A stretch of 64,000 nt of DNA from positions 165,404 to 229,403 of IMG/VR virus record IMGVR_UViG_3300001199_000001; one strand, written 5' to 3'. The notes under the pieces were generated by a model. That model was not told where the DNA came from. It did no database searches and worked only from the letters and a program-made list of their open reading frames with translations. Positions within the stretch are counted from its first letter, which is position 1. Each line of letters starts with the position of its first letter. The stretch comes from a virus. Taxonomy: Duplodnaviria > Heunggongvirae > Uroviricota > Caudoviricetes. A program made the position numbers and the translations under genes. Below are positions 1 to 64,000 of this stretch, piece after piece.

Positions 1-192
1 AGTATCGGGCGAAGCGGCGAACGTCGAAACTATAGGACTAATGAAATCGTTCAATTCATATGAACTGACCTCTATGCTTCGTTCGCCCTTAAGATATACA
101 TAATGCCTGTCATTATCTAGTTTCTTGGATATCTCTGTTACCCTACTGATTGGGTAATAGGCTCCATGAATATCTTTAAGAAATGCTGTCAT
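1..192 (-). CDS. hypothetical protein, 5' part (runs off window edge)
   Basis: ATG at 192 just after the prkA stop; frame MTAFLKDIHGAYYPIS... open to base 1. Confidence 0.55.
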   Translation of the reverse strand, partial: MTAFLKDIHGAYYPISRVTEISKKLDNDRHYVYLKGERSIEVSSYELNDFISPIVSTFAASPDT

Positions 193-193
193 T

Positions 194-2134
194 TTATCCG
201 GCCTTCCGAGTGCGTTGATACCATTCCACCACGCGCCGGACCTGACGGGGGGTGTAGCCCTTGGCGCACATCCGCTCGACGAAGTCCTTGTGCTTCTGTT
301 CGGTCTCGCGGTCCTGCTTGGCGCCGAACGAGATCACCGGCAGAAGCTCTTCAACGGACGAGAACATCTTCTTCTCGATGACGCGCTTCAGTTTCTCGTA
401 GGCGGTCCACTTGACGATATCGCCTTCACGGGCCTTCTTCCGCAGAACGAAGTTCACGACCTCATGGCGGAAGTCCTTTGGGTTGGCGATACCCGCTGCC
501 TTTTCGATCTTCTCAAGCTCGTTATTGAGGAGTTCGCGGTTGAACAGGTTGCCGGTGTCAGGGTCCTTGAAGTCGATCTCTTGCATCCAGTGATCGGCGT
601 ACTCAAGATAGCGGTCGAACAGGTTCTGGCCGAACTCATCGTACGCCTCAAGGTAGGCCGTCTGAATTTCGTTACCGATGAAGTCGCGGTACTCCGGAAC
701 GAGGCGTTCCTTGATGTAATTCAGGTACTTAAGTTCGATCTCTTTCGGGAACTGCTCGCGGCGGATAGCGTCTTCGAGCACTAACATGATGTGAACCGGG
801 TCCGTGGAGACCTCATCGCTATCGTAGTTGTATGCCTTCGAGAGGATTTTGAAGGCGAAGCGCGTCGAGATGCCCGACATACCTTCATCCATCCCGGCGT
901 CGTCGCGATATTCCTGGACCGATTTGGCGCGGGGATCGGTTTCCTTGATGTTCTCGCCGTCGTAGACGCGCATCTTGGACCACTCATTCGAGTTCGGGTG
1001 ATCCTTGAGGCGGGAGAGAACGCTGAAGCGAGACAGCAGTCGAAGGGTCTCAGGCGCGATAGGAGCCTTCGCAAGGTCCGACGATTGCAGCATCTTTTCG
1101 TAGATGGATTGCTCTTCAGTGACCCGCAGGCAGTACGGAACCTTGACCACGCAGATGCGGTCGATGAAGGCTTCGTTGTTCTTGTTATTCTTGAACGTCT
1201 GCCATTCGGCTTCGTTCGAGTGCGCCAAGATCATGCCATTGAACGGGATAGCCGAGATCGCTTCGGTGCCGACGTAGTTGCCTTCTTGCGTGGCGGTCAG
1301 CAGCGGGTGGAGCACCTTGATCGGCGCCTTGAACATCTCGACAAATTCCATCAGGCCTTGGTTGGCCCGGCAGAGCGCGCCGGAGAAGGCGTAGGCGTCA
1401 GGATCGCTTTGCGAGAAGTGCTCCAGCTTGCGGATGTCGGTCTTGCCGACGAGGCAGGAGATATCTTGGTTATTCTCGTCGCCCGGCTCGGTCTTGGCGA
1501 TGCTGATTTGTTCGAGACGCGAGGGCCAGACCTTGGCGACGCGGAACTTGCGGATGTCGCCGCCGAAGCCCTTGAGGCGCTTGACCGCCCATGGCGACAG
1601 GATCGATGAGAGGTAACGACGCTCGATGCCGTAGCGCTCGCTTAGTTCGGTAGCGAATTTATCGGCAGGGAAGAGGCCGAGCGGGCTTTCGAACACCGGG
1701 CTCATCTCTTCGCCCGCGCATAGGACGTAGATGGGATAGGACTCCATCAATTCCTTCAGGCGTTCAGCGATGGAGGATTTACCGCCGCCAACCGGGCCGA
1801 GCAGATAGAGAATCTGCTTACGCTCTTCGAGGCCCTGCGCCGATTGACGGAAGTAGGCGACGATACGCTCGACGGTATCTTCCATGCCGTAAAAATTGGC
1901 GAAGGTCGGATAGATGCGGAGCGTCTTGTTCAGGTAGATACGCGACAGGCGCGGATCGGTCGAAGTATCGAGCTTAACCGGCTCGCCAATTGCCTTGACC
2001 ATCCGCTCCGGAGCGGAAGCATAAGCCATCGGATCAACTTTGCAGAGGTCTAGGTAATCTCCCAGGTCCATGTATTCGACTTGGGACTTTTCGTAGTTGT
2101 CTCGAAAGAGATCAAACAGCGACGGTGCGGGCAT
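194..2134 (-). CDS. prkA: PrkA/YeaG family AAA+ serine protein kinase-like protein
   Basis: 646 aa; LYLLGPVGGGKSS Walker A, EPGDENNQDIS, ANQGLMEFVEMFKAPIKVLHPLLTATQEGNY typical of YeaG/PrkA. Confidence 0.93.
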   Translation of the reverse strand: MPAPSLFDLFRDNYEKSQVEYMDLGDYLDLCKVDPMAYASAPERMVKAIGEPVKLDTSTDPRLSRIYLNKTLRIYPTFANFYGMEDTVERIVAYFRQSAQGLEERKQILYLLGPVGGGKSSIAERLKELMESYPIYVLCAGEEMSPVFESPLGLFPADKFATELSERYGIERRYLSSILSPWAVKRLKGFGGDIRKFRVAKVWPSRLEQISIAKTEPGDENNQDISCLVGKTDIRKLEHFSQSDPDAYAFSGALCRANQGLMEFVEMFKAPIKVLHPLLTATQEGNYVGTEAISAIPFNGMILAHSNEAEWQTFKNNKNNEAFIDRICVVKVPYCLRVTEEQSIYEKMLQSSDLAKAPIAPETLRLLSRFSVLSRLKDHPNSNEWSKMRVYDGENIKETDPRAKSVQEYRDDAGMDEGMSGISTRFAFKILSKAYNYDSDEVSTDPVHIMLVLEDAIRREQFPKEIELKYLNYIKERLVPEYRDFIGNEIQTAYLEAYDEFGQNLFDRYLEYADHWMQEIDFKDPDTGNLFNRELLNNELEKIEKAAGIANPKDFRHEVVNFVLRKKAREGDIVKWTAYEKLKRVIEKKMFSSVEELLPVISFGAKQDRETEQKHKDFVERMCAKGYTPRQVRRVVEWYQRTRKAG

Positions 2135-2262
2135 CAGCGGGTTACTCCAAGCTACCCCGCCAGACCACCACCTTTCGTGACCCGTGTCAAGAAAACTGAC
2201 ACGGAATGTTCGTGATAATGACCTGCGACCTTTTTACAGGCCGGTTTCGATGACGAAATGTG

Positions 2263-2291
2263 TTGACAACTGACGCTTGTTTCCGTATGGT
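2263..2291 (+). promoter_or_regulatory. sigma70-type promoter of rtcB operon
   Basis: TTGACA-17bp-TATGGT upstream of AAGGA SD and ATG 2320. Confidence 0.7.
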
Positions 2292-2319
2292 CCGGCCTCA
2301 TTCACAGAGAACAAGGACG

Positions 2320-3540
2320 ATGGTACAGGAACTCGACGGTTTATATGGCGGAAAGATTAAGGCGTGGACCGATGGTGTCGCCTTCGAAGATCGTGCGCGC
2401 GAGCAGGCCTCGAATGTCGCCGCCCTGCCGTTCATCTTCAAGTACGTCGCGATCATGCCGGACGTGCACGCCGGGTACGGCGCGACCGTCGGTTCCGTCA
2501 TCCCGACTAAGGATGTCATCATCCCATATGCGGTTGGCGTCGACATCGGCTGCGGGATGACCGCTGTACGTACGTCGCTGACGGCTTCGGACCTGCCAGA
2601 CAATCTCTTTGATATCCGGACGGCTATTGAGCGTGCCGTTCCGCACGGCGGACCGGGCGTGAAGGGTTCGTGGTCTGAAGCCGGTCGCGGCGGCGTACCG
2701 ACGCGAATCGCCAAGACGTGGAATCAGTCAGGTCTTGCCGACGGGTTCAAGAAGCTCGTCGAAAAGACGCCGACGCTCGAACGGGCGGCGACGGTAACGC
2801 AACTTGGCTCGCTCGGCGGCGGCAACCACTTCATCGAGCTTTGCCTTGATGAGGACAACCGTGTCTGGGTGATGTTACACTCAGGCTCGCGTGGCGTCGG
2901 CAATGTGATCGGGACGCAGTTCGTCGCTGAGGCAAAGGAGCTTCTGCTTCGCCGTGGAGTAGTTCCGCGCGACCGTGACCTTGCCTACCTCCTGAAGGGC
3001 GAGGACGCCTTCGACCGCTACGTCGAGGCCGTCGAGTGGGGACAGAACTTCGCTCGCGTGAATCGCGAGATGATGATGATCCGCGTGCTCGAAGCGCTGC
3101 GCAAGACCGGCTTGCCGTCCTTCCAGACGGATAAGGAAGCGGTCTCGTGCCACCACAACTACGTGGCGCGTGAAACGCACTTTGGCGAAGACATCTTCGT
3201 GACCCGTAAAGGTGCGGTGTCGGCTCAACTCGGCGAATTCGGGATTATTCCGGGTTCAATGGGCGCGCGTTCCTTTATCGTTCGCGGTAAGGGTAACATC
3301 GATTCGTTCTGCTCATGCTCCCACGGTGCTGGACGGGTCATGTCACGTGGCGAAGCCAAGCGGTCTATCTCGCTCGAACAGCACATTGCCGACACGGCGG
3401 GCGTCGAGTGCCGTAAGGATGATTCGGTGCGTGACGAATCGCCGAAGGCCTACAAAAACATCGACGACGTGATGGCGGCTCAGGCCGACCTTGTGGATAT
3501 TGTTCACACCCTGAAGCAAGTCGTTTGCGTGAAGGGTTGA
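2320..3540 (+). CDS. rtcB: RtcB family RNA ligase (3'-P/2',3'-cyclic P to 5'-OH)
   Basis: MPDVHAG, VGVDIGCG, GGGNHF, HSGSRG, CHHNY, SCSHGAGR, DESPKAYK motifs; start moved to ATG 2320 (SD AAGGA). Confidence 0.96.
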   Translation: MVQELDGLYGGKIKAWTDGVAFEDRAREQASNVAALPFIFKYVAIMPDVHAGYGATVGSVIPTKDVIIPYAVGVDIGCGMTAVRTSLTASDLPDNLFDIRTAIERAVPHGGPGVKGSWSEAGRGGVPTRIAKTWNQSGLADGFKKLVEKTPTLERAATVTQLGSLGGGNHFIELCLDEDNRVWVMLHSGSRGVGNVIGTQFVAEAKELLLRRGVVPRDRDLAYLLKGEDAFDRYVEAVEWGQNFARVNREMMMIRVLEALRKTGLPSFQTDKEAVSCHHNYVARETHFGEDIFVTRKGAVSAQLGEFGIIPGSMGARSFIVRGKGNIDSFCSCSHGAGRVMSRGEAKRSISLEQHIADTAGVECRKDDSVRDESPKAYKNIDDVMAAQADLVDIVHTLKQVVCVKG

Positions 3541-3541
3541 C

Positions 3542-3760
3542 GTGTCGTCCTGTCTCCTGAAAGCGCCGAGGTTCTTTTCCAAAGAGGACGGGATATCCTA
3601 TTTCAAGTGGATATCCCGTCTTCCCGGTTTCAGGGACTTGAAGATCGCTGGAAAGCATGTCTGGGTCGACTTCGAGGGAGCCATCCCGCCGGAGGCTAAA
3701 AAGGAAATCGAGGCCCTAGAGCGTCGCTATCTGATGTCGTCGCTAGAGGATTATGCATGA
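3542..3760 (+). CDS. hypothetical protein
   Basis: 72 aa ORF tightly packed in the rtcB operon. Confidence 0.55.
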   Translation: MSSCLLKAPRFFSKEDGISYFKWISRLPGFRDLKIAGKHVWVDFEGAIPPEAKKEIEALERRYLMSSLEDYA

Positions 3761-4134
3761 GCTACCGAAAAATCACCGTAGACGGCAAAACCTACGAATA
3801 CGTCGTCGGGCGTACTCATCTCAAAATCAAAGGGTTCGGCCTGTTCGCGACCGCCGAGATCGGGAATCCCGTCCGGAAGGGCCGAAAGGCTCCAGGGATA
3901 GACGCTTGGGGAAGGCGTAACCGTGGCGATGCCTATGAAGCATTCGTAATTACGCCTGAGGTTGTTCGTCGTGTGATCAAAGGAGAATCCCTGCCTTTGG
4001 TCTTCCATTGCGAGCGGCATGGTGTCAGCACCTCCCGCCTAACTACTGATCCCTTCTCAGCCGAAATCTACGGTAAATACCCGACGATGGTGGACTGCGG
4101 AGAATGCGTCCAGAACCGTGCGTGGGAAATCTGA
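3757..4134 (+). CDS. hypothetical phage protein
   Basis: 125 aa; GAGGA SD, ATGA overlap; C-terminal CxxH/CxxC. Confidence 0.7.
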   Translation: MSYRKITVDGKTYEYVVGRTHLKIKGFGLFATAEIGNPVRKGRKAPGIDAWGRRNRGDAYEAFVITPEVVRRVIKGESLPLVFHCERHGVSTSRLTTDPFSAEIYGKYPTMVDCGECVQNRAWEI

Positions 4135-4584
4135 ATGAATATCGCTATAACTGGGGAACCCATGCTCTGGACGGACGAACGCGTCGAGACACTTATGGCC
4201 ATGCGCGCCAAAAGGATATCATCCGGCAAGATCGCGCTCGAACTCGGCGTCACCCGTAGCGCCGTAATGGGCAAGCTGAACCGCATACGGGCCGCTGAAA
4301 AAGCTGCCTTGGAGCCGCAGAAGATGCTTGTCAAACCGTTGCCCACGCCGGTCAAGATGGGGCCATCCGCGCCGCGTAGCTTTGGAGCCGTTGAGCCGCG
4401 CGGTGCGGCTACCGTCATGACCCTGAATCATACGACCTGCAAATGGCCCATCGGCGATCCTCAGAGTGATGATTTCACCTTCTGCGGCAAGCGCCCTGAC
4501 AAGGGCGTATACTGCCCTGCTCACGCGAAGATCGCCTACAACCCTCCGCCGCGTCGAACGTCTAGAGCCACGGTAAATGCCTAA
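4135..4584 (+). CDS. gcrA: GcrA family cell-cycle regulator
   Basis: WTDERVETL..SSGKIALELGVTRSAVMGKLNR N-terminal domain; CKWPIGDP..FTFCG..YCPAHAKIAY C-terminal domain. Confidence 0.93.
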   Translation: MNIAITGEPMLWTDERVETLMAMRAKRISSGKIALELGVTRSAVMGKLNRIRAAEKAALEPQKMLVKPLPTPVKMGPSAPRSFGAVEPRGAATVMTLNHTTCKWPIGDPQSDDFTFCGKRPDKGVYCPAHAKIAYNPPPRRTSRATVNA

Positions 4585-4777
4585 ACCGAAGGTTACGCCT
4601 TTAGAGCCGATCATCTTGCCGAAGAAGCTTTGTCGTGCGTGTGGTAAAGGTCTCCTTAACGCTACCTTTGCTGGACTAGGATGGACGTGCTTGGCGGATG
4701 GCTGCACAGGCGGCACGCGTCAGGACCCCGCGCTTGAAGCGCCGAAGAAACGACGATCCCGGCAGGTCGAGCTATGA
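4577..4777 (+). CDS. small Cys-rich hypothetical protein
   Basis: CxxC...C...C; overlaps neighbours in operon. Confidence 0.55.
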   Translation: MPKPKVTPLEPIILPKKLCRACGKGLLNATFAGLGWTCLADGCTGGTRQDPALEAPKKRRSRQVEL

Positions 4778-5034
4778 GGCCCGCGCCGATCATCGACAAG
4801 ACGAAGTGGTACGTTCATGTCAACCAAGGGATCATCCGATCCAACTTCAGTAAAGGTACTGACGAGCCCGTTTTTCGCTACCAGAAGGGCGGCTACGGCA
4901 AACCTGTTTACGCACATGAACTACGCTTTGCGGGGGGTAGAACCATCGTCTCACGTAACGGCCTTCCACTCCTGCCTTGCGGAGCCCGCGTTATAATCGA
5001 ATGTGATATCGAACCTGAGATTATCGAGCCATGA
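4774..5034 (+). CDS. hypothetical phage protein
   Basis: VHVNQ..IR.N and LLPCGARVIIE pattern; ATGA coupling. Confidence 0.7.
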   Translation: MRPAPIIDKTKWYVHVNQGIIRSNFSKGTDEPVFRYQKGGYGKPVYAHELRFAGGRTIVSRNGLPLLPCGARVIIECDIEPEIIEP

Positions 5035-5231
5035 AGAAGCTTTGGTTCCTCGATATTTACCAGAGCAGCGATGTCGATGGCTGCCAATGCCCCACGTGTG
5101 GCCCAACAATCTGGGTAGTCGACGGCCATGACGACGCCCGATGGCTGCTCTGCTGTGGAACCGCCTGCACCGCCACGGCTCCTATCCCCCAAGGCTTTAC
5201 CGTAGTTGGCGACTATCAAAAGTATGACTGA
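5031..5231 (+). CDS. small Cys-rich hypothetical protein
   Basis: 66 aa, CQCPTCG and CCG; ATGA coupling. Confidence 0.55.
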   Translation: MKKLWFLDIYQSSDVDGCQCPTCGPTIWVVDGHDDARWLLCCGTACTATAPIPQGFTVVGDYQKYD

Positions 5232-5526
5232 GAAACTAGCCCACAATGACATCGTGTACGTGACGGATCACGATGATGATTGGTCGCCATATGGACGTGT
5301 CTGGCGACGAGTTGATGGCGATAGCGTCGAGGTGATTTTTACGGACGGCGTGGTAGTTACCCTGAATGACAATCAGTTGACCCGTGAACCGAACTATCGA
5401 GGCTGCTGGATTTCTTACGGGGCGGAACGACTGGACGCCGAGGGTAACGACATCCGTCCGCAGAAGTGGTCGGCTATGCCAAACCTACGGCATTTGAAGC
5501 AGAAGGCGGGATTGTTGCGGAAATGA
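5224..5526 (+). CDS. hypothetical protein
   Basis: ORF coupled to neighbours; start placed at ATG 5224. Confidence 0.6.
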   Translation: MTEKLAHNDIVYVTDHDDDWSPYGRVWRRVDGDSVEVIFTDGVVVTLNDNQLTREPNYRGCWISYGAERLDAEGNDIRPQKWSAMPNLRHLKQKAGLLRK

Positions 5527-5732
5527 CCCGATCACCCCTATGCCCAATGGATGAATGGGTACTCGTCTGGGACTCTCTCGGATGTTATTGGCAATCCCGT
5601 CACTACCTCATATCGGGACCATATACGACGGAGCGCGAGGCCAGGGAATGGCTTAAAAGCGAGGACGCTCTAGGCCTAACAAACGCCGATCCCTACCTTA
5701 TCACCATAGACAGAGATCGCCTGCGCTGGTAG
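5523..5732 (+). CDS. hypothetical protein
   Basis: ATGA coupling at 5523. Confidence 0.5.
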   Translation: MTRSPLCPMDEWVLVWDSLGCYWQSRHYLISGPYTTEREAREWLKSEDALGLTNADPYLITIDRDRLRW

Positions 5733-5748
5733 CCATACGCCGTTAAAT

Positions 5749-5775
5749 CCGTGGGAGAGGCTGCTCGCACCACGG
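5749..5775 (+). promoter_or_regulatory. uL1-binding autoregulatory leader hairpin of rplK-rplA
   Basis: CCGTGG-GAG...GCA-CCACGG stem with GGGAG internal loop just before AGGAG SD of rplK, as in bacterial L11 operon leaders. Confidence 0.75.
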
Positions 5776-5791
5776 CCATCAGGAGACAGAC

Positions 5792-6223
5792 ATGGCCAAG
5801 AAAATCTTGGGCTACATCAAGCTACAGGTGAAGGCTGGGTCGGCGACGCCCTCGCCTCCTATCGGCCCGGCGCTGGGCCAACGCGGCGTTAACATCATGG
5901 GCTTCTGTAAGGAGTTCAACGCCCGCACCGAAAAGGAAGTCAAAGGCACGCCCCTGCCTACCGTCATTACGGTCTATCAGGACAAGTCCTTCACCTTCAT
6001 CACCAAGACGCCGCCCGCGACCCACTATCTGAAGGAAGCCGCCAAGCTACAATCCGGTTCGAAAGAGCCCGGTCGCGTAGTTGCTGGTTCCGTCACCCGA
6101 ACTCAATTGCGCGAGATCGCCGAAAAGAAAATGAAAGACCTCAACGCCCACGACATCGAAGCCGCAGCGCGTATCATTGAAGGCTCGGCTCGTGCGATGG
6201 GCCTCAAAGTGGTGGAGCGTTAA
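5792..6223 (+). CDS. rplK: 50S ribosomal protein uL11
   Basis: [48 protein letters not shown]; full length 143 aa. Confidence 0.98.
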
Positions 6224-6225
6224 TC

Positions 6226-6903
6226 ATGCGCAAGCCATCAAAACGCTTTACCGCGCGGACCGGAGACCGAGCCGTTAATCACCCTCTCGAAGAGGCCATC
6301 CGGCTTGTGAAGGCGAACGCTACGGCTAAGTTCGATGAGACCGTTGAAATTTCCGTCAACCTGGGCGTCGATCCACGCCACGCCGATCAACAGGTGCGTG
6401 GTGTCGTTAGCCTACCGTCCGGTACTGGGCGCACGGTTCGTGTGGCGGTGATCGCCAAGGACGCCAAGGCGCAAGAAGCGGTCGATGCAGGTGCGGATAT
6501 TGTCGGCGCTGAAGACCTCGTCGAGCGTATTCAAGGCGGGTTTCTGGCTTTCGACCGCGTCATCGCGTCGCCGGACATGATGGCGCTCGTCGGTCGGCTC
6601 GGTAAGGTGCTGGGTCCACGTGGTCTGATGCCCAATCCGCGTGTCGGAACCGTCACGCAAAACGTCGGTCAGGCCGTCAAGGACGCTAAAGGCGGGGCGA
6701 TAGAATTTCGCACCGACAAGGCCGGAATCATTCACGCAGGAATTGGTAAGACGAGCTTTACCGACGATGCTCTGAAAGCCAACGCAGTCGCCATGATAGA
6801 CGCGCTGAACAAAGCCAAGCCCACGGGGGCTAAGGGGACCTACATGCAGCGAGTCAGTCTCTCATCAACTATGGGGCCGGGCTTCAAGGTTGATTTAGCG
6901 TAG
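6226..6903 (+). CDS. rplA: 50S ribosomal protein uL1
   Basis: [40 protein letters not shown]; 225 aa. Confidence 0.98.
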
Positions 6904-6914
6904 CGGGCGAGGAC

Positions 6915-7136
6915 ATGATGACCAAAAATCCCAGAGGGTTCGCCGCCATGGACCCAGAGCGTCACCGCGAGCTTGCCTCCATGGGCGGGCGGGCTCAAGA
7001 TATCCGACTGCGCAGTTTCAGTAAATCCAGTGAAGTTGCTGCGGCTGCTGGACGTAACGGCGGCAAGAAACGTGCTGAGAATGCGGCGGCTCGCAAGGTG
7101 GCTGAGTTGGCTGCCAAGCAGGACGAGACGAACTGA
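6915..7136 (+). CDS. KGG-repeat general stress protein (YciG/GsiB-like)
   Basis: RGFAAMDPERHRELASMGGRA and AAAAGRNGG repeats. Confidence 0.85.
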   Translation: MMTKNPRGFAAMDPERHRELASMGGRAQDIRLRSFSKSSEVAAAAGRNGGKKRAENAAARKVAELAAKQDETN

Positions 7137-7144
7137 TTATTGCG

Positions 7145-7483
7145 CTACCGCAGGTCCGCGTCCCCCGACGGGGGAGAAGGGGGTAAGCGCTCTTCGACCC
7201 AACAGACGAAAAGCTCGGCTCGGCCGATCATCAATGCGGCTAGGTATTCATGCCGCCCGTCGATAATTACAAAGCGGTCTCCTCGCCATTCTCCCACGGC
7301 AGGAGGCCAAGCTGAGTCTGGTCCGAGGTTAAGAAAGCGTCGATATTTCTCGATCACCGCTTCAGGCGACATTGGTACCCTGCATCCCAGGATGCACGCG
7401 TTTATGTCCACCCAATCAGAACGAACGATCTGATGTGGAGCCACCCTGATGGCGCGGTCTTCAGCGATGCGTACAGGATTCAC
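7145..7483 (-). CDS. ParB/sulfiredoxin-like N-terminal domain protein
   Basis: PP.V...FVIIDGRHEYLAA motif. Confidence 0.6.
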   Translation of the reverse strand: MNPVRIAEDRAIRVAPHQIVRSDWVDINACILGCRVPMSPEAVIEKYRRFLNLGPDSAWPPAVGEWRGDRFVIIDGRHEYLAALMIGRAELFVCWVEERLPPSPPSGDADLR

Positions 7484-7492
7484 GGCAGCCCC

Positions 7493-9295
7493 TCAGGTGT
7501 CCAGAACTTCGGCGATGGTCTCTTCTTTAAGATAAGATGACTGGGCGATCCGAGAGTCTAAGCTCCCGTTCGCCACCAGATAGTTGACGAAAATCTTTTC
7601 GAACTTCGAGCCGATCCGACAAGCTCGGTCCTCGCACTGCGACAGCTTGGCCGGGACCCAGTCGATCTCCACAAAGCACACGTCAGAGGCTTTAGTCAGC
7701 GTCAGGCCAACCCCGGCGGCGTCTATGTTGCCGATAAAGACACGGCAGGTTTCATCTTCTTGAAATTGGTCGACCTGTAGCTGGCGCTTCTTGACGGGGG
7801 TCTTGCCGTAAATCACCGCTGGATTGTAGTCGGCGAGAGCTTCCCGCAGCGCCTCAACGACGGCGCTATGATAGGCGAAGACGAGGAGCTTGTTACCGCC
7901 GTCCAGTACGGTCTTGATCCACGGTACGGCTCCGGACAGCTTGGCTAGGCCGAGTTCCCGCCTGACGTGCGCGAGTTCTTCAAAAAGAATCGCCACCGCT
8001 GGCGGCTCCAGCCCAAGGACGGCCGACGCGTATTCAAGATTGACTCGGCGCGACCACGTACCGTTTTCGTCGTAATCCGCCTCAGACATACCGAAGTCAG
8101 CCATCTTGTCGACGATCTGCTCGCCGCCGACATCAGCGATAGCGAGCTTTTCGTAGAGCTTCAGCGCGTCGGCGAGTTCCGACTCGCGGGCGACCAGTTC
8201 ACGAAGCTCCGGCGTGTCTAGGACGATCACGCCTCGCAGTTTCTGCGGTAGGTCCGGTAGCACGTTCTTCTTGAGGCGCCGGACCATGAAGCGCTCACGC
8301 ATGATCGTGCCAAGTTCTTTTTTGTTTGAAGCACCCGACACATCCAGGCGCCCGAAATAGTCGTAGTGAGCTTCGCAGTACCGTTCCGTGAACTGGGTAT
8401 AGCTCTTGCCCAACCCGTTGCCGTCCAGGGCGTGTACGAGAGGCCAGAGTTCAACAGGTCTGTTTAGAATAGGCGTACCAGTCAAGAACAGGCGTTTTTT
8501 GGCGTCAATCGGGTAGTATTTCGTGACTTCTTTGGTTTTTCCCTTCCCCTTTTCATGCTTACCGCCGAGGATGAGGATTGTCCGCAGGCTCTCCTTTGTC
8601 TTAAGAGCGTGACTTTCATCGACAACCAGTAAGTCCCAGTGGACCTCTTTGATCTGATCCAGGAATCTCGAAATAATATCGTAGTTTATAATGACTACAT
8701 CGGTTTCGGGCCAGAATTCCTTGGTGATTTCCGTCTTGTATTTGGCTTTACCATTCTTGTAGAAACCGTCCGCGACCTTCTGCTTATTTTGGGTTTCAGC
8801 GATCCCGACAGTCACGTCCTTAGTCTTCCAACGCTCGACCTCCCGGCGCCAGTTCTCTTTTAGAGACGCAGGAGCGATGACTAACACGCGAGGGCGTAGC
8901 ACCTTGAGGCAGTTCATCACGCCGACTGATGTCGGGCTTTTCCCGAGGCCGGGCTGATCGGCTATCAACGTGTCCTTGCGGAACATCGCATATTCGATCC
9001 CGGCTTTTTGAAATGCGAAGAACTCCAGGCCCGGTGGCGAGGGCGGATTGAACTCTGTTTCCTCAGCGTAGGATAGCTCTAGAGAGGCGTTATTGGCCCT
9101 ATCGATCTGATCCAACAAGGCGACAGCGGCTGGCATCCAGCGGACGCCCTTGATGCTGTAGGCGGCATCCGCGTCTTTCGTTACCCATGCCTTGTAGCGC
9201 GGATTCCACGTGAACCCCGCGTTCTGGAATAGCGTGCGTTCGTCGAACGAGCCAATCCCAAGGAAGAGGTTGTCTAAGGAATCAATGCGCGCCAA
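7493..9295 (-). CDS. SNF2/SMARCAL1-like helicase
   Basis: ADQPGLGKS, DESH, LTGTPILNRP, GVGLTLT, QCEDRACRIG. Confidence 0.92.
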   Translation of the reverse strand: MARIDSLDNLFLGIGSFDERTLFQNAGFTWNPRYKAWVTKDADAAYSIKGVRWMPAAVALLDQIDRANNASLELSYAEETEFNPPSPPGLEFFAFQKAGIEYAMFRKDTLIADQPGLGKSPTSVGVMNCLKVLRPRVLVIAPASLKENWRREVERWKTKDVTVGIAETQNKQKVADGFYKNGKAKYKTEITKEFWPETDVVIINYDIISRFLDQIKEVHWDLLVVDESHALKTKESLRTILILGGKHEKGKGKTKEVTKYYPIDAKKRLFLTGTPILNRPVELWPLVHALDGNGLGKSYTQFTERYCEAHYDYFGRLDVSGASNKKELGTIMRERFMVRRLKKNVLPDLPQKLRGVIVLDTPELRELVARESELADALKLYEKLAIADVGGEQIVDKMADFGMSEADYDENGTWSRRVNLEYASAVLGLEPPAVAILFEELAHVRRELGLAKLSGAVPWIKTVLDGGNKLLVFAYHSAVVEALREALADYNPAVIYGKTPVKKRQLQVDQFQEDETCRVFIGNIDAAGVGLTLTKASDVCFVEIDWVPAKLSQCEDRACRIGSKFEKIFVNYLVANGSLDSRIAQSSYLKEETIAEVLDT

Positions 9296-9296
9296 G

Positions 9297-9515
9297 TCAG
9301 GACCGGATCAACTCATGCACCGGCAGGATGAAGAAGCGCATCAAGGCGTCATCGACGGTTGCCTGCGCACGCCCGCGCCAAGCCACCTTGGCGCTGGTCT
9401 CACAACCATAGACGCCAACGACCTCGATCTGTGAGGGATCGCGAAAAGCGGTCGACTGTGGATCAGTCAACCGCCCGCCGATCACAACATAAAGTGACTG
9501 GCTAGTTCCAGTCAT
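9297..9515 (-). CDS. DUF4170-like alphaproteobacterial small protein
   Basis: LYVVIGGRL...VG.Y...A..AWRGRAQATVDDALMRFFI; start moved to ATG 9515. Confidence 0.75.
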   Translation of the reverse strand: MTGTSQSLYVVIGGRLTDPQSTAFRDPSQIEVVGVYGCETSAKVAWRGRAQATVDDALMRFFILPVHELIRS

Positions 9516-9729
9516 CGTCGCTTTCATCTTCGTCATCATCATCCGGGAATCCGACGTATTCGATCTCGTCGTCATCGTTGAACTCCTCCGCATCGCCGAG
9601 GTCGATCACGCAGTCCATGTGGGCCAGGGCCTTGTGATCTTCGTCGATGTAAAGGGTATGCTCTTCGTAGACGCCAATCGGGCGGTCGCATAGAGGGCAG
9701 CAAGGGAGGGAGGTAACTGAACTTGACAT
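9502..9729 (-). CDS. hypothetical protein, CxxC plus acidic tail
   Basis: 75 aa; TTGACA promoter upstream near 9760. Confidence 0.6.
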   Translation of the reverse strand: MSSSVTSLPCCPLCDRPIGVYEEHTLYIDEDHKALAHMDCVIDLGDAEEFNDDDEIEYVGFPDDDDEDESDDDWN

Positions 9730-9806
9730 AACGCAACACCCAATTAGTAGTGGGTGTATGTCAACATGCCTGACATCTTATGTCAAGAAATCGAACATCT
9801 TGAAGG

Positions 9807-10289
9807 CTACTTAGCGCGTGAAATATGTTCGTCAGCGATTTTAGCGGCTGCTTCGTAGCGGGCTGCGTTCCAAAGCCGGGCCACTTGGAGGAGGGCAGCG
9901 AACTTTTCCTCAAGATAGGCGAAGGTTGATGGCGCGTTTTCCGGCATGTGCGCAAAGCCTGTGCCGATCCCATCGGCTGGCCAGATTATGATCCCACCGT
10001 TCTTCACATGCTCGAACAACGGCTTCATATCGACATCGAGCACACGCTTTTGCGACTCCGTCGCGGTAGCTTCTTCGATAAAGTAGACGCCCGGCTTGTA
10101 AAGAGTGGCGACGCCGACGGCATTGGGCTCATCACGCATTTCGCCAGCCTGTCCCGCATATCCGTAGCGGCCGATGTTATCGCCGAAGACATAGAGGACC
10201 GGATTGCCTGCGGCGTAATTTCGCTGCGCATCCTCGCGCTTGTAAATCTTCTGGAAGATGATCACGACGGCGCGCTCCGCTAACTTCAA
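9807..10289 (-). CDS. conserved phage protein (FGDN...GQA...R..PNA.G motif)
   Basis: LYVFGDNIGRYGYAGQA, PNAVGVAT, GIGTG; macro/SLOG-like alpha-beta fold suspected. Confidence 0.7.
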   Translation of the reverse strand: MKLAERAVVIIFQKIYKREDAQRNYAAGNPVLYVFGDNIGRYGYAGQAGEMRDEPNAVGVATLYKPGVYFIEEATATESQKRVLDVDMKPLFEHVKNGGIIIWPADGIGTGFAHMPENAPSTFAYLEEKFAALLQVARLWNAARYEAAAKIADEHISRAK

Positions 10290-10495
10290 TCCGTACTGAT
10301 CCTATTCCGCCGTGGTGCTAGAATGTCAAGGATATACACACTTGATGTTAGAATCCTTGACGTTTTAGGGGTTTTAAGTATCATGAAATAAATGGAACAG
10401 GTGTGCACGTGTAAAGAGAAGGGGTCGGCATCAGATGCCCACATCATCTACGCCCCCACACGTAACCCCCTGAGGCCTAATGAATATAAGCCTGT

Positions 10496-10942
10496 ATGGT
10501 ATGGGAGGAAAAGTTGCCCACTACACAACCTAATTCGGTCCGTGAGAGAAGATACCGTAGGCGAGACTTCAACGACCTCCACGACGAAGTCATCAAAGAC
10601 AAAACGAAAGACGAAAGATACAACGGCGGAGTAAGTAACGCGGTAAAAGCGGATTACATCTGCCGTGTCCTCGCACACCCTCGTGAAGCATTTGATCTCG
10701 ACTTGCCGTTTCCTTACGAGGACTGGGCTAAGGAAGACAATCAAGGCAAGATCAATGCCGGATTGTACCTCTGCGATCTCCGTGTGCAGTTCTACGGCGC
10801 CGTCCTAGAACGCAGTCAAGACCCGCACAGTGAGGTGTGGTTGAAACACGCCGAGGCGGAATTCTGGTGCGAGGCTTTCAACACCTTGACCCATGTCCGT
10901 CAGTTCGGTTACCTGCTCGAAGACGACAGGGATATCAATTGA
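10496..10942 (+). CDS. hypothetical protein
   Basis: 148 aa ORF; start uncertain. Confidence 0.55.
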   Translation: MVWEEKLPTTQPNSVRERRYRRRDFNDLHDEVIKDKTKDERYNGGVSNAVKADYICRVLAHPREAFDLDLPFPYEDWAKEDNQGKINAGLYLCDLRVQFYGAVLERSQDPHSEVWLKHAEAEFWCEAFNTLTHVRQFGYLLEDDRDIN

Positions 10943-11316
10943 CCACGCTTCCTATCTATGACGGCGCGATAAAGGCCCACAAGGTGTCCGCCTTCGTGAA
11001 ATGCGGCATAGGCTTTGACATCATTCGCCCAGGCTATGATTCGCAAGGGAGGCGTCATGCCTCTTGGACCCAGATCGTTCACGAGGGCGTCCCTATCTAT
11101 ACCGCCCGTATGATGCTGCCGCTGGAAAAGTTCATCGCCCGCTTCGAAGAGAAGTGGGCTGAACACATCGGCGATGATCTCGTGCTTATGCGACGGGCTC
11201 TCGAAGCGACAAAGAACGATCACATGAACCGCTTCAAGGATGGCGTTACCGGGGAGACCCCGGCGCCGTCGTTATCGCGTGATGGGCAGGGCGAGGGGAT
11301 TAACTACCTGTCATAA
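10939..11316 (+). CDS. hypothetical protein
   Basis: TTGA coupling with previous gene; start moved to TTG 10939. Confidence 0.55.
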   Translation: MTTLPIYDGAIKAHKVSAFVKCGIGFDIIRPGYDSQGRRHASWTQIVHEGVPIYTARMMLPLEKFIARFEEKWAEHIGDDLVLMRRALEATKNDHMNRFKDGVTGETPAPSLSRDGQGEGINYLS

Positions 11317-11335
11317 AAAACTTGGTCTGCAAGCG

Positions 11336-11364
11336 TTGACAACGCATTTAAAATGACTTAGATT
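11336..11364 (+). promoter_or_regulatory. sigma70-type promoter
   Basis: TTGACA-17-TAGATT before AGGAGG SD. Confidence 0.7.
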
Positions 11365-11392
11365 CCAACCTGTGACGAAAACAGGAGGTTCT

Positions 11393-12214
11393 ATGACAAT
11401 CAAGACCAAGGCCCCGGCTAAGCCCAAGGGCAAGAAGGCCGTCGTTCTCAGAGGCGACGCCAAGAAGACCCCCGTCAAGCTGCGCGGCGATGCCAAGAAG
11501 CAGCCAAAGGCCGTCGTCGCTGACGGTTCTGGTGTCTATTCCAACCGCATTCGCGCTCTCACCAAGCTGTCCGTGTCGTCCAAGGGCGGCGGCGGTAAGG
11601 CCACGCGGGTGGTCCCCAAGGTGCGCCGCGCTGCTGTGCTCGAACAGGATCAGTTCGCTGAAGTGATCCGGGCGATTGAGGACTACGACCTCACCAACGC
11701 CGTGCGCAACGAAGTCATCATGCGCCTGTCGTTCCAAGCTGGCCTGCGCGCCAAGGAGATCGCCGGACTTCGTTGGCTCCCCAACGTCCTTGATGCTAAG
11801 GGCAAGGTCGCCAAGATGCTGACGGTGACTCACGACATCGGCAAGCGCTCACAGGAGCGGCAAATCCCGCTGGCTCCGGAACTGCGTAAGGCGTTGCAAT
11901 ATCTGCTCGACGAAGGCCACAACTCCGAGCACGTCATCTATCGGCTCAATCCTTATGACGGGATTGACGGCATTTCACCGAACGGCGTCGTCCAGACCGT
12001 CAAGCGGTTCTTCAAATACGTCGGTTACGTCGGCTGCACGTCCCACTCCGGGCGCCGCACCTTCATCACCAACGCCGCTCGGCGGGCCAATCTTCACGGC
12101 TCCTCGATCAAGGATGTGCAGGAAATGGCGGGACACAAATATCTCCAGTCCACCACTAAGTACATCGAGCCTTCGGATCAACAGCATAATCTGGTGAACA
12201 GCCTTTACCGTTAA
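11393..12214 (+). CDS. tyrosine recombinase (catalytic domain with Lys-rich N-terminal tail)
   Basis: GLRAKEI (R), SHSGRRT (HxxR), AGH, TTKY catalytic set; AGGAGG SD before ATG 11393. Confidence 0.9.
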   Translation: MTIKTKAPAKPKGKKAVVLRGDAKKTPVKLRGDAKKQPKAVVADGSGVYSNRIRALTKLSVSSKGGGGKATRVVPKVRRAAVLEQDQFAEVIRAIEDYDLTNAVRNEVIMRLSFQAGLRAKEIAGLRWLPNVLDAKGKVAKMLTVTHDIGKRSQERQIPLAPELRKALQYLLDEGHNSEHVIYRLNPYDGIDGISPNGVVQTVKRFFKYVGYVGCTSHSGRRTFITNAARRANLHGSSIKDVQEMAGHKYLQSTTKYIEPSDQQHNLVNSLYR

Positions 12215-12218
12215 ATCC

Positions 12219-12446
12219 ATGAAACTGATCATCATCGTACGCAACGAGAGCGACCTCTTCGAGGTGTTTGAAAAGGAGGAGGGCGTTTTCGTCGGCTACT
12301 TCAACGGCGTGCTGTCCGTATCGTCGGCCTGCCCTAACACGGCCTATCGCGGCTTGATCAAGAAGCACTGCGTCGAGCGTCCACAACAGGCTGCTAACGT
12401 CGTCGATCTAGCCCAAGAGCGAGCGCGGCGGCGCCAGTCTGGCTGA
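12219..12446 (+). CDS. hypothetical protein
   Basis: 75 aa directly after recombinase. Confidence 0.55.
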   Translation: MKLIIIVRNESDLFEVFEKEEGVFVGYFNGVLSVSSACPNTAYRGLIKKHCVERPQQAANVVDLAQERARRRQSG

Positions 12447-12533
12447 CATTCAGAGTCAATAATCTTGACACCTCGCGCGATTTAGGGGAGGTTGGGGTTC
12501 CTCAAGAATTAACCCCCGCCCCCGTTCGCATGA

Positions 12534-15500
12534 ATGTCAGATCGTCTAGATTTCCTTAACGCCGCTATCGCCGCTCATGACGGCCCGTACCTCTTCGAGG
12601 TTGAAGGCGAGCGCCAGCAAGTTGCCCGCAACGCTGTTCGCGCAATTGCCGAGAGCGCCGAGCAACTTCGTATTTCCCCTATAACAGCCGATAACAAGGT
12701 CTGTTTCTTTTTCCGTGTCCTCGAAGAGGTCGAGGAAGATACATGGATGGGCGCCCGGCTTATGCCGTCGATGGTCCTCCAGAAGGGGGACAACCTTCTC
12801 CTCTGCTGGGCGTTGGAAGAGCCTGTCGACCTCAGTGAAGAGGTTGAGGCCTTTGGCCTCGACTTCGATGAGGGATTCACTGAAGACGCTATCCCGACGC
12901 CGGGTACCAACGGCTGGGGACTGGTCGCCTGTGATCCTGATCGAGCCTACCCCCTCGACGAGTTTTACCGTGTATACGGTAACTCGGAGGAGGCCGCTGA
13001 AGGCAAGGCTGAGCCTGCCGTGGTCAAGGATAGCCCGCCAGAACAATTGGTCTCCTTGGGCAAGTACGGAGACGCGGATATCTTCGCCGAGTTTGACGAG
13101 AACGACCCTGCCCTCGCTCGTGAGATCGTCGTAACGCTCGGCGCTAGTCGCGATTCGGTGAAGTGGAAGCCGACGAAACTCCCCATCGGAGCCTTGATCG
13201 GTAAGCTCTGCCGACATGAAGAAGGCAAGAAGGATGGGTTGTCTGTCGTTCTCGCCGACATGGTTCCGGGCCAACGTAAGAACAATTCAATCATCGCTGA
13301 ATACGGCGTCGGCCTCGATATCGACACCGGCATGCCCGCCGAACAGATAGACGCTGCGGTCAAGAAGCTCGGCATCATGGCAGTGCGCTACACCACGCAC
13401 TCCAACGGCACGGTCTCCACGTCTTTCTCCAGAGACGCGGTCGTTAAGAAAACGGGCGAGACCAAAATCACCACAGAGGTGATGCGAGATTACCTACGTA
13501 AAGAACACTCCTGGGTCCCGGAAATCCTAGACTCGGTCAAATACGAGACCAATGAACATACCGAACGCGGTATTCAGGTCGTCATCAGTCACAAGCCGAT
13601 GGCGAAGAACCGTCTGATCGTACCGTTCGCTTCGCCGTTCATCATCGCCGATGTCGCGGACACTCAAAAAAAGGCCTTGGACCTTTGGAAAGAGATTCCG
13701 CAAGGTCTCGCCGATCTGCTTGGCGGATTGCCGTTGGACACTGCCTGTTTGGAAGCGGCGCGTCTTTTCTATATGCCGCGTCACCCCAAAGGGCAGGAGT
13801 TCAGTGTGTCGCTGTTTGGCGGCAAGCTATTCGACTGGCAAACTCTGACGGCCAAATCAAACCTAGAAAAAGACCTCGAAAAACTGACAGGCGGTCGCAA
13901 GTCCGGCGGTCCTTCGACGGAACTGGGTCGAAAGCTGGGACGCTGGGCGATGACCAGCGCTCACGGTTTCCAGATCGCCACGGCCATCGAGGATCATCAG
14001 CCTGACCGTGTGCGTTTCGAAAAGGCTCCGGGCAATCTCGAAATCGAATGCCCGTTCGATGAGGATCACTCAAACCCCGGCGATCCGGAAGATCGGGCCT
14101 GTTTCGTGGTCAATGCCGGTGATGGCGCGGGCGATGCGTTCTTCGCACGTTGCCGCCATGATTCTTGTTCGGATAAAAATAACCTAGACATGCTCGGCAA
14201 GATGATCGCCGACGGATGGTTCGGTGACGAAATTCTGGCGGACGACAGTTATAACACCGCCCTGGTCGAAGACGCCCCGAATCCGGAAGTCGCCAAGCGC
14301 ATTGTCAAAGAAGACGAAGCAAAGGCTGATTATCAAGAAGCCATCGAACCACTCACACCCACCTCAGATGCCGGTACAATCGAGAAGGCGATCAGACTCG
14401 TACTCGAAGCCAAGCTGAATCCCATCGAACATAAGCAGGCCCTGAAAATGATTCAGAAGGCCATCAAACACACGGCAGTAGAAATGAAAAGCCACATTAG
14501 ATACGTCATGGGTCTTATCAAAGAGGCTGACGATGACAAAGACGGTAAGACCAAGAGTAAGTTCAACCACCTTGTTTACGAGTACGAAGGCGAGCCGCAC
14601 TTCCACGAGGCAAGCGGCATCTGTCTTGAGGAACTGATCAACGCCTCTCGCGATCCGAAGGACAAGAAAACGTGGCTTGAGCCTCAGTTCTCTTGTCTCG
14701 ACGAGCGATTGATGCGCATGCAATGGAATCGCGCTAAAACACGCGTCTCTTTTACACAACTTGATGCGACTTCCACGTGGGCGGAATTATCCGACCGGGT
14801 GGCTTTCGTTCGGGTCAGCGATGGTGTCCAAAGCAAGCCGCAGAAGGTTCCGGAAGATATCGCCAAGCACGTCTTCGTCACGGCCTACCGTACTTTGCCG
14901 CAGACGCCTGAAGTGCTTTACACGCCCTGCTTCACAAGCGCTGGCAAACTTATCACCGAACCGATGTGGTACACCGACGGTGATGATAACATCTTCCTCG
15001 TTGATACCGGTCTTCAAGTCGATCCTATTTCAGATGAGCCTGAAATCGAAGAGGTCGAAGAGGCCGTCGACTGGCTGGTCAACGATCTCATGGTCGATTT
15101 CGCGTTTCTCGATCACGATCTCGAAGGCAATGAGCGGGTCGAGCCTTCGCGGGCCAACGCGCTGGCAATGCTGATCACGCCGTTCATGCGGCGTATGATC
15201 AAGGGCGTGACCCCGGTCTTCTTCGTCACCAAGCCGATGCCGGGGACCGGCGGTACGCTGCTGGGCTCGATGCCGATGCTGATTTTCGACGGCGATAACG
15301 GCATGCCGCTGGCCTATTCCATGGCGGAAGACGAGATGCGTAAAATCCTCGTCTCGGCGATCATGGAAACTCGGACCTCGCTGTTCTTCGATGACGTGAA
15401 GGATTTCAACAACCGGACCCTGCTGCAATCGATCACGGCGCCGTCCATCGGTGGGCGTATCCTTGGCTCTTCGAAGAATGTCGAGCGGCCTAACAATTAT

Positions 15501-16169
15501 ATCTGGGGAGCCACCGGCAACAACCCTCACATCCTCAGTGAGATGGCTCGCCGCATCTGCTGGATCAGACTGAACGCCAAGACCGGGGATATCAACCAAC
15601 GGAAATTCACCGAGCGTTATCGCACGGGGGAAGACGGCAAGCCCGAACGTATCGAGTTCAACAACTGGGTACTGGAGACTCGCGGTAAGACCGTCTGGGC
15701 CATCTTGACGCTAATTCAGCACTGGATCGCTAGCGGATCGGTACCCTTTACCGCCCGTTATCTTACCACCTTCGAAGAATGGGGGAAGAAGGTCGGCGGC
15801 GTTCTACAGGCGGCGGGCATCGAAGGGTTCCTAGACAATCGACGCGTCATAAACGTTGACCAAGATGAATCGGCGATACGTCAGTTCGTTGTTGAATGGT
15901 CCAAGAGCGTCGATAGCCAGCACGGGCGTCCGATGCATCTGAAGGCGCTGCTCGATCTGGCGGCGCTCAATGAACTGGATATCCTTGAAGGCAACAACGA
16001 CGACCAGAAAAAGAGCCGGTTCCTGAAGATCGCTCGGACACTGCCGGGGCGCGTATTCAAGATCGGGAAAGTCGACTACATGGTTCACGAGACCTTGGAC
16101 GACGAAGACAATTATGCCCTCATCTTGAAACTCAATGATCCTGAACCGGCGATAATCGCCGCAGAGTAA
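12534..16169 (+). CDS. AEP primase-polymerase / Zn finger / P-loop ATPase fusion (replication protein)
   Basis: LDID, YTTHS, RLIVP, D....ARLFYMP AEP-like motifs; CPF..H...C.H..C; PGTGGT, FFDDV, ATGNN, RRI ATPase-like motifs. Confidence 0.75.
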   Translation: MSDRLDFLNAAIAAHDGPYLFEVEGERQQVARNAVRAIAESAEQLRISPITADNKVCFFFRVLEEVEEDTWMGARLMPSMVLQKGDNLLLCWALEEPVDLSEEVEAFGLDFDEGFTEDAIPTPGTNGWGLVACDPDRAYPLDEFYRVYGNSEEAAEGKAEPAVVKDSPPEQLVSLGKYGDADIFAEFDENDPALAREIVVTLGASRDSVKWKPTKLPIGALIGKLCRHEEGKKDGLSVVLADMVPGQRKNNSIIAEYGVGLDIDTGMPAEQIDAAVKKLGIMAVRYTTHSNGTVSTSFSRDAVVKKTGETKITTEVMRDYLRKEHSWVPEILDSVKYETNEHTERGIQVVISHKPMAKNRLIVPFASPFIIADVADTQKKALDLWKEIPQGLADLLGGLPLDTACLEAARLFYMPRHPKGQEFSVSLFGGKLFDWQTLTAKSNLEKDLEKLTGGRKSGGPSTELGRKLGRWAMTSAHGFQIATAIEDHQPDRVRFEKAPGNLEIECPFDEDHSNPGDPEDRACFVVNAGDGAGDAFFARCRHDSCSDKNNLDMLGKMIADGWFGDEILADDSYNTALVEDAPNPEVAKRIVKEDEAKADYQEAIEPLTPTSDAGTIEKAIRLVLEAKLNPIEHKQALKMIQKAIKHTAVEMKSHIRYVMGLIKEADDDKDGKTKSKFNHLVYEYEGEPHFHEASGICLEELINASRDPKDKKTWLEPQFSCLDERLMRMQWNRAKTRVSFTQLDATSTWAELSDRVAFVRVSDGVQSKPQKVPEDIAKHVFVTAYRTLPQTPEVLYTPCFTSAGKLITEPMWYTDGDDNIFLVDTGLQVDPISDEPEIEEVEEAVDWLVNDLMVDFAFLDHDLEGNERVEPSRANALAMLITPFMRRMIKGVTPVFFVTKPMPGTGGTLLGSMPMLIFDGDNGMPLAYSMAEDEMRKILVSAIMETRTSLFFDDVKDFNNRTLLQSITAPSIGGRILGSSKNVERPNNYIWGATGNNPHILSEMARRICWIRLNAKTGDINQRKFTERYRTGEDGKPERIEFNNWVLETRGKTVWAILTLIQHWIASGSVPFTARYLTTFEEWGKKVGGVLQAAGIEGFLDNRRVINVDQDESAIRQFVVEWSKSVDSQHGRPMHLKALLDLAALNELDILEGNNDDQKKSRFLKIARTLPGRVFKIGKVDYMVHETLDDEDNYALILKLNDPEPAIIAAE

Positions 16170-16170
16170 G

Positions 16171-16197
16171 AAAAAGGCCCCGAAAGGGGCCTTTTTT
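16171..16197. terminator. bidirectional intrinsic terminator
   Basis: AAAAA-GGCCCC-GAAA-GGGGCC-TTTTTT between convergent genes. Confidence 0.92.
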
Positions 16198-16594
16198 ATT
16201 CGGGGAGTTTTAGTTTGAAGGCCGATTTCTCGATGCCCTCGACAACATCGTTCAAGTCCGGGCTGTCTGGCATGCCCTCATGGGCGAGGAGGTCAGCCAG
16301 AATGAGGATACGTTCGATGACCACCTGTTGTAGAGCGATGTTCAGCGTCGGCGGCATCGTCCGGGAGCCGTTCAGCCACCGGGTGATTTGGGCCTTGGAA
16401 AAGCCGATCTGCTTGGCGAAGTCTGCTTGCCAGTGAGTCCCGTAGAGAGTTTTGCCGACGCGCTTCAATAGGTCCGCCACCAGCGCCGAGTCTGGGGGGA
16501 TCGTGTCGCTAATGTCTCCTGAAACCGTGTCTCGCGAATGTCCATCGGCGGTGACGGCTTGGGCTTCTTGTTCTTTTTGCAGCGTAGTATCCAT
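16196..16594 (-). CDS. XRE-type HTH protein
   Basis: LYG..WQADFAKQIGFSKAQITRWLNG. Confidence 0.75.
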   Translation of the reverse strand: MDTTLQKEQEAQAVTADGHSRDTVSGDISDTIPPDSALVADLLKRVGKTLYGTHWQADFAKQIGFSKAQITRWLNGSRTMPPTLNIALQQVVIERILILADLLAHEGMPDSPDLNDVVEGIEKSAFKLKLPE

Positions 16595-16627
16595 GACATG
16601 AGTTCCCCGTAACCTTGCGGTTAGGCA

Positions 16628-17218
16628 CTAGCTCCCGTTTTTAAGGAGAGCGGCGAATTTGAAGATATCCTGTGGTTGGTCCTGATTACGAGCGCGCCAA
16701 GCCGTAGAATTACGACCTACTTGCACCATTGAACCGGGACCGAGATATTCAGCCATCTTCAACAATTCATCGCCTACGGTCGTTGGGAAGTAGAAAGCCC
16801 GCGTGCCGCGCCAACCGACGTGCTGGACGACAGAACGGATAATCCCATTTTTCCGCAGTGATGTAACGATGTTCTGTAGCGTATTTTGCCTTTGACCGGT
16901 CATTTCCATCAAGTCAGTGATGGTCACGCCGGGGTTTGGCTCGGCATTTGTTCTCTTAGAGAGCCAAATGCGCCAGATGGCTTTATAAGTATCGAAGTGA
17001 GGGAAGGAAATCTTCGCGACCCCGCGAGGCGTCCGGACAAGAATGAAGTCCTGTCTATGACGCGTCCCGGCGGCGCGCATCTTTTCCATGCGTCCACCCG
17101 GATCAGCCTTGGCGACTTTTGAGGTATCGTCCCGAGGCGGACGGCGACGCGCAGGATGGGTCTCTACGACCTCTGCGGCGTTATCTTCCAACTCATGGGC
17201 CGAAATCTTGGTGGTCAA
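16628..17218 (-). CDS. winged-helix DNA-binding protein (putative)
   Basis: TITDLMEMTG...LQNIVTSLRKNGII; start uncertain. Confidence 0.55.
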   Translation of the reverse strand: MTTKISAHELEDNAAEVVETHPARRRPPRDDTSKVAKADPGGRMEKMRAAGTRHRQDFILVRTPRGVAKISFPHFDTYKAIWRIWLSKRTNAEPNPGVTITDLMEMTGQRQNTLQNIVTSLRKNGIIRSVVQHVGWRGTRAFYFPTTVGDELLKMAEYLGPGSMVQVGRNSTAWRARNQDQPQDIFKFAALLKNGS

Positions 17219-17357
17219 GGCTTTCTCCGCTGTGTCTCGGTCACATAAACCATTTCGCTCTGCCTGTCAACACTTTAGCACCGTAAACAATTGTTGACGG
17301 CTGGATTTCGTGTGGCATTGTGAGGACATCGTCCACTTAAAGTGACTCATAATCCCG

Positions 17358-17738
17358 ATGTACAAGACTAGCGCCAAGACGATCCATCAAGCTCGCAAGC
17401 AATTCAACCGCCTCAAGACCGACGGCCAAGAGCGCACCCGCTTGCGCGATGTTATGGAATCCGGGAAACGCCGGTTCGGCCGTAAGATGGGGCGCACCAA
17501 GACTCCTGAGCAGGAATATCAAGCCCTGATCAAGGAAGGCATCGTGCGCGTCACCCGTCGTCGTGGCCATTACCCGCTGATCGAGGTGAAGTGGAACGAC
17601 GGTTGGGTCGAGCTATCGACCTTCAACCTGACCGATGAACAGGCTGAAGAAGTCGAAGCCCGTATCGCCGCCGCTCGCGAAAAGACTGAAGCTGCAAGCG
17701 AGCCTAGCGATCAGACGGTGACGGCGTCCGCCACCTGA
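17358..17738 (+). CDS. hypothetical protein
   Basis: 126 aa; TTGACG promoter near 17294. Confidence 0.65.
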   Translation: MYKTSAKTIHQARKQFNRLKTDGQERTRLRDVMESGKRRFGRKMGRTKTPEQEYQALIKEGIVRVTRRRGHYPLIEVKWNDGWVELSTFNLTDEQAEEVEARIAAAREKTEAASEPSDQTVTASAT

Positions 17739-17743
17739 GTCCT

Positions 17744-19444
17744 TTATCGCCAAGAATTAACAATAGGGTAGCGACGGTCACGTCCATGGATTTTGGACGT
17801 GATCTTCACTCCCGGCGCCGCCTGCCTGCGCTTATATTCCGCCCGGTCAATCAAATGACGGACGCGGTTGACGACTTCTTCGGCATAGCCACGCAAGGCG
17901 ATGATCTCAGCGCGGGACATCTCACCCTCGATCATCAGCATCAGAATGTCGTCGAGCACCGCGTAAGGCGGTAAGCTGTCCTCGTCCTTCTGGTCGGGGC
18001 GAAGTTCTGCCGATGGTGGCTTGGCGATGATCTCTTCCGGAACGACCTGCGCTTCGGGACCGAGAAACCCGTAATCCCTGATCTCACCGATATAGAGTTC
18101 ATTACGCCAGCGGCACATTGCCCAGACCATGGTCTTGTAGCAGTCCTTGATCGGATTGAAGCCGCCAGACATGTCGCCGTAAAGGGTGGAATAGCCGACA
18201 CTCACTTCCGACTTGTTGCCAGTGGTCAGAAGGAGATGACCTTCCTGATTGGAGATCGCCATCAGGATGTTACCCCGCGCTCGGGCCTGGATGTTTTCAT
18301 CTGCAACGCCCTTCAAGTCTTGACGGGTATGCTCCCCGGTAGCGTCGTCCACAGCATAGTAATAGGCGTCACGTAGGGCATCCACGACGCCTTCAATGCC
18401 GATGGTGCGCATCGGCGCGCCTAGCCTCTTTGACCCCGCTTCAGCGTCGTCCAGGGAGCCTTGGCTGCTATACTTCGACGGCAGGCGGACAAGATGAACG
18501 TTCTGAGGTCCGATAGCATCCGCCGCCAATGCCGCGACAAGCCCGGAATCGACTCCGCCTGAATAACCAAGCACGACAGATTGGAAACCCTGCTTGCGCA
18601 TATAATCTCGTAGGCCGAGCACGCAGGCTTGGTAGACCTCGCCAATTTCCTCAGCGTCGTCGACATAGCCTTCCGCCATGGTGACCGGGTCACGCGTATT
18701 GGTCAGGTCGGTTTCAAAATATCCAACCCCCTCGACAAACCGAGGCGCGAACTGGGTGCCTTCCTTGCCGACAAGATACGAGCCGCCGTCAAAGACAAGT
18801 TCGTCCTGACCGCCGAGCATATTGACATAGAGGAAGGGTAAGCCCGTCTCGGTGACACGAGCGCGGATAACGTCTTGCCGCTTCAACGTCTTGCCAGCCT
18901 CGAAAGGCGATCCATTGATGGCGATGAGGAAGGCGGCCCCCGTGTCGCGCAGATTCTCCGATACCGTCGGAAACCATGCGTCTTCGCAGATCATCAACCC
19001 AAGCCGATACCCACGCCACTCGAATGAATTATTACCATGCTCGGAACGGCTGAAGACGCGTTTTTCGTCGAACACGCCGTAGTTCGGTAGCTCAGACTTA
19101 ACCACCACGATATTTTTGCCGGTGGTCGGGTCGACCAGAATGGCGGCGTTGTTGATACAGCCCGACAGGTCCGATAGCGGAGAGCCGAAGATCAAGGCCG
19201 CCTTTCGCCCAGAAGCCTTCACCGCTCTGACGAGTTCACTGACCTTGGCGTTAACCGCTTCGATGAAGCTCGCCCGAAGGACGAGGTCTTCCAGCGGATA
19301 GCCAGTCAGGACACATTCAGGCATGACGACGAGGTCAGCGCCTTGGTCGTCGGCGGTGAAGTAGCTCTTGAGGATAAGTTGATAGTTGCCATCCAAATCC
19401 CCAACGGTGGGGTTGGCGTGAACAACTGCGATCTTGATCTTCAT
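17744..19444 (-). CDS. nadE: glutamine-dependent NAD+ synthetase
   Basis: nitrilase domain (PE..LTGYP.EDL, LPNYGVFDEKR, ICEDAW) plus SGGVDS, ENIQARARG, TTGNKSE, PSAELRPDQ.D; start moved to ATG 19444. Confidence 0.96.
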   Translation of the reverse strand: MKIKIAVVHANPTVGDLDGNYQLILKSYFTADDQGADLVVMPECVLTGYPLEDLVLRASFIEAVNAKVSELVRAVKASGRKAALIFGSPLSDLSGCINNAAILVDPTTGKNIVVVKSELPNYGVFDEKRVFSRSEHGNNSFEWRGYRLGLMICEDAWFPTVSENLRDTGAAFLIAINGSPFEAGKTLKRQDVIRARVTETGLPFLYVNMLGGQDELVFDGGSYLVGKEGTQFAPRFVEGVGYFETDLTNTRDPVTMAEGYVDDAEEIGEVYQACVLGLRDYMRKQGFQSVVLGYSGGVDSGLVAALAADAIGPQNVHLVRLPSKYSSQGSLDDAEAGSKRLGAPMRTIGIEGVVDALRDAYYYAVDDATGEHTRQDLKGVADENIQARARGNILMAISNQEGHLLLTTGNKSEVSVGYSTLYGDMSGGFNPIKDCYKTMVWAMCRWRNELYIGEIRDYGFLGPEAQVVPEEIIAKPPSAELRPDQKDEDSLPPYAVLDDILMLMIEGEMSRAEIIALRGYAEEVVNRVRHLIDRAEYKRRQAAPGVKITSKIHGRDRRYPIVNSWR

Positions 19445-19449
19445 CTCGT

Positions 19450-20082
19450 TTATCCGTTCAGGACGGCTTCGGCGTTGATCCGGTTGACGCCGCGCCGCTG
19501 GAAGTTCTGGTTGGCGACTTCGGTTGTGTTCGCAGCGATGGCGCGGGTCGCGTCTTCGATAACGAAGGTGTCGAACCGCAGACCGATGGCGTCGAGCGCC
19601 GTGAAGGCCACGCAATAGTCATAGGCTAGGCCAACGCAGAATACGCGATGGTAGCCCTTCTCGCGTAAGATTTTGTCGAGGCCGGTACCGACCTTCTTGT
19701 CATTGTCTTGGAACGCCGAATAGCTGTCGACCTTGGGGTCCATGCCTTTGCGGATGATGGCGAAGGCTGGATTGGTATTCAGCCCCTTGACGAACTCAGC
19801 GCCTTTCGTGCCCTGGACGCAGTGATCTGGCCAATAGGTGTCGCCGGTCTCCGAATTCTGCGCGAACGCCTCAACGCCTGCTGTGGAAGCGAAAGATGTG
19901 TGGCCCTTCGGGTGCCAGTCTTGGGTCAGCACGACGCCCGCGCCCGCAGCGGCGAAGTGATCGCTCAGTTTGTTGATGATCGGCACGATTTGATCGCCGT
20001 CTTCGACAGCAAGGGCGCCGCCGGGGATGAAATCGTTCTGAACATCGATGATGAGCAAAACGTCGGTTTTGAGAATTTCCAT
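19450..20082 (-). CDS. pncA: nicotinamidase/pyrazinamidase
   Basis: IDVQNDF.PGGAL, QDWHP, WPDHCVQGT, KG...DSYSAF, GLAYDYCV. Confidence 0.96.
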   Translation of the reverse strand: MEILKTDVLLIIDVQNDFIPGGALAVEDGDQIVPIINKLSDHFAAAGAGVVLTQDWHPKGHTSFASTAGVEAFAQNSETGDTYWPDHCVQGTKGAEFVKGLNTNPAFAIIRKGMDPKVDSYSAFQDNDKKVGTGLDKILREKGYHRVFCVGLAYDYCVAFTALDAIGLRFDTFVIEDATRAIAANTTEVANQNFQRRGVNRINAEAVLNG

Positions 20083-20094
20083 GAGGTGTGGTCC

Positions 20095-20244
20095 TTAGAA
20101 TTTACGAAGAAGAGTATCGAGACGGGAGTTCTTGGCGGCGGTTGAGATCACCGCCTTCATGTTACCTTTCGATCCGCTAGAGAGGCGCTTGCCGGGCGTG
20201 TCCTTCTCCTGTGCAGGTGGATCGACGGGAGTCTTTTTTGTCAT
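20095..20244 (-). CDS. small basic hypothetical protein inside NAD operon
   Basis: 49 codons from ATG 20244 fill the pncB-pncA gap. Confidence 0.45.
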   Translation of the reverse strand: MTKKTPVDPPAQEKDTPGKRLSSGSKGNMKAVISTAAKNSRLDTLLRKF

Positions 20245-20260
20245 GCTGATCTTTCTCTTG

Positions 20261-21643
20261 TTAGACGACAACCGGAGCATCTTTGACGCCTTCGACGCCA
20301 AATACACGACGATAGCGTTCGATCTCTTCAGTCGGGCCGGTGGCCTTCGTGAAGTTGTCCGACAGTTTGACAGCCGGGCGCCCGTCAGCATCCTTGACCT
20401 TGCAGACGATGCTGATCGGCTTCATGTTGTCAGGGTCAACCGGATCACAGCCGATGAAATCGTTCGTCAGCATGGTCCCCCAGCCGTAGCCGTCACGGAT
20501 TCGGCCATGGAAGTAGTTGTATAGCTCGACGATATCGACGCCCTGCGGCTCGAACCCATCGATCTTTACGTCAAGGCCATCGCTGAAGAGAACAAGCTTG
20601 TCGGTCGGAGCGATGCTCTTGCTCAGCCACCAATCGATGATCTCATCCCCGGCGACAAACGGGTCTTTTGAATCCGGGCGGTGTCCCGTCCAATAGGTCA
20701 GAAATTCCGGCGCGTTCTTCAGAAACTGGGTGGTTCCAAAGGTGTCGGGCAGGCATACCAGCAGGTTGCCGCGATAGTCGTCCTGCCAGAGCTTCAGCAC
20801 CTTATACTGTGCCTGCGCAAGGTCGTGATCTCCCTGCGCCAGCGCGGCGACGGCCATCGGTAATTCGTGAGCGTTGGTTCCCTTGGCGTCGAGGCCGTGC
20901 CTATAGGCAAGGTAGGCGTTCGACGTGCCGGTAAACCGCTTGCCGAGCACTTCCTTCATCATCAGCACGCAGAATTCCTGCCACAGGAAGGAGTGGCGGC
21001 GGCGTGTGCCGAAATCCGTGATGCTCAGTTCCGGAAGGGTGGCGAGCCGTTGGAGTTTCTTGAACAGTTTGACCTTGGCCTGAGCATACATGATGTCAAG
21101 ACGCCACTTCGGCATCGTCGCCAACTTCTTGCGATAACGAAGCTCGTTGACGATGCACATGGCGAAGGTTTCCCAGAGGGTCGTCTCCAGCCAGGGACCG
21201 TGGAAGGTCAACACAATCTGACCCGTCGTCTCGTGGATCGGATGGCCGAAACCGTCGTCCTCGACCAGAACTTCATCACTGAACTCATGTTCAAGACGAT
21301 AATCACTCAGTTTGAACGAATGCCGCAGGTAATCCATGTAGCCCGGCGCGAAGATTCCGTCCTGCCCGTAGAACTTGTTGCCCTCCAACCAGATCAGGAA
21401 GCTTTCTTCCCACTCCAGGGTCTTGACGTGGTCAAGCTGGCGTCGCAGTTCGTCGATATCGATATCGTCCGCAAGCCGCACAGACTTGGTGCGGTTCTTG
21501 AGGCCGAAGGTCGCGGTCGTGCCGTAGAAATTTCGCCAGATGAACTGGTGCATCAGCAGTTTGTAGAAATCGAGATCGCCGAGGTGGCGAATGATCGGAT
21601 CGAACGGAAAACCGTGATCGTAGGCGCGTTTTGCGAAGTCCAT
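20261..21643 (-). CDS. pncB: nicotinate phosphoribosyltransferase
   Basis: DFYKLLM, TDFGTRRRHS, GTSN, GTNAHE, RPDS, FSDGLD, AVKLSD. Confidence 0.95.
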   Translation of the reverse strand: MDFAKRAYDHGFPFDPIIRHLGDLDFYKLLMHQFIWRNFYGTTATFGLKNRTKSVRLADDIDIDELRRQLDHVKTLEWEESFLIWLEGNKFYGQDGIFAPGYMDYLRHSFKLSDYRLEHEFSDEVLVEDDGFGHPIHETTGQIVLTFHGPWLETTLWETFAMCIVNELRYRKKLATMPKWRLDIMYAQAKVKLFKKLQRLATLPELSITDFGTRRRHSFLWQEFCVLMMKEVLGKRFTGTSNAYLAYRHGLDAKGTNAHELPMAVAALAQGDHDLAQAQYKVLKLWQDDYRGNLLVCLPDTFGTTQFLKNAPEFLTYWTGHRPDSKDPFVAGDEIIDWWLSKSIAPTDKLVLFSDGLDVKIDGFEPQGVDIVELYNYFHGRIRDGYGWGTMLTNDFIGCDPVDPDNMKPISIVCKVKDADGRPAVKLSDNFTKATGPTEEIERYRRVFGVEGVKDAPVVV

Positions 21644-21644
21644 C

Positions 21645-22769
21645 TTAATTGCCCCCGTCGAGATGACGCAGCATTTTGTGGATGATCTTATAGTGATCTT
21701 CCATCATCTGAGACCGCTGCACGTCAGCCAGTGGGACCCATACGGCGCGCTTTGCGTCCGAGCCCGCCTTGATCTTCGGCAACGCCGTCATTTCACGCAC
21801 GCGCTTCTGAAATTGAGCCGTGGTCTCTCCGACCCGTTGCGGCGGGACTTCCGGCTGAAGGTGGAAAAGAAAGGCGGTGGTGATCGTCCGCTTCCGGGTT
21901 GAGCGCATCGGGTGATCGAAGACCTCTTGATGCTTCAGCGCCTTTTTAAGGATCGGCTCCGGCACGGCGATTCGCGTTTCTTCCATCAATTCCTTAATGA
22001 CGGTCTGATAGAAGGTGTCGTTCTTTTCGACGTGACCGCCCGGCAGCGCCCAGAGGCCCTTACATGGATAATCCCTCCGCTGAACCAGCAGGACATGGCC
22101 CGCTTGGATAACGACGGCGTCTGAGGTGACGAAATTTGGTGGATATTGTGCGGTATTCGTCTTCAGGTATTTGAGCATGAATTCCCGCTCGGCGCGTAGC
22201 TCGGCGAACGCGTCTGTATCCTGAAACTTCAAAAGAAAATCCTGTACCGCAACCGGGACTTGTTGGCTGATGGGCGTGCCAATCCAGCCGACGGTCGAGC
22301 GCCGTACGTCCCTCGCCAGAACGATTTCACGGATCGCGGTGGCGTCTAACTGTTCGTGATTGGGGACTTCAATCGTGTCCCACTGGGGGAACATCTTGAT
22401 GTAATAGGAGGACTGGTCCTTGGAGTGACCGACGAGGCTTATCCAAGCATTTTCAGGAAGGTCGAAGTGGTCGAGCGCCCCTTCCGCACATTGCTGGATT
22501 GAAACGGTCCAGTCGTCATCGCTGTAGTTTGAATCCGGTTGAGCGGCGAAATCCACCCGCCCTCGTTCTTCTGCCGTTAGGCTGTCTTGGATCATACGCA
22601 TCCGTTCAACATCGGTGAACGGAAGCACGTCCCAGCGGCGGGGCTGGTCGGCGGAGCCTATAACGATGAGGAGGTAGCGGCACTGCGCCAAGGCGGCTCT
22701 GATGACCGCAAGATGACCGTTATGAAACGGTTGGAAGCGTCCAATGAAGACGCCGAGATCGTAATGCAC
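21645..22769 (-). CDS. bifunctional NMN/NaMN adenylyltransferase - Nudix ADP-ribose pyrophosphatase (NadM-Nudix)
   Basis: GRFQPFHNGH (HxGH), ATAIR, Nudix box ALPGGHVE...KELMEET, GSDA, EDH. Confidence 0.94.
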   Translation of the reverse strand: MHYDLGVFIGRFQPFHNGHLAVIRAALAQCRYLLIVIGSADQPRRWDVLPFTDVERMRMIQDSLTAEERGRVDFAAQPDSNYSDDDWTVSIQQCAEGALDHFDLPENAWISLVGHSKDQSSYYIKMFPQWDTIEVPNHEQLDATAIREIVLARDVRRSTVGWIGTPISQQVPVAVQDFLLKFQDTDAFAELRAEREFMLKYLKTNTAQYPPNFVTSDAVVIQAGHVLLVQRRDYPCKGLWALPGGHVEKNDTFYQTVIKELMEETRIAVPEPILKKALKHQEVFDHPMRSTRKRTITTAFLFHLQPEVPPQRVGETTAQFQKRVREMTALPKIKAGSDAKRAVWVPLADVQRSQMMEDHYKIIHKMLRHLDGGN

Positions 22770-22828
22770 CGGTAGCTCCTACTCGGTTATGGTCGGTCGG
22801 CGAGTCTATCTCTATGACCGTTGACAAA

Positions 22829-22857
22829 AGCTTATGCTACGAAAAAGCATAAGTCAA
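22829..22857 (-). promoter_or_regulatory. NAD operon promoter with 21-bp palindromic operator (NadQ/NrtR-like)
   Basis: TTGACT-17-TAAGCT; TTATGCT-N7-AGCATAA at 22832-22852 spans the spacer. Confidence 0.75.
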
Positions 22858-22865
22858 GTTAAAAA

Positions 22866-23279
22866 TCACCCGGCTTTGCGCCGTTTCCTCTGTGGCGGTT
22901 CCTCCGGTTTGACCTCGACATCGGTTTTCTTTCGCGCGCCTTTAACCGGATCGCCTGGATAGAGCCGCGCGGCTGCTAAAAAATCACGAAGTAAGAATGG
23001 CGGCGGCCTGCGTCCCCATTCAACTTCATCCATCTGTGACAGGACATCGCGAGGCGTGTTTTCCATCAGAAACGTCAGGTACGCGCGGTCGTCGTTGATC
23101 TCCATCATGGGCACGCGATTATCATCGATAGGCGGACCGAACTCGATGCCAGACGCTATATGATAGGTGCTGCCTTCATCGCTGAAAGCAAAGCTGCCGA
23201 TAACGACACAGTCGACCATCTTGGCGCGCTTGCCTCCGGTGAAGACGCGGATTTTCTGCGTGGGTTCCGCCTTCTTCAT
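22866..23279 (-). CDS. hypothetical protein
   Basis: 137 aa ORF. Confidence 0.6.
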   Translation of the reverse strand: MKKAEPTQKIRVFTGGKRAKMVDCVVIGSFAFSDEGSTYHIASGIEFGPPIDDNRVPMMEINDDRAYLTFLMENTPRDVLSQMDEVEWGRRPPPFLLRDFLAAARLYPGDPVKGARKKTDVEVKPEEPPQRKRRKAG

Positions 23280-23476
23280 CAGGATTGACGCCGCGCGCGA
23301 TCCAGCGCAAGGAAGCGTTCAAGTTCTTTATCGGTGCAGTCCGGCAAGAATTTGAGGGCGGACTTTACGACCTCCTCGCCATATTCCATGACCAAGCGCC
23401 GTCTGGGCTCAGACAGATTGTCGTACCAATCGGTGAGAGCCTTGTCTGTCATGAGCGGACGTTACTGACAGGCGAG

Positions 23477-23887
23477 TTAGTTGTCAACTCTTTTCGACCT
23501 ACCGAATCGGCTGAAGCGCTTAAAGAGGCTGGTCGCTTTTTCCTTGCCGGTGAACGGGTCTAGCCCTGCTTTTCGCCAGTGATCGTGAAAATGGTCGATC
23601 TTCGCCTGCCGGTCAAAGGAGACGCCCTTACTGACCGCGAAAGCTTCGTCCAGAAGCAGTCCGGACATATCATCGGCATGCCAAAGTTTAAACCGTGTGA
23701 GGAAGTGATCATGCAGCGGCGTGCCAGCATGCCAAAGCTGCCACGCATTCCTCAGGGCCATGCCGCCAAAGTGGTGAACTAGGGTCGGTTCGAGGTCGTA
23801 CTTCGCCTCGACAAGCCGACCCAACGCCTCCTCGTAAGTCGCTGGGATCGGCTCGATTTTTACCGAGATTTCACTCTCCACCGGCAA
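23477..23887 (-). CDS. hypothetical protein (HH..G..LRN.W.LW / HADDMS motif)
   Basis: conserved-looking motif seen in small phage/bacterial proteins. Confidence 0.65.
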   Translation of the reverse strand: MPVESEISVKIEPIPATYEEALGRLVEAKYDLEPTLVHHFGGMALRNAWQLWHAGTPLHDHFLTRFKLWHADDMSGLLLDEAFAVSKGVSFDRQAKIDHFHDHWRKAGLDPFTGKEKATSLFKRFSRFGRSKRVDN

Positions 23888-24152
23888 CTTCCTCGAACAA
23901 GGTCCCGAAGTCTCGCGCCGTGTAGGCCGACAGGGTGTCGTGCTCCAGTACGATGAAGCTGCCGATACGGCCTTGATGTGCCGCGCCCTCGGCCTGCGGA
24001 ACGATCAGCGTGCGGACCGCATCAATCGAAACAGGCTGTGAGCCGATGGGAGTATAGACGCTATAGTCCTGCACCCACTCGGGCCATTCACTACGCGCCT
24101 GTCCCTCGTAGCGGAAGACCTTGATTTCAGACGGTCTGCGGACATAGGTCAT
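23871..24152 (-). CDS. hypothetical phage protein
   Basis: 93 aa, coupled to neighbours. Confidence 0.6.
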   Translation of the reverse strand: MTYVRRPSEIKVFRYEGQARSEWPEWVQDYSVYTPIGSQPVSIDAVRTLIVPQAEGAAHQGRIGSFIVLEHDTLSAYTARDFGTLFEEVAGGE

Positions 24153-24567
24153 CGGCTTTAAGCTCCATGTATTTGTGGGATCGGGACACGTGACTTACGG
24201 ACTTAAAGCCGGTACCGAGCATAAATTGGTGGGGCATGGTCCAGATAGATTTACCAAGACACCCGCCGCCGTCCGTCTTGTTGTGCAGCCAGTATACCTC
24301 ACGGCCAAGCATTTTGGCGTAATCAATCTCACGAGTCGTCGATTCGCCGTAGTACTGATTAACATTCAGCACGAGGATTGCATCTGACTGAGCAATCTTC
24401 TCAAGATGAATGACATCCAGCCTTCGCTTCTCTTCGTCGTCAAATACGTCGCCTGAGTGTCCAAACCCCGCCACTGAATAGACGATGTGACCCGCCAAGG
24501 TCAGGATGATATTCCAGTCCTGAAAGGCTTCGCGAAATTTTGTCGAGCCACAAAGGGTGATTTTCAT
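24127..24567 (-). CDS. nucleoside deoxyribosyltransferase-like fold protein
   Basis: ITLCGSTKF, KIAQSDAILVLN, YYGEST.REI.YA. Confidence 0.7.
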   Translation of the reverse strand: MKITLCGSTKFREAFQDWNIILTLAGHIVYSVAGFGHSGDVFDDEEKRRLDVIHLEKIAQSDAILVLNVNQYYGESTTREIDYAKMLGREVYWLHNKTDGGGCLGKSIWTMPHQFMLGTGFKSVSHVSRSHKYMELKADDLCPQTV

Positions 24568-24752
24568 CCAAACGCCCTCCAGACCCGCACGATCTCAGGC
24601 TCGAAATAAAGTGACGCGAGCACGCCGAGCGTGAAGGAGCAGCAACCAAGAATAAGAAAAGCGGGATTCGCCTTGAACGACGGTCTATTCACTGCGCAGC
24701 CCCGAAGGTGAGTTCATCAAGCTGACACTCTATGTCAGCTTGGCTTACACCG

Positions 24753-25070
24753 TCAAGAATTCGCTAGGAACTTTCGGAACGACAAAATGTCGCCCTCTAG
24801 CTGGGTCAGCATCGTGCGCGCCTGATCGATGGGACCGGCCGAGAGGATGCCTCGCAGTTGCTGGATTTCACGCGCAGTGGCGGCGGCGGCTTCGAGGTCG
24901 TCGATCATCTGCGCGATGAAGCCTTTACCCTCTTCTCTCGCCTGGGCGAGGAGCGCGAGAACGTATTGTGGGTTACGGCGTTGACGCGTTTCCTCGGTGC
25001 TGAAGGATTCGAGAGCGTTGTCGTTTTTATCAACGACCGTCAGGTGAGGTACGGACATCGGTTTCCCCAT
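24753..25070 (-). CDS. hypothetical protein
   Basis: 105 aa; TTGACA promoter upstream near 25112. Confidence 0.6.
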   Translation of the reverse strand: MGKPMSVPHLTVVDKNDNALESFSTEETRQRRNPQYVLALLAQAREEGKGFIAQMIDDLEAAAATAREIQQLRGILSAGPIDQARTMLTQLEGDILSFRKFLANS

Positions 25071-25141
25071 GAAATGTCAATATCCCCGACTCTAAGCGAG
25101 AGAATGACAACTGTCAACACATTTCGACCGGTGATAAAGTG

Positions 25142-25169
25142 TTGACAACAGGCGGAGGCTGATTATAAT
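25142..25169 (+). promoter_or_regulatory. consensus sigma70 promoter
   Basis: TTGACA-16-TATAAT. Confidence 0.8.
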
Positions 25170-25197
25170 GAACCGAAGTCAGCGATAGGAAACTCTA

Positions 25198-26565
25198 ATG
25201 GCCGCTTCGCCGCCCGGATGTGTGGAATTCCTGAAGGAATACAATCTTGCGAACGATCAGTTCGCTAAGGAAATTCTGAAGAACAACAACGAAGTCGTTC
25301 TCGGAAAGAGGGCGGCGACTCTTCGCGTTAAGATCGATGAGCCGACGTGGACGGCAAAGGCGGTCACTATCGCTTTTCACAAAGTCATGACGCTTCAAGA
25401 GCTACGGACCCTCATCGAGGAACGCTTTGGCGCCGTGAGACTCAAATCCGACGAACCGCTTCATCAGTCGTTTTATCGCTCGACCTATAAAAGCGATATC
25501 TTGAAGCGTATCGCAGACGGTAAGGCGGCTCACAAACGCATCTCGGGCTATCAATCTATGATTCGGCAAGCCAATCGCTTCGTCCTAACGAACGACACGC
25601 TTGAAGAAGTCTATCACTTGTCTCATCAGGTAGATAAACTCTACGACCGCTCTGCACTGGCGCGTATTCCCTTCGATACGGTCTTTATCGAGTACGACGG
25701 ACACCACAAGGTCCGCGTCGGTCGAGAGCACGGCACCGTAATCAAGGACATGGACTACGACGACTACACGGACATTCCGCGTAAATCCGGTTTTTTACTT
25801 AAGCAACTTTATCCGGACCGCCCTGATGCATGGGTGGCCTTCACGGTGCATTCCGATCAGGTCGTTGGCGGCCTGACGCCGCTGGGGTTCTTGTTTGACG
25901 CCCAGTCAACGGAAGTCATGCAAGAAAGGCTTGGATGGAAGAATATCACCCAGACCTATCTCAAGAAACTTCCCGCCTTCATGAATGAAGATGCCCATGA
26001 TGCCTTACAAGAATATAGCTGGGGTGTCTTTGGTCCGAAAGAAACAAAACCACCTGGGTGGGACGCCTTGACTAAAATGAGCGCCTACATCGAAGAGCCA
26101 TTATGGGCGCTTCATTTCGAAAAATACTCATCTCGCACTGAGATTGAATCACAAGCCAAAGTGCTCGCTGATGTAATGCGCGAACACGCTGGCGACCTTC
26201 GTTTTCTCGTCAGCCTACTCGCCGTTATGAACGAAGTGCCGATTATCCTGAACCCAGTCGAGTCGCGGGGATCATTCATGGCTGGCGGCAAGATGCAGCC
26301 GTTCTTTAGCCACCGGACAGTCGGCATTGATCTCCCCGCGCGTTATCGTAAACAGCGTCGGACGAAGATCGCCAAGCTCATCGCCGCTGCGGTCAAGTCA
26401 CGCAAACGCCGCCATCAGGTGCGCGGCCACATGCGGCGCTACTACGATAAAAACAAGACGCTGAAGAAAGAAGTCTGGATCAATTCGCATGCGCGCGGCG
26501 ACGCCACACTGGGGTGGGTGCACCAGGATTGGGAGGTCAGATCAAAGCATGTTCCTTCGCATTAG
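25198..26565 (+). CDS. hypothetical phage protein with basic C-terminal H.VRGH.R motif
   Basis: 455 aa; RRHQVRGHMRR...WI..HARGD. Confidence 0.75.
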   Translation: MAASPPGCVEFLKEYNLANDQFAKEILKNNNEVVLGKRAATLRVKIDEPTWTAKAVTIAFHKVMTLQELRTLIEERFGAVRLKSDEPLHQSFYRSTYKSDILKRIADGKAAHKRISGYQSMIRQANRFVLTNDTLEEVYHLSHQVDKLYDRSALARIPFDTVFIEYDGHHKVRVGREHGTVIKDMDYDDYTDIPRKSGFLLKQLYPDRPDAWVAFTVHSDQVVGGLTPLGFLFDAQSTEVMQERLGWKNITQTYLKKLPAFMNEDAHDALQEYSWGVFGPKETKPPGWDALTKMSAYIEEPLWALHFEKYSSRTEIESQAKVLADVMREHAGDLRFLVSLLAVMNEVPIILNPVESRGSFMAGGKMQPFFSHRTVGIDLPARYRKQRRTKIAKLIAAAVKSRKRRHQVRGHMRRYYDKNKTLKKEVWINSHARGDATLGWVHQDWEVRSKHVPSH

Positions 26566-26663
26566 CAATATCCTGATGCTGCTGATCCTCCTAGCCATAC
26601 TCTGGTGAGAATGTGTTGACAAATGACATGAAATCCTTCATACTGAACACATGGAGGCATTTC

Positions 26664-26951
26664 ATGACTCGGTTCGACCTGATCCACGTTGATCTTCTTG
26701 ACACCCTGCGCATGCGCGGGCGGTTCGGCCCTGTCTCCAAAACTCAATATATCGCCGAACAGCCTGCCCTTGCAGCCGCCGAGCGTCGCGTTGGCGAGTT
26801 GTTGGCTCACGGTTTTGTTGCGCAAAAAGATCATCTACTGCTCGTGACCGACAAGGGCATGACCGCCCTGGACGCGGCGCGGCGCGCGTCCATGAACAAA
26901 CCGCGCCGTACTTTTCTGGCAGAAGGGATCAAGCTGCTAAATGTTGGCTGA
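26664..26951 (+). CDS. small winged-helix-like hypothetical protein
   Basis: promoter TTGACA-17-CATACT (26616-26644), GGAGG SD; VTDKG motif. Confidence 0.6.
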   Translation: MTRFDLIHVDLLDTLRMRGRFGPVSKTQYIAEQPALAAAERRVGELLAHGFVAQKDHLLLVTDKGMTALDAARRASMNKPRRTFLAEGIKLLNVG

Positions 26952-27471
26952 ACTTTTTACGGACGAGGACGCCCCCGACCGGTTCGAATATCATCGTGAG
27001 ATGAACGAACAGATCGGGGGCAGGCCTGCCGACGCCATTGTCATCGAAGGATATGCCGTCGAATGGGGCGTCCTCGATGAAGAGAAAGAGATCATCTATC
27101 GCGGCGCGTTCGCCCAAAGCCTTAAGCTAAGCAAAGGCGCTTATGGCGTCCTCATGCATTATCAACACCTTGAGCGCCATCCTATCGGCCGCTGGTCGAA
27201 GATCGTCGAGGATGACCACGGGCTGTTTTGTCGCGGAGCTATCTATCCGCGTCTGTGTCCGCTGGGTCTTGTCCATGAAGTCCTCAAGAAGCATGACCCG
27301 ATCCGGGGCCTATCTCCAGGGTTCTTTTACCGCAACAGCACCAAAGGCATCTACACGACCTTCACTCGACGCCTGATACGTCGCGAGGTTCGAGGCGCGT
27401 GGCTGATGGAAGTTTCAGTCGGACGCGGCCCTGTGCAGCCCTCGGCGGCGTTCACCATCGTAAATCGTTGA
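26941..27471 (+). CDS. HK97-family prohead protease-like protein
   Basis: IEGYA, RGAF, YQH...PIG.W...EDDHGLF, GLSPGF, LMEVSV: His and Ser catalytic positions present. Confidence 0.8.
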   Translation: MLAELFTDEDAPDRFEYHREMNEQIGGRPADAIVIEGYAVEWGVLDEEKEIIYRGAFAQSLKLSKGAYGVLMHYQHLERHPIGRWSKIVEDDHGLFCRGAIYPRLCPLGLVHEVLKKHDPIRGLSPGFFYRNSTKGIYTTFTRRLIRREVRGAWLMEVSVGRGPVQPSAAFTIVNR

Positions 27472-27521
27472 CCACTGAATTTCAGTCGTGCTACCTTGTC
27501 ATCAAATCAGGGGACGGCAAT

Positions 27522-28025
27522 ATGAAATTCCTCACGTTCACCAGTAACGATTTCACGGCAAACGATCCATCCTTATACGTCCCAGCCAGCCAGATCAGCG
27601 CTGTTGCGACGGGGTTTTCGGACGAAAGCGCTGTCTTGCTGGGCATGTTCTCTATGCCCGGCAACGCCGCCATGCATTACGTTGTGCGGGGCTCTCAGCA
27701 ACAGGTCGCGGCTGAAGTCTCGCGTGGGCTGGGATATCCCCTTATCGGTATCCATACCGACAGCGATGATGATCAACTGGGTATATGCCTGCTGTTCGTC
27801 AATCCTAGCTTTATCACCGCTATCCTCCCTGCCGCAAACGAGGAGCGGTCGCTTTTATCGGTTATGATGGCCCCGCCTTCCGGTAACATGCATGCTACCT
27901 CCATACACAGCCGTGTCGATATGCTGGCCCTAATCAGCGGGTGGCAAGACAACAAAAACTTCGGGGTTGGTTATGTCGCCCTAGAGAACGGCGCCATCGT
28001 CGCCAAGCCCTTCAAGGAGAATTAG
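27522..28025 (+). CDS. hypothetical protein
   Basis: promoter near 27468, GGGGA SD; start moved to ATG 27522. Confidence 0.6.
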   Translation: MKFLTFTSNDFTANDPSLYVPASQISAVATGFSDESAVLLGMFSMPGNAAMHYVVRGSQQQVAAEVSRGLGYPLIGIHTDSDDDQLGICLLFVNPSFITAILPAANEERSLLSVMMAPPSGNMHATSIHSRVDMLALISGWQDNKNFGVGYVALENGAIVAKPFKEN

Positions 28026-28577
28026 ATGTTCTGGAATCTATTCAATTTCTTGCGCGGTCGACGCAAACCGGATTTGAAAGTCGTGAACGTTAAGGCGCTC
28101 GAACGCGACACACCGTTCTGCAATGTTGATGTCATCATGCCGGTGGTCACCCTTACGCCGACTGTCGAGATCGAGGCGGCGCTGCCGTCAAAGCCGGTTC
28201 GCAAAGCGAAGCCAAAAGAAACAACCCCACGGGCCACAAAGACAGCCGCAAAGAAGCCCGCCGCGCGTAAAAAGGCGGACACCACAGATGAGGATGTGAA
28301 CTTGGTGACATCCAACTTCGGCGCCATTCCAGGCTGGCTTGATCCTACACCCTCGTCCCCTGTAGCTTCCGAGCCCTCTGCGTCTGTCGAAGAGCCCTTC
28401 AGCGGTGGTGGTGGTAGCACTGGCGGCGGCGGCGCCACGGCTAGCTGGGGCGATTCATCGCCGTCGAATTCAAGTGATTACAGTTCATCCTACGATAGCG
28501 GTTCCAGCAGTTCATCGTCCTATGACAGCGGTAGTTCGTCTGATAACAGCGGTGGTGGTGGTGGAGGGGGCGACTGA
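28026..28577 (+). CDS. low-complexity Ser/Gly-rich protein
   Basis: FSGGGGSTGGGGA..SW and SSSYDS repeats; AAGGAG SD. Confidence 0.75.
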   Translation: MFWNLFNFLRGRRKPDLKVVNVKALERDTPFCNVDVIMPVVTLTPTVEIEAALPSKPVRKAKPKETTPRATKTAAKKPAARKKADTTDEDVNLVTSNFGAIPGWLDPTPSSPVASEPSASVEEPFSGGGGSTGGGGATASWGDSSPSNSSDYSSSYDSGSSSSSSYDSGSSSDNSGGGGGGGD

Positions 28578-28780
28578 TGCGTTGTTCCGACTGCAACCAT
28601 CTCTGTACCTCGGTCGTGGTGTATGAATCGAAGTCCGCCGGTCTTTGCGGTGGGCGGCGTTCAGCGCGTTTCAACAAGGAGGTAACCGCTGTCGATGGTT
28701 GCGGCGTTTTCATGTTGCGCCCGGCTCCGAAGACGAACCGTGTACTCGCTAACTCTTCAGCCTCCTACTAGGCCGAAAGA

Positions 28781-29221
28781 ATGAAGGGCGGGACCACCGG
28801 GACCCAAGAAGGCGCGACCCGTCTCCAGCTTCAACGGCTGGACGGTTATCTTAGCTCGGGTCTTTTCACCGAATGGCACCACGGTGATTGCATCGGCGCC
28901 GATGAGGAAACTGATGGGATCGCGGAAAAGTACGGTATCCGGCGTGTTGCACATCCGCCGACCAACAGCAGCAAGCGCGCCTTTTGTAAGGCTGAACTTA
29001 TCCTTCCACCGCGTCCTTATCTTGACCGTAACGAAGACATTGTCGACGCAGTCGACATCATGTTCGGACTGCCGAAGGGTATGGCTGAGGAAATCCGTTC
29101 CGGGACGTGGGCGACGATCCGCTACGCCAAGAAGTGGCGCAAGCAGTTAGTCATTCTCTGGCCCGACGGTACGGAGACTCGCTTGTTTATAGACAAGGGC
29201 GTTGTGGAGCTTGAGTCATGA
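28781..29221 (+). CDS. SLOG superfamily (DprA/YspA-like) protein
   Basis: HHGDCIGAD, YLDRNEDIVD, SGTWATIRYA. Confidence 0.78.
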   Translation: MKGGTTGTQEGATRLQLQRLDGYLSSGLFTEWHHGDCIGADEETDGIAEKYGIRRVAHPPTNSSKRAFCKAELILPPRPYLDRNEDIVDAVDIMFGLPKGMAEEIRSGTWATIRYAKKWRKQLVILWPDGTETRLFIDKGVVELES

Positions 29222-29505
29222 TCCGCGTCGTTCATTGCCGCCGTGAGCCTTACGACCTTTACATAGGTCGGGCTAATCCCTCGATTGGCGAGTACGAGGA
29301 TAGTGAATGGGCGAATAAATTCATTGTCGGCGTGCATGGAACGCGCGCCGAAGTGATTGAGAAATATGAAGCCTATCTCACCACTCAGCCTGATCTGATG
29401 GCTAAGCTGCATACGCTTGAAGGGCTGGTCCTGGGATGTTGGTGTAAGCCGAAGGCCTGCCATGGCGATGTCATTAAGAAGTTCGTCGAGTCCCTGAATG
29501 CCTAA
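29218..29505 (+). CDS. DUF4326 protein
   Basis: YIGR...WAN.F...LGCWCKPKACHGDVI. Confidence 0.88.
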   Translation: MIRVVHCRREPYDLYIGRANPSIGEYEDSEWANKFIVGVHGTRAEVIEKYEAYLTTQPDLMAKLHTLEGLVLGCWCKPKACHGDVIKKFVESLNA

Positions 29506-30208
29506 GCTTCTTATTTTCACCGGAGCCGGTATCTCCGCCGAAAGTGGCCTGTCCACCTTTCGGGGTGATGATGGACTGTGGGAGGGGCATGAGATTGACC
29601 GGGTCTGTAATTATCGCACGTGGAAGCAGAATTTCGATGAGGTTCACGGCTTCTACAACATGCTTCGAGGCAAGCTGGAACACGCGCAGCCGAACTCGGC
29701 GCACTTCAAGGTCGCTGAATGGCAGCGGCACTACGAGACGATCCTGCTAACCCAGAACTGCGACGATCTTTTAGAGCGAGCCGGGTGCACCAATGTCGTG
29801 CACCTACATGGCGACCTCTGTTCCGTTCGTTGCGAGGCATGTGGAGCCGTCAGTCAAATAGGCTATCGCGAGTGGTCGCCTGAGGATCGTTGTCCCTGCT
29901 GCAATTCCCTTAAGGGGGTGAAGCCGAACGTAGTGTTCTTCAACGAACAGGCTCCGCTTTACGCCGACTTGCATAAGCACCTCCGCAATTTGGAGGAGCA
30001 TGATCTCGTCGTTGTGATCGGCACGAGCAGCCAAGTCGTGCCGATTGGTCTCTATCTTGAACGGCGTCCGGGATTCAAAATCCTCAACAACCTCGAACCG
30101 TCCTCGGACCCTGAAATTCAGCAGATTGACGAGATCGCCTACAACGTTCGGTACTATAAGCCTGCGACCCAGGCCGTAGATGAAATCGATGAGCTTCTAA
30201 GGGGTTGA
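29498..30208 (+). CDS. Sir2/CobB family NAD-dependent deacylase
   Basis: TGAGISAESGLSTFR, TQNCDDL, HLHG, CxxC..CxxC, KPNVVFF, IGTS. Confidence 0.93.
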   Translation: MPKLLIFTGAGISAESGLSTFRGDDGLWEGHEIDRVCNYRTWKQNFDEVHGFYNMLRGKLEHAQPNSAHFKVAEWQRHYETILLTQNCDDLLERAGCTNVVHLHGDLCSVRCEACGAVSQIGYREWSPEDRCPCCNSLKGVKPNVVFFNEQAPLYADLHKHLRNLEEHDLVVVIGTSSQVVPIGLYLERRPGFKILNNLEPSSDPEIQQIDEIAYNVRYYKPATQAVDEIDELLRG

Positions 30209-30209
30209 C

Positions 30210-30695
30210 ATGATCGTCTATAATCCGCCCATCTACCCCAACATCGACGGCGGTGAGCCTGCATTGTTTCTAGCGGGGTCCATTGATATGGGATCAGCCG
30301 TAGACTGGCAGAAAGAGGTTATCGACGCCCTCAGCGATCTTAAAGGGACGATCTACAATCCACGTCGCGATGATTGGGACCCCTCGTGGGACCAGGATAT
30401 TTCAAATGAGCCGTTCCGCAAGCAAGTTGAGTGGGAATTGGACCATCTCCAATGGGCCAGTATCATCTGCTTCTACTTTGATCCTAATGGACCGGCTCCC
30501 ATCACGCTCCTCGAACTGGGACTTTCCGCCAAGGCTTCTTACTTCGGTACACACGTCGTCGTATGCTGTCCTAAGGGGTACTGGCGCAGGGGTAATGTCG
30601 CCATAGTTTGTCAGCGCCACGGCATCGATTTTGTCGAGACTCTTGATGAGATGATCGCTAACATTCGAGGCTATGTCCTTGATGTGTGGCCATGA
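30210..30695 (+). CDS. nucleoside 2-deoxyribosyltransferase-like protein
   Basis: LFLAGSI...DWQ, NPRR, QVEWE, PITLLELG, CCPKGYWR.GNV. Confidence 0.85.
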   Translation: MIVYNPPIYPNIDGGEPALFLAGSIDMGSAVDWQKEVIDALSDLKGTIYNPRRDDWDPSWDQDISNEPFRKQVEWELDHLQWASIICFYFDPNGPAPITLLELGLSAKASYFGTHVVVCCPKGYWRRGNVAIVCQRHGIDFVETLDEMIANIRGYVLDVWP

Positions 30696-30892
30696 CTGAC
30701 ACCTTCGTCTGGCGTCTGGTGAAAGACGCCCCTGAATATGAAAATCCCTACGATTTCAGGGATTATCACGTTCTCATACAGGATCGGCCTCATGGCTATC
30801 ATTGGGCTCGCGTCGAGCAGCGCTCCGACCGGCCTTATCTTGAGCCGGAAGAAGGCCCGTCTCCATGGCCTTGAATCCAGTCGGATAGCATG

Positions 30893-31162
30893 TTAATTTT
30901 TGGTCGAAAGATCGATGCTGCGTATCCGGCGCATGATCCTGACGACCTCTCGCCTGTCGACCTCGATAGCGCCGTACTGAAGCGCAAGCTTACGCCGGGT
31001 CAGCGACACGTCGTAGTGCGGAAAGCTTGTCGGTTGAAACCATTCCCTCTTCATGCCGATCTTAGCTGCCATAGCGTGAAGCTCGTCGAGCGTGTCAGCC
31101 AACATATGACACATGACCATTCGGCCTAGCGGGTTGCGGGCCTGATCGACGTAGACGGCCAC
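30893..31162 (-). CDS. DUF4031 protein
   Basis: [22 protein letters not shown]...PHYD. Confidence 0.88.
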
Positions 31163-31416
31163 TATTCGACCCAGGTCGCTGACGAAAGCCGCCCCGCCCC
31201 GATAACACCTAGATAGGATACGGTGATGGAGTGGATCGGCGCATCGATCTCTCTGCGCCAGTACGAGAGGAAGCGTTTGATCTTCGGAAAGCCGGGCGGG
31301 ATGTCGTCGGCCTGCCAGAGGAATTCCTGAAGCAGTGACGGATGATCGGGTAGCCGATAGATCAGTTGCAAGGTTGTAAGGCGAGCGCCTTCGCGAAACT
31401 GAGAAGCGAAACGCAT
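31162..31416 (-). CDS. usg: Usg family protein
   Basis: [24 protein letters not shown]...FL.YW...I...IHSI; start moved to ATG 31416. Confidence 0.82.
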
Positions 31417-31474
31417 GCTACACCTTCGTACAATTGACCAGAAGGTCAACAGCTTACAACACAACTCCGATTTG

Positions 31475-32500
31475 TCAAGAATTAGACGGTCGTTGGAAAA
31501 TGCCGCGCGAAAGCTGCGCCGCGTCTAGTTCAAGCACCTCGCCCATGGCGTAATAGAACGACAAGGGTGCTAATTCGTGCGTATCCCAATCTCCGTTGAT
31601 GAACAGGTCGATCAGGCGTTCAGGCAGCCCTGCCTCGAACATGGTTTTGACGTTGTCGCGAGCGTTGATGATATCGGTATCGCTCTTCCCAACCTTTCTT
31701 AGGCTCCGAGCCTCCACGCCATCTTCGAGGTCATAGGGTGTTTCAACGATCTCGCTGAGGAGTTCGAAATATCGAGTCTTGGCGCGCTTGAACCGGCGGA
31801 CGAATTCTTCCATGGCTTCAGTCATGATCGGACTTAACGCGATCTCTGCGGGAGAAATTTTACGCCAGTGGAGCGCGTAATAATACGCCGTGCCGATCCT
31901 ACCGAAGAGGTCTTCAAGCTCGGCCTCGATATCCGGTAGAAACCCCCAGGTGGCGGTAAAATTCAAGGCCATGTTGCGCCCTGTTAGAGGGAGCGCCGCT
32001 AGTCTGTCTCCTCTCAGGTGATAGGTAGTCGTATTTTGCAAGACAATCTTGTCGATATCTTCAGATAGCGACAGGACGCGTTTGATGCTCCGTAACGCGT
32101 CAGTGTCTTGAGTCTTGTCGATCCCAAAATGCTTCAGGATGCTGGAGAGACTCGAAAAGCCGCCTACCTCTTCTAGGAAGATCAAAATCTGGCGCTCGAC
32201 GGTATCCGTATATTTGACCCGCTTTGCATTCCCAGTGCCGAGCGTATAGACCCCCCGCGAACGTTTATGGATGGAGCCTCGTCGCTCTAGGTTGAGGAGG
32301 GTGTTGGCTATAAGCTTACGATTTTCCGGGAGGCTCCAATTATCGTCCCCCCAATGGTCTATGATGAACTGCGCATCAGCACCGTCGTCTTCGGCGGCAG
32401 CAACGGCATCGATCAGTTTCTGTCGAAACTGTTCTTGCGTGCAGGAAACCCCTTTGATCACTTTAGCGACCACCGGGCGAGCTTTACGTTGTGCGGTCAT
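31475..32500 (-). CDS. hypothetical protein with possible winged-helix domains
   Basis: 341 aa; L.RRG.I....RGVY. Confidence 0.65.
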   Translation of the reverse strand: MTAQRKARPVVAKVIKGVSCTQEQFRQKLIDAVAAAEDDGADAQFIIDHWGDDNWSLPENRKLIANTLLNLERRGSIHKRSRGVYTLGTGNAKRVKYTDTVERQILIFLEEVGGFSSLSSILKHFGIDKTQDTDALRSIKRVLSLSEDIDKIVLQNTTTYHLRGDRLAALPLTGRNMALNFTATWGFLPDIEAELEDLFGRIGTAYYYALHWRKISPAEIALSPIMTEAMEEFVRRFKRAKTRYFELLSEIVETPYDLEDGVEARSLRKVGKSDTDIINARDNVKTMFEAGLPERLIDLFINGDWDTHELAPLSFYYAMGEVLELDAAQLSRGIFQRPSNS

Positions 32501-33354
32501 GCGATTCCCAGGGCGTTCAAGAGGAGGGCTTCAGCTTCAGTCGCGAAGGTTTTATCGAGCGGCATCCGGTCCATACCTTCGCTTTTAACCCACGCCATTT
32601 GAGTCTCGATGAATTCGTCCATCACAGCAATGCGCTCGCCGAAACCGATCTCCCCCACCGACATCTTCCGGCGCAGTAGTTTGTCGACCTCGGCACGCAG
32701 ATCAGCCGGGATGATGTCCTGACTAAGGAGATGCGGCATGGTCATCGGCGGGACCTCGTTGAATTCCCTGATCCAGCTAATCGCAATCGATCCCCGCAGC
32801 GCGTAGAGATACTTCTTCAAATTGACATTCGTCAGGCCTTTAACGACCATGCCGGACTGCCGGTAGTTCTCCATTTCCACCGCCGTCGGGCGATTGCCGA
32901 TTTCTCCAGCGTAGCACTTCTGGGTCAGACCGAAGTAGTGACGTGCAGAAGCTTGCGGCGTTGCATGTCTCTTGATCAGCGTCCGCAGTTTGGCGGCGAA
33001 GGGGCCTGACTCACGATAGATCAACGGGCTCGACAGCCACTCAGCCACGGTCGCGTTGCCTTTGACCAGTAGCTTGATCGCCTTACGCAGGTCCCAGCCG
33101 TTGACATCCCATAGGCCGTCGATGGGGCGCTCGATCACATCGCGAGGATCGTCAATGCCAAGATAGGTCGGCAGCGGGCGCACATAGAAGAACCGCACGT
33201 CATAGTCGGAATCAGGCGACGGGAAGCCCCACGCCCGCGAACCGCTTTCGACAGCAAACAGGATGGTGACTTCCTCACGCGCCTCGATCTGGCCAAGCCG
33301 GATATTGGCCTCGCCGTAGATATCAAGCGGGATGGTCGGTGCTGTGAAGCTCAT
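32497..33354 (-). CDS. Pol-beta superfamily nucleotidyltransferase (YcgL/RlaP-like)
   Basis: ESGSRAWGFPSPDSDYDVRF, GWDLRKA, EWLSSP, KKYLYALR; start moved to ATG 33354. Confidence 0.88.
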   Translation of the reverse strand: MSFTAPTIPLDIYGEANIRLGQIEAREEVTILFAVESGSRAWGFPSPDSDYDVRFFYVRPLPTYLGIDDPRDVIERPIDGLWDVNGWDLRKAIKLLVKGNATVAEWLSSPLIYRESGPFAAKLRTLIKRHATPQASARHYFGLTQKCYAGEIGNRPTAVEMENYRQSGMVVKGLTNVNLKKYLYALRGSIAISWIREFNEVPPMTMPHLLSQDIIPADLRAEVDKLLRRKMSVGEIGFGERIAVMDEFIETQMAWVKSEGMDRMPLDKTFATEAEALLLNALGIA

Positions 33355-34139
33355 CAGACAAGGTCCCCGAAAATAAAACCCGGTGTGCGCACCAGCCAAT
33401 TATCATCACGCCCGGTGTGAAAGGTTTTCATCTCGTTACGAGTGATGATTGCGTCTTCTGGCGGCTGCTTAGACGCAGGAATTCGCAGGCGCTCATCAGC
33501 AGATAGTCGTCGTTTGACGGCCTCCTTACGGACCCAAGTGCCGCGCCGAAAAGCGTCGGGGTAGGCCTCGAAATCCACGTCCTTTTGAGCAAGCATATCG
33601 ATCATCGTCGGGACGTTTTTCTGATGCATTTCCTTAGCCGAGTGATGATGACGGCAAGCCATGCTGACGGCATTACGCTCAGCGTCGAGTACGCGCCAAA
33701 AGAACATGTTGGCGACTTCATACGGTTTAGGCAGTTGAAGAACACGCGCGTCAAAGGTCGGATAGCGGTCTTCAAATGGCTCCCAACCCCGGATGGCGCG
33801 GGTGAACGCAGCGGTCGCCATCGCCGCTAGGACGCTGGTCATCTTGGTGATCTTGCCGTCGAAGAAGATCGAGTCGGTGTAATCCTTCGCTAGCCACGTC
33901 AAGCTGATTTCGTCGGACTGGGTATAGCCGATGACGGCGTGGGTTTTATCGACAAGATATTTGGTAGTCTCGACCATGGCGGCCGACATCCGCGCATCGA
34001 AAGGCTTGTCCATGCCTTTCGTCAGCCGCGAGAAGCCCTTGCCGTCGATGCGAGCATAAACTGGCAGCATCGGCAGGAACAACCTGCCGGTTTCCTGCCG
34101 TTCATAAGCCTTCATGCGGTCGCCGAGATCATCCCTCAT
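33354..34139 (-). CDS. Thg1-like tRNA(His) guanylyltransferase / 3'-5' polymerase
   Basis: RMKAYE, RIDGKGFS, GYTQSDEIS, FDARV, WR..DA.RN. Confidence 0.93.
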   Translation of the reverse strand: MRDDLGDRMKAYERQETGRLFLPMLPVYARIDGKGFSRLTKGMDKPFDARMSAAMVETTKYLVDKTHAVIGYTQSDEISLTWLAKDYTDSIFFDGKITKMTSVLAAMATAAFTRAIRGWEPFEDRYPTFDARVLQLPKPYEVANMFFWRVLDAERNAVSMACRHHHSAKEMHQKNVPTMIDMLAQKDVDFEAYPDAFRRGTWVRKEAVKRRLSADERLRIPASKQPPEDAIITRNEMKTFHTGRDDNWLVRTPGFIFGDLV

Positions 34140-34314
34140 CTGCCCATTTTAAAAGGCGGCGTGTCACAAGTCAACACATGAGTGTTTGTCAAGCGAACAA
34201 TTCCTTAATCCCGCCACAAATCAGTGAGATGGTCTAGGCTCGGCGCGAAGGGGCGGGCGATTGGGGCGAGTCACTTTAAGTGTACTCGCCCCACTTTCAG
34301 TGGGAGTATCCATT

Positions 34315-37191
34315 TTGCCTTATTTTAAGTTCAACGGCACCACTGCGCCAGAAAGTGCGGCCGGAGCCAATATTTACAACATCACGACAGCCGTTAACGG
34401 TACAAACAGCGCAGAAAGCTTCTGGCTGAATGGTGGCGGATCGGCGGCCGGAGGCGGGGGCGATGATACCTATTACTTCCAAGGAGGCACGGGCGTCCTC
34501 GAACTAGCTGGCGGGGGTGTGGACACCATTTCCGCGTGGCAAAAAATCGATCTTTCGAAATATGCCTTCGTCGAGAACGGGTCTACGAACGAATGGATTC
34601 TTGGTAACGATCTGGATAACATCGTAAGCGGAGCCCAAGTCTACGGCGGTAAGGGTCAAGACGTGCTGGTCGGTAATTCCGGCAAGACGGTATTTATCGT
34701 TCACGCTGGCGAAGGTAACGACGCCATTTACAATTTCAACACGGCCGAAGATGTCGTCAGAATCAAATCCACAATCACGGATATTAGTCAGCTTACCCTA
34801 ACACAACAGGGCTCTGACACCGTTGTCGGTTTTGGATCGGACGCCTTCGTCCTCCGTGGCGTCACCGCCTCATCCCTCACCGCAGCAAACTTCAACCTTG
34901 CATTGGACTATAACAAGCTCGGGGCTTTGACGCTTAGCGAAGAGTTCAACACACTTAACCTCTGGAATCCGGACACGGATACCGGTCTGTGGAGCAAGAG
35001 TTTCGGCTATAGCGACAATGGCATTGAGTCGTTGATCGGTAACGGCGAGAAGCAAAATTACAACCGGGACGCGGATAACCTTACCCTAAACAGCGACGGC
35101 ACTTTAAGCCTGATCGCTCACAAGACGACCGACCCATTCTCACTCGCAAATGGTTATGAATACACCTCGGGTATGATCAGCAGCCGCGATTATGCGCCTT
35201 GGGTTGAGGGTAAACCGACCGGGTCGCCACAGTTTGTCCAGCAATACGGCTATTTTGAAATGCGGGCAGAAGTGCCGGTAGAAGCAGGAACATGGCCTGC
35301 CTTCTGGTTGATGCCTGCCGATTGGACTTGGCCGCCTGAACTGGACATCATGGAGATGGTTGGTTCTGATCCGGGAACGGTTCACACCAGCCAGCATACG
35401 AATGAAACCGGCGGTCATACAGGTGTCGGATTCGGGAATGCCATCCCTGGGATTGCTGCCGGTTTCCATACCTTCGGCGTGATGTGGACCGCCGAGACCT
35501 TGACCTTCTATGTCGATAGCATCGAGGTCTTTAAGACCCGTACGCCGGACGACATGCATAAACCTATGGGTATTATCGCCAACCTCGCCTTAGGCGGTGG
35601 TTGGGCTGGACCGGTTGATCTAGGCGCCGACGGCAAAGCGGAAATGAAGATCGACTATATCCGCGCTTACGCCCTGAAGGACGATACGAACCCGCCACCG
35701 CCGGTCGAGACGACCATCAGCCTCGGTACGGGTCAGACCGTCACGGAAGGCGATAGCGGTGATAAGATCATGACCTTTACCGTCTCTCGCTCTGGCGACC
35801 TCACGCACGCCTCCACGGTCAACTACGCTGTGACGGCGGGAACGGCGACAGTGGGTGACTACACGGCTTCACCCTCAGGCACGCTTTCCTTTGCCATTGG
35901 CGAGGCGTCGAAGACCATTCAGGTCACGGTCAAAGGTGACACCGTGGTCGAATCCGACGAGTCCTTCACGGTGAATCTTTCAGGCCCGACGGGCGGTAAG
36001 TTGGGTACGGCCAGTGCGACCGGAGTCATTTTAAATGATGACTCTGCTGCACCTCCTCCTCCCCCACCGCCACCTCCGCCTCCGGGTGATACGGTCATCA
36101 GCTTCGCTGCGGACCAAAGCATCACCGAAGGTGATAGCGGCGAGAAAGTCGTCACCGTTACGGTCAATCGGACGGGTGATTTGTCGGTCTACTCCATCGT
36201 CGATACATGGACAGACATCGGATGGAGCGGAGCTTCAGCAGACGACGTTGTTGGCTCGCCGGGAGGATCGGTCTATTTCCACGCCGGGGAAAGCACCAAG
36301 ACGCTCGATATTCGCATCAAGGGCGACACGGTGGTTGAAGGCGACGAAACCTTCCACATCTATATGAGCAATCCTCGTGATGCTGTGATCGGCGATGACC
36401 GGATGGCTATCACCATCCTAAACGACGACAGCGTTGCGCCCCCGCCACCGCCTCCTCCCGCTCCCGTGATTAATCTCGGTGGCGAACAGACGGTGACCGA
36501 AGGCAACAGCGGCTCGAAGATGATGACCTTCACGGCAACCCGTACGGGTGATCTGACAGGCGTGTCGTCGGTTAACTATTGGGCTCAGTTGGGTGCTTTG
36601 GTGACCAGCGATGACTTCGTAGGAGCACCGTCAGGAACCGTGTCGTTCGCGGCGGGTGAAGCTTCTAAGACGTTCCAGATCGCCGTCAAGGGGGATACGG
36701 TCGTTGAAGCTGACGAGACTTTCAATGTCTTCCTTGATACCGTTAATGGAGCCGTTCTCGGAACCGCAGCCTCAAAGGGTCACATCCTGAATGACGATGT
36801 GGCCGCGCCGCCTCCTCCCCCGCCGACTCCCGTTACCTTGATAGGCACTAAGGGGGCAAACACCCTCGTTGGCAAGGATGGTAACGATAACCTTTATGGC
36901 CTGGGCGGTAACGATAAGCTCGAAGGTGGCAAGGGTGATGACGTTCTGACCGGCGGTGCTGGTGATGACACCTTCATCTTCCGTCAGGGTTTTGGTGACG
37001 ACACCATCGTTGACTTCTATGCGGGTGGAAAGACAGATGAACTTCAGTTCATCGGCTTCGGCTCCACACGACCGACTTCCACGGTTCAGATGGGCGACAA
37101 CGTCCTGATTTCATTCGCCTCGGGGGACAGCATCACACTGCTGGACACCTACCTCGGCGATCTGAGGACCAGCGACTGGATTTGGGGTTAA
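34315..37191 (+). CDS. secreted GH16 beta-glycanase with RTX repeats and three Calx-beta domains (ExsH-like)
   Basis: GH16 WPAFWLMP...PPELDIME; GGxGxD repeats at both ends; three TEGDSG...GDTVVE.DE.F...I.NDD repeats separated by poly-Pro linkers; start moved to TTG 34315 (GGGAG SD). Confidence 0.88.
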   Translation: MPYFKFNGTTAPESAAGANIYNITTAVNGTNSAESFWLNGGGSAAGGGGDDTYYFQGGTGVLELAGGGVDTISAWQKIDLSKYAFVENGSTNEWILGNDLDNIVSGAQVYGGKGQDVLVGNSGKTVFIVHAGEGNDAIYNFNTAEDVVRIKSTITDISQLTLTQQGSDTVVGFGSDAFVLRGVTASSLTAANFNLALDYNKLGALTLSEEFNTLNLWNPDTDTGLWSKSFGYSDNGIESLIGNGEKQNYNRDADNLTLNSDGTLSLIAHKTTDPFSLANGYEYTSGMISSRDYAPWVEGKPTGSPQFVQQYGYFEMRAEVPVEAGTWPAFWLMPADWTWPPELDIMEMVGSDPGTVHTSQHTNETGGHTGVGFGNAIPGIAAGFHTFGVMWTAETLTFYVDSIEVFKTRTPDDMHKPMGIIANLALGGGWAGPVDLGADGKAEMKIDYIRAYALKDDTNPPPPVETTISLGTGQTVTEGDSGDKIMTFTVSRSGDLTHASTVNYAVTAGTATVGDYTASPSGTLSFAIGEASKTIQVTVKGDTVVESDESFTVNLSGPTGGKLGTASATGVILNDDSAAPPPPPPPPPPPGDTVISFAADQSITEGDSGEKVVTVTVNRTGDLSVYSIVDTWTDIGWSGASADDVVGSPGGSVYFHAGESTKTLDIRIKGDTVVEGDETFHIYMSNPRDAVIGDDRMAITILNDDSVAPPPPPPPAPVINLGGEQTVTEGNSGSKMMTFTATRTGDLTGVSSVNYWAQLGALVTSDDFVGAPSGTVSFAAGEASKTFQIAVKGDTVVEADETFNVFLDTVNGAVLGTAASKGHILNDDVAAPPPPPPTPVTLIGTKGANTLVGKDGNDNLYGLGGNDKLEGGKGDDVLTGGAGDDTFIFRQGFGDDTIVDFYAGGKTDELQFIGFGSTRPTSTVQMGDNVLISFASGDSITLLDTYLGDLRTSDWIWG

Positions 37192-37309
37192 AAGGGTCAT
37201 TCGTCCGCCTCGCTATCATCGCGTAAAAGCGCTTTAGCAGCACTCCAAAGGCAGAACAGTGCTAAGCCCGCGAACGCCAAGGCTTGCGGTAGAAGTACTA
37301 TGCTTACTT

Positions 37310-37747
37310 TCATACACGGCTCCCGTCAGGCCTTAAGCGTACCGGCTCTTGTTCCGGATTGCAGGGATGATGTCCCTGTTCGACAAAATATTTGTCGCGC
37401 TTAATCGCCTTTCCGTTTGGCAGGTAGAATGAAAATCGCCGGACGGCAGGCCCGGTTATCAGGAATGTCACAGTTCCAGGCATGACCTGCGTAACCTTGT
37501 GCCGATACTCGGCCCGGCGAAAACGCAGTGATCCCCATCTGAGGGTATCGCGCCCTGCTGGACTTTCGTCGACATAACCACCCCACAGCACAAGGGTCAA
37601 AAACCAGTGCTTATGGTCGTGAAAAGCACGCCTGTCGTCGTCGGCGAACCACCGATGAAATCGGATGGCGAAAGCGCCGAAATCGACCCCCAGCAGGTGG
37701 AAGTAGGGACATTCTGGCAACCCGCCGCGATGATTGAGAAACTTCAT
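37310..37747 (-). CDS. cupin-fold phage protein
   Basis: FH....DD.R.FHDH..WF..LVL.GGY. Confidence 0.7.
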   Translation of the reverse strand: MKFLNHRGGLPECPYFHLLGVDFGAFAIRFHRWFADDDRRAFHDHKHWFLTLVLWGGYVDESPAGRDTLRWGSLRFRRAEYRHKVTQVMPGTVTFLITGPAVRRFSFYLPNGKAIKRDKYFVEQGHHPCNPEQEPVRLRPDGSRV

Positions 37748-38235
37748 AGCTTGATGATCGAGGCGCTGACCGGCTTGCCTTGAAATTCAAAACGATCTTC
37801 GAGTCTGAATCGCTCGCCACCGTACACCGACTGCACGATGTCGGCTTGATCATCATGTAGAAGCGCGACAATCGCCGAGTACTGCTTGAACGCGCAGCGT
37901 GTTTTCGCCTGTTCGACGAATTTGAAACCCAATCCCAACGGCGGGTTCATCAAACAAACTGTGAAAAGCCTCTGGCCTGGAACCATAATAGGATCGCGAA
38001 GGAAGTCCGCGTGCCGGACATCGGCAAAATGCTGCCGCAAGAACGCGCAACGAGATGCATTCAACTCAATGCAGGTAACATCGGCCCCTGCTTCCTTGGC
38101 GAGAAACGCTAGGCTGCCACACCCGGCTCCGGGAACGAGGACCCGGTCGTAGAAGTCAAGTCCGCCCACTAGCCTCACCATCTGGAGCGCTATGTGGAGC
38201 GGCGTAGACGTAGCTTCAAAGACGACCTGTTCCAT
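37744..38235 (-). CDS. SAM-dependent methyltransferase-like protein (N6/N4 type, NPP motif)
   Basis: VLVPGAGCGSL, IELN, ADFL, MNPPL. Confidence 0.7.
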   Translation of the reverse strand: MEQVVFEATSTPLHIALQMVRLVGGLDFYDRVLVPGAGCGSLAFLAKEAGADVTCIELNASRCAFLRQHFADVRHADFLRDPIMVPGQRLFTVCLMNPPLGLGFKFVEQAKTRCAFKQYSAIVALLHDDQADIVQSVYGGERFRLEDRFEFQGKPVSASIIKL

Positions 38236-38249
38236 ATCTTCCTATAAAA

Positions 38250-38493
38250 TGGTCCGAGGGGCGGGATTCGAACCGACGACCTCCGAGTCTTCATCCAGCA
38301 ACTTCAGGTATGTCTCATAGCGTTCTTATCCGTTCACAAGGTAGCGACCCTTGCTACTAGGTCCGGATATCTACGAGTTTTCGAGCCTCAAATCACCACA
38401 GTCAGGCTGAAGTGGGCCTAACCGTTACGTAATCCTACTCTCTTCCGTCTGTTTACGCTGGCCTCGGCGCTCTACCAACTGAGCTACCCCCGG
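38250..38493 (-). tRNA. tRNA-Phe(GAA)-like gene interrupted by a 168-nt insertion in the anticodon loop
   Basis: CCGGGGG/CCCTCGG-A-CCA acceptor, GCTC/GAGC D arm, CCGAG/CTCGG anticodon stem, TTCGAAT T loop; removing 38295-38462 gives 76 nt with loop ATGAAGA. Confidence 0.8.
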
Positions 38494-38502
38494 CTGATTG
38501 TT

Positions 38503-38538
38503 AGATTAGTAGGAGTTGACGACGTTGTCAACTCCTAC
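38503..38538 (-). promoter_or_regulatory. promoter of interrupted tRNA overlapped by perfect 12-bp inverted repeat
   Basis: TTGACA-17-TAATCT; GTAGGAGTTGAC-N6-GTCAACTCCTAC. Confidence 0.7.
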
Positions 38539-38547
38539 GAACCAAAT

Positions 38548-38886
38548 TTAGGCTGCCTGCTTCATTTCGCCCAGTGGACGCAGATGGGCGAACCGCTGGC
38601 GAGCTTCACCTTGTAAGGGTTCAGTCGCCAGTGCGGTGTAGCCGGTGTCATAGTCCGGTTCGTGGAAGCAGTGGTAGCGAATGCCGTCCTTTTCGAGATC
38701 GCGCTTCAGCTTGATCAGGTCCCGTTCCGAATCGATCCCGAACAAGACGAAATTGGTCTTGCCGTTCGGGTAGTCGTCACGAGAAAGTTCAAGCCCAAGC
38801 TCGAACGTCGCATGGGCGGTCTGGATGACCTGAACCCGTGGGCTCAGGTCGGTTCGGATGAACAGGTAAAGGTAATGCTCGGGCAT
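38548..38886 (-). CDS. peptidyl-tRNA hydrolase Pth2/PTRHD1-like protein
   Basis: YLFIRTDL...IQTAHA, F.EPD...TALAT.P. Confidence 0.78.
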   Translation of the reverse strand: MPEHYLYLFIRTDLSPRVQVIQTAHATFELGLELSRDDYPNGKTNFVLFGIDSERDLIKLKRDLEKDGIRYHCFHEPDYDTGYTALATEPLQGEARQRFAHLRPLGEMKQAA

Positions 38887-39257
38887 TAGTCCTCCATCCT
38901 GATTTCATCGCAGAGGTAAGTCGCCAACGCCCTATAGCGCGAGGTCAGTTCGTTATCCGCTGTCGGCATGTTGAACGGCGTGCCGAAGTCCTTTGCCTGC
39001 TTAAGCCGCAGATAGAGGGTTCGTCGACCGTGCTGTTTTGACGGCGTGAAGGCTGCGCGGAGCTTGCGCAACGCCCATGCTTCGGCCTCATCCGATCCGA
39101 GCTTGTCGGTCAGATTGATGGACTGGGTGATGATGAACTGAATATAAGCCGAATCGCTGTTGAGCTTGGCATAAGCCAAGGTCTTCCAAGCAGTGCGATT
39201 GGCGCGGTAGGCGGCCTTTGTGTCGGCGGCCTCAAGGGTAGTCGTTTCCATTTTCAT
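38886..39257 (-). CDS. hypothetical protein
   Basis: 123 aa, TAATG-coupled to the Pth2-like gene. Confidence 0.65.
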   Translation of the reverse strand: MKMETTTLEAADTKAAYRANRTAWKTLAYAKLNSDSAYIQFIITQSINLTDKLGSDEAEAWALRKLRAAFTPSKQHGRRTLYLRLKQAKDFGTPFNMPTADNELTSRYRALATYLCDEIRMED

Positions 39258-39340
39258 GATCCTTTGCTGAATTGAATAGTCTTCGAGCGAAGGATCGATC
39301 AGGGTGGTTCTAGCTTATACCGACATCAGTCGTACCTCTC
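39258..39340 (-). promoter_or_regulatory. candidate translational attenuator: Met-Ser-Val-stop minigene plus SD-sequestering hairpin
   Basis: GAGAGG SD, ATG TCG GTA TAA at 39326-39315; GATCCTTCGCT (39296-39286) complementary to AGCAAAGGATC (39268-39258). Confidence 0.6.
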
Positions 39341-39347
39341 TTAAAGT

Positions 39348-39425
39348 TGGCGCCCGTGACAGGAGTCGAACCTGCAAACCTTTCTGGTGTATGCCCAGAC
39401 TGCTCCGCCGTTGAGCTACACAGGC
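39348..39425 (-). tRNA. tRNA-like gene with non-canonical anticodon loop (identity undetermined)
   Basis: GCCTGTG/CACGGGC-G-CCA acceptor, GCTC/GAGC D arm, GCAGG-TTCGACT-CCTGT T arm; anticodon arm GTCTG-GGCATACAC-CAGAA lacks U33; own promoter TTGACA-17-TATATT at 39469-39441. Confidence 0.78.
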
Positions 39426-39466
39426 TTAATGTGTGAGATGAATATAGACGCTTGGATTAACCCTGT

Positions 39467-39549
39467 CAAGGGTTTTTAGTCAACACCTCTAGAAGAAGGT
39501 CTTGACGCCAAGGGTTTTTAGTCAACACCTCTAGAAGAAGGTCTTGACG
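39467..39549. repeat. 41-bp direct tandem duplication (period 42)
   Basis: CAAGGGTTTTTAGTCAACACCTCTAGAAGAAGGTCTTGACG at 39467-39507 and 39509-39549. Confidence 0.95.
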
Positions 39550-39923
39550 ACATCATCGTACGGACAGCCTTCAGCGAAATGCTCTCCATTCATGTCGATG
39601 GGTCCGATCCCCAAAGCGGTGATGACCGCCGGATAATGGGGGCGAACGCGTTCCTTGACCAAAGCAACGCCGCAGATCGGCTTATAGTCCTCGTACAACT
39701 GGAGGAGAATTGCTTCAGGGGCTGTGTACATGTCCTTGATCATCGGTTTTCGTGAATACCGAAACACCTCCACTTCCTTTTTATCGAAGCGTAGTTCCGA
39801 ATCCCAATAGGCTCGCATCATCGCCTCAGAGGATGCTTGATGTAGGCCAAGCTTGCGGGCTCTCGCCGCTTTGATCGCTTCAGCAGAAAGTACGCAGATC
39901 ATTCTCGGTCTATACCCCGTCAT
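39531..39923 (-). CDS. diverged Pth2-like paralogue
   Basis: colinear with 39924-40397 (MICVLS.EA.KAA, AYWD.E.RF, APE, LYEDY, TA.GIGP) but lacks GK..AQ..H and D.G.T motifs. Confidence 0.7.
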   Translation of the reverse strand: MTGYRPRMICVLSAEAIKAARARKLGLHQASSEAMMRAYWDSELRFDKKEVEVFRYSRKPMIKDMYTAPEAILLQLYEDYKPICGVALVKERVRPHYPAVITALGIGPIDMNGEHFAEGCPYDDVVKTFF

Positions 39924-40397
39924 TTAAATGAACATCTTGATCTGGTCGTAATACGGCTTGTTCGCCGCAAGCCGCTCGCCCTTCAGGTGCAGGGGGCCGA
40001 TACCGACGGCGGTCAAGGTCTCGCCGTCGAACACCGTCAGACCTCGGTCGACAACGCGGGTTATGCCGCCTTCGTTGACGTAGTCTTCATAGAGCATGTT
40101 GACGACCGTCTCAGGCGCGATCAGGGTAATCTTACCAGCCCCGCCCTTGGTGATGTCACGGTAAGCTTTCGCCGTCTTCGGGAAACGCTTCTCAGCGTCC
40201 CAGTAAGCATGCAGGAAGGCGTGTCCTGATTGGGCATGCATCTTGCCTCTGTTGCCCTTGGCGGCCTTCACAGCCGCTTCAGAGAAGATGCAGTACATTT
40301 TATAGTCAAGGACCCCTTTCGGGGGTGGCTCCTTGCCGGTCAGCTTATGCCAAATGTAGAGGATGATCGAAAGTATCCACCGTCCGGTCTCTTCCAT
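39924..40397 (-). CDS. peptidyl-tRNA hydrolase Pth2 family protein
   Basis: GKMHAQSGHA, KITL, VVDRGLT, TAVGIGP; hydrophobic N-terminus. Confidence 0.85.
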   Translation of the reverse strand: MEETGRWILSIILYIWHKLTGKEPPPKGVLDYKMYCIFSEAAVKAAKGNRGKMHAQSGHAFLHAYWDAEKRFPKTAKAYRDITKGGAGKITLIAPETVVNMLYEDYVNEGGITRVVDRGLTVFDGETLTAVGIGPLHLKGERLAANKPYYDQIKMFI

Positions 40398-40753
40398 TAG
40401 AACCTCTCGTTCCAGAGAGCATCCCAGCCCTTCTCGGTAATTACGCCCTTAGTGTAGCGTAGGTCATATCCGAGTTTGATGTTTCGAGAGGCGTCGGGAT
40501 CGCGCGCCAATAGCCACCCCTTGGCGTAAGGCACTCGTACAGTCTTAACGTAGCCACGCATTAACAGCCATTGAACATCGGCGTCCTTCAACGCCATGCC
40601 GCCTTCGCTATGAAACCGAAGGCGGTCTTTGGCTGCGCGCATCAGGAGCTTAGCTCGACGCAGCCGCGCTGGTACGGAGAGTGCCCCGTACCAGCGTTTG
40701 TTATGGTCGTTTAGTTCTGCCCACGATAGGGCGTTGCCACCCCCGCTAGACAT
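40397..40753 (-). CDS. hypothetical protein
   Basis: 118 aa, TAATG coupling; ITEKG motif. Confidence 0.6.
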   Translation of the reverse strand: MSSGGGNALSWAELNDHNKRWYGALSVPARLRRAKLLMRAAKDRLRFHSEGGMALKDADVQWLLMRGYVKTVRVPYAKGWLLARDPDASRNIKLGYDLRYTKGVITEKGWDALWNERF

Positions 40754-41187
40754 TAGACACCCGCCTTGAGGATCGCCGAGACCTGCTGGCCAGTGACCCG
40801 GCCCGGATACATCTCATTGAGATAGGCCAAGATCGCCTTCATGTTCTTCATGGAACGATCTTCAAATGCCGCCGAGATCGATTTACGAACCTCGTCATCA
40901 CTGACCGCTTGCGGTAGATATTCCGCGAGGATGGCAGCTTCGTCTTTCGCCTTGTCGTCCTCAGGACGTGCCTTCAGTGTCTCGTCGAGATTCTTGACGA
41001 ACTTGCGGATCACCGCCGTGACTTCGTCATCCGTGGTCTCACGGCCTGCATCCTTACCTACACGCTCAGCTTCCGCGACCAGCGTGGTGAGCAGAGGCGA
41101 TTTAATGCGGGCGGTCTCATCGCCTTTGATAGCCAGCTTGCGGGCGGCCAATTGGTCGGATTTGATGCGTTGAAGTAGCGTTGACAT
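40753..41187 (-). CDS. GatB/YqeY domain protein
   Basis: I..D...ARK, TDDEV..VIRK, E..IL.EYLP. Confidence 0.85.
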   Translation of the reverse strand: MSTLLQRIKSDQLAARKLAIKGDETARIKSPLLTTLVAEAERVGKDAGRETTDDEVTAVIRKFVKNLDETLKARPEDDKAKDEAAILAEYLPQAVSDDEVRKSISAAFEDRSMKNMKAILAYLNEMYPGRVTGQQVSAILKAGV

Positions 41188-41240
41188 GGGACGGTTGTAC
41201 CATCCGAAAAGTGCGTTGTCAACACAATGTGACCGTTTAT

Positions 41241-41432
41241 CTAGTCGCCGCAGGGAAGCGGATTACCCTGCCGATCAGTGGGTTGAACTGCCCCTGACGT
41301 GAACTGGAGATAGACCACGCCCTTGTAGCAGGTCTCCGTTCCGTTGCCGGTGATACCAGCAACGGCGCGGTCGATTCTACCGCAACCCGTCAAGCCGAGC
41401 GCGAAGATTATTACGAGCAGGGTGTTACGCAT
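41241..41432 (-). CDS. small lipoprotein
   Basis: MRNTLLVIIFALGLTGC lipobox; C..GV.YLQFTSG. Confidence 0.7.
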   Translation of the reverse strand: MRNTLLVIIFALGLTGCGRIDRAVAGITGNGTETCYKGVVYLQFTSGAVQPTDRQGNPLPCGD

Positions 41433-41483
41433 TGACGCGCTCCATCGACAGATGTCAATATCATACACACGCCGTGTCAAAGG

Positions 41484-41693
41484 TCAACCCTTTAGGTTCT
41501 TCTCCAGTTTCGCCGTCTCGGTAAGGCGGTTTTTCGATTCTTGCACCGTGCGTTCCGCAAGATCGCGGTCCAGCGTTGACGCCTCGTTGAATTGCTCCGG
41601 TTTCAGCCTATTGCCGAGCGCCGCCCTGATCAAAGTCAGTTCCCGGCTCGTGATCTTCAGCGTCCAGACGGGTTCGAGTTTCAGTTCAGCCAT
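41484..41693 (-). CDS. hypothetical protein
   Basis: GAGG SD, ATG 41693 after ABC ATPase. Confidence 0.55.
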   Translation of the reverse strand: MAELKLEPVWTLKITSRELTLIRAALGNRLKPEQFNEASTLDRDLAERTVQESKNRLTETAKLEKNLKG

Positions 41694-41700
41694 ACCAGCC

Positions 41701-42516
41701 TCACAGACGCATGAAGCGGGCGTGGATTTCCGCTTCGAGTTGATGGAATTCAGGCGTGGTCTCGATACCTTGCCGCCACGCCAAGCCGCGCTCAACAAGG
41801 TCATAGGTCTCGACGATCCGGGCGCCGGGAATGCGCACGCCGTTGGCGTCGAACTCATGACCCAGGATCGAGATCGTATCGCAGACAGCAATGGCGGCGG
41901 CGATGTCGTGGGTGGTCAGCAGAATCGAATTCAGTTCATGCGCCGAAGCGACGCTCAGGATAAGATTCTGAACCGCAACCTTCATCTTGGGATCAAGGCC
42001 TGAGAACGGCTCATCCATAAACAAGAGGTGCCCGGCGCACATCATCTGTTGGATGATGGCGACGCGCTGCCGCTGCCCGCCTGACAGTGCGTGCGGATAA
42101 CTCTTCTCTTTATCAGCGAGGTCGAACCGCTTGAGGAGTTCACGGGCGGTCGCTTCGGGATCGGCGATCTTTTCCGCCTTCGCCGCCGTAAGAAGGTTGG
42201 CGATCACGGTCAGGTGGTCAAACAGTGGGTAGTTCTGCGCCACGACACCGACCATACCCGTCTTGGTAGGCTGACTGCCGTTTAGGATGACCTCACCGGA
42301 ATCCGGCGTCTGAAGTCCCGCGATGCAGCGTGAAAGCTGGGTCTTTCCGACACCGCTCAAGCCGAGAAGTCCGTGAACCTGTCCTTGATTGAGGCCGGGG
42401 CGGATGAAATTGCGAATGGTAAAGTCGACATCCCGCAGGATGGGACGGTCGTAAGCGACTGAGACCTTTTTGACCTCAAGAAGCGGCTCGCCGATTGAGT
42501 AAGCGAAATTCGACAT
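41701..42516 (-). CDS. ABC transporter ATP-binding subunit (NitT/TauT-like)
   Basis: GLSGVGKT, LSGGQRQR, MDEPFSGLD, TTHD. Confidence 0.93.
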   Translation of the reverse strand: MSNFAYSIGEPLLEVKKVSVAYDRPILRDVDFTIRNFIRPGLNQGQVHGLLGLSGVGKTQLSRCIAGLQTPDSGEVILNGSQPTKTGMVGVVAQNYPLFDHLTVIANLLTAAKAEKIADPEATARELLKRFDLADKEKSYPHALSGGQRQRVAIIQQMMCAGHLLFMDEPFSGLDPKMKVAVQNLILSVASAHELNSILLTTHDIAAAIAVCDTISILGHEFDANGVRIPGARIVETYDLVERGLAWRQGIETTPEFHQLEAEIHARFMRL

Positions 42517-43320
42517 TTATGAACGCCTCCGCACGGTATAGGGACAGGCCAGCGCCTTGATCGATTTGATGAGATAGTCCTGCCCGATACCGACGGCGAA
42601 GATCAGAAGCTGAATGGCCAGGAGAGCCGTGTAATTACCGCTACGCTGGAGGCTGATCAACAGCAGGCCAATACCGCCTTCAGCACGGGAGACGCCCTCG
42701 ACCATGGTCAGCATCATCCACGCGATGGCGGCGTTCATGCGCACGCTCTCGAATGCGTTGGCGAGAGTCCCCCGGATAACCACCTCGCGCAGCACGCCCC
42801 ACTTACTGAGGCCAAGCGTCCGAGCGTGGTCGAAACGACCCTGCGGGATGTCGTCAATGATCTGAAGCATGTCGTTCAGGAAGAAGGTCAAGATCGAGAA
42901 TGTGAGCGCCGCGACCTTTAGGGAATGGCCGACACCGAACACCCCCATGAACACCATCAGGACGCCAGTGAGGCTGAGGAACCGCAAACGTGCGATCCCT
43001 GCTGCCAAGGGACGAAAGAAGGGGATCGTGGCGAGATAGGCGAGCGACAGTCCAAGGACCGTGGCGACCCCGATGGCCTCCAAGCTGGTCGATAGACTGA
43101 TCATCAACTGGTAGGCGGCGCCTTGCTGCCACTCCTCTCCAAGAGCGTTAGCCGCTTCAAGTGGAGAAGGAACGGAGGGCGCCGCGCGTCCCGAAATATC
43201 TGCGCCGAATGTGATCGTCATCCAGAAGACGAGGATGAAAGCGATCCAGCCTGCGACCAACATCAAGGAGATGTTGCGCGGGATATGAGCGTTAGGCGTG
43301 AAGACCTGGGGAAGGGTCAA
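42517..43320 (-). CDS. ABC transporter permease (NitT/TauT-like)
   Basis: multiple TM segments; FDHARTLG (EAA loop), GGIG. Confidence 0.88.
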   Translation of the reverse strand: MTLPQVFTPNAHIPRNISLMLVAGWIAFILVFWMTITFGADISGRAAPSVPSPLEAANALGEEWQQGAAYQLMISLSTSLEAIGVATVLGLSLAYLATIPFFRPLAAGIARLRFLSLTGVLMVFMGVFGVGHSLKVAALTFSILTFFLNDMLQIIDDIPQGRFDHARTLGLSKWGVLREVVIRGTLANAFESVRMNAAIAWMMLTMVEGVSRAEGGIGLLLISLQRSGNYTALLAIQLLIFAVGIGQDYLIKSIKALACPYTVRRRS

Positions 43321-43344
43321 AGTGAGGCTCCTGCATCTGTTCGG

Positions 43345-43375
43345 AAAGGAAAGGGGCGAGGATGTACCTCGCCCC
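43345..43375 (-). terminator. intra-operon hairpin / weak terminator after the binding-protein gene
   Basis: GGGGCGAGG-TACAT-CCTCGCCCC followed by TTTCCTTT. Confidence 0.6.
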
Positions 43376-43382
43376 GCCCTAG

Positions 43383-45221
43383 TTACTGACCGAGAGCGAT
43401 CTCGACCCGACGGTTCTTAGTCCGTCCAGCTTCGGTGGCGTTGTCGCCAACCGGGCTGCTGTCACCGAAGCCTTGGACCTGCATACGTTCCTTGGGGAAG
43501 GTCTGCGGAGCCAGCGCATTCAGAGCATCAGCGATGGCTTGCGCTCGCGCCCGCGACAGAGCGAGGTTCGCGCCTGCATTGCCGGTGTTGTCGGTGTGAC
43601 CGGCGATCCGAATCCGTAGGCCCGTCATACCGGCTTGATTGGCGATATCATTCAGCGTGCGCATGCCTGCCGAAGTGATCTGCGCCGAGCCCGTGGCGAA
43701 CTCGACCGCATAGGCCCGTTCGGACACCGCCTGAGTGATCGACTTTTGTTCGAAGGCCTGCGCCGTCGAGCCGACATTCACCCCGCCAAGAGCAGCTTGC
43801 AGATAGGACGTGTTTACCACCTTGCCGTAGTCCGGGTAGCTCGGCACATCCTTCGGATAGAAGGCCTTGGCGTAGTTGCCGAAGGTCTCATATACGCCCT
43901 TGTAGGCGTTGAGCGTGCCAGCCGTCAGGCCGAAGTAGTCACGAACTTCCGCTGCGGTGACAGCCCGCGAGCCGCCGATGCGCACCGTGTTGCCTTGACC
44001 GTCGGTATAGTCATAGCCGGTATAACCCTTGGTCCAGAAGTCGGCGCGAGCTTCTTCGCCGCCAGCCGTCCCGAACACTGCCGCTTGCGTGCGGCCAAGG
44101 GCTTCAAGGCCCTGTCCACCGCTGCGGATTTGGAACGCACCCCGGTCGATGGCGCGGATCAGGCCGACCACGAACTGCTTGTTCTTGGCCATCCATTCGG
44201 CGTTTCCGACCAGAACGGCAGGCATCTGACGGTTATACTCGAAAGTCGAAGCCCAGGTCGTCAGGCCGCCCTTTTGAGTGACCACAACCCGGTCGCCGGG
44301 GAACCACGTGGCGACACCGTCGACACAGGCTTGCACCTTCTTGCCGGTCGGTCGACCATCGATCACTTCCGAACGCTCTTCACAAGCGCCAGAGATATAC
44401 TTTTCGTCGGCCTCGACGAAGCTGGTCGTGTCGGCGAAGTTGATGGCGTTCTTGTCGTAGGTGGCGTTGTTGACGTTTACCGGAATGTCGTTGTCTGACG
44501 CCCACTTCACGCAGGTGTTCCAGTCGCCGTCCCAAGGAACGGCGGCGATGACGCTGCCGCGTGCATTCTGCGGGTTGCCGTTGAGCGGCTTGCCCATGCA
44601 CTTGTCTTCGCCGTAGGAGAACCCCGAGACGGCGATGACTTCGGCGCGCTGGTCGATGCGGTCAAGTCGCTCCGACAGGCTGGCGAAATAGGCGGCGGCG
44701 GAATCGCCCATGAAGATCACGAAGGCCGCGCCTTGCGGGTTGGCTTCACCCTTAGAGACGCCTTCCGAGAACTTCACGAACTCGTCTTTTTGGACGTTGT
44801 AATCGTCCTGACGCTCGATCTGCACACAGCCGCCGGTATACTTAGCGACCAAGCTGCCGTTCGCCGTGCGCGCGCCGCCGTTGGCGACCGTCAAAGGCGC
44901 GACACCGTTCCACGCGATGGCGAGGATACGCGGACAGCCGTTGAAGTTATTGACCGGCTGCGCGGCGAGTTCATAGGAAGCCGGGACGCCGCCGATATCG
45001 GCGCCCGCAAGCGAGCCGGACTTTTCCGGGATCATCGCCTTCATCGAAGCGGGCATCGGCACAACGCCGCTGCGGACCGCTTGAGTGACGCCATAGAGAC
45101 CGATGCCGACCGCGAGGGCGAACGCCGCGATCTTGAACGGAGTCTTCAGACGCAGCTTTGCGGCGCCGAAGGCTAGACCCACCGCCAAGGCGATGAGGAA
45201 TAGAGGAAGAATGAAGGCCAT
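43383..45221 (-). CDS. membrane-anchored substrate-binding-like protein fused to C-terminal OmpA domain
   Basis: two N-terminal TMs; periplasmic-binding-protein-like core; FATGSA, GHTD, LSRARA, NRRVEI OmpA motifs. Confidence 0.85.
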   Translation of the reverse strand: MAFILPLFLIALAVGLAFGAAKLRLKTPFKIAAFALAVGIGLYGVTQAVRSGVVPMPASMKAMIPEKSGSLAGADIGGVPASYELAAQPVNNFNGCPRILAIAWNGVAPLTVANGGARTANGSLVAKYTGGCVQIERQDDYNVQKDEFVKFSEGVSKGEANPQGAAFVIFMGDSAAAYFASLSERLDRIDQRAEVIAVSGFSYGEDKCMGKPLNGNPQNARGSVIAAVPWDGDWNTCVKWASDNDIPVNVNNATYDKNAINFADTTSFVEADEKYISGACEERSEVIDGRPTGKKVQACVDGVATWFPGDRVVVTQKGGLTTWASTFEYNRQMPAVLVGNAEWMAKNKQFVVGLIRAIDRGAFQIRSGGQGLEALGRTQAAVFGTAGGEEARADFWTKGYTGYDYTDGQGNTVRIGGSRAVTAAEVRDYFGLTAGTLNAYKGVYETFGNYAKAFYPKDVPSYPDYGKVVNTSYLQAALGGVNVGSTAQAFEQKSITQAVSERAYAVEFATGSAQITSAGMRTLNDIANQAGMTGLRIRIAGHTDNTGNAGANLALSRARAQAIADALNALAPQTFPKERMQVQGFGDSSPVGDNATEAGRTKNRRVEIALGQ

Positions 45222-45276
45222 TTTCTGTGTTCCTTTCTGTAAGGGACGAGGCCGGGTTAAAAGGATAAAGCGGTAC

Positions 45277-46293
45277 TTAGTAGAGGAGCTTCTTCAGGCC
45301 GGACGACTGGTCCTGCATGGCAGGAGCCGTCGGGCCTTCGATGAGTTTCGTCGACTCGCTCTCCCACTTGGAGAGAAGTTCGCTGCCCGCGCTCACCTTC
45401 TCAAGCTCGATGGTGTCGAGCAGCGGCTGGGTGGTCGTGGCGAGATTTTCGAGTAGCCCGAGTTGGTCGGCATACTTCACGTCGATCAGTTCCGCCGCCT
45501 GCGCCGCCAGTGCGGCCTTTTCGGTGCCCCTGAAGAGGGCGCGTCCAGCGGCGTTCACTTCTTCGAAGGCTTCCTTGGCGGCCCATTTGTCGCGGGCAAT
45601 CTTGATGTCGAGCGACAGGTTCTGGTCGACCATTTCAGCCGCCTCTACGGTCTGATGAAGCCGCTTACGGACAGGCTCGACGCGGGCAATGTAGCCCTCG
45701 AATTCCTGCGCTGTATCAAGACAACGCTGATAGGCGCGCGATTCGATGGTGAAGACGTTCTCGAAGCGTTGGTCGCTAACAGCCGCCGTCTTCGCACCCT
45801 TGGCCTTACGTTCGTGTTGCTTGGCGTCGGCATGATACTTATCAGCGGTTTCACGCCAGCGGGACATGATCCCATCAAGGCGGCCGACGGCGTCTTCGAA
45901 GCGAGACTTGTAGGCTCGCACCTCCTTCTGGCGTTCGAAGTAGGGCGACAGCGGATCGATGTTGAGCAGCGACCACGTCAACTTGTTGATAAAGCTGGCG
46001 TATTGCATGCTGATTAGCTTGTTGATCTTGCCGGTCGGCGAGAAAATCTCGTAGAGCAACCAGATGACTCCAGTCAGGACGGCTCCGGTGATCGCCAGAT
46101 GCGTCAGGCTGCTGGTCAGCTTGGTCAGGAGATCGACCGCATCGATCCACGTCGGTACGAACTTGATGACGACCAGGGAGACAACTGAGATGACCACAAG
46201 GGCGATAAGCCCGGTGATCGTGTAGCGCATGGCCTTAGCCTCTGGCGGCGACCAAGTGCTCGGCGTCGAAGATGAGGTGGGGACGAGTGACAT
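45277..46293 (-). CDS. two-TM coiled-coil protein (PspA/IM30-like, putative)
   Basis: two hydrophobic helices followed by a long helical region. Confidence 0.7.
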   Translation of the reverse strand: MSLVPTSSSTPSTWSPPEAKAMRYTITGLIALVVISVVSLVVIKFVPTWIDAVDLLTKLTSSLTHLAITGAVLTGVIWLLYEIFSPTGKINKLISMQYASFINKLTWSLLNIDPLSPYFERQKEVRAYKSRFEDAVGRLDGIMSRWRETADKYHADAKQHERKAKGAKTAAVSDQRFENVFTIESRAYQRCLDTAQEFEGYIARVEPVRKRLHQTVEAAEMVDQNLSLDIKIARDKWAAKEAFEEVNAAGRALFRGTEKAALAAQAAELIDVKYADQLGLLENLATTTQPLLDTIELEKVSAGSELLSKWESESTKLIEGPTAPAMQDQSSGLKKLLY

Positions 46294-46304
46294 GGGCGGG
46301 GCTC

Positions 46305-46994
46305 CTAGCGGGCGGCCGAAAGGGTTTGCTTCATCTGCGCGAGTTCGGCGCGAACCGCGTTCTCGGCATCTGAAGTGCGCTTGCGAGCGCGGGCGAGTTT
46401 GGCTTCGTGTTCAGCACGTTCAGTGGTGATCGTGCCGATGCGGGCATCGCGTTCCGCCGTCTCGCGAGTATGCCGTTCGATCTCAGCCTTCGCGTCGGCG
46501 TTCAGCTTGCGCAGATGCTCGACCTCTTTGTCGGACTGGCCCACGGTCCCGTCAGCGAGCGCCTTCATTTCACCTGAAGCGCGTTCAACGAAATTCGCGA
46601 GGAGTTGTTCGTGTTGGTCGATATCGGCGACGACGCTGGCGGGGGTGATCGAGGGGTCAGTGACCTTCAGGGCGTTGAGCGCCACGGCGGCGTTGCGCCC
46701 GACGGCCTCATACATTCGAAGGAAGGTGATGTAGCGTGACGGCCTGCCGGAAATCGTCTCAGCATAGACGCCTTCTCTGACGAATTTCAGAGCCTCGGAA
46801 TCGACAACGTCGCTGCCACTCTGGACGACGCTGCTCGTCACAGGTCCCGTGTAGGCTGGGGGGACTTGCGTCGCCGTCACCGCCGGGATGTGGGACAATG
46901 TCGGCGCCGTGGCGGCTTCCGCTGCCTCAGGTGACTCGTCGCTTTCAAGCATCGTGGACTTTAGAGTGTCCAGAAAAGACTTCTTCTTCGCCAT
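46305..46994 (-). CDS. coiled-coil hypothetical protein, first gene of the ABC operon
   Basis: 229 aa; promoter directly upstream. Confidence 0.75.
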   Translation of the reverse strand: MAKKKSFLDTLKSTMLESDESPEAAEAATAPTLSHIPAVTATQVPPAYTGPVTSSVVQSGSDVVDSEALKFVREGVYAETISGRPSRYITFLRMYEAVGRNAAVALNALKVTDPSITPASVVADIDQHEQLLANFVERASGEMKALADGTVGQSDKEVEHLRKLNADAKAEIERHTRETAERDARIGTITTERAEHEAKLARARKRTSDAENAVRAELAQMKQTLSAAR

Positions 46995-47036
46995 TATCCG
47001 CTCGCTGTTCGCCTCGCTATGAGGCGGTATGGTTGA

Positions 47037-47065
47037 AGGATACAGACGCGATATTTCGTTGTCAA
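47037..47065 (-). promoter_or_regulatory. sigma70-type promoter of ABC/OmpA operon
   Basis: TTGACA-17-TATCCT. Confidence 0.72.
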
Positions 47066-47081
47066 CCCTTTAGAACCAATA

Positions 47082-47375
47082 TTAACGCGTAATCGGCTCG
47101 AAGCGCCCGTCAGTGATTTCCTCATGTCGCCTGACCCAGCCACGGCCATCCGCATCGACATAGAAGGTGACGTTGGCTCCGTCTTCCAGTGGTTCGTCGG
47201 TCTGTAAGGTGACCCCGTTCATCTCGACTTCGTAATCCGAACCGCGCTTCTTGTGCCGCATGGTCGGGGTAAAGCCGATTGCAGCGACAACATCGAGCGC
47301 CCAGTCGAATAGCACCTCGCGTTCCATGGAGGGTCGAAATTCTTGGCCTAGAGATTCGAGCTTCTTGCGGTTCAT
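47082..47375 (-). CDS. hypothetical phage protein (HKKRG..Y / WVR...DGRF motif)
   Basis: 97 aa. Confidence 0.65.
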   Translation of the reverse strand: MNRKKLESLGQEFRPSMEREVLFDWALDVVAAIGFTPTMRHKKRGSDYEVEMNGVTLQTDEPLEDGANVTFYVDADGRGWVRRHEEITDGRFEPITR

Positions 47376-47905
47376 ATCAACAGCCCCTTGAGGTAGTCTT
47401 CGGTGTCGGCAATCAAATTTGTCAGCGTGCCCGGCTCCACGAAAATCGATTTTGTGGCCAAGGTGCGGTGGAACGTGTCGGCCGTCAAAGAGGTGACAAC
47501 ATCGAAATGCAGCGCCTCGTCTAAGAGCGTGATGCTTATGAAGATCACCTCCTCGGCGATATCATCCGCTTCCCAATGCTGGATCAGTTTGATCTTTTCG
47601 GCTTCTGAAGCATCAAGCCACACTTCTTCGGGCGAAATAGCGTACGACGTATCGGAATCATCGCGCACTGCTCTGTCGAATTGAAGCTGCTTCATCATCA
47701 GAGCGCCGTCGGCTTCAATCTTGTCACGCAGCGTGATCGGCATAGCGTGCTTAAGTTCAGCAAAACGAAAGCGCGTTTCGCCCCTCCAGCCGTTGTCCGT
47801 AGTCGTGGATTCGGTCTCTATACAACCCGGCCATTTACGCAGCACGGCAAGCAGAGAGTCCATCGCCAGTGCAATGCGGCGGTCTAGAAAAGGCGTCAGG
47901 GTCAT
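47372..47905 (-). CDS. hypothetical protein
   Basis: 177 aa, ATGA coupling. Confidence 0.6.
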   Translation of the reverse strand: MTLTPFLDRRIALAMDSLLAVLRKWPGCIETESTTTDNGWRGETRFRFAELKHAMPITLRDKIEADGALMMKQLQFDRAVRDDSDTSYAISPEEVWLDASEAEKIKLIQHWEADDIAEEVIFISITLLDEALHFDVVTSLTADTFHRTLATKSIFVEPGTLTNLIADTEDYLKGLLI

Positions 47906-48096
47906 GGGTCAACTAGGATAGAGAGAGCGACAACGATAAATCCGAAGGCAGCGACTAGGCCGATCCACTTCCATTCACGTTGGACATCGGGACGATGCCG
48001 AGTGATGAAATACATACCGAAACCCATCAACATACCAAAACCCAGTACGATGACCACGCTCAAGACCGGGTCCAAATCGTAGCTGGCGCTATACAT
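47902..48096 (-). CDS. small two-TM membrane protein
   Basis: two hydrophobic segments. Confidence 0.6.
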   Translation of the reverse strand: MYSASYDLDPVLSVVIVLGFGMLMGFGMYFITRHRPDVQREWKWIGLVAAFGFIVVALSILVDP

Positions 48097-48386
48097 TAGT
48101 TCTGGACGGCGCTTGGCGCCGGTAAGAAGTCGCCAACTCCGAAATCGAAATTCTCGATTCGATAGCCGATCACTTCAATGACACGATTTTCATCAGTGTT
48201 TTCAATCATTGAGCGCAGGATTTGCATGGCCTGGGCCTCATCGTCGCAAGTGAACTGGGCGACGAAATATTCCGGGTCGTCCTCGACCTCGACAACAACG
48301 GACAGGTTTGTACCCTGCCATCGATCTTCTTTGAAATATTTGGCGTTTGCCCGTGATGGAAGCTGCATCTTATTGGTCCCATCCAT
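48096..48386 (-). CDS. hypothetical protein
   Basis: 96 aa acidic. Confidence 0.55.
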   Translation of the reverse strand: MDGTNKMQLPSRANAKYFKEDRWQGTNLSVVVEVEDDPEYFVAQFTCDDEAQAMQILRSMIENTDENRVIEVIGYRIENFDFGVGDFLPAPSAVQN

Positions 48387-48473
48387 GGATCGCGAACGTT
48401 TCGCCCGACCCTATGATTTCGATCATTTCACCCATACCTATATATTAACAGATTTGATTGCGTAGTCAACACA

Positions 48474-48896
48474 TTAACGCCAACGGGCTTTGAGCTTTTT
48501 GGTGCCGTAATTATAGTTCACAGGTAATCCAGCATTAGGGTGCATCAGTTCCAGCCGGTGCGCCTTGCCTACCACAGCGCCTTTCGACCGTTGCATAAGA
48601 TTACAGATCGCCAGCACATGAAGTCCCGCTGCATAATAATCGCGCAGGCGGATGATGTCGTCATCTGTCCACGGTTTTGAGGGGAAGTTGGGTGCAACGT
48701 CCTTACGACTGCGCTTTAAGCGCTTGCTCGCGCCGCGTTCCAGGCGAAGGTCGCGCGCCTTGCTCCAGATCGCGATCCGACTAACACCGAACTCTGCGGC
48801 GATGTCGTCGACATGTACGCCGTCGCGATACGACCGGCGTAGTTGCTCTATCTTTTGGATTGTCCAGAAACGCGGACGATTGCGCCAGTGGGCCAC
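48474..48896 (-). CDS. protein with two tandem GcrA-N/Myb-like HTH repeats
   Basis: WTIQKIEQLRR..IAAEFGVSR.AI..KA and WTDDDI..LR...RSKGAVVGKAHRL. Confidence 0.72.
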   Translation of the reverse strand: MAHWRNRPRFWTIQKIEQLRRSYRDGVHVDDIAAEFGVSRIAIWSKARDLRLERGASKRLKRSRKDVAPNFPSKPWTDDDIIRLRDYYAAGLHVLAICNLMQRSKGAVVGKAHRLELMHPNAGLPVNYNYGTKKLKARWR

Positions 48897-49127
48897 CTAG
48901 GACGCCTTGCGCACGTCCTCGCCGCTGGAGGTTTCAACGTACTTCAGGACGAGCTTGTAAGTCCTTTCACCGACCTCAACCCAGCCATCCGTTTCAATCG
49001 TTACGGGGACGCCGTCCGTAGCGACGAACGGCTTAACTATCGGAAGCGCCTTGGCGATTTTTGGTGCGAACAATCCGGCGAACAGGGAAGCAATGAGACC
49101 GCGTCGATTCATAAGACCCTCTGGTAT

Positions 49128-49187
49128 TTTTTAACTTGACGGGAGACGCCTCTCCCAGTGGATTTTTAACTTGACGGGAGACGCCTC
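49128..49187. repeat. 25-bp direct repeat, two copies (period 35)
   Basis: TTTTTAACTTGACGGGAGACGCCTC at 49128-49152 and 49163-49187. Confidence 0.92.
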
Positions 49188-49190
49188 CCC

Positions 49191-49490
49191 CTACCGTTGC
49201 CGTACTCGATAGACGCCTTCAGCTTTCCGCATGCGCTCCAAAAAGGAGTCCATCTTCTCTTGTAGGCCAGGGTGGAGGGCATATTCAATCCGCTCCAGCA
49301 AATGAATTGCTTCGTCCCGCTCAAGACGGAAGCGGTCCCTCTGCGCTTGCAGTCCCGCCGGGTCGTGAAGCTCGGTCAAAGCGACCGCCGCCTCTCGCAG
49401 CAGACGACGGTCGTCATGATCGACGCCATTGATCTTCATCTTCACTCGCGAACGGCGGCTGGCGCGCAGGAGTTGATTGATCAAGGTCAT
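49191..49490 (-). CDS. hypothetical protein
   Basis: 99 aa. Confidence 0.55.
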   Translation of the reverse strand: MTLINQLLRASRRSRVKMKINGVDHDDRRLLREAAVALTELHDPAGLQAQRDRFRLERDEAIHLLERIEYALHPGLQEKMDSFLERMRKAEGVYRVRQR

Positions 49491-49745
49491 CTAGAGCGCC
49501 GTGACCTTCGTCTTCCAGCGCTCAAAGACCCCTGCCGATACCTGAACACAGGCGTAGACATCCTCTTCGGTACGGCCATAGACAATGCGTCCGCCCACGT
49601 CGGCGCGGAACTTAGCGTCAGCCTCGACCCCTCCCAGCAAGGCAAGCGCTTCTGCGCGCTTTTGGCCTTCAGGAAGGTTGTTGATGAGGCGTAGAATCTC
49701 GTATGAAATTCTACCAACCTGTGTACCGCGAAAGGCTTGATTCAC
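49491..49745 (-). CDS. hypothetical protein
   Basis: AAGGAG SD, promoter near 49788. Confidence 0.6.
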   Translation of the reverse strand: MNQAFRGTQVGRISYEILRLINNLPEGQKRAEALALLGGVEADAKFRADVGGRIVYGRTEEDVYACVQVSAGVFERWKTKVTAL

Positions 49746-49798
49746 TTGTATCTCCTTGGATTGAAGGTACCAAGACCTTCGCGGTATGTCAACAGGGT

Positions 49799-50344
49799 TT
49801 AACCAGCTTTCTTGAGCTTCGGCGGCTTGGCGGGCTTCACCGACTCGTCGACGAGATAGTAGTGTGCGACCGGTTGGCTGACCAAGTTGAGGTAGACGGT
49901 CTCAATCGGATAGCCGCGCAGCTTCAAATAACTAACCGCCGCACGGACCTGAGCCGAGTTAAGACCAAGCTTCTTGCCGATCTGCGGCGATGAAGCGGGT
50001 TTCCCGGTCAAGGCCCGCAGAACACGAGCGTTGTCGCTATCGGCGCGGATCGGCTTGGGCTCATCGCTCGCGCGCGACCGCCACTTCTCAGATACGCGAG
50101 AATGTGCTTTGACTTCGTCTATGGGCTTGCCGGTGAGTCTGTGCTCATGGTAAGCATAACCACCGTTCTCCGGTAGCACCCGACGTGACTCGACGTGATT
50201 TGACTTGCGTAGCTGTAGCAAGGCCACGGCGATCTGCGGCGTGGTCAGGCCGGTCGATTGGCGAAGCGCTTCTGTCGACTGAAAGTCAGTCGTAAGGCCT
50301 TCGATGATCTTTTCGCGGTTACCGCGATACTCGTGTACGGGCAC
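49799..50344 (-). CDS. tandem winged-helix protein
   Basis: two HTH-like repeats; promoter TTGACA-17-TACCTT at 50415-50387. Confidence 0.68.
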   Translation of the reverse strand: MPVHEYRGNREKIIEGLTTDFQSTEALRQSTGLTTPQIAVALLQLRKSNHVESRRVLPENGGYAYHEHRLTGKPIDEVKAHSRVSEKWRSRASDEPKPIRADSDNARVLRALTGKPASSPQIGKKLGLNSAQVRAAVSYLKLRGYPIETVYLNLVSQPVAHYYLVDESVKPAKPPKLKKAG

Positions 50345-50460
50345 TTTAGTCCTTCCTAATTTCTCCCCGATAAGGGACCTGTTGCAAAGGTATAGACAAA
50401 TATCCAGTTTGTCAACACCTTTGTCCTTAATTTATTATGATCCGTTGTGGATAAATTCTA

Positions 50461-50673
50461 TCACTCTCGCAAAGCGTAATGGGCCGACTGAACACGTCCC
50501 TTGTAGGTCATGATACGGTAGGACGTGTTCAGATTGTTGGCCCGCAATAGCTGCTGAATGATGCCGCCGACCACGCTTTCGCTAAGGCCTGTCTTATCGG
50601 CAAGCTCCAACTTGGTGATGCCGTCCTTATGCTGCTCCATAAGACTGACGATAGCTTCGCGGTTCTGGCTCAA
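50461..50673 (-). CDS. small HTH protein
   Basis: ITKLELADKTGLSESVV. Confidence 0.65.
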   Translation of the reverse strand: MSQNREAIVSLMEQHKDGITKLELADKTGLSESVVGGIIQQLLRANNLNTSYRIMTYKGRVQSAHYALRE

Positions 50674-50685
50674 GATCGTTCCTCG

Positions 50686-50943
50686 CTAATGTTCTCTGAC
50701 GAGCATGTCGGAGTCGTCCCAATGAAAGCCCCGTATGTCGTTCACGAAGTGTTCCAATGTCGAGGATGCCATGATCGGTATACGGAATTCCTGCGACAGG
50801 CCCATAGCGTGATCGACCGCGTCGGAGAAATCCTTCACAGGGTCGTTGGTGGCGAAGCGTCTATCAAACGGACCGGGTCCCTGGACGCGGACGGCCTTGT
50901 ATTTTTGGCCATACTGAATGCTGAGCGTAATTACAGCGTGCAT
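50686..50943 (-). CDS. hypothetical protein
   Basis: TAATG coupling at 50943. Confidence 0.55.
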   Translation of the reverse strand: MHAVITLSIQYGQKYKAVRVQGPGPFDRRFATNDPVKDFSDAVDHAMGLSQEFRIPIMASSTLEHFVNDIRGFHWDDSDMLVREH

Positions 50944-51626
50944 TAAAAGCTCCCGCTGCGGGCGTGGCGATGACGACACTTGATCTGCGCGCCTTTGTTG
51001 GCCTCTTCCTTGACACAGTACTTGAGGGCCGCCTGCGGGTTCTTCAACACCAGACCTTCATCGGCTGCGTTGTCCCGGACGGAATTGAACAGGCTTTTGA
51101 AACCGTCCATGAAATTGGCGAGGATGAAGGTATGGTCGTTGACCTTCAGTGAATCCTCAGTCTCGCCGATAATCGGGAAAGCATCCGTCAATCGGTCGTA
51201 GCGTTCCGCGTACACGGAACCGATCAGATAGGCTCCGTCGGCCACCAAACAGTCATGGAGGTAGTTGGTATCCTTAGGCCCGCCTTCGACCTTGGAGTGC
51301 AGTAGTTCGGAAACGAACACCCACCAGCCCTTGCCGGGTAGATTCTGAAACGCCCGCGACGAGGACGCGGTGGGAGCCCACATTGAGTGCGGCTCGCCGT
51401 CTCGTTTTGAGCAATGAAGCACCCGTTCGCCGCTGGCGTTGGGCGGGGCGACGGCGATCACATTGGAGGTGCCATTCTTCTTGACCTGCGCCACCCAGCC
51501 GCGCTTCTCGTAGAAGCCAAGCATGCTCGACGGAATCTTCGCGTCGGTCCCGGCGCGAACCGGATAGAGGAAGCGATAGTCGTCGTACCTCACCGAGGAG
51601 GTTTCAACTTCAAATGCTCGGGTCAC
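50943..51626 (-). CDS. minimal ATP-dependent ligase-like nucleotidyltransferase (adenylation domain only)
   Basis: QVKKNG (motif I), SELL, HD, EGLVLK (motif IV), IKCR (motif V); no OB domain. Confidence 0.75.
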   Translation of the reverse strand: MTRAFEVETSSVRYDDYRFLYPVRAGTDAKIPSSMLGFYEKRGWVAQVKKNGTSNVIAVAPPNASGERVLHCSKRDGEPHSMWAPTASSSRAFQNLPGKGWWVFVSELLHSKVEGGPKDTNYLHDCLVADGAYLIGSVYAERYDRLTDAFPIIGETEDSLKVNDHTFILANFMDGFKSLFNSVRDNAADEGLVLKNPQAALKYCVKEEANKGAQIKCRHRHARSGSF

Positions 51627-51827
51627 GTTGCCTCCTCTTCTCTAGCTAGGCGCGCAATCCGCGCGAAGCGAAACGGCTGTTAAAAGAATCCGCCAAACGC
51701 CGGGCTGTATCGCCCGATGGAGTCGGGATCAGTCCGCCGTCCGGATAGCGCACCACCCAGTCGGTGAAGACCGAGCGGCGCACATCCTTGGGCAGGTCGG
51801 CGCGCGGCAGCGCAACGGCCTTGATCA

Positions 51828-52511
51828 TCAGACGGCTACCGTCTCGTCGATCACCGCGTCGAGCAGTTCATCGACCACATCGAGGCAAGCCTCCAGCGAC
51901 TCGGTCGTGTCGACCTTGATCGCCTGAGTGGCGACCAGCGGCAGCAGAGTCTCGATGGTCGCCCGATCTGGCTTGCCGTCGAGCTTGCGCAGCTTGAAGA
52001 TGGCGTCGAGCGTTTCATCGCCCTTGGCGCAGACCTTCTTCTTCGACTGGTGCAGGAAGAGGTCTTCCGGGGCTCCGATCTTGGCGAGGGCCTTTTCGAG
52101 CTTGCCGAACAGCACGGCGTCTTCGGCGTACTTCGGGTTGATCACGAAGGTCTCGGCGATCTCATCGGTGACCAGCAGCGGAATGCCGTGGCGGTTGAGG
52201 ATTTCCTGCGCATCGACGGTCAGCGCCGAAGATAGATTCTTCAGTTGGATCGAAGCTGTGGCTTTGCCTTCAATGGCCTTGAAGTTGGCCGGGCGACCGC
52301 CCTTGCTGATGCCAGCGTTGATGAAGCGCTCCAGCGTGGCTTCCTTGAGACCGTTGCACAGGGTCTCGTGCAGGGTCTTCAGAGCCTTGACCACCGCATC
52401 GGTGGCGCCGAATTCGGCAAGGCCCTTGATCGGGACCATGTCGTCGGACGACGGCTTAGCCCGGCGAGGGGCGGGTTGAGCGATAGTCCGGTCTTTCGAG
52501 AGAAAAGCCAT
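51828..52511 (-). CDS. hypothetical phage protein
   Basis: GGAGG SD, promoter TTGACA-17-TATTCT at 52570-52542; start moved to 52511. Confidence 0.75.
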   Translation of the reverse strand: MAFLSKDRTIAQPAPRRAKPSSDDMVPIKGLAEFGATDAVVKALKTLHETLCNGLKEATLERFINAGISKGGRPANFKAIEGKATASIQLKNLSSALTVDAQEILNRHGIPLLVTDEIAETFVINPKYAEDAVLFGKLEKALAKIGAPEDLFLHQSKKKVCAKGDETLDAIFKLRKLDGKPDRATIETLLPLVATQAIKVDTTESLEACLDVVDELLDAVIDETVAV

Positions 52512-52779
52512 CCTGGCCTCCGTTGTTGTCGTCACTATGGAAGAATAGCCCACTGCGCCGTCGGTGTCAACACCCTTAATGCGATTTATCTCCGTGGCGG
52601 CAGGGGCTTCACGTCCTCGACCGCCACCTCGTGATAATAACGTGCTTCCCAGCCCGCTTGCCACTCGTCGAATTTATCCGGAATGCTGTAGTAGGGGTTG
52701 CGGTCCTTGCCTCGTCCAATCGCGAAGAAACCCTCGCGCCAAGGACGCGAGCGAATCTTAATGCGGGTCTTGGTGTCGG

Positions 52780-53199
52780 TCAGTCCCATTCCTCCGCACC
52801 CGCTCTCTCGGACGCAGCGAGGTAAAGCGCGATGCGTTGGTTCAGATTGAACGTCGGCCAGATTTTTTGGATGCCTTCGCTGACGTGATTGCGCCAGTCA
52901 TGAACCTTACCGGCTGCGCTCCACTTGGGATCGTCCAGATCGTCCGGGAGATCGTAATCGTCCGGGTCGAGCCGCAAGTCCTTACGCGTGTAACTATGAG
53001 AATCGCGCAGGTCGAGGACCAGCTTCGCAAGACGGATACCAGCGGTGCTGATCGCGGTCGCGTGGCCATGGATAAAAGAATCGACATCGAAACCAGCCGC
53101 AATGATGTGCTGATCGTCGAGCGGTTTGATATCGGAGAGTAAGGTTCCGATCCGTTTGCGGATTGCCTCGATGGTCAGGGCTTCGATTTGGTCGGTCAT
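52780..53199 (-). CDS. hypothetical phage protein (P.W...GKVHDWRN motif)
   Basis: 139 aa. Confidence 0.7.
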   Translation of the reverse strand: MTDQIEALTIEAIRKRIGTLLSDIKPLDDQHIIAAGFDVDSFIHGHATAISTAGIRLAKLVLDLRDSHSYTRKDLRLDPDDYDLPDDLDDPKWSAAGKVHDWRNHVSEGIQKIWPTFNLNQRIALYLAASERAGAEEWD

Positions 53200-53344
53200 T
53201 TTGTAGTTTCCCGATGTTTCTTGCCCGCCGCCCAGGCTTCGCCGCGTCGCCCGGTATAAGGATTGGGCGACGCGGCGGTAGCTTCATAGCCTTCCGACCA
53301 TGCCGAACGTTCTTGGAACTTTTCCTCGCGGCGTTGGCTAGGAC

Positions 53345-53749
53345 TCACGTCGAAGCCTTCCGCCGCTTGTTGCCTGCGATGTTGCGGGCAACAATCTTGG
53401 CGTGGAAGTGGGTCGGGGCGGGGGCAAGGTAGGTCACCCCCAATTCCTCATCCATCTCGACCAAGTCCTTGGCCATCTTATAGAGCAAGGTCAGTTGCTT
53501 GCCGCGCTCCTTGGCGCCTTTGGCCATCCGCCAGCGGATGACTTGAGCGACGATAGCCGCGCCTTGGGTCTTGCGGTGGTTGTTGAATGCGTAGCGGCAC
53601 TCGTCGTTACAGAACTTGGCGCTGTTGCGGCGGCCTTCACCAATGGTCAGCGAGGCCTTGCACCAACGACAAGCTCCACGCGCCTTCTCGTAGATGGCGG
53701 GCTTGCGGGTGCTGGTCGAGGTTTCTTCACAGATCATATCGAAAGCCAT
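53345..53749 (-). CDS. Zn-finger hypothetical protein
   Basis: CRWC...FCNDECR; promoter TTGACA-17-TATCTT at 53813-53785. Confidence 0.7.
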   Translation of the reverse strand: MAFDMICEETSTSTRKPAIYEKARGACRWCKASLTIGEGRRNSAKFCNDECRYAFNNHRKTQGAAIVAQVIRWRMAKGAKERGKQLTLLYKMAKDLVEMDEELGVTYLAPAPTHFHAKIVARNIAGNKRRKAST

Positions 53750-53820
53750 CCGGCCCTCCCGTTGAATGAATTCATCACTATGATAAGATAGCTGACAAAT
53801 CCCTCGTTGTCAACAGCTTT

Positions 53821-54120
53821 TTAGTAGTCTGGTGAGCCAAAGGCTTGATATTCGTGATCGGCGGCGGCGAGGTCATCCAGGCGATGTTCCATCGCCTCTT
53901 GAACGTACCAATAGTGAACAAGTTCGCGGGGATCGCGCAGGCCGGTGCGGTACGAGTTGGCGTAATCGCGACGGTACTGTGCACTATCGACCGGTTCCAT
54001 CGGCTCGTTAGCGCACTCGTTGGCGCGAGTGATGTCGGCGAGGAAGGCTTCCTCGGTCTTAGCGAGGTCGTAGACGGCGGCGATAGCGCGGGCTTCAGAA
54101 AGGGTGATGGGGTTGTGCAT
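53821..54120 (-). CDS. hypothetical protein
   Basis: 99 aa, GAGGA SD. Confidence 0.65.
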   Translation of the reverse strand: MHNPITLSEARAIAAVYDLAKTEEAFLADITRANECANEPMEPVDSAQYRRDYANSYRTGLRDPRELVHYWYVQEAMEHRLDDLAAADHEYQAFGSPDY

Positions 54121-54122
54121 CT

Positions 54123-54455
54123 TTAATCCTCTGCGGCTTCAAGGACGGCGCGGTCAAACCAACCAAGATCGGTGAGTTCGTGATCGACAACTTCGACTAC
54201 TTTCCAGCCGAAGGATTCCCAACGCTGGCTGGACATATGGAAACCGGCGCCGGAGGGGTCAAGGATGGTCGAAAGGCGCACGCGAACGCGTTTGCCGAGC
54301 GAGCCATAGTTGCCGGTTTCTTGCGCATGAAGAAGGGCGTGGATGATATCCGCGTCGACAGGGTAGCTCTGGCTGTAGCGCAGCATGTCGAGCGGAAAGC
54401 CGCCGTAGCGGGAGCCTTCGACATAATAGCCGTAGACGGTGGGACGTTTGGGCAT
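54123..54455 (-). CDS. hypothetical phage protein (FP.DMLRY / RWESFGW motif)
   Basis: GGAGG SD; promoter TTGACA-17-TATTCT at 54509-54481. Confidence 0.72.
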   Translation of the reverse strand: MPKRPTVYGYYVEGSRYGGFPLDMLRYSQSYPVDADIIHALLHAQETGNYGSLGKRVRVRLSTILDPSGAGFHMSSQRWESFGWKVVEVVDHELTDLGWFDRAVLEAAED

Positions 54456-54523
54456 CCGTGTTCCTCCAGTTGATGGGCGGAGAATAGCCCAGCGCGTCAG
54501 CCATGTCAACAGCTAATAATTGG

Positions 54524-54682
54524 TTAGAAGATATTAGCCGTTTTCAGGATGCCGTAGGCCACGGCGATACCCCGAATCTCATTGACTACGATCAGCAGGA
54601 TAACGACGGCTTTGGCGTGCCGGGCGAGAAACCCATAGATCGGCGCGCTGAGCCGATGGCTGCGAAACAGCCCGTCGAGCAT
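54524..54682 (-). CDS. small membrane protein (VNEIRG motif); start uncertain
   Basis: 52 aa from ATG 54682; frame stays open further upstream without ATG/GTG/TTG; promoter TTGACA-16-TATAAT at 54970-54943. Confidence 0.4.
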   Translation of the reverse strand: MLDGLFRSHRLSAPIYGFLARHAKAVVILLIVVNEIRGIAVAYGILKTANIF

Positions 54683-55199
54683 CCCCAGTTGTCGGGCGAA
54701 CGGCTTACACAGCAGCTTCAGCGCGCCGACGATCAGCCCGTCGATAAACCTTATCGGAGCCAGGAGTACGCTAGCTAAGCTGGTGACGTAAGCGTGTACA
54801 CGGAAGCGCCTAGACGGATCGTAGGCGGCATTCTCAGAGCGAATGGGGCTCGGCTGCCCGGAACGCGTGGCGCGCTCCTGAGGGCCTTCTAGCGGGTGGC
54901 TTGATGGGGTCGGGTTTATAGCAGTATTCTCCTTGGTGATTTATTATAAACCACGTTAGGAGAATGTCAACACCATGAATATGGGTCCGGCGAGAGATCA
55001 GCCGTTACCGGTGTGCATGGGAGGGACCTAGGATTCAACACTCAATCCGGTTGCCTAGACGGGACCACCCAAGGCTTTATCCCGCTTTCTCGGCTTATCT
55101 CCCGGCCTAGGAACCCGGTACATCCGCCTGTCTTGTTGCCCATTTGGGCGAATTCGATGTGATGACGCTGCTATAGCCGTGCGCACAGCCTTGCATCAA

Positions 55200-55272
55200 G
55201 TCAGTCGAAGAGGATTCGAACCTCTGGCCTCATCCTCTACGGACGCGCTCTCCCACTGAGCTACCAACCGAC
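55200..55272 (-). ncRNA. tRNA-like module, normal order, no CCA, 5-nt anticodon-position loop
   Basis: GTCGGTTGG/TCGACTGAC stem, TA-GCTC-AGTGGGA-GAGC, CGTCC-GTAGA-GGATG, AGAGG-TTCGAAT-CCTCT. Confidence 0.75.
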
Positions 55273-55326
55273 ACGTCATCACACTTTTCGGCCGGACTTT
55301 GCTAGCTCTATCGGGCCTACCTATGC

Positions 55327-55399
55327 GGGACTGCTCTACCCTCTGAGCTACGGTGCAACCTCTCGGCGGCCCGGTGGGGCTCGAACCCACGTCTTTCCC
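55327..55399 (-). ncRNA. circularly permuted tRNA-like module (T arm - capped acceptor - D arm; YrlA-like)
   Basis: GTGGG-TTCGAGC-CCCAC, acceptor capped by GCC-GAGA-GGT, TA-GCTC-AGAGGGTA-GAGC, closed by GGGA/TCCC. Confidence 0.78.
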
Positions 55400-55704
55400 T
55401 ACTCGTTGCCCGTTCGGGCGAAACTTTGGGACGATCTACCGGTCCGGCTAGAAACCCCCACGTGTGAGGTAACCAATACCTTCGCGGCGGCGAGGCTAAC
55501 GTCCCTCGAAGCCTTCTACTCGCTTTCCCCGATCTTTCCCGTCCCTTGAAAAGCGCTTTTCGCAGGACGTTCTCACACCGGTTATTCGCCTACACCGTTT
55601 TTGATTCGGTTCGACTTGCCAGCGACCTTTTCAGTGAAGCTGACCAGAAACTTGAACTTACGCCAACGGACCGCCACCCAACCGGACGAATTGCACGTCA
55701 TCGC

Positions 55705-55785
55705 GGCCATGATGCTTCTACCTTTAGACCACCTCCCGGTGCCCGGTTGGTGGGCGGGGATCGAACCCGCTTTACAACGATGGCC
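55705..55785 (-). ncRNA. second circularly permuted tRNA-like module (YrlA-like)
   Basis: GCGGG-TTCGATC-CCCGC, CCGG-GCA-CCGG cap, TG-GTCT-AAAGGT-AGAA D-like arm, closed by GGCCAT/ATGGCC. Confidence 0.68.
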
Positions 55786-56067
55786 CATCTTTGCTGGGCT
55801 GTACTATTCCAAGGCCTTTGGAACGCCTGTAGACGATCCGCTGGCGTAAGTTCAAACTACTTTCCAGAAGGCTCGCGGATGCTCATCCCGCGAATCAACG
55901 CCTTTCGGACTCCCCGCGCTCATAGGGTGTGTACACCACCCTACTCCCGACGGATCGGAGTGTCCGCACTGCGGTATCCACCCACGTCGCCCTAGTCGGC
56001 CGCTCTCTCGTTAACCCCGGCAGAGGTTGTAAGCGTTTGAGCTAGCCTTCTGGAAAACAGTTTTGAC

Positions 56068-56137
56068 TGTCAAAGATCGAGGAGCCCGTTGCCGTTCTCC
56101 ATGGTCTTAAGATAGCAAAGGTTGGAGAGGATGTCAA
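56068..56137 (-). promoter_or_regulatory. promoter plus boxA-like antitermination element of the RNA locus
   Basis: TTGACA-17-TATCTT (56137-56109); GATCTTTGACA (56078-56068) resembles rrn-leader boxA. Confidence 0.65.
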
Positions 56138-56161
56138 CAGCTTATTACAACATGTTTTACA

Positions 56162-56268
56162 CCTTAGGAAAGACCGGAGGAGCCGCATTGCTTAGCCAGC
56201 GTCTGCGGCGATCCCGTCACGAGGAGTCTCAGAAGCGTGACCTTCCTACCCTCCGGCCTGTCCTAAGG
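56162..56268 (-). ncRNA. candidate ~107-nt Y-shaped small RNA
   Basis: terminal CCTTAGGA/TCCTAAGG and CCGGAGG/CCTCCGG helices enclosing two hairpins (GTCACG/CGTGAC, GCCGCA/TGCGGC). Confidence 0.6.
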
Positions 56269-56621
56269 CGGATACAGAAGCTACTCGGCTAATGTCAGCC
56301 GTCAACCATTTATTTTACCGAGCGGCGTTCCGGCGGGGAGCTTATCCGTCAACTCGGCGATGTCTTCGATAGCCTGCGCTCGCTTGATTATCGGTTTACT
56401 GAGCGTGGTTGTCATTGGCGCCGTAGCTCCTTTCGATGTAGGCCGTGATACGCGCCTGTTCAGTCTCGGTCCCCTTGATCTGACCAAGCTCCAGACGTAG
56501 TAAGCGCCCACGTGAGGACTCGGTGGGGTCAACGATATTGGCAGAAGCTTCGGCTTGGGTATGACCCCTCCGCAGCCGAGCCAGATGTAGCGGGTTCTGA
56601 TTCACTGAGAAAACTCCTGGG

Positions 56622-57062
56622 TCATTCGCCGAACTTCTTCTGGAGGCGAAGGTACTCGGCATATTCCGGGTCTTCCTCCCGCTCGACTTGCTCAGCGAAG
56701 GTTCCCCAATCCGGCGGCAAAGTCCGGGTCATTCCGTAGCGGTAGTAGTTCACCTGATCTTCGAGTTTGCTGGCGCCGCCGTCGTCCATACGCCCGCCGT
56801 AACCGGCGTCTTCTCGGACCTTGCGCGCCTCGGCGAGAACAGCGGCGATGACCTTTTCGATATCCATAGGTTTAGGCTTCTCCACTTTATCGCCGGGGCG
56901 TGACACCAGTGTAAGTTCGCTTTCGGCGACGTGAAATCCGTTGCCGCCAGCAAAGATGACAAAAACCTGGGGGTCTTCGAGCGGATATTGTTTCACATCG
57001 CGGACAACGCCTTCGCCAAACCCTAGGCAGCGCACGATGTCGCAGGCACGGAACTTAGCCAC
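56622..57062 (-). CDS. hypothetical phage protein
   Basis: 146 aa; DPEYAEYLRLQKKF C-terminal motif. Confidence 0.7.
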   Translation of the reverse strand: MAKFRACDIVRCLGFGEGVVRDVKQYPLEDPQVFVIFAGGNGFHVAESELTLVSRPGDKVEKPKPMDIEKVIAAVLAEARKVREDAGYGGRMDDGGASKLEDQVNYYRYGMTRTLPPDWGTFAEQVEREEDPEYAEYLRLQKKFGE

Positions 57063-57064
57063 GT

Positions 57065-57310
57065 CTAGAACTCCGTGTAGGCGCGGACGGCTTCCGGCTG
57101 GAAGACCTCTCGCAGGGTAACGCCACCGACGCGAACGACGCCGACGCCGTCGCTGCTGACAGCATAGCCGGTACCGAGATCGGCATGTTCGCCGACGCGC
57201 TGAAAAGCGGCTTTGCGCAGGCCTTTCAACGAGGCGTAGCGGGTCGTCTTCTGATACCCGTCAACCGACGAATAATAGAGAACGAAGGGTTTTGCTGCTG
57301 ATTTGCTCAT
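57065..57310 (-). CDS. hypothetical protein
   Basis: TAATG coupling at 57310. Confidence 0.6.
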   Translation of the reverse strand: MSKSAAKPFVLYYSSVDGYQKTTRYASLKGLRKAAFQRVGEHADLGTGYAVSSDGVGVVRVGGVTLREVFQPEAVRAYTEF

Positions 57311-57714
57311 TACGATGCCCCCTTGGCGTATTTCGTCGCCCACTTGGCGCACTTGCGTTCTTGAATTGCGACCAGTTCCGCCTCCGTGATATTCGGGTTG
57401 ATCTGGTAGACCAGATCGATCAGGCAGTTGATCACGTCCATGGCTTCGCCAATGACGCCGTCTTCGCCGGACCTCAGTCCCGTAGCCTTCAAAGTGATTT
57501 CCAGATCGAGTTCCGCCATCTCACCTTCGGCATGCTTGAACGTGGAGCGCACGGTGCGTCCATTATCGATCTGCCGTGAATATTTGAGGATGGTTTCGAC
57601 CATCGTGGGTTGACCAGAAGCGACGGCAGCGTTGTATCCCTGCGCCCATCCTTCCGCTTCCTGATCGTTGAACCAAATCGGCGCGTCGTCGATGGTCTTT
57701 GGCTCGATAGTCAC
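57310..57714 (-). CDS. MazG-like nucleotide pyrophosphohydrolase
   Basis: EGEMAEL...GEAMDVI...K..KW; promoter TTGACA-17-TAATAT at 57773-57745. Confidence 0.72.
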   Translation of the reverse strand: MTIEPKTIDDAPIWFNDQEAEGWAQGYNAAVASGQPTMVETILKYSRQIDNGRTVRSTFKHAEGEMAELDLEITLKATGLRSGEDGVIGEAMDVINCLIDLVYQINPNITEAELVAIQERKCAKWATKYAKGAS

Positions 57715-57785
57715 CGTGATTTCCTCCTTGTCGTCACAGTCAGCATATTAGCCGGACCGACTCGGATTGTCAACAGCTTTTATTC

Positions 57786-57986
57786 TCAGATGTAATGGTC
57801 GCCGCCGCTCAACGCCGGTCTGACGATGTACCCATGTTGGCCGGAGTCGTTGGTGGCCTCCTCAACGATATAGCGAACGTCCCTGGTGCTCAAAGCGCGG
57901 GCTTTGGCGCGGGCGTCGTGCACCGCATCGATCTCCTCGCCTATGGTCGAGCACGGGAAGAACAGGGGATCGGTTTGTTCAGTCAT
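57786..57986 (-). CDS. hypothetical protein
   Basis: 66 aa. Confidence 0.5.
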   Translation of the reverse strand: MTEQTDPLFFPCSTIGEEIDAVHDARAKARALSTRDVRYIVEEATNDSGQHGYIVRPALSGGDHYI

Positions 57987-58668
57987 CTTGTTGTCCTTCC
58001 GGGGTGATCATGTCTTGCACCCATTGCGGAAGCAGGGCGATGCGGGCGGCGTTGAGGGCGACATAATCGTACGCGGCGTCCTCGGTATCACCGTGGTTCA
58101 GTAGCCACAGGAACGGGCGCTTCCTCCACTTAGGTAGAAAGGAGCCGTGCTTCTCCAGCGATTCCATCTTGAAGCGAAGCGCCTCGCGGGCGTCGTGGTC
58201 GCCGCAATAACAGATCAATTCGTTGTCAGGTCCGACCAGCCAGCTACCCGAACTCGTGTACCGATAATAGTCGTCTGTCGCCGGGACCCAGTTGTAATAG
58301 ACCTTACCGCCGTTGATACCCGGCTCTTCCTCGTGCTCCCAGGTGAAGGTATCGACGCTGAGGAGCAGCCCGTCTCGCCGGGCATAAATGAACTGTTTCT
58401 CCGGTTTCGCCCGCTTTTGAAAACTGAGTTCAAGGACCGGCTCAAAGCCCATCTCGCCGACGATCCGCTGATAGCGCTCGATGGTGTTATCCATGAGGGT
58501 GTCGTCGCGCTCGATCAACGCTGCTTCCTTGATCGACATATTATCGCGCATCAGCAACCATCCAGCCGCCGTCACCGCGTCGTAGTTCTCACCACCAAGG
58601 ATATCTTCAGCCGCAGCTAGGCCATCGAAATCAAGCAGCCGCTTCAGGCGAGCGTCAGAAACCGTCAT
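57979..58668 (-). CDS. hypothetical phage protein
   Basis: 229 aa; GGAGG SD. Confidence 0.75.
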   Translation of the reverse strand: MTVSDARLKRLLDFDGLAAAEDILGGENYDAVTAAGWLLMRDNMSIKEAALIERDDTLMDNTIERYQRIVGEMGFEPVLELSFQKRAKPEKQFIYARRDGLLLSVDTFTWEHEEEPGINGGKVYYNWVPATDDYYRYTSSGSWLVGPDNELICYCGDHDAREALRFKMESLEKHGSFLPKWRKRPFLWLLNHGDTEDAAYDYVALNAARIALLPQWVQDMITPEGQQDD

Positions 58669-59034
58669 TAATCCTCCGTCACGCGGATGGTGTCGCCATC
58701 GCTGAAAAGCCGATATCGTCGATCAGATCGAGCAAGGCCCGCTTCACCGCGAGGGTGTCGTCATCCTCCGGCGCCACGGTGACGACCTTGGTGTCCAGAA
58801 CACCGCTGCTGCCTGACAGGGTCAGGTGAAAAACACGATCTCGCATGGACATAGGCTAGCCTTTCTTTCTGGCTGTGTCAGCATCTTTGACAGGGGTTGT
58901 CACGATTTCGATCAACACCCCGCCTGTCGCGGTCTTGCCGCGAAACACGACGGTCGCGCCGAGCAGGTGCAGATCGGCGGCGAAGTTCTTCAAGGCGAGG
59001 TCGATCTCTTCGGAGCGGCTGAACTTTTTTCCCA

Positions 59035-59307
59035 TCAGGATTCGGCCTCGGTGTGAAGCGCTTCATGCAATTCAGCGATGTGCGCGGCAACCAGGGCGTC
59101 GAGTTGTTCTGACGTGAATTCAAAAGGCAACGGCTCGGTCACCCATTGGCCGTTCTTGCGGACGGCTTGGCCGAGCACCTTGATATCAACGTCCTCGAAC
59201 CAATCGCCAATGAGCCCGACATCCGGCTCGGCTGGTTGCAGGACGCCTGAGACCTCGACATCGATCTCAAGCGTGATGGTGGTCTTGGTGGTGGTTGTTC
59301 GGGTCAT
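59035..59307 (-). CDS. hypothetical protein
   Basis: 90 aa. Confidence 0.6.
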   Translation of the reverse strand: MTRTTTTKTTITLEIDVEVSGVLQPAEPDVGLIGDWFEDVDIKVLGQAVRKNGQWVTEPLPFEFTSEQLDALVAAHIAELHEALHTEAES

Positions 59308-59648
59308 CAGTATTCGTTCCTGAAATTTTCGTACTGCTCCATGCGAGCGATCTCGTAGCGGTTCTCTTCGAGGTAGTCGCTGTAGTCGTCCTCGAAGAAC
59401 TCACGGACGCCTTCGATCCATTCCTCGGCTTCGTCAGCCTCTTCGAACTGACCAGCCTTTTCGATTTTGTTGTCGGGCCGGGCCGAGCCATCGGACTCGC
59501 GGTCATAACGGACCCACACTTCGTAGACGAAGTCGCCGGTCTCGGACAGATTGTCGAACTCGTCAGCCTCGGTGACGGCGACCGCTTTGACGTAATAGTT
59601 CTCGGTGGGGTTCTTGAACTCGCCTGCGTAGGTGTAGCGGGACATCAC
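59307..59648 (-). CDS. acidic hypothetical protein
   Basis: AAGGAGG SD; promoter TTGACA-17-TAATCT at 59698-59670; very D/E-rich. Confidence 0.7.
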   Translation of the reverse strand: MMSRYTYAGEFKNPTENYYVKAVAVTEADEFDNLSETGDFVYEVWVRYDRESDGSARPDNKIEKAGQFEEADEAEEWIEGVREFFEDDYSDYLEENRYEIARMEQYENFRNEY

Positions 59649-59923
59649 GACCTCCTTGATTGAGGCTGTAGATTACCCGGCTATTTGAGTGATGTCAACA
59701 CCTAATTATCAGATTGATAGGCCTCGACCTGGGACCGGTGGACGAAGACCGTACGGGTCTCATCGATCTCCAGCAGGCAGGAATCGCCATCGACCGCCGT
59801 GACCTCGCCCATGAAGAGGAACAGCGGGTGATCGGACTGGGTGATGATCAGTTTGTCGCCAAGTTCCATCCTAAGCGCTCTCCCTCGCTAACCCATTCGG
59901 GCTTACAATGATCATCAAAACTA

Positions 59924-60502
59924 TCATGGGTGATCGATTTTAGAACGTCTCATTCTTTCAGCAGTCTCGCGAAAAGGTGCAAAAAGTTCATCGACGCAGT
60001 GAGGGCAACCAAGCCCTTGTTCTAGCCTCCTATTCACAGACTCAGAATATATATGCCCCTGAGTACAACGCCATTCGAGACGTATTCTAAATAGATTTGC
60101 ATTTCTTGTTGTCAATTCACGGGCTAGTTGCGAATTTTCCCTAATCCACCATGGGCATGAGGGACAGTTTCTGTCTTTGTAAGTACGGTTATAGACGGTC
60201 AATTCGTAAGTGTGTCCCAGTAGGCAGACCCACCTAATAGACTCGAATGAGTGTAGAAACGCTTTAGAAAATTGGATTTCATTATCCGGATGCCATTCCT
60301 CAAATAAATCCGGACGAGCATCTTTCAAAAGCGGGGCGGTTCCATCCTCTTCTGCACGAATAATCCTATCTATTTCAGATATGCGCTGGTCGTACACCGG
60401 GTCAGTAGGGAATAGCCTAAGGTGCGGAAATAAATCGCGGTTTCTCCGCTGATACCGCTTCGACGGTACTCCTCTTTTTTCCAGTTTTTTGCTGTAACTC
60501 AT
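59924..60502 (-). CDS. zinc-ribbon repeat protein (EWHP.N...W.C..GH...CP.C)
   Basis: two C..GH / CPxC repeats. Confidence 0.75.
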   Translation of the reverse strand: MSYSKKLEKRGVPSKRYQRRNRDLFPHLRLFPTDPVYDQRISEIDRIIRAEEDGTAPLLKDARPDLFEEWHPDNEIQFSKAFLHSFESIRWVCLLGHTYELTVYNRTYKDRNCPSCPWWIRENSQLARELTTRNANLFRIRLEWRCTQGHIYSESVNRRLEQGLGCPHCVDELFAPFRETAERMRRSKIDHP

Positions 60503-60512
60503 GTCTTAAAAG

Positions 60513-60551
60513 TAAGTCAGCCAAGACACAAATGATGTTTTGGCTGACTTA
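60513..60551. other. intergenic inverted repeat (terminator or operator)
   Basis: TAAGTCAGCCAA ... TTGGCTGACTTA. Confidence 0.55.
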
Positions 60552-60559
60552 ATTTCCTA

Positions 60560-61348
60560 CTAAATGGTGGCGGCGACGCAAGTCAGAATCTTCTTCTGAT
60601 CCTCGGCGTTCACTTTACACAGCGAGCCGTCTACAACGATGTAGAGGTACCCACTCTCCGGTGTCGCTATTACTTCTGCACGCCCGGCGAGATAACCAAG
60701 CGCCTTACCAGTCCGCGCGTCTTCAGCTTTTCGGTTCTCATCCACGACGTAATCGTCATAGGTCGCAAAACCCTTCGAGACCGCCAAGACCTCGCGTTGT
60801 TTCCGTTCGTGTTCTCGTAGGATTTGGGTGTTAGCCTCTTCCTGTTGGCGCTGTAACTGACGTTCGGCGCCCTTGCGGTACATGTGCGCCATGCCTAGGC
60901 CCTTGATGCCCTCACTACGCTCGATGACACCTAGAACGTCGGTCAGGGTAGGCGCAATCGGTGAAGTATAGGTATGGATAAGCTGATCCAGCGCCTGACA
61001 CATCTGTGCTTTGACGTTGCCGAACATCATGTCGATGTTCTCGCGGGTTGAGGGCTCGACCTTGGATAAGGCGTAGTTGAAGAGCTTAGCGCCGAAGATA
61101 TTCCCTTTCGCCTGCCCGACCTCGGCGGAATAGGTCTGATTTAGGCCGGGGGCGTCCATGGCATTGCGATTGATCAGGAAGAGGATGGCGACGATTTGCT
61201 CGGCATGGAGCGTGACATCCTTAATCCCCTTACTCAGGCCGTTCGCGGCTTCACGGAATTGTCCGTGAAGGGCGGTAATAAGACTAGCCATTTCGGGGTT
61301 GTTTGAGCCGGTGAAGCTCGGGGGTGGCGCATAAGCGACAGCGTTCAT
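60560..61348 (-). CDS. hypothetical protein
   Basis: 262 aa; GAGG SD. Confidence 0.7.
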   Translation of the reverse strand: MNAVAYAPPPSFTGSNNPEMASLITALHGQFREAANGLSKGIKDVTLHAEQIVAILFLINRNAMDAPGLNQTYSAEVGQAKGNIFGAKLFNYALSKVEPSTRENIDMMFGNVKAQMCQALDQLIHTYTSPIAPTLTDVLGVIERSEGIKGLGMAHMYRKGAERQLQRQQEEANTQILREHERKQREVLAVSKGFATYDDYVVDENRKAEDARTGKALGYLAGRAEVIATPESGYLYIVVDGSLCKVNAEDQKKILTCVAATI

Positions 61349-61459
61349 TTCTGTACCTCGGCCAAGGATTCAGCACCTCCCTTCCACAATAGAGGGGATA
61401 TGTGTTCATTCCTATTGGCAACACATTGGTACCGATTCGTTAGAGGGCTGTCAACTGCT

Positions 61460-62275
61460 TCAAAGAATCTCGCAGACATAGGCGCGGAAAGGATCGAACA
61501 AACGCTCCACGCACTTCGGACAATGCAAACCCTTCCGTTCACGTTTAAATCGTGTCTGTTTAAAACTATGTCCGTCGCCACAGCGCCATTCAAGTGGCGT
61601 GTGGTATGCATTTACACCCAGTCCCCCTACTTCAACGTTCTCTGCTAGTTCCGAGATGAGGTGTGGAGCTTCTGCGGCCCAGGTCGGACACCTTGGACAG
61701 GTATATCTCTGATATGCTTTTTGGAGCACCGATGCAGTGTAAGTGTGGCCCTCCGGACAAACCCACTTATACCGCTCGGTCGACCCAGAATTTACCTCCT
61801 GAAGTTTTAGGGGATTATCGGGATGCCATTCACTGACGAGATGAGGGTAACGGACTGCGGTGTTTTCGCGGGCGGCAGCTTTGCATGGACGGCACCCACC
61901 GCCCCTATCCTGACTCTGGTAAACGCCGTGTAATTGGCATCTATGGGTCAAATGAGGCCAAGTTTTAGGCAGCGGATAACGCTCTGGACTAGAGGAAATC
62001 AACTCGACCGAAGAACCTGATCGCAGGTAGTGACCACCCTTGGGGTCAAGAGATTCGATAACCATGTCAATATAGGCGTAGAGAAACATGCTGGTTTGTG
62101 GTAATAGCTCGATCACGCGCCCTGTTGTTACCGTCTCGTTTTCATCCCGAAAACGCACGACATCACGTTGGTGAAATTCACAAAGAGTCTCACGTTTGTC
62201 CGGGTCCCATATTCCACTAGACTCGTATGTTCTAGTGCCAGCGTAGCGTAAGTTGATCGTGACTAGCCGTGTCAC
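61460..62275 (-). CDS. zinc-ribbon repeat protein, paralogue of 59924-60502
   Basis: EWHPDN, WVCPEGH, CPRC, LEWRC..GH, CPKCV.RLFDPFR. Confidence 0.75.
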   Translation of the reverse strand: MTRLVTINLRYAGTRTYESSGIWDPDKRETLCEFHQRDVVRFRDENETVTTGRVIELLPQTSMFLYAYIDMVIESLDPKGGHYLRSGSSVELISSSPERYPLPKTWPHLTHRCQLHGVYQSQDRGGGCRPCKAAARENTAVRYPHLVSEWHPDNPLKLQEVNSGSTERYKWVCPEGHTYTASVLQKAYQRYTCPRCPTWAAEAPHLISELAENVEVGGLGVNAYHTPLEWRCGDGHSFKQTRFKRERKGLHCPKCVERLFDPFRAYVCEIL

Positions 62276-62496
62276 AGGTCGTGCAGCGTCAAAGTGAACG
62301 AGCCATCGCCGTTGTCGTGCCAGTTGACCGACTTGGTCTCGGCGTCGAACTCGTGGGCGATCTCAAACGGGATGTACACGGCAGGGGCTCTGTCGTGTTC
62401 TACGATCCGCATGCTGTAGTCGGGGCCTTGGCGCATTATCTGTCCTCAAGTGTGGGGACAAAGATAACCGACTAGGCGTCAGTTGTCAACGCTTTG

Positions 62497-63345
62497 TTAC
62501 TGGTCTACCCCTCGACTGGCCTTCGCCGCCGCATCATACCGTTCCTTGTTCGCCCAGTAGAACGGTGCGAATAGCTCAGCCTCACGACGGAAGGGGATGT
62601 AGTCAAGCTCATCCTTGGATGCTTCCGCGACCAACCATTCGCTGTGGGCGTCTATCGCCGCCTGCCGGTCGCTCGCCGCCGCGATCTGGAACTCCAGCAT
62701 ATGGCGTTCGATCTCAGGATAGCGCTCCGACCACGTCAACGAATAGACCGCGTTCTGCTCGGCGAATCGCCTGATCCACTGTTCGGTGAAATCGAGTAGG
62801 TGTTCGGGCTTGCTGACCATCACGTCACGGCGCATCGCCCGGATGGTCTCGACTGCTACAGGCCGATTGACCTTCCAGAGCGCCTGCATCGTCGGGTCGT
62901 GCAGGAACCGGTCGGCATAGATCGGGTGTTGGAAAGACTGAGCGCGCAACTCGGGCATTTCGAAATACACCTGAATTTCCGACAGGACGCTCGCTTCCAA
63001 CTCGTTGCGCTGCATCTTCTCATCGAAAGCGGCTTTACCGATGTTGGGGATGTAGGGCATGTGCGCCGCGTGGTAGAATTCGTGCAGCAGATAAAGATCG
63101 TGGATGAAGGGATTGGTGTAGTCATCCCGCAAGGCAATCGCCCCCCACCACGTCGAGAAGTGTGCGCGCTCTAGGTAGTCGTGTGACGGCGTATAGAACA
63201 GGCGTGGCAACCAAGTGAATTGCTCGACCACCTTGCCGATGAAACCGCCTGCCGTGTGGGAGAGACGGAATTCATCCGTTTTCCACAGACTGTAAACGAA
63301 CGAATCTATCGCGTCGGCTGAGGTATAGGTACGGATATTATGCAT
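62497..63345 (-). CDS. hypothetical protein with HExxH motif
   Basis: LLHEFYH...NELEAS; start moved to ATG 63345. Confidence 0.7.
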   Translation of the reverse strand: MHNIRTYTSADAIDSFVYSLWKTDEFRLSHTAGGFIGKVVEQFTWLPRLFYTPSHDYLERAHFSTWWGAIALRDDYTNPFIHDLYLLHEFYHAAHMPYIPNIGKAAFDEKMQRNELEASVLSEIQVYFEMPELRAQSFQHPIYADRFLHDPTMQALWKVNRPVAVETIRAMRRDVMVSKPEHLLDFTEQWIRRFAEQNAVYSLTWSERYPEIERHMLEFQIAAASDRQAAIDAHSEWLVAEASKDELDYIPFRREAELFAPFYWANKERYDAAAKASRGVDQ

Positions 63346-64000
63346 CAGCAAATCCCACACGTTGAGCCATGCCGGGCGTCAAGCAAAAACGAAGTTGCCC
63401 GGACTCAGCAGGCCGCCGAAGATAGGTGTCCAGGGCGGCATCGTTGCAGCCGGGCGCCGTCGCCAAGATATATACATCTGATGGATGTAAGGTGATGCCG
63501 AGTGTCCGCCCAACGCGCTGTGCATGCTGGCGTTGCGTGCTCTGATATTGGCTGGCCATGTAGAACACGCTCATGTCTTCCATCAAGGCCGTGCCGAGTT
63601 GCAGCGAGGTCAAGTTCTTGAACCATTTGTTACCAAACAGTCCAAGGTCTTCGGTACGACTGAACAGACCACCGATACGGTCGTAGTAAGCTCCAAAGGG
63701 TTTGGACAGGCTGAAGACGACATTGCGGATGCAGCCTACGGTCGCATTAATCTTGCCGACGGAGCCTGTTGAGGCGGTCGCGCCGACATAGGTCAAGTCC
63801 AGCACAACACTGGGGTAGCCGGTCGCCGCTGTGACTTGCTCCAGAAAATCGTTGCAGTCTCCCCAGATGTTGCCGTCGATAGCGGACGGTTGACTGAGGA
63901 AGAACAACCCCCCTTGCCGGGCCAAAACACTCGGAACATCACGCCATTGCTCACGCGGATGCTCTAAGACAAGCAGCCCCGCCGCTTCGGCGTAGGCTCT
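63338..64000 (-). CDS. PLP-dependent aminotransferase-like protein, 3' part
   Basis: SQPSAIDGN, VVLDLTY, FSLSKPFG..YDRIG; frame open to window end. Confidence 0.65.
   Translation of the reverse strand, partial: RAYAEAAGLLVLEHPREQWRDVPSVLARQGGLFFLSQPSAIDGNIWGDCNDFLEQVTAATGYPSVVLDLTYVGATASTGSVGKINATVGCIRNVVFSLSKPFGAYYDRIGGLFSRTEDLGLFGNKWFKNLTSLQLGTALMEDMSVFYMASQYQSTQRQHAQRVGRTLGITLHPSDVYILATAPGCNDAALDTYLRRPAESGQLRFCLTPGMAQRVGFADA

Follow-up and report, generated by a model that had tools for sequence, protein, structure and literature searches.

A phage tRNA-like gene with a 168-nt insert in its anticodon arm is one long form of an undescribed RNA family

The locus and its gene content

The window, by which we mean the whole 64,000-nt stretch of DNA that was analyzed, corresponds to C1:165404-229403 of a virus record that consists of a single contig of 278,859 bp. 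On its minus strand it carries a CCA-ending tRNA-like gene of 244 nt (38493-38250), followed by genes for a methyltransferase and a cupin. A sequencing-run contig spans the tRNA-like gene without any difference, this being the only run with the DNA and possibly its source. The features of the locus are:

39348..39425, minus strand: second odd tRNA-like gene, with a 9-nt loop GGCAUACAC, a Val-type UAC register and G73
38503..38531, minus strand: likely promoter, with -35 TTGACA (38531-38526), a 17-nt spacer and a weak -10 TAATCT (38508-38503)
38463..38493, minus strand: 5' tRNA part with acceptor strand (C1), D arm and 5' strand of the anticodon stem (ARAGORN; covariation in 14 long forms)
38295..38462, minus strand: 168-nt insert with one unpaired G, closing helix CCAGCG/UGCUGG and two long arms (folds; covariation)
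38398..38425, minus strand: hairpin with loop CCACUUCA (folds; CUUC-loop counterparts in the phages Bajun and Colossus/PW)
38314..38377, minus strand: second insert arm, with hairpin loop GUCGCUA at its tip (predicted fold)
38288..38294, minus strand: 7-nt bulge AUGAAGA, positions 32-38, with the GAA triplet at 38292-38290
38250..38287, minus strand: 3' tRNA part with anticodon stem, variable loop, T arm and acceptor strand (G72, A73, CCA)
37744..38235, minus strand: minimal amino-methyltransferase of 163 aa, motif NPP, no separate target-recognition domain
37310..37747, minus strand: cupin of 145 aa, overlapping the methyltransferase stop

The first-pass annotation had proposed a tRNA of 31 and 45 nt interrupted at 31/32 by an insert at 38295-38462, and both coordinates and anatomy are correct, on the minus strand. 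The 5' part covers positions 1-31 and ends in G31, while the sequence 3' of the insert (38294-38250) ends in ACCA and has one C-C mismatch in its T arm. With intron search at the default threshold, ARAGORN reports tRNA-Phe(gaa) i(32,168); the gene is called neither by ARAGORN without intron search nor by Rfam. When the tRNA helices are enforced, the insert folds into two long arms on a 6-bp closing helix, preceded by one unpaired G, and AUGAAGA is left unpaired. The closing helix, which had been noticed previously, is real and covaries in relatives: it lies at 38461/38300, and all 5 closing pairs of the long-form alignment show two-sided changes. Among the other pairings suggested earlier, ATCCG/CGGAT is part of the predicted fold, whereas ACTTCAG/CTGAAGT and GTAGC/GCTAC are possible only as alternatives. 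ACTTCA is located in a hairpin loop, and a nested fold that forces its pairing is about 12 kcal/mol worse (-66.9 vs -78.5). The CUUCA of the 38398-38425 loop could pair with either UGAAG of the anticodon bulge or CUGAAGU within the insert, and the 7-nt loop GUCGCUA is also present in Colossus/PW copy 2. Folding energy is modest on its own (z = -2.3 for the insert and -0.79 for the whole gene).

A dedicated promoter had also been claimed and is supported in part. Its -35 box is a perfect TTGACA, but the -10 box is weak and missing from the consensus scan list. The promoter stretch lies inside a perfect 12-bp inverted repeat (38538-38509), and TTGAC(A/G) boxes lie 5' of most of the relatives inspected by eye.

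The methyltransferase gene has its own AGGA (38243-38240) and an ATG 14 nt past the CCA. Its predicted structure (pLDDT 93) is a bare catalytic domain, whose nearest folds by structure comparison are the RNA amino-methyltransferases Erm38, METTL5, PH1948, TrmN and KsgA; PHROG labels it a DNA enzyme, related to the DNA methyltransferase domains of large proteins. The cupin is barely detected by Pfam, although its model is confident (pLDDT 96.6) and matches metal cupins weakly, with ergothioneine dioxygenase as the best (E ~1e-5). It has the invariant residues H31, D37, D38, H43, H45, D60 and H83, and its family comprises 129 clusters at E up to 1e-30.

Several other features lie in the vicinity. 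Genes of tRNA care surround the RNA at 32497-41187 (minus strand) and 2260-3540 (plus strand), including three PTH2-like ORFs (38548, 39531, 39924), Thg1, RlaP, a YqeY-like gene and RtcB. The tRNA-like gene at 39348-39425 has a strong promoter (39469-39441), is called Tyr(ATA) by ARAGORN and, judging from its sequence, may be a Val-type short-form relative of the RNA family described below; a direct repeat of ~37 nt (39467-39540) duplicates the sequence 5' of it. An ORF-free stretch of ~1.1 kb at 55000-56100 (minus strand) contains a TTGACA-type promoter, several tRNA-like arms, a tRNA match (55201-55270) and a weak YrlA match (55308-55413, E 0.005) in a genome without Ro60. It has no phage homologues beyond the tRNA arm and is possibly a large structured RNA. 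Degenerate tRNA-like pieces also occur outside the window (C1:158000-161100) in structured-looking non-coding DNA. The window additionally encodes full-length, adjacent ribosomal proteins L11 and L1 (5792-6223 and 6226-6903, plus strand), an NAD salvage cluster of NAD synthase, NAPRTase and a NUDIX-cytidylyltransferase (17744-22769, minus strand), a GcrA homologue (48474-48896, minus strand) and a 976-aa ORF (34261-37191, plus strand) with proline runs and glycine-rich repeats, which by eye resembles a secreted glycan-active protein.

Comparison with known introns and structured RNAs

Group I introns follow a 5' exon ending in U, end in G themselves and contain P7 core motifs. The window gene resembles group I tRNA introns in having a ~150-200-nt, often G-terminal insert in the anticodon region. 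However, no U precedes its junction, a P7-type core is lacking and the insert ends pair with each other. No Rfam group I model matches 38100-39600 at E up to 10 or reaches the gathering score in 20 loci. The window insert has neither an R-like nor an S-like motif, and an S-like motif is absent from all of 25 inserts. The terminal G is likewise not invariant, since locus L049 and Bajun copy 1 differ. Group II introns begin with GUGYG, a boundary found in 0/25 inserts. A comparison of the gene with Rfam models, which had been suggested earlier, returned no group I or tmRNA score.

In the bulge-helix-bulge (BHB) described in PMC4090602, the splice sites lie in two 3-nt bulges, one on either side of a 4-bp helix. 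Both junctions of the window gene instead fall within one 1x7 internal loop, and the splicing endonuclease (PF01974) is absent from the window's genome. Archaeal BHB introns are similar in that an intron-like segment closed by a helix may occur at non-canonical positions, although those described in the same source are 11-129 nt and thus shorter than the insert here. A BHB-style cut with the 5' strand of the insert as loop was rejected, as by eye it would release a different triplet per copy. The earlier view that the insert obeys the rules of neither group I nor BHB introns was right. No RNA run was listed as containing the sequence, and no spliced joint occurs in the single DNA run, which says nothing on splicing.

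Like tmRNA, the phage RNA joins tRNA ends to a large domain at the anticodon-arm position, and its relatives overlap with reading frames. Unlike tmRNA, it keeps a full D arm (4-bp stem) and an anticodon triplet and has G3-C70 rather than G3-U70; neither Rfam nor ARAGORN calls a tmRNA, and in L055 a true tmRNA lies apart from the family RNA. The YrlA Y RNAs of PMC12135203 offer another parallel, namely a phage tRNA mimic tied to a protein, Ro60, which Colossus encodes. The phage RNA differs in its free CCA acceptor end, and neither an Rfam YrlA score nor an adjacent Ro60 gene was found. A link to Ro60 was rejected, since the gene is absent from the window's genome and from Bajun and lies >130 kb off in Colossus and PW. 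The RNA is one long form of a phage family that is undescribed and falls outside every family tested.

A phage RNA family linked to a cupin

A BLASTN search with the gene returned 24 phage records, mostly through ordinary tRNA arms. In Bajun, CcrColossus and CcrPW, the match falls in a gap without annotation 5' of the same methyltransferase gene, and each of these phages contains two tandem copies with inserts of 172-200 nt. A methyltransferase search found these three phages only (5 records), while a cupin search returned 70 records, through which two further members came to light: Rhizobium phage RHph_Y1_11 has a 152-nt insert and the loop ACGAAAA, and in Paraglaciecola GD virus 1 the anticodon-stem strands are 57 nt apart. 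For the distant cupin matches Bongo, PS3 and vB_LagS-V1, the annotation tables list no RNA gene near the cupin.

An 85-cupin profile provided the best 80 of 105 confirmed IMG/VR loci, some of them near-duplicates. Within 420 nt 5' of the cupin, a D-arm motif occurs in 19/30, 22/35 and 1/15 of these by falling similarity, compared to 3/80 downstream control stretches. A more complete parse, which extended over a longer distance at 15 methyltransferase loci, places an element 5' of the cupin in 28/30, 22/35 and 1/15 (51/80 IMG/VR loci), and five named phages have such genes as well. It yielded 60 distinct rows from 86 loci with none dropped; it missed L048, L087, L096 and the true L097 element, all of which were seen otherwise. 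Ten of the 60 rows lack A35, comprising four with 8-9-nt out-of-register loops, two resembling ordinary Leu tRNAs and four mis-parsed.

It is the cupin gene that is most tightly linked to the RNA family. The methyltransferase gene lies between RNA and cupin in one clade only, the window's own, and its loci form one branch of the cupin tree (support 96/97, 13 rows, one with a short RNA). Long inserts are found in several separate branches of this tree, whose bootstrap had not settled. Among 76 loci of the wider methyltransferase family, none has the D-arm motif within 700 nt 5' of the gene. L100 is off-pattern, with a 120-nt insert, no in-register GAA and a weak methyltransferase match. This linkage, together with the short and intermediate forms, adds to what the first-pass annotation had observed.

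Pattern scans for the 3' half (0, 2 and 5 stretches in IMG/VR, 7 in metagenomes and 2 in GTDB genomes, the GTDB loci uninspected) returned nothing except Colossus and PW, tRNAs lacking an interruption and stretches with no tRNA 5' half, and single-protein scans of IMG/VR gave no match. Searches of open full texts listed no description of the RNA or the module, although supplementary tables of motifs or tRNA introns could already list members. For Colossus, PMC3556154 gives 28 tRNA genes and states that Rfam gave no further RNA.

A structural alignment of 14 long forms reveals where the family is conserved. All invariant columns lie in the tRNA scaffold, including G34, A35 and A36, and the GAA triplet is kept in 14/14; within the insert there are none, which argues against a shared ribozyme core. 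In the acceptor, D, anticodon, closing and T helices, 93% of cells are paired, versus 32-49% in slid controls, and 21/26 pairs show two-sided change; 0/500 shuffles (which ignore relatedness) scored this high. Compensatory changes are also found within the insert of Colossus and PW copy 2. A closing helix of at least 4 pairs in the 1x7 register occurs in 9/13 long-form inserts, with a chance expectation of ~2% each.

Across the family, the anticodon-stem strands are separated by 7-9, 16, 25, 37, 57, 91-142 and 152-207 nt, a continuum in which the small stretches are plain hairpins. By eye, positions 32-33 enter the closing helix in the Val-type forms L045, L055 copy 2 and L033, leaving 34-38 alone unpaired; thus, the 31/32 boundary is not fixed. 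Some members carry a 33-nt D loop or replace the long anticodon arm with a long variable arm (L050:1679-1928, L053:1872-2119, L079:2506-2629, L098:2810-2965). The CUUC-loop hairpin is common to the window, both Bajun copies and both Colossus/PW copies, without a counterpart in the IMG/VR long forms; its loop complements U33-G37 in five copy lineages, and sites in the insert as well. A universal guide role for it was rejected, as it occurs only in Caulobacter/Brevundimonas-type copies and RHph_Y1_11, and a K-turn reading of AUGAAGA was rejected by eye because the opposite GA is missing. Colossus/PW copy 1 and Bajun copy 1 contain UUAGCGA, and the complementary loop GUCGCUA occurs in Colossus/PW copy 2 and in the window (L002:2514-3050, L001:3002-3275, window 38348-38342), with Bajun copy 2 lacking a partner; pairing between tandem RNAs is possible.

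The anticodon loop departs from that of decoding tRNAs. The decoding U-turn requires U33, which is present in 21/60 family rows versus 38/43 ARAGORN tRNAs of the genome, and a purine occupies position 32 in 29/60 rows versus 2/43. Purine 32 is no bar to decoding, however, given the uninterrupted phage tRNA-Phe genes with loop AUGAAGA (A32) at L006:1501 (minus strand; L006/L017) and L010:1247 (plus strand) and the G32 of a Colossus cluster tRNA. The triplets of the 60 rows fall into GAU (18), GAA (17), NAC (15; AAC 6, UAC 5, GAC 2, CAC 2) and others (10); A73 is present in 49/60, and position 34 varies only where position 36 is C. The identity sets given in PMC9976931 and PMC11295145 are G34, A35 and A36 for Phe, G34, A35 and U36 for Ile, and A35 and C36 for Val, all with A73, and the position-34 pattern agrees with them. 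Nearly all GAA rows (16/17) are long and lie 5' of the methyltransferase, and all 16 have C1-G72, A73 and CCA. The complete Phe identity bases (G34, A35, A36, A73) and CCA are thus found in the window and in 16/16 methyltransferase-linked long forms, whereas encoded CCA is missing in 31/41 rows without the methyltransferase. A tRNA-Pro identity based upon C1-G72 was dropped, as the genome's Leu tRNAs share this pair and many short forms have A1-U72. The 43 tRNAs called by ARAGORN in the genome include an ordinary tRNA-Phe(GAA) at C1:88717; besides the family RNA, the window's genome, Colossus and Bajun each have a GAA tRNA in their tRNA cluster. The genome also encodes a PolyA_pol-family nucleotidyltransferase.

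In many relatives the RNA overlaps with coding sequence. At 5/14 methyltransferase loci (L044, L046, L048, L053, RHph_Y1_11) no Shine-Dalgarno (SD)-led start follows the CCA, the methyltransferase frame extends back through the RNA and a conserved N-terminal L-x-A-x-x-T-P begins two bases past the CCA. SD-led starts lie inside the insert in L046, L048, L050 and L053 and 5' of the RNA in RHph_Y1_11, where the tRNA-like gene lies entirely within the annotated methyltransferase CDS, in an uninterrupted frame (L032:2749-3468). Among the closest methyltransferase homologues, 14/46 predicted N-termini match a loose translated-T-arm pattern. Short forms behave similarly: in 12/16 loci tested (L056, L064, L066, L069, L070, L074, L075, L078, L080, L082, L084, L095) a single frame covers a conserved WEPT..GG.RR peptide, the RNA and the cupin, with a 72-75-nt tRNA-like fold inside the coding sequence and the frame kept by compensating indels in 2/12. 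Excision of the whole tRNA from these mRNAs is disfavored, as it would keep the frame in 10/12 loci and break it in 2. Because frames run through the RNA in these relatives, their transcripts must retain the fold. The methyltransferase frame of the window is cut off from the RNA by a stop codon and starts at an SD and ATG of its own, and the read-through argument therefore rests on the relatives.

Possible functions of the RNA and its insert

The reading that we favor, though it could as easily prove wrong as right, is that the gene encodes an unspliced, synthetase-facing tRNA mimic partnering the methyltransferase and cupin. A 244-nt CCA-ending RNA would likely be trimmed from the transcript and stay unspliced. 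Its GAA and A73 are predicted to be presented to the host phenylalanyl-tRNA synthetase, off the ribosome, and the RNA would act as a partner of the two enzymes encoded directly behind it. The insert would presumably be an accessory domain added on the 5' side of the anticodon loop, an arrangement in which positions 34-38 could remain stacked on the stem, accessible to the synthetase, while the sheer bulk of the RNA would exclude it from the ribosome. More speculatively, the methyltransferase might modify an exocyclic amine of the RNA, with purine 37 as the obvious site, and the cupin might oxidize the RNA or its amino acid. From the sequences, we infer that selection holds the bases read by synthetases and relaxes those read by the ribosome, with the insert as an optional domain.

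By analogy, such an RNA most likely functions like the tRNA-like structures (TLS) of plant RNA viruses charged by host synthetases. As described in PMC9976931, a TLS is likewise a viral tRNA mimic that keeps the anticodon and N73 identity, is unused in protein synthesis and tolerates large stem-loop insertions. In contrast to a TLS, which lies at the 3' end of genomic RNA, the phage RNA is an internal cloverleaf encoded by a DNA gene with its own promoter; it lacks an acceptor pseudoknot, occurs as Phe, Ile and Val types and is coupled to a cupin and methyltransferase.

Support for a mimic comes from the covarying scaffold, the graded insert sizes, the triplet classes, the lost U33, the spare GAA tRNA, the frames through the RNA in relatives and the tight cupin linkage. 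The earlier suggestion of an unspliced tRNA-scaffolded RNA is therefore the one favored by the family data. Conversely, the mimic is weakened by the window's own clade, in which the 3' segment of the loop is exactly 7 nt, U33 occurs in 11/16 rows and CCA in 16/16; by joined exons that score as tRNA-Phe; and by the uninterrupted AUGAAGA genes. The generic fold matches of both enzymes, the PHROG DNA label and the lack of encoded CCA in most rows without the methyltransferase weaken it further, as does the possibility that a CUUC loop hides the triplet from the synthetase. In a broader version, advanced only tentatively, a phage-wide RNP system would use a non-decoding mimic, charged with Phe, Ile or Val by host synthetases, as the carrier or scaffold for a dedicated cupin and the domain-less methyltransferase to act upon; the recognition missing from the methyltransferase would come from the grafted RNA domain.

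Alternatively, the insert could be a new class of intron at 31/32, either cut by a nuclease yet to be named and sealed by RtcB or excised as a new ribozyme with the CUUC loop guiding the 3' junction, to leave a 76-nt tRNA-Phe with A32. We regard this as rather unlikely overall, yet it keeps some weight because the joined exons are called an ordinary tRNA-Phe, and it is strongest in the window's clade, where the exact 7-nt bulge, the frequent U33 and the existence of same-loop genes coincide. The 1x7 geometry with its closing helix far exceeds chance, identical loops occur with and without an insert (AUGAAGA in the window and L006; AGUACAU in L089 and L091), and the CUUC loop complements U33-G37. 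On the other hand, the insert has no conserved core and its sizes are graded, the boundary shifts in Val-type forms, its last base is not always G, A33 occurs in 3/16 copies of the clade and a 33-nt D loop in two, no splicing endonuclease is found and a spare tRNA-Phe is available. RtcB, which had been proposed previously to seal such an intron, is present in 4/4 genomes tested. The RtcB of the window's genome is 62-69% identical to those of phiCbK-like Caulobacter/Brevundimonas phages. However, all phiCbK-like phages listed encode RtcB, including many in which no RNA, methyltransferase or cupin was found. RtcB was thus rejected as a specific partner of the RNA, and the proposed intron retains its geometry and tRNA-Phe-scoring exons while losing this special support.

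It is also conceivable, but unlikely, that the RNA is a cis-acting, tRNA-mimicking leader of the methyltransferase-cupin mRNA, which would bind PheRS or the encoded enzymes, or be cut by RNase P, and so tune translation to the state of the tRNA pool. The thrS operator is such a synthetase-bound anticodon mimic in an mRNA. A reference title in PMC9976931 also refers to synthetases binding anticodon mimics in mRNA. In agreement with a leader, the RNA always lies on the same strand, directly upstream or overlapping, no terminator was found between it and the methyltransferase gene in a scan of the window, many relatives have frames beginning in or before the RNA with shift-and-restore indels in two WEPT loci, and most short forms lack CCA. 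A leader fits poorly with the full acceptor stem and CCA of the methyltransferase-linked long forms, with the tandem copies, and with L041 and L049, in which the RNA lies 110-500 nt or a whole ORF from the downstream start. Least probable is a decoy, shielded by its insert, that absorbs anticodon nucleases directed by the host against tRNA-Phe, which would suit the neighboring PTH2-like, Thg1, RlaP and RtcB genes (tied in PMC7824862 to repair after tRNA attack) but alone leaves the tight cupin link unexplained, or else a decaying tRNA gene gathering inserts, which the compensatory changes rule out. For the preferred mimic, the surrounding tRNA-repair genes suggest a role in counter-defense.

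Routine annotation misses these genes. Since they are carried by cultured Caulobacter phages, the question is directly testable. Either of the two leading outcomes would be new if true, whether the RNA is a tRNA mimic through which a phage enzyme module exploits host synthetases or the insert represents a class of tRNA intron distinct from both the group I and the endonuclease type. Furthermore, the RNA family offers an initial entry point for studying what a large phage cupin family acts upon.

Follow-up and report, generated by a model that had tools for sequence, protein, structure and literature searches.

A probable chain of RNA modules with tRNA-like elbows in a phage genome

Organization of the locus

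The stretch of DNA considered here (the window, 64,000 nt) lies inside a virus record of 278,859 bp. On its minus strand, a promoter match is followed by about 1.1 kb of structured, non-coding sequence, made up of modules of which three carry a tRNA-like elbow. The features are listed below by window coordinates, read along the minus strand, with one protein gene from elsewhere in the window at the end.

56160..56270, minus strand: further stem-capped module upstream of the promoter, with a stem of about 20 bp and a three-hairpin head
56109..56137, minus strand: sigma-70-type promoter match TTGACA-17-TATCTT with TG before the -10 (scores 10/12)
56078-56068, minus strand: boxA-like 11-mer GATCTTTGACA in the leader
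55854..56063, minus strand: D1, a 20-bp closing stem with a branched head and no tRNA elbow (z -4.56)
55649..55858, minus strand: D2, a 27-bp closing stem bearing a permuted elbow (z -6.49), with T arm 55770-55754, sealed acceptor hairpin 55753-55729 and degenerate D arm at about 55728-55714
55449..55648, minus strand: linker, with local hairpins but no overall folding above the chance level (z -0.35)
55291..55448, minus strand: D3, a YrlA-type permuted elbow (YrlA 26.2 bits, under the family cut-off; z -2.25), with T arm 55390-55374, acceptor 55373-55351 capped by a GAGA tetraloop, and canonical D arm 55348-55333
55157..55284, minus strand: D4, an unpermuted tRNA-like body (55270-55201) on a 12-bp stalk, with a 3' side hairpin (tRNA 46.2 bits)
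54981..55156, minus strand: 3' tail, the last bases able to pair with the predicted 5' end (z -0.84)
54943..54970, minus strand: TTGACA-16-TATAAT, the perfect promoter match (12/12) of the downstream gene, which bounds the locus
6226-6903, plus strand: phage-encoded ribosomal protein L1

The promoter, of the extended -10 type, is found at 56137-56109, where a sequence-only reading of this DNA had placed it, and transcription is predicted to start near 56102. (Six promoter-type sites occur between 53000 and 58000, compared with 2.1 in shuffled sequence.) The boxA-like sequence of the same reading is likewise present at 56078-56068. We regard this 11-mer as boxA-like, with a putative role only; GATCTTTGACA occurs twice in the genome, the second copy (G000:89689) being on the tRNA strand of the main tRNA cluster, and in none of 14 relatives. 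The accessible text of PMC4807359 supports the general role of boxA only and gives no consensus. The search for an intrinsic terminator in the locus was negative.

The stretch had been described as free of ORFs. This is not literally so, since it contains a 149-aa ORF on the plus strand and four shorter ones, but none of them scores as gene-like: codon scores of the five range from -0.33 to +0.02, against 0.14-0.27 in seven neighbouring genes, and an ORF of at least 149 aa arises in 55 of 300 shuffles of the stretch. The 1.1 kb is non-coding in character. The region 54300-56900 is covered by one public contig with 0 differences (a contig that may be the source of this DNA), and the assembly of the locus looks sound. 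Beyond the locus, behind the perfect promoter match and a ribosome-binding-like site, there is an open frame of about 131 codons (54524-54919, minus strand), which has no ATG, GTG or TTG nearby, possibly starts at an ATA and has a weak codon score (0.03).

Genomic context

Judged by its proteins, the phage is a phiCbK-like, giant Caulobacter-type phage: its primase shares 40-45% identity with the primases of jumbo phages of Caulobacter and Brevundimonas, and its capsid protein 81% with the CcrBL9 counterpart. Closer relatives are represented on short contigs, by capsid proteins at 86-92% identity. The main tRNA cluster, with about 40 tRNAs, is located at 76-90 kb of the genome, and a permuted tmRNA and a true GOLLD RNA are found near 158-160 kb. 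This RNA island (G000:158303-161530) includes the GOLLD RNA (163.6 bits) with an embedded tRNA, the permuted tmRNA, a tRNA-Met and, at G000:161437, a skipping-rope-like element that scores below the cut-off. In addition to L1, the window encodes RtcB, RlaP, Thg1 and PTH2, which match the tRNA-repair kit described for jumbo phages in the accessible part of PMC7824862.

Other RNA-related features occur in the window. At 38250-38492 (minus strand), there is the top half of a tRNA (D arm, T arm and CCA end) in which about 190 nt replace the anticodon loop; it has its own promoter match on the 5' side and a methyltransferase-like ORF downstream, gets no ARAGORN call and falls below the Rfam cut-off. 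CcrColossus has two tRNA-top-half units in tandem (about 241.46-242.0 kb), followed by gp358, which carries the annotation putative rRNA methyltransferase. Another tRNA-like gene, at 39348-39425 (minus strand), ends in CCA and has an anticodon loop of non-canonical form; it is called Tyr(ata) by ARAGORN and is under the Rfam cut-off. Finally, a stand-alone ATP-dependent ligase-like domain of 227 aa (50943-51626, minus strand) was recognized by a weak Pfam match (E 3e-4) and has metagenome relatives at 36-44% identity.

Folding of the modules

The region as a whole folds with a z of -4.85 on the minus strand and -1.78 on the plus strand (25 shuffles per strand). All five helices of the sequence-only reading do pair, one of them through a G-U pair that is valid on the minus strand only. 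Two are longer than had been thought: the 13-bp helix extends to 20 bp (56063-44/55873-54, two G-U pairs) and the 19-bp helix to 27 bp (55858-32/55675-49, five G-U pairs). These stems overlap by 5 nt, and their lengths were reached in 0 of 100 shuffles and again in 0 of 50 in a second test. Folded alone, the modules give z values of -4.56 (D1), -6.49 (D2), -2.25 (D3) and -2.68 (D4), and for D1 and D2 none of 100 shuffles folds as well as the real sequence. The linker (z -0.35, with 28 of 100 shuffles as good) and the tail (z -0.84) behave differently.

The same reading had nested these domains inside a 9-bp helix with arms about 570 nt apart and a 7-bp helix. This arrangement is not supported, since a helix of equal strength occurs in 50 of 50 shuffles; when the three elbows are enforced, pair probabilities are 0.03 for the 9-bp helix and 0.04 for the 7-bp helix. 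Instead, the full-length ensemble favours a 12-bp leader helix spanning 557 nt (p 0.83), pairing of the 5' and 3' ends by 4+4 bp (p 0.86) and an interrupted 11-bp helix to the tail that spans about 440 nt (p about 0.8). These three pairings would be expected of a single intact 1.1-kb ornate RNA showing its three elbows on a scaffold or cage, as would the single promoter match at the 5' end and the lack of an internal terminator, and GOLLD provides a precedent (10.1101/2024.12.08.627333, as far as its accessible text goes). On the other hand, the long-range helices are of chance strength (the 12-bp leader helix itself, with the end pairing and the interrupted tail helix shorter still), the linker and tail fold no better than shuffles, and there is no match to GOLLD or ROOL at E up to 10, the true GOLLD (163.6 bits) being elsewhere in the genome. 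The intact RNA is therefore considered unlikely. So is its most elaborate form, in which the 1.1 kb would be one folded multivalent elbow display, an undescribed class of large phage RNA that neutralizes a host tRNA-surveillance or defence protein by avidity, free of Ro60.

The evidence favours a chain of modules over one clamped molecule, because the modules fold alone and the nesting helices are at chance. Between the two options offered earlier, a giant scaffold or a polycistronic precursor, it is the precursor that fits better; the scaffold is not supported, its helices being at chance and its linker and tail folding no better than shuffles. The helices of the locus are themselves a modelled structure, and cut sites, products and binding partners are predicted.

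Upstream of the promoter, the stem-capped module at 56160-56270 had been overlooked. The stretch 56150-56305 folds with a z of -4.91, with 0 of 100 shuffles as good. The module has no Rfam match and no exact relative in viral contigs, and probably forms a small RNA of its own within the island.

Elbows and elbow-less modules

Three T-loop/D-loop elbows are present, as had been proposed, and all of them lack both an anticodon loop of 7 nt and a CCA where a tRNA would have it. What had gone unstated is that the elbows of D2 and D3 are circularly permuted, the T arm coming before the D arm. As read from the sequence, D3 has the bases for U8-A14, G15-C48, G18-U55, G19-C56 and U54-A58, and D2 has a perfect T arm and an A preceding the T stem, so that the Levitt pair is unsatisfied. 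D4 has a 5-nt anticodon loop, no CCA and three G-U pairs in the acceptor stem. Its acceptor and T stems form a 7+5-bp stack, and the stalk, which by itself has an equal in 47 of 50 shuffles, directly prolongs the acceptor stem (p 0.96). The short anticodon arm of D4 has counterparts in 43 viral stretches, many of them redundant, near which no permuted elbow was found by pattern. The original description of a structured non-coding locus of tRNA mimics is supported.

D1 has no elbow. A short hairpin motif from it recurs in unannotated gaps of three Brevundimonas phages, which is suggestive only, as the motif was defined post hoc; whole-gap alignments score no better than shuffles. The exact D1 hairpin word was followed elsewhere and set aside, since its 3 viral and 9 genome matches are chance-like in all 12 cases. 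The gaps themselves (L188:3050-4000, L190:2300-3560 and L242) are unannotated stretches of 0.8-1.1 kb downstream of a TROVE gene, in which structured elements recur and an element of about 175 nt is shared, with no credible Rfam match; one of their hairpins resembles part of D1.

Could the tRNA-like modules serve as processing signals, so that cuts of the RNase P and RNase III types set the ends of a functional D1, linker and tail? The D4 stack on its stalk would suit such a role, RNase P cuts the YrlA of M. smegmatis (PMC4201824, accessible part) and the D1 hairpin motif is common to the three Brevundimonas phages. However, the linker and tail have no structure of their own, and the motif has the post hoc origin and the 12 chance-like further matches noted above. 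This explanation is regarded as quite improbable.

Permuted elbows in other phages

A scan for the T-to-D pattern, covering 3 of the 64 parts of the viral collection, gave 135 matches, of which 95 were tandem tRNAs, 15 lay half inside a tRNA and 25 lay outside any tRNA. Twenty-five hand-picked copies were aligned with D2 and D3, 27 in all: 22 of the 25 copies from outside tRNAs (omitting two duplicates and an unpaired copy) and 3 of the 15 half inside. In this alignment, 94.9% of the cells pair and 107 show a change on each side, against 0 of 500 shuffles; the search pattern dictated the invariant loop letters but not the covariation of the acceptor. The permuted, sealed elbow is a real, recurrent and widespread module. 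Thirteen ORFs beside viral permuted elbows were scanned, of which four encode TROVE, one DUF2828 and one DUF7873. (Weak YrlA matches in two other genomes, G004 and G005, were rejected as ordinary tRNA-Arg pairs.)

Searches with model R1, for which D2 and D3 were both part of the training set, located elbow clusters in four relatives (CcrColossus, CcrPW, Kikimora and Papperlapapp); in Marchewka, the top match was at the same site. In these five phages, the elbows form arrays of 0.85-1.3 kb, with stem-capped elbow units back to back, directly upstream of a TROVE gene. Compensatory changes are visible between the CcrColossus and CcrPW arrays. The Y RNAs and Ro60 of CcrColossus are already in print (PMC12135203, seen in its accessible part). 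Among 15 records (this phage and 14 phiCbK-like relatives), six have TROVE and all six have an array, the sixth (G009) at about 1.5 kb from TROVE. A repeated motif of the arrays occurs 7 times in CcrColossus, 4 in Kikimora, once in Papperlapapp and 0 times in this phage. The array motif of L157, L158, L160, L161 and L162 is repeated and three-part, unlike GNCGAAN0-1G, and all scored units of these arrays fall below the Rfam YrlA cut-off.

The bacterial Y RNA YrlA binds Ro60 and is modified by TruB and DusA. In the present genome, TROVE gives 0 matches, in a search that was positive in six relatives and two control genomes, and there is no Ro60 gene within 4 kb on the same strand of the locus. 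DUF2828 is absent from the genome, tblastn with the elbow-neighbour proteins gives no match there, and a DUF7873 family search is empty, as was its control. The GNCGAAN0-1G motif is absent from the locus. In this phage, the position where CcrColossus has its cassette of Ro60 and Y RNAs, with the lysis genes on one side and the HTH-dUTPase-reductase block on the other, is occupied by a gene for a PolyA_pol/CCA-adding-type tRNA nucleotidyltransferase (G000:133271-134485, minus strand; L370:2272-3486).

These observations bear on whether D2 and D3 are functional Y RNAs, which together with a host Ro60 or an unrecognized phage protein would tether or gate a nuclease in the manner of YrlA. Their YrlA topology and long terminal stems would agree with this, as would the TROVE (4 of 13 ORFs), DUF2828 (1) and DUF7873 (1) genes that adjoin other viral permuted elbows. 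Against it, the genome has neither TROVE nor DUF2828 and no tblastn match to the neighbour proteins, GNCGAAN0-1G is missing, and the clade motif that occurs 7 times in the CcrColossus array occurs 0 times here. We find such a role doubtful.

Loss of Ro60 need not be the origin of the locus, since orphan single elbows also occur without TROVE: phiCbK, which lacks TROVE, carries one permuted elbow, close to its tmRNA. (In phiCbK, an unannotated stretch of about 370 nt at about 103.86-104.22 kb, L159:1210-1570, lies between two tRNA-Met genes and has a permuted elbow at its end.) Outside the elbows, the locus has no sequence likeness to the arrays of the relatives.

Homologues of the locus as a whole were sought in several ways, and none turned up. 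Blastn against 50,697 phage records gave short matches only, covering at most 4-6% of the query, and against 13 related records only elbow pieces and short chance words. Model R1, run on 14 and 35 records, gave tRNA arrays, TROVE-linked arrays or single elbows at the top-match loci, which were read. Patterns based on D2 had one chance match in viral contigs and 0 in metagenomes, searches with the flanking proteins led to 2 and then 7 loci, none with an elbow, and no RNA dataset with the locus turned up among public sequencing runs. The published literature, as searched mostly outside subscription journals and outside supplements, holds no such locus and no Ro60-less elbow operon; the supplementary phage table of PMC4201824, outside that search, could list related RNAs.

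The absence of homologues, the degenerate D2 elbow and the odd anticodon arm of D4 would all be consistent with a decaying tRNA or Y-RNA array that has no present function. In a decaying sequence, however, one would not expect 20- and 27-bp stems that are unbroken, with all G-U pairs consistent with one strand, a D3 that retains all elbow contacts and its tetraloop cap, an intact promoter match, or a short anticodon arm that recurs in 43 viral stretches (many redundant). Decay is thus thought very unlikely.

Proposed function of the locus

What might such a locus do? The reading preferred here, which is held tentatively and at somewhat less than an even chance, is that of a polycistronic precursor processed into small, Ro60-independent elbow decoys. 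Host RNA polymerase would transcribe the locus from about 56102, and the boxA-like site could aid passage through the untranslated kilobase by Nus-type antitermination. The two long stems abut, and RNase III-type cleavage within them would release D1 and D2; the stems are presumably long enough to be substrates of this kind. D4 might be trimmed like a pre-tRNA, and could gain a CCA via the phage's own nucleotidyltransferase. (A Y-RNA precursor that is polycistronic is reported in the accessible text of PMC4201824, as is cleavage by RNase P together with the addition of CCA.) D2 and D3 offer the elbow as their only tRNA surface, because as encoded they are neither chargeable nor decoding. They would thus compete only for elbow binders, such as modifying or processing enzymes and surveillance or defence proteins, and by doing so such decoys would spare the approximately 40 real tRNAs of the phage.

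The targets suggested in the sequence-only reading are less suitable. A decoy for anticodon nucleases fits poorly with two mimics that have no anticodon loop and a third with a loop of 5 nt. The anatomy would equally disfavour a decoy for acceptor-end toxins, the acceptor ends being sealed or CCA-less. D1 and the upstream module at 56160-56270 have no elbow, and the decoy idea leaves both unexplained.

Keeping the elbows where there is no Ro60 gene or Ro-binding motif would mean that the job of the elbow is separable from that of Ro60. The YrlA elbow is predicted to bind an effector (10.1101/312249, accessible text), and the locus could act as a natural bait for that factor. If the RNAs do shield phage tRNAs from host attack, they would constitute an RNA-only counter-defence. 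There are cultured Caulobacter phages among the relatives, which makes these ideas testable in a laboratory host.

Comparison with known RNA systems

Whether the locus belongs to a described family was checked with Rfam covariance models, as the earlier reading had advised: there is no full-length match to any described family, and at E up to 10 only tRNA (D4, 46.2 bits) and a sub-threshold YrlA (D3) are credible. Compared with tRNA (RF00005), D4 is above the cut-off and has D, T and acceptor arms. It differs from a decoding tRNA in its 5-nt anticodon loop, in having no encoded CCA and in an acceptor that runs into a stalk.

GOLLD (RF02032) resembles the locus in being a large phage non-coding RNA able to carry a tRNA or pseudo-tRNA; it carries tRNAs in its linker (10.1101/2024.12.08.627333; GOLLD and ROOL background also in PMC6582537 and PMC5737381, all by their accessible parts). 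Identity with GOLLD was rejected, since its conserved 3' domain is unmatched in the locus at E up to 10, and the same model finds the true copy at G000:158303-158770 in this genome with 163.6 bits. The long-range helices that would give the locus an ornate fold like that of GOLLD are of chance strength. ROOL, OLE, raiA and skipping-rope are likewise structured RNAs whose function is unknown, and some of them lie close to phage tRNAs; neither these nor, apart from tRNA and YrlA, other Rfam families match the locus at E up to 10.

The closest resemblance in shape is to YrlA (RF02553). The 26.2 bits of D3 are below the cut-off of 69 bits, a weak test, since the TROVE-linked CcrColossus units are also below it at 30-42 bits. 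The locus is YrlA-like in shape and is not filed as YrlA, because the Ro60 gene and the binding motif were tested for and are absent. Compared with YrlA systems, it has no Ro60 gene and neither GNCGAAN0-1G nor the clade motif, and it mixes permuted elbows with an unpermuted, short-anticodon tRNA and with elbow-less modules. It also occupies a different genomic site from the Y-RNA arrays of the relatives. On the other hand, D2 and D3 share with YrlA the circularly permuted order of T arm, closed acceptor hairpin and D arm that is described in the accessible parts of PMC4201824 and 10.1101/312249; D3 has this permuted domain in full, and D2 has it with a degenerate D arm. Like YrlA and the arrays of the relatives, the locus has no anticodon loop or free CCA in these elbows and has long terminal stems, and, as in Y-RNA arrays, several units lie within about 1 kb behind one promoter. 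The Y-RNA arrays of related phages are the likely source of its design, the descent being putative.
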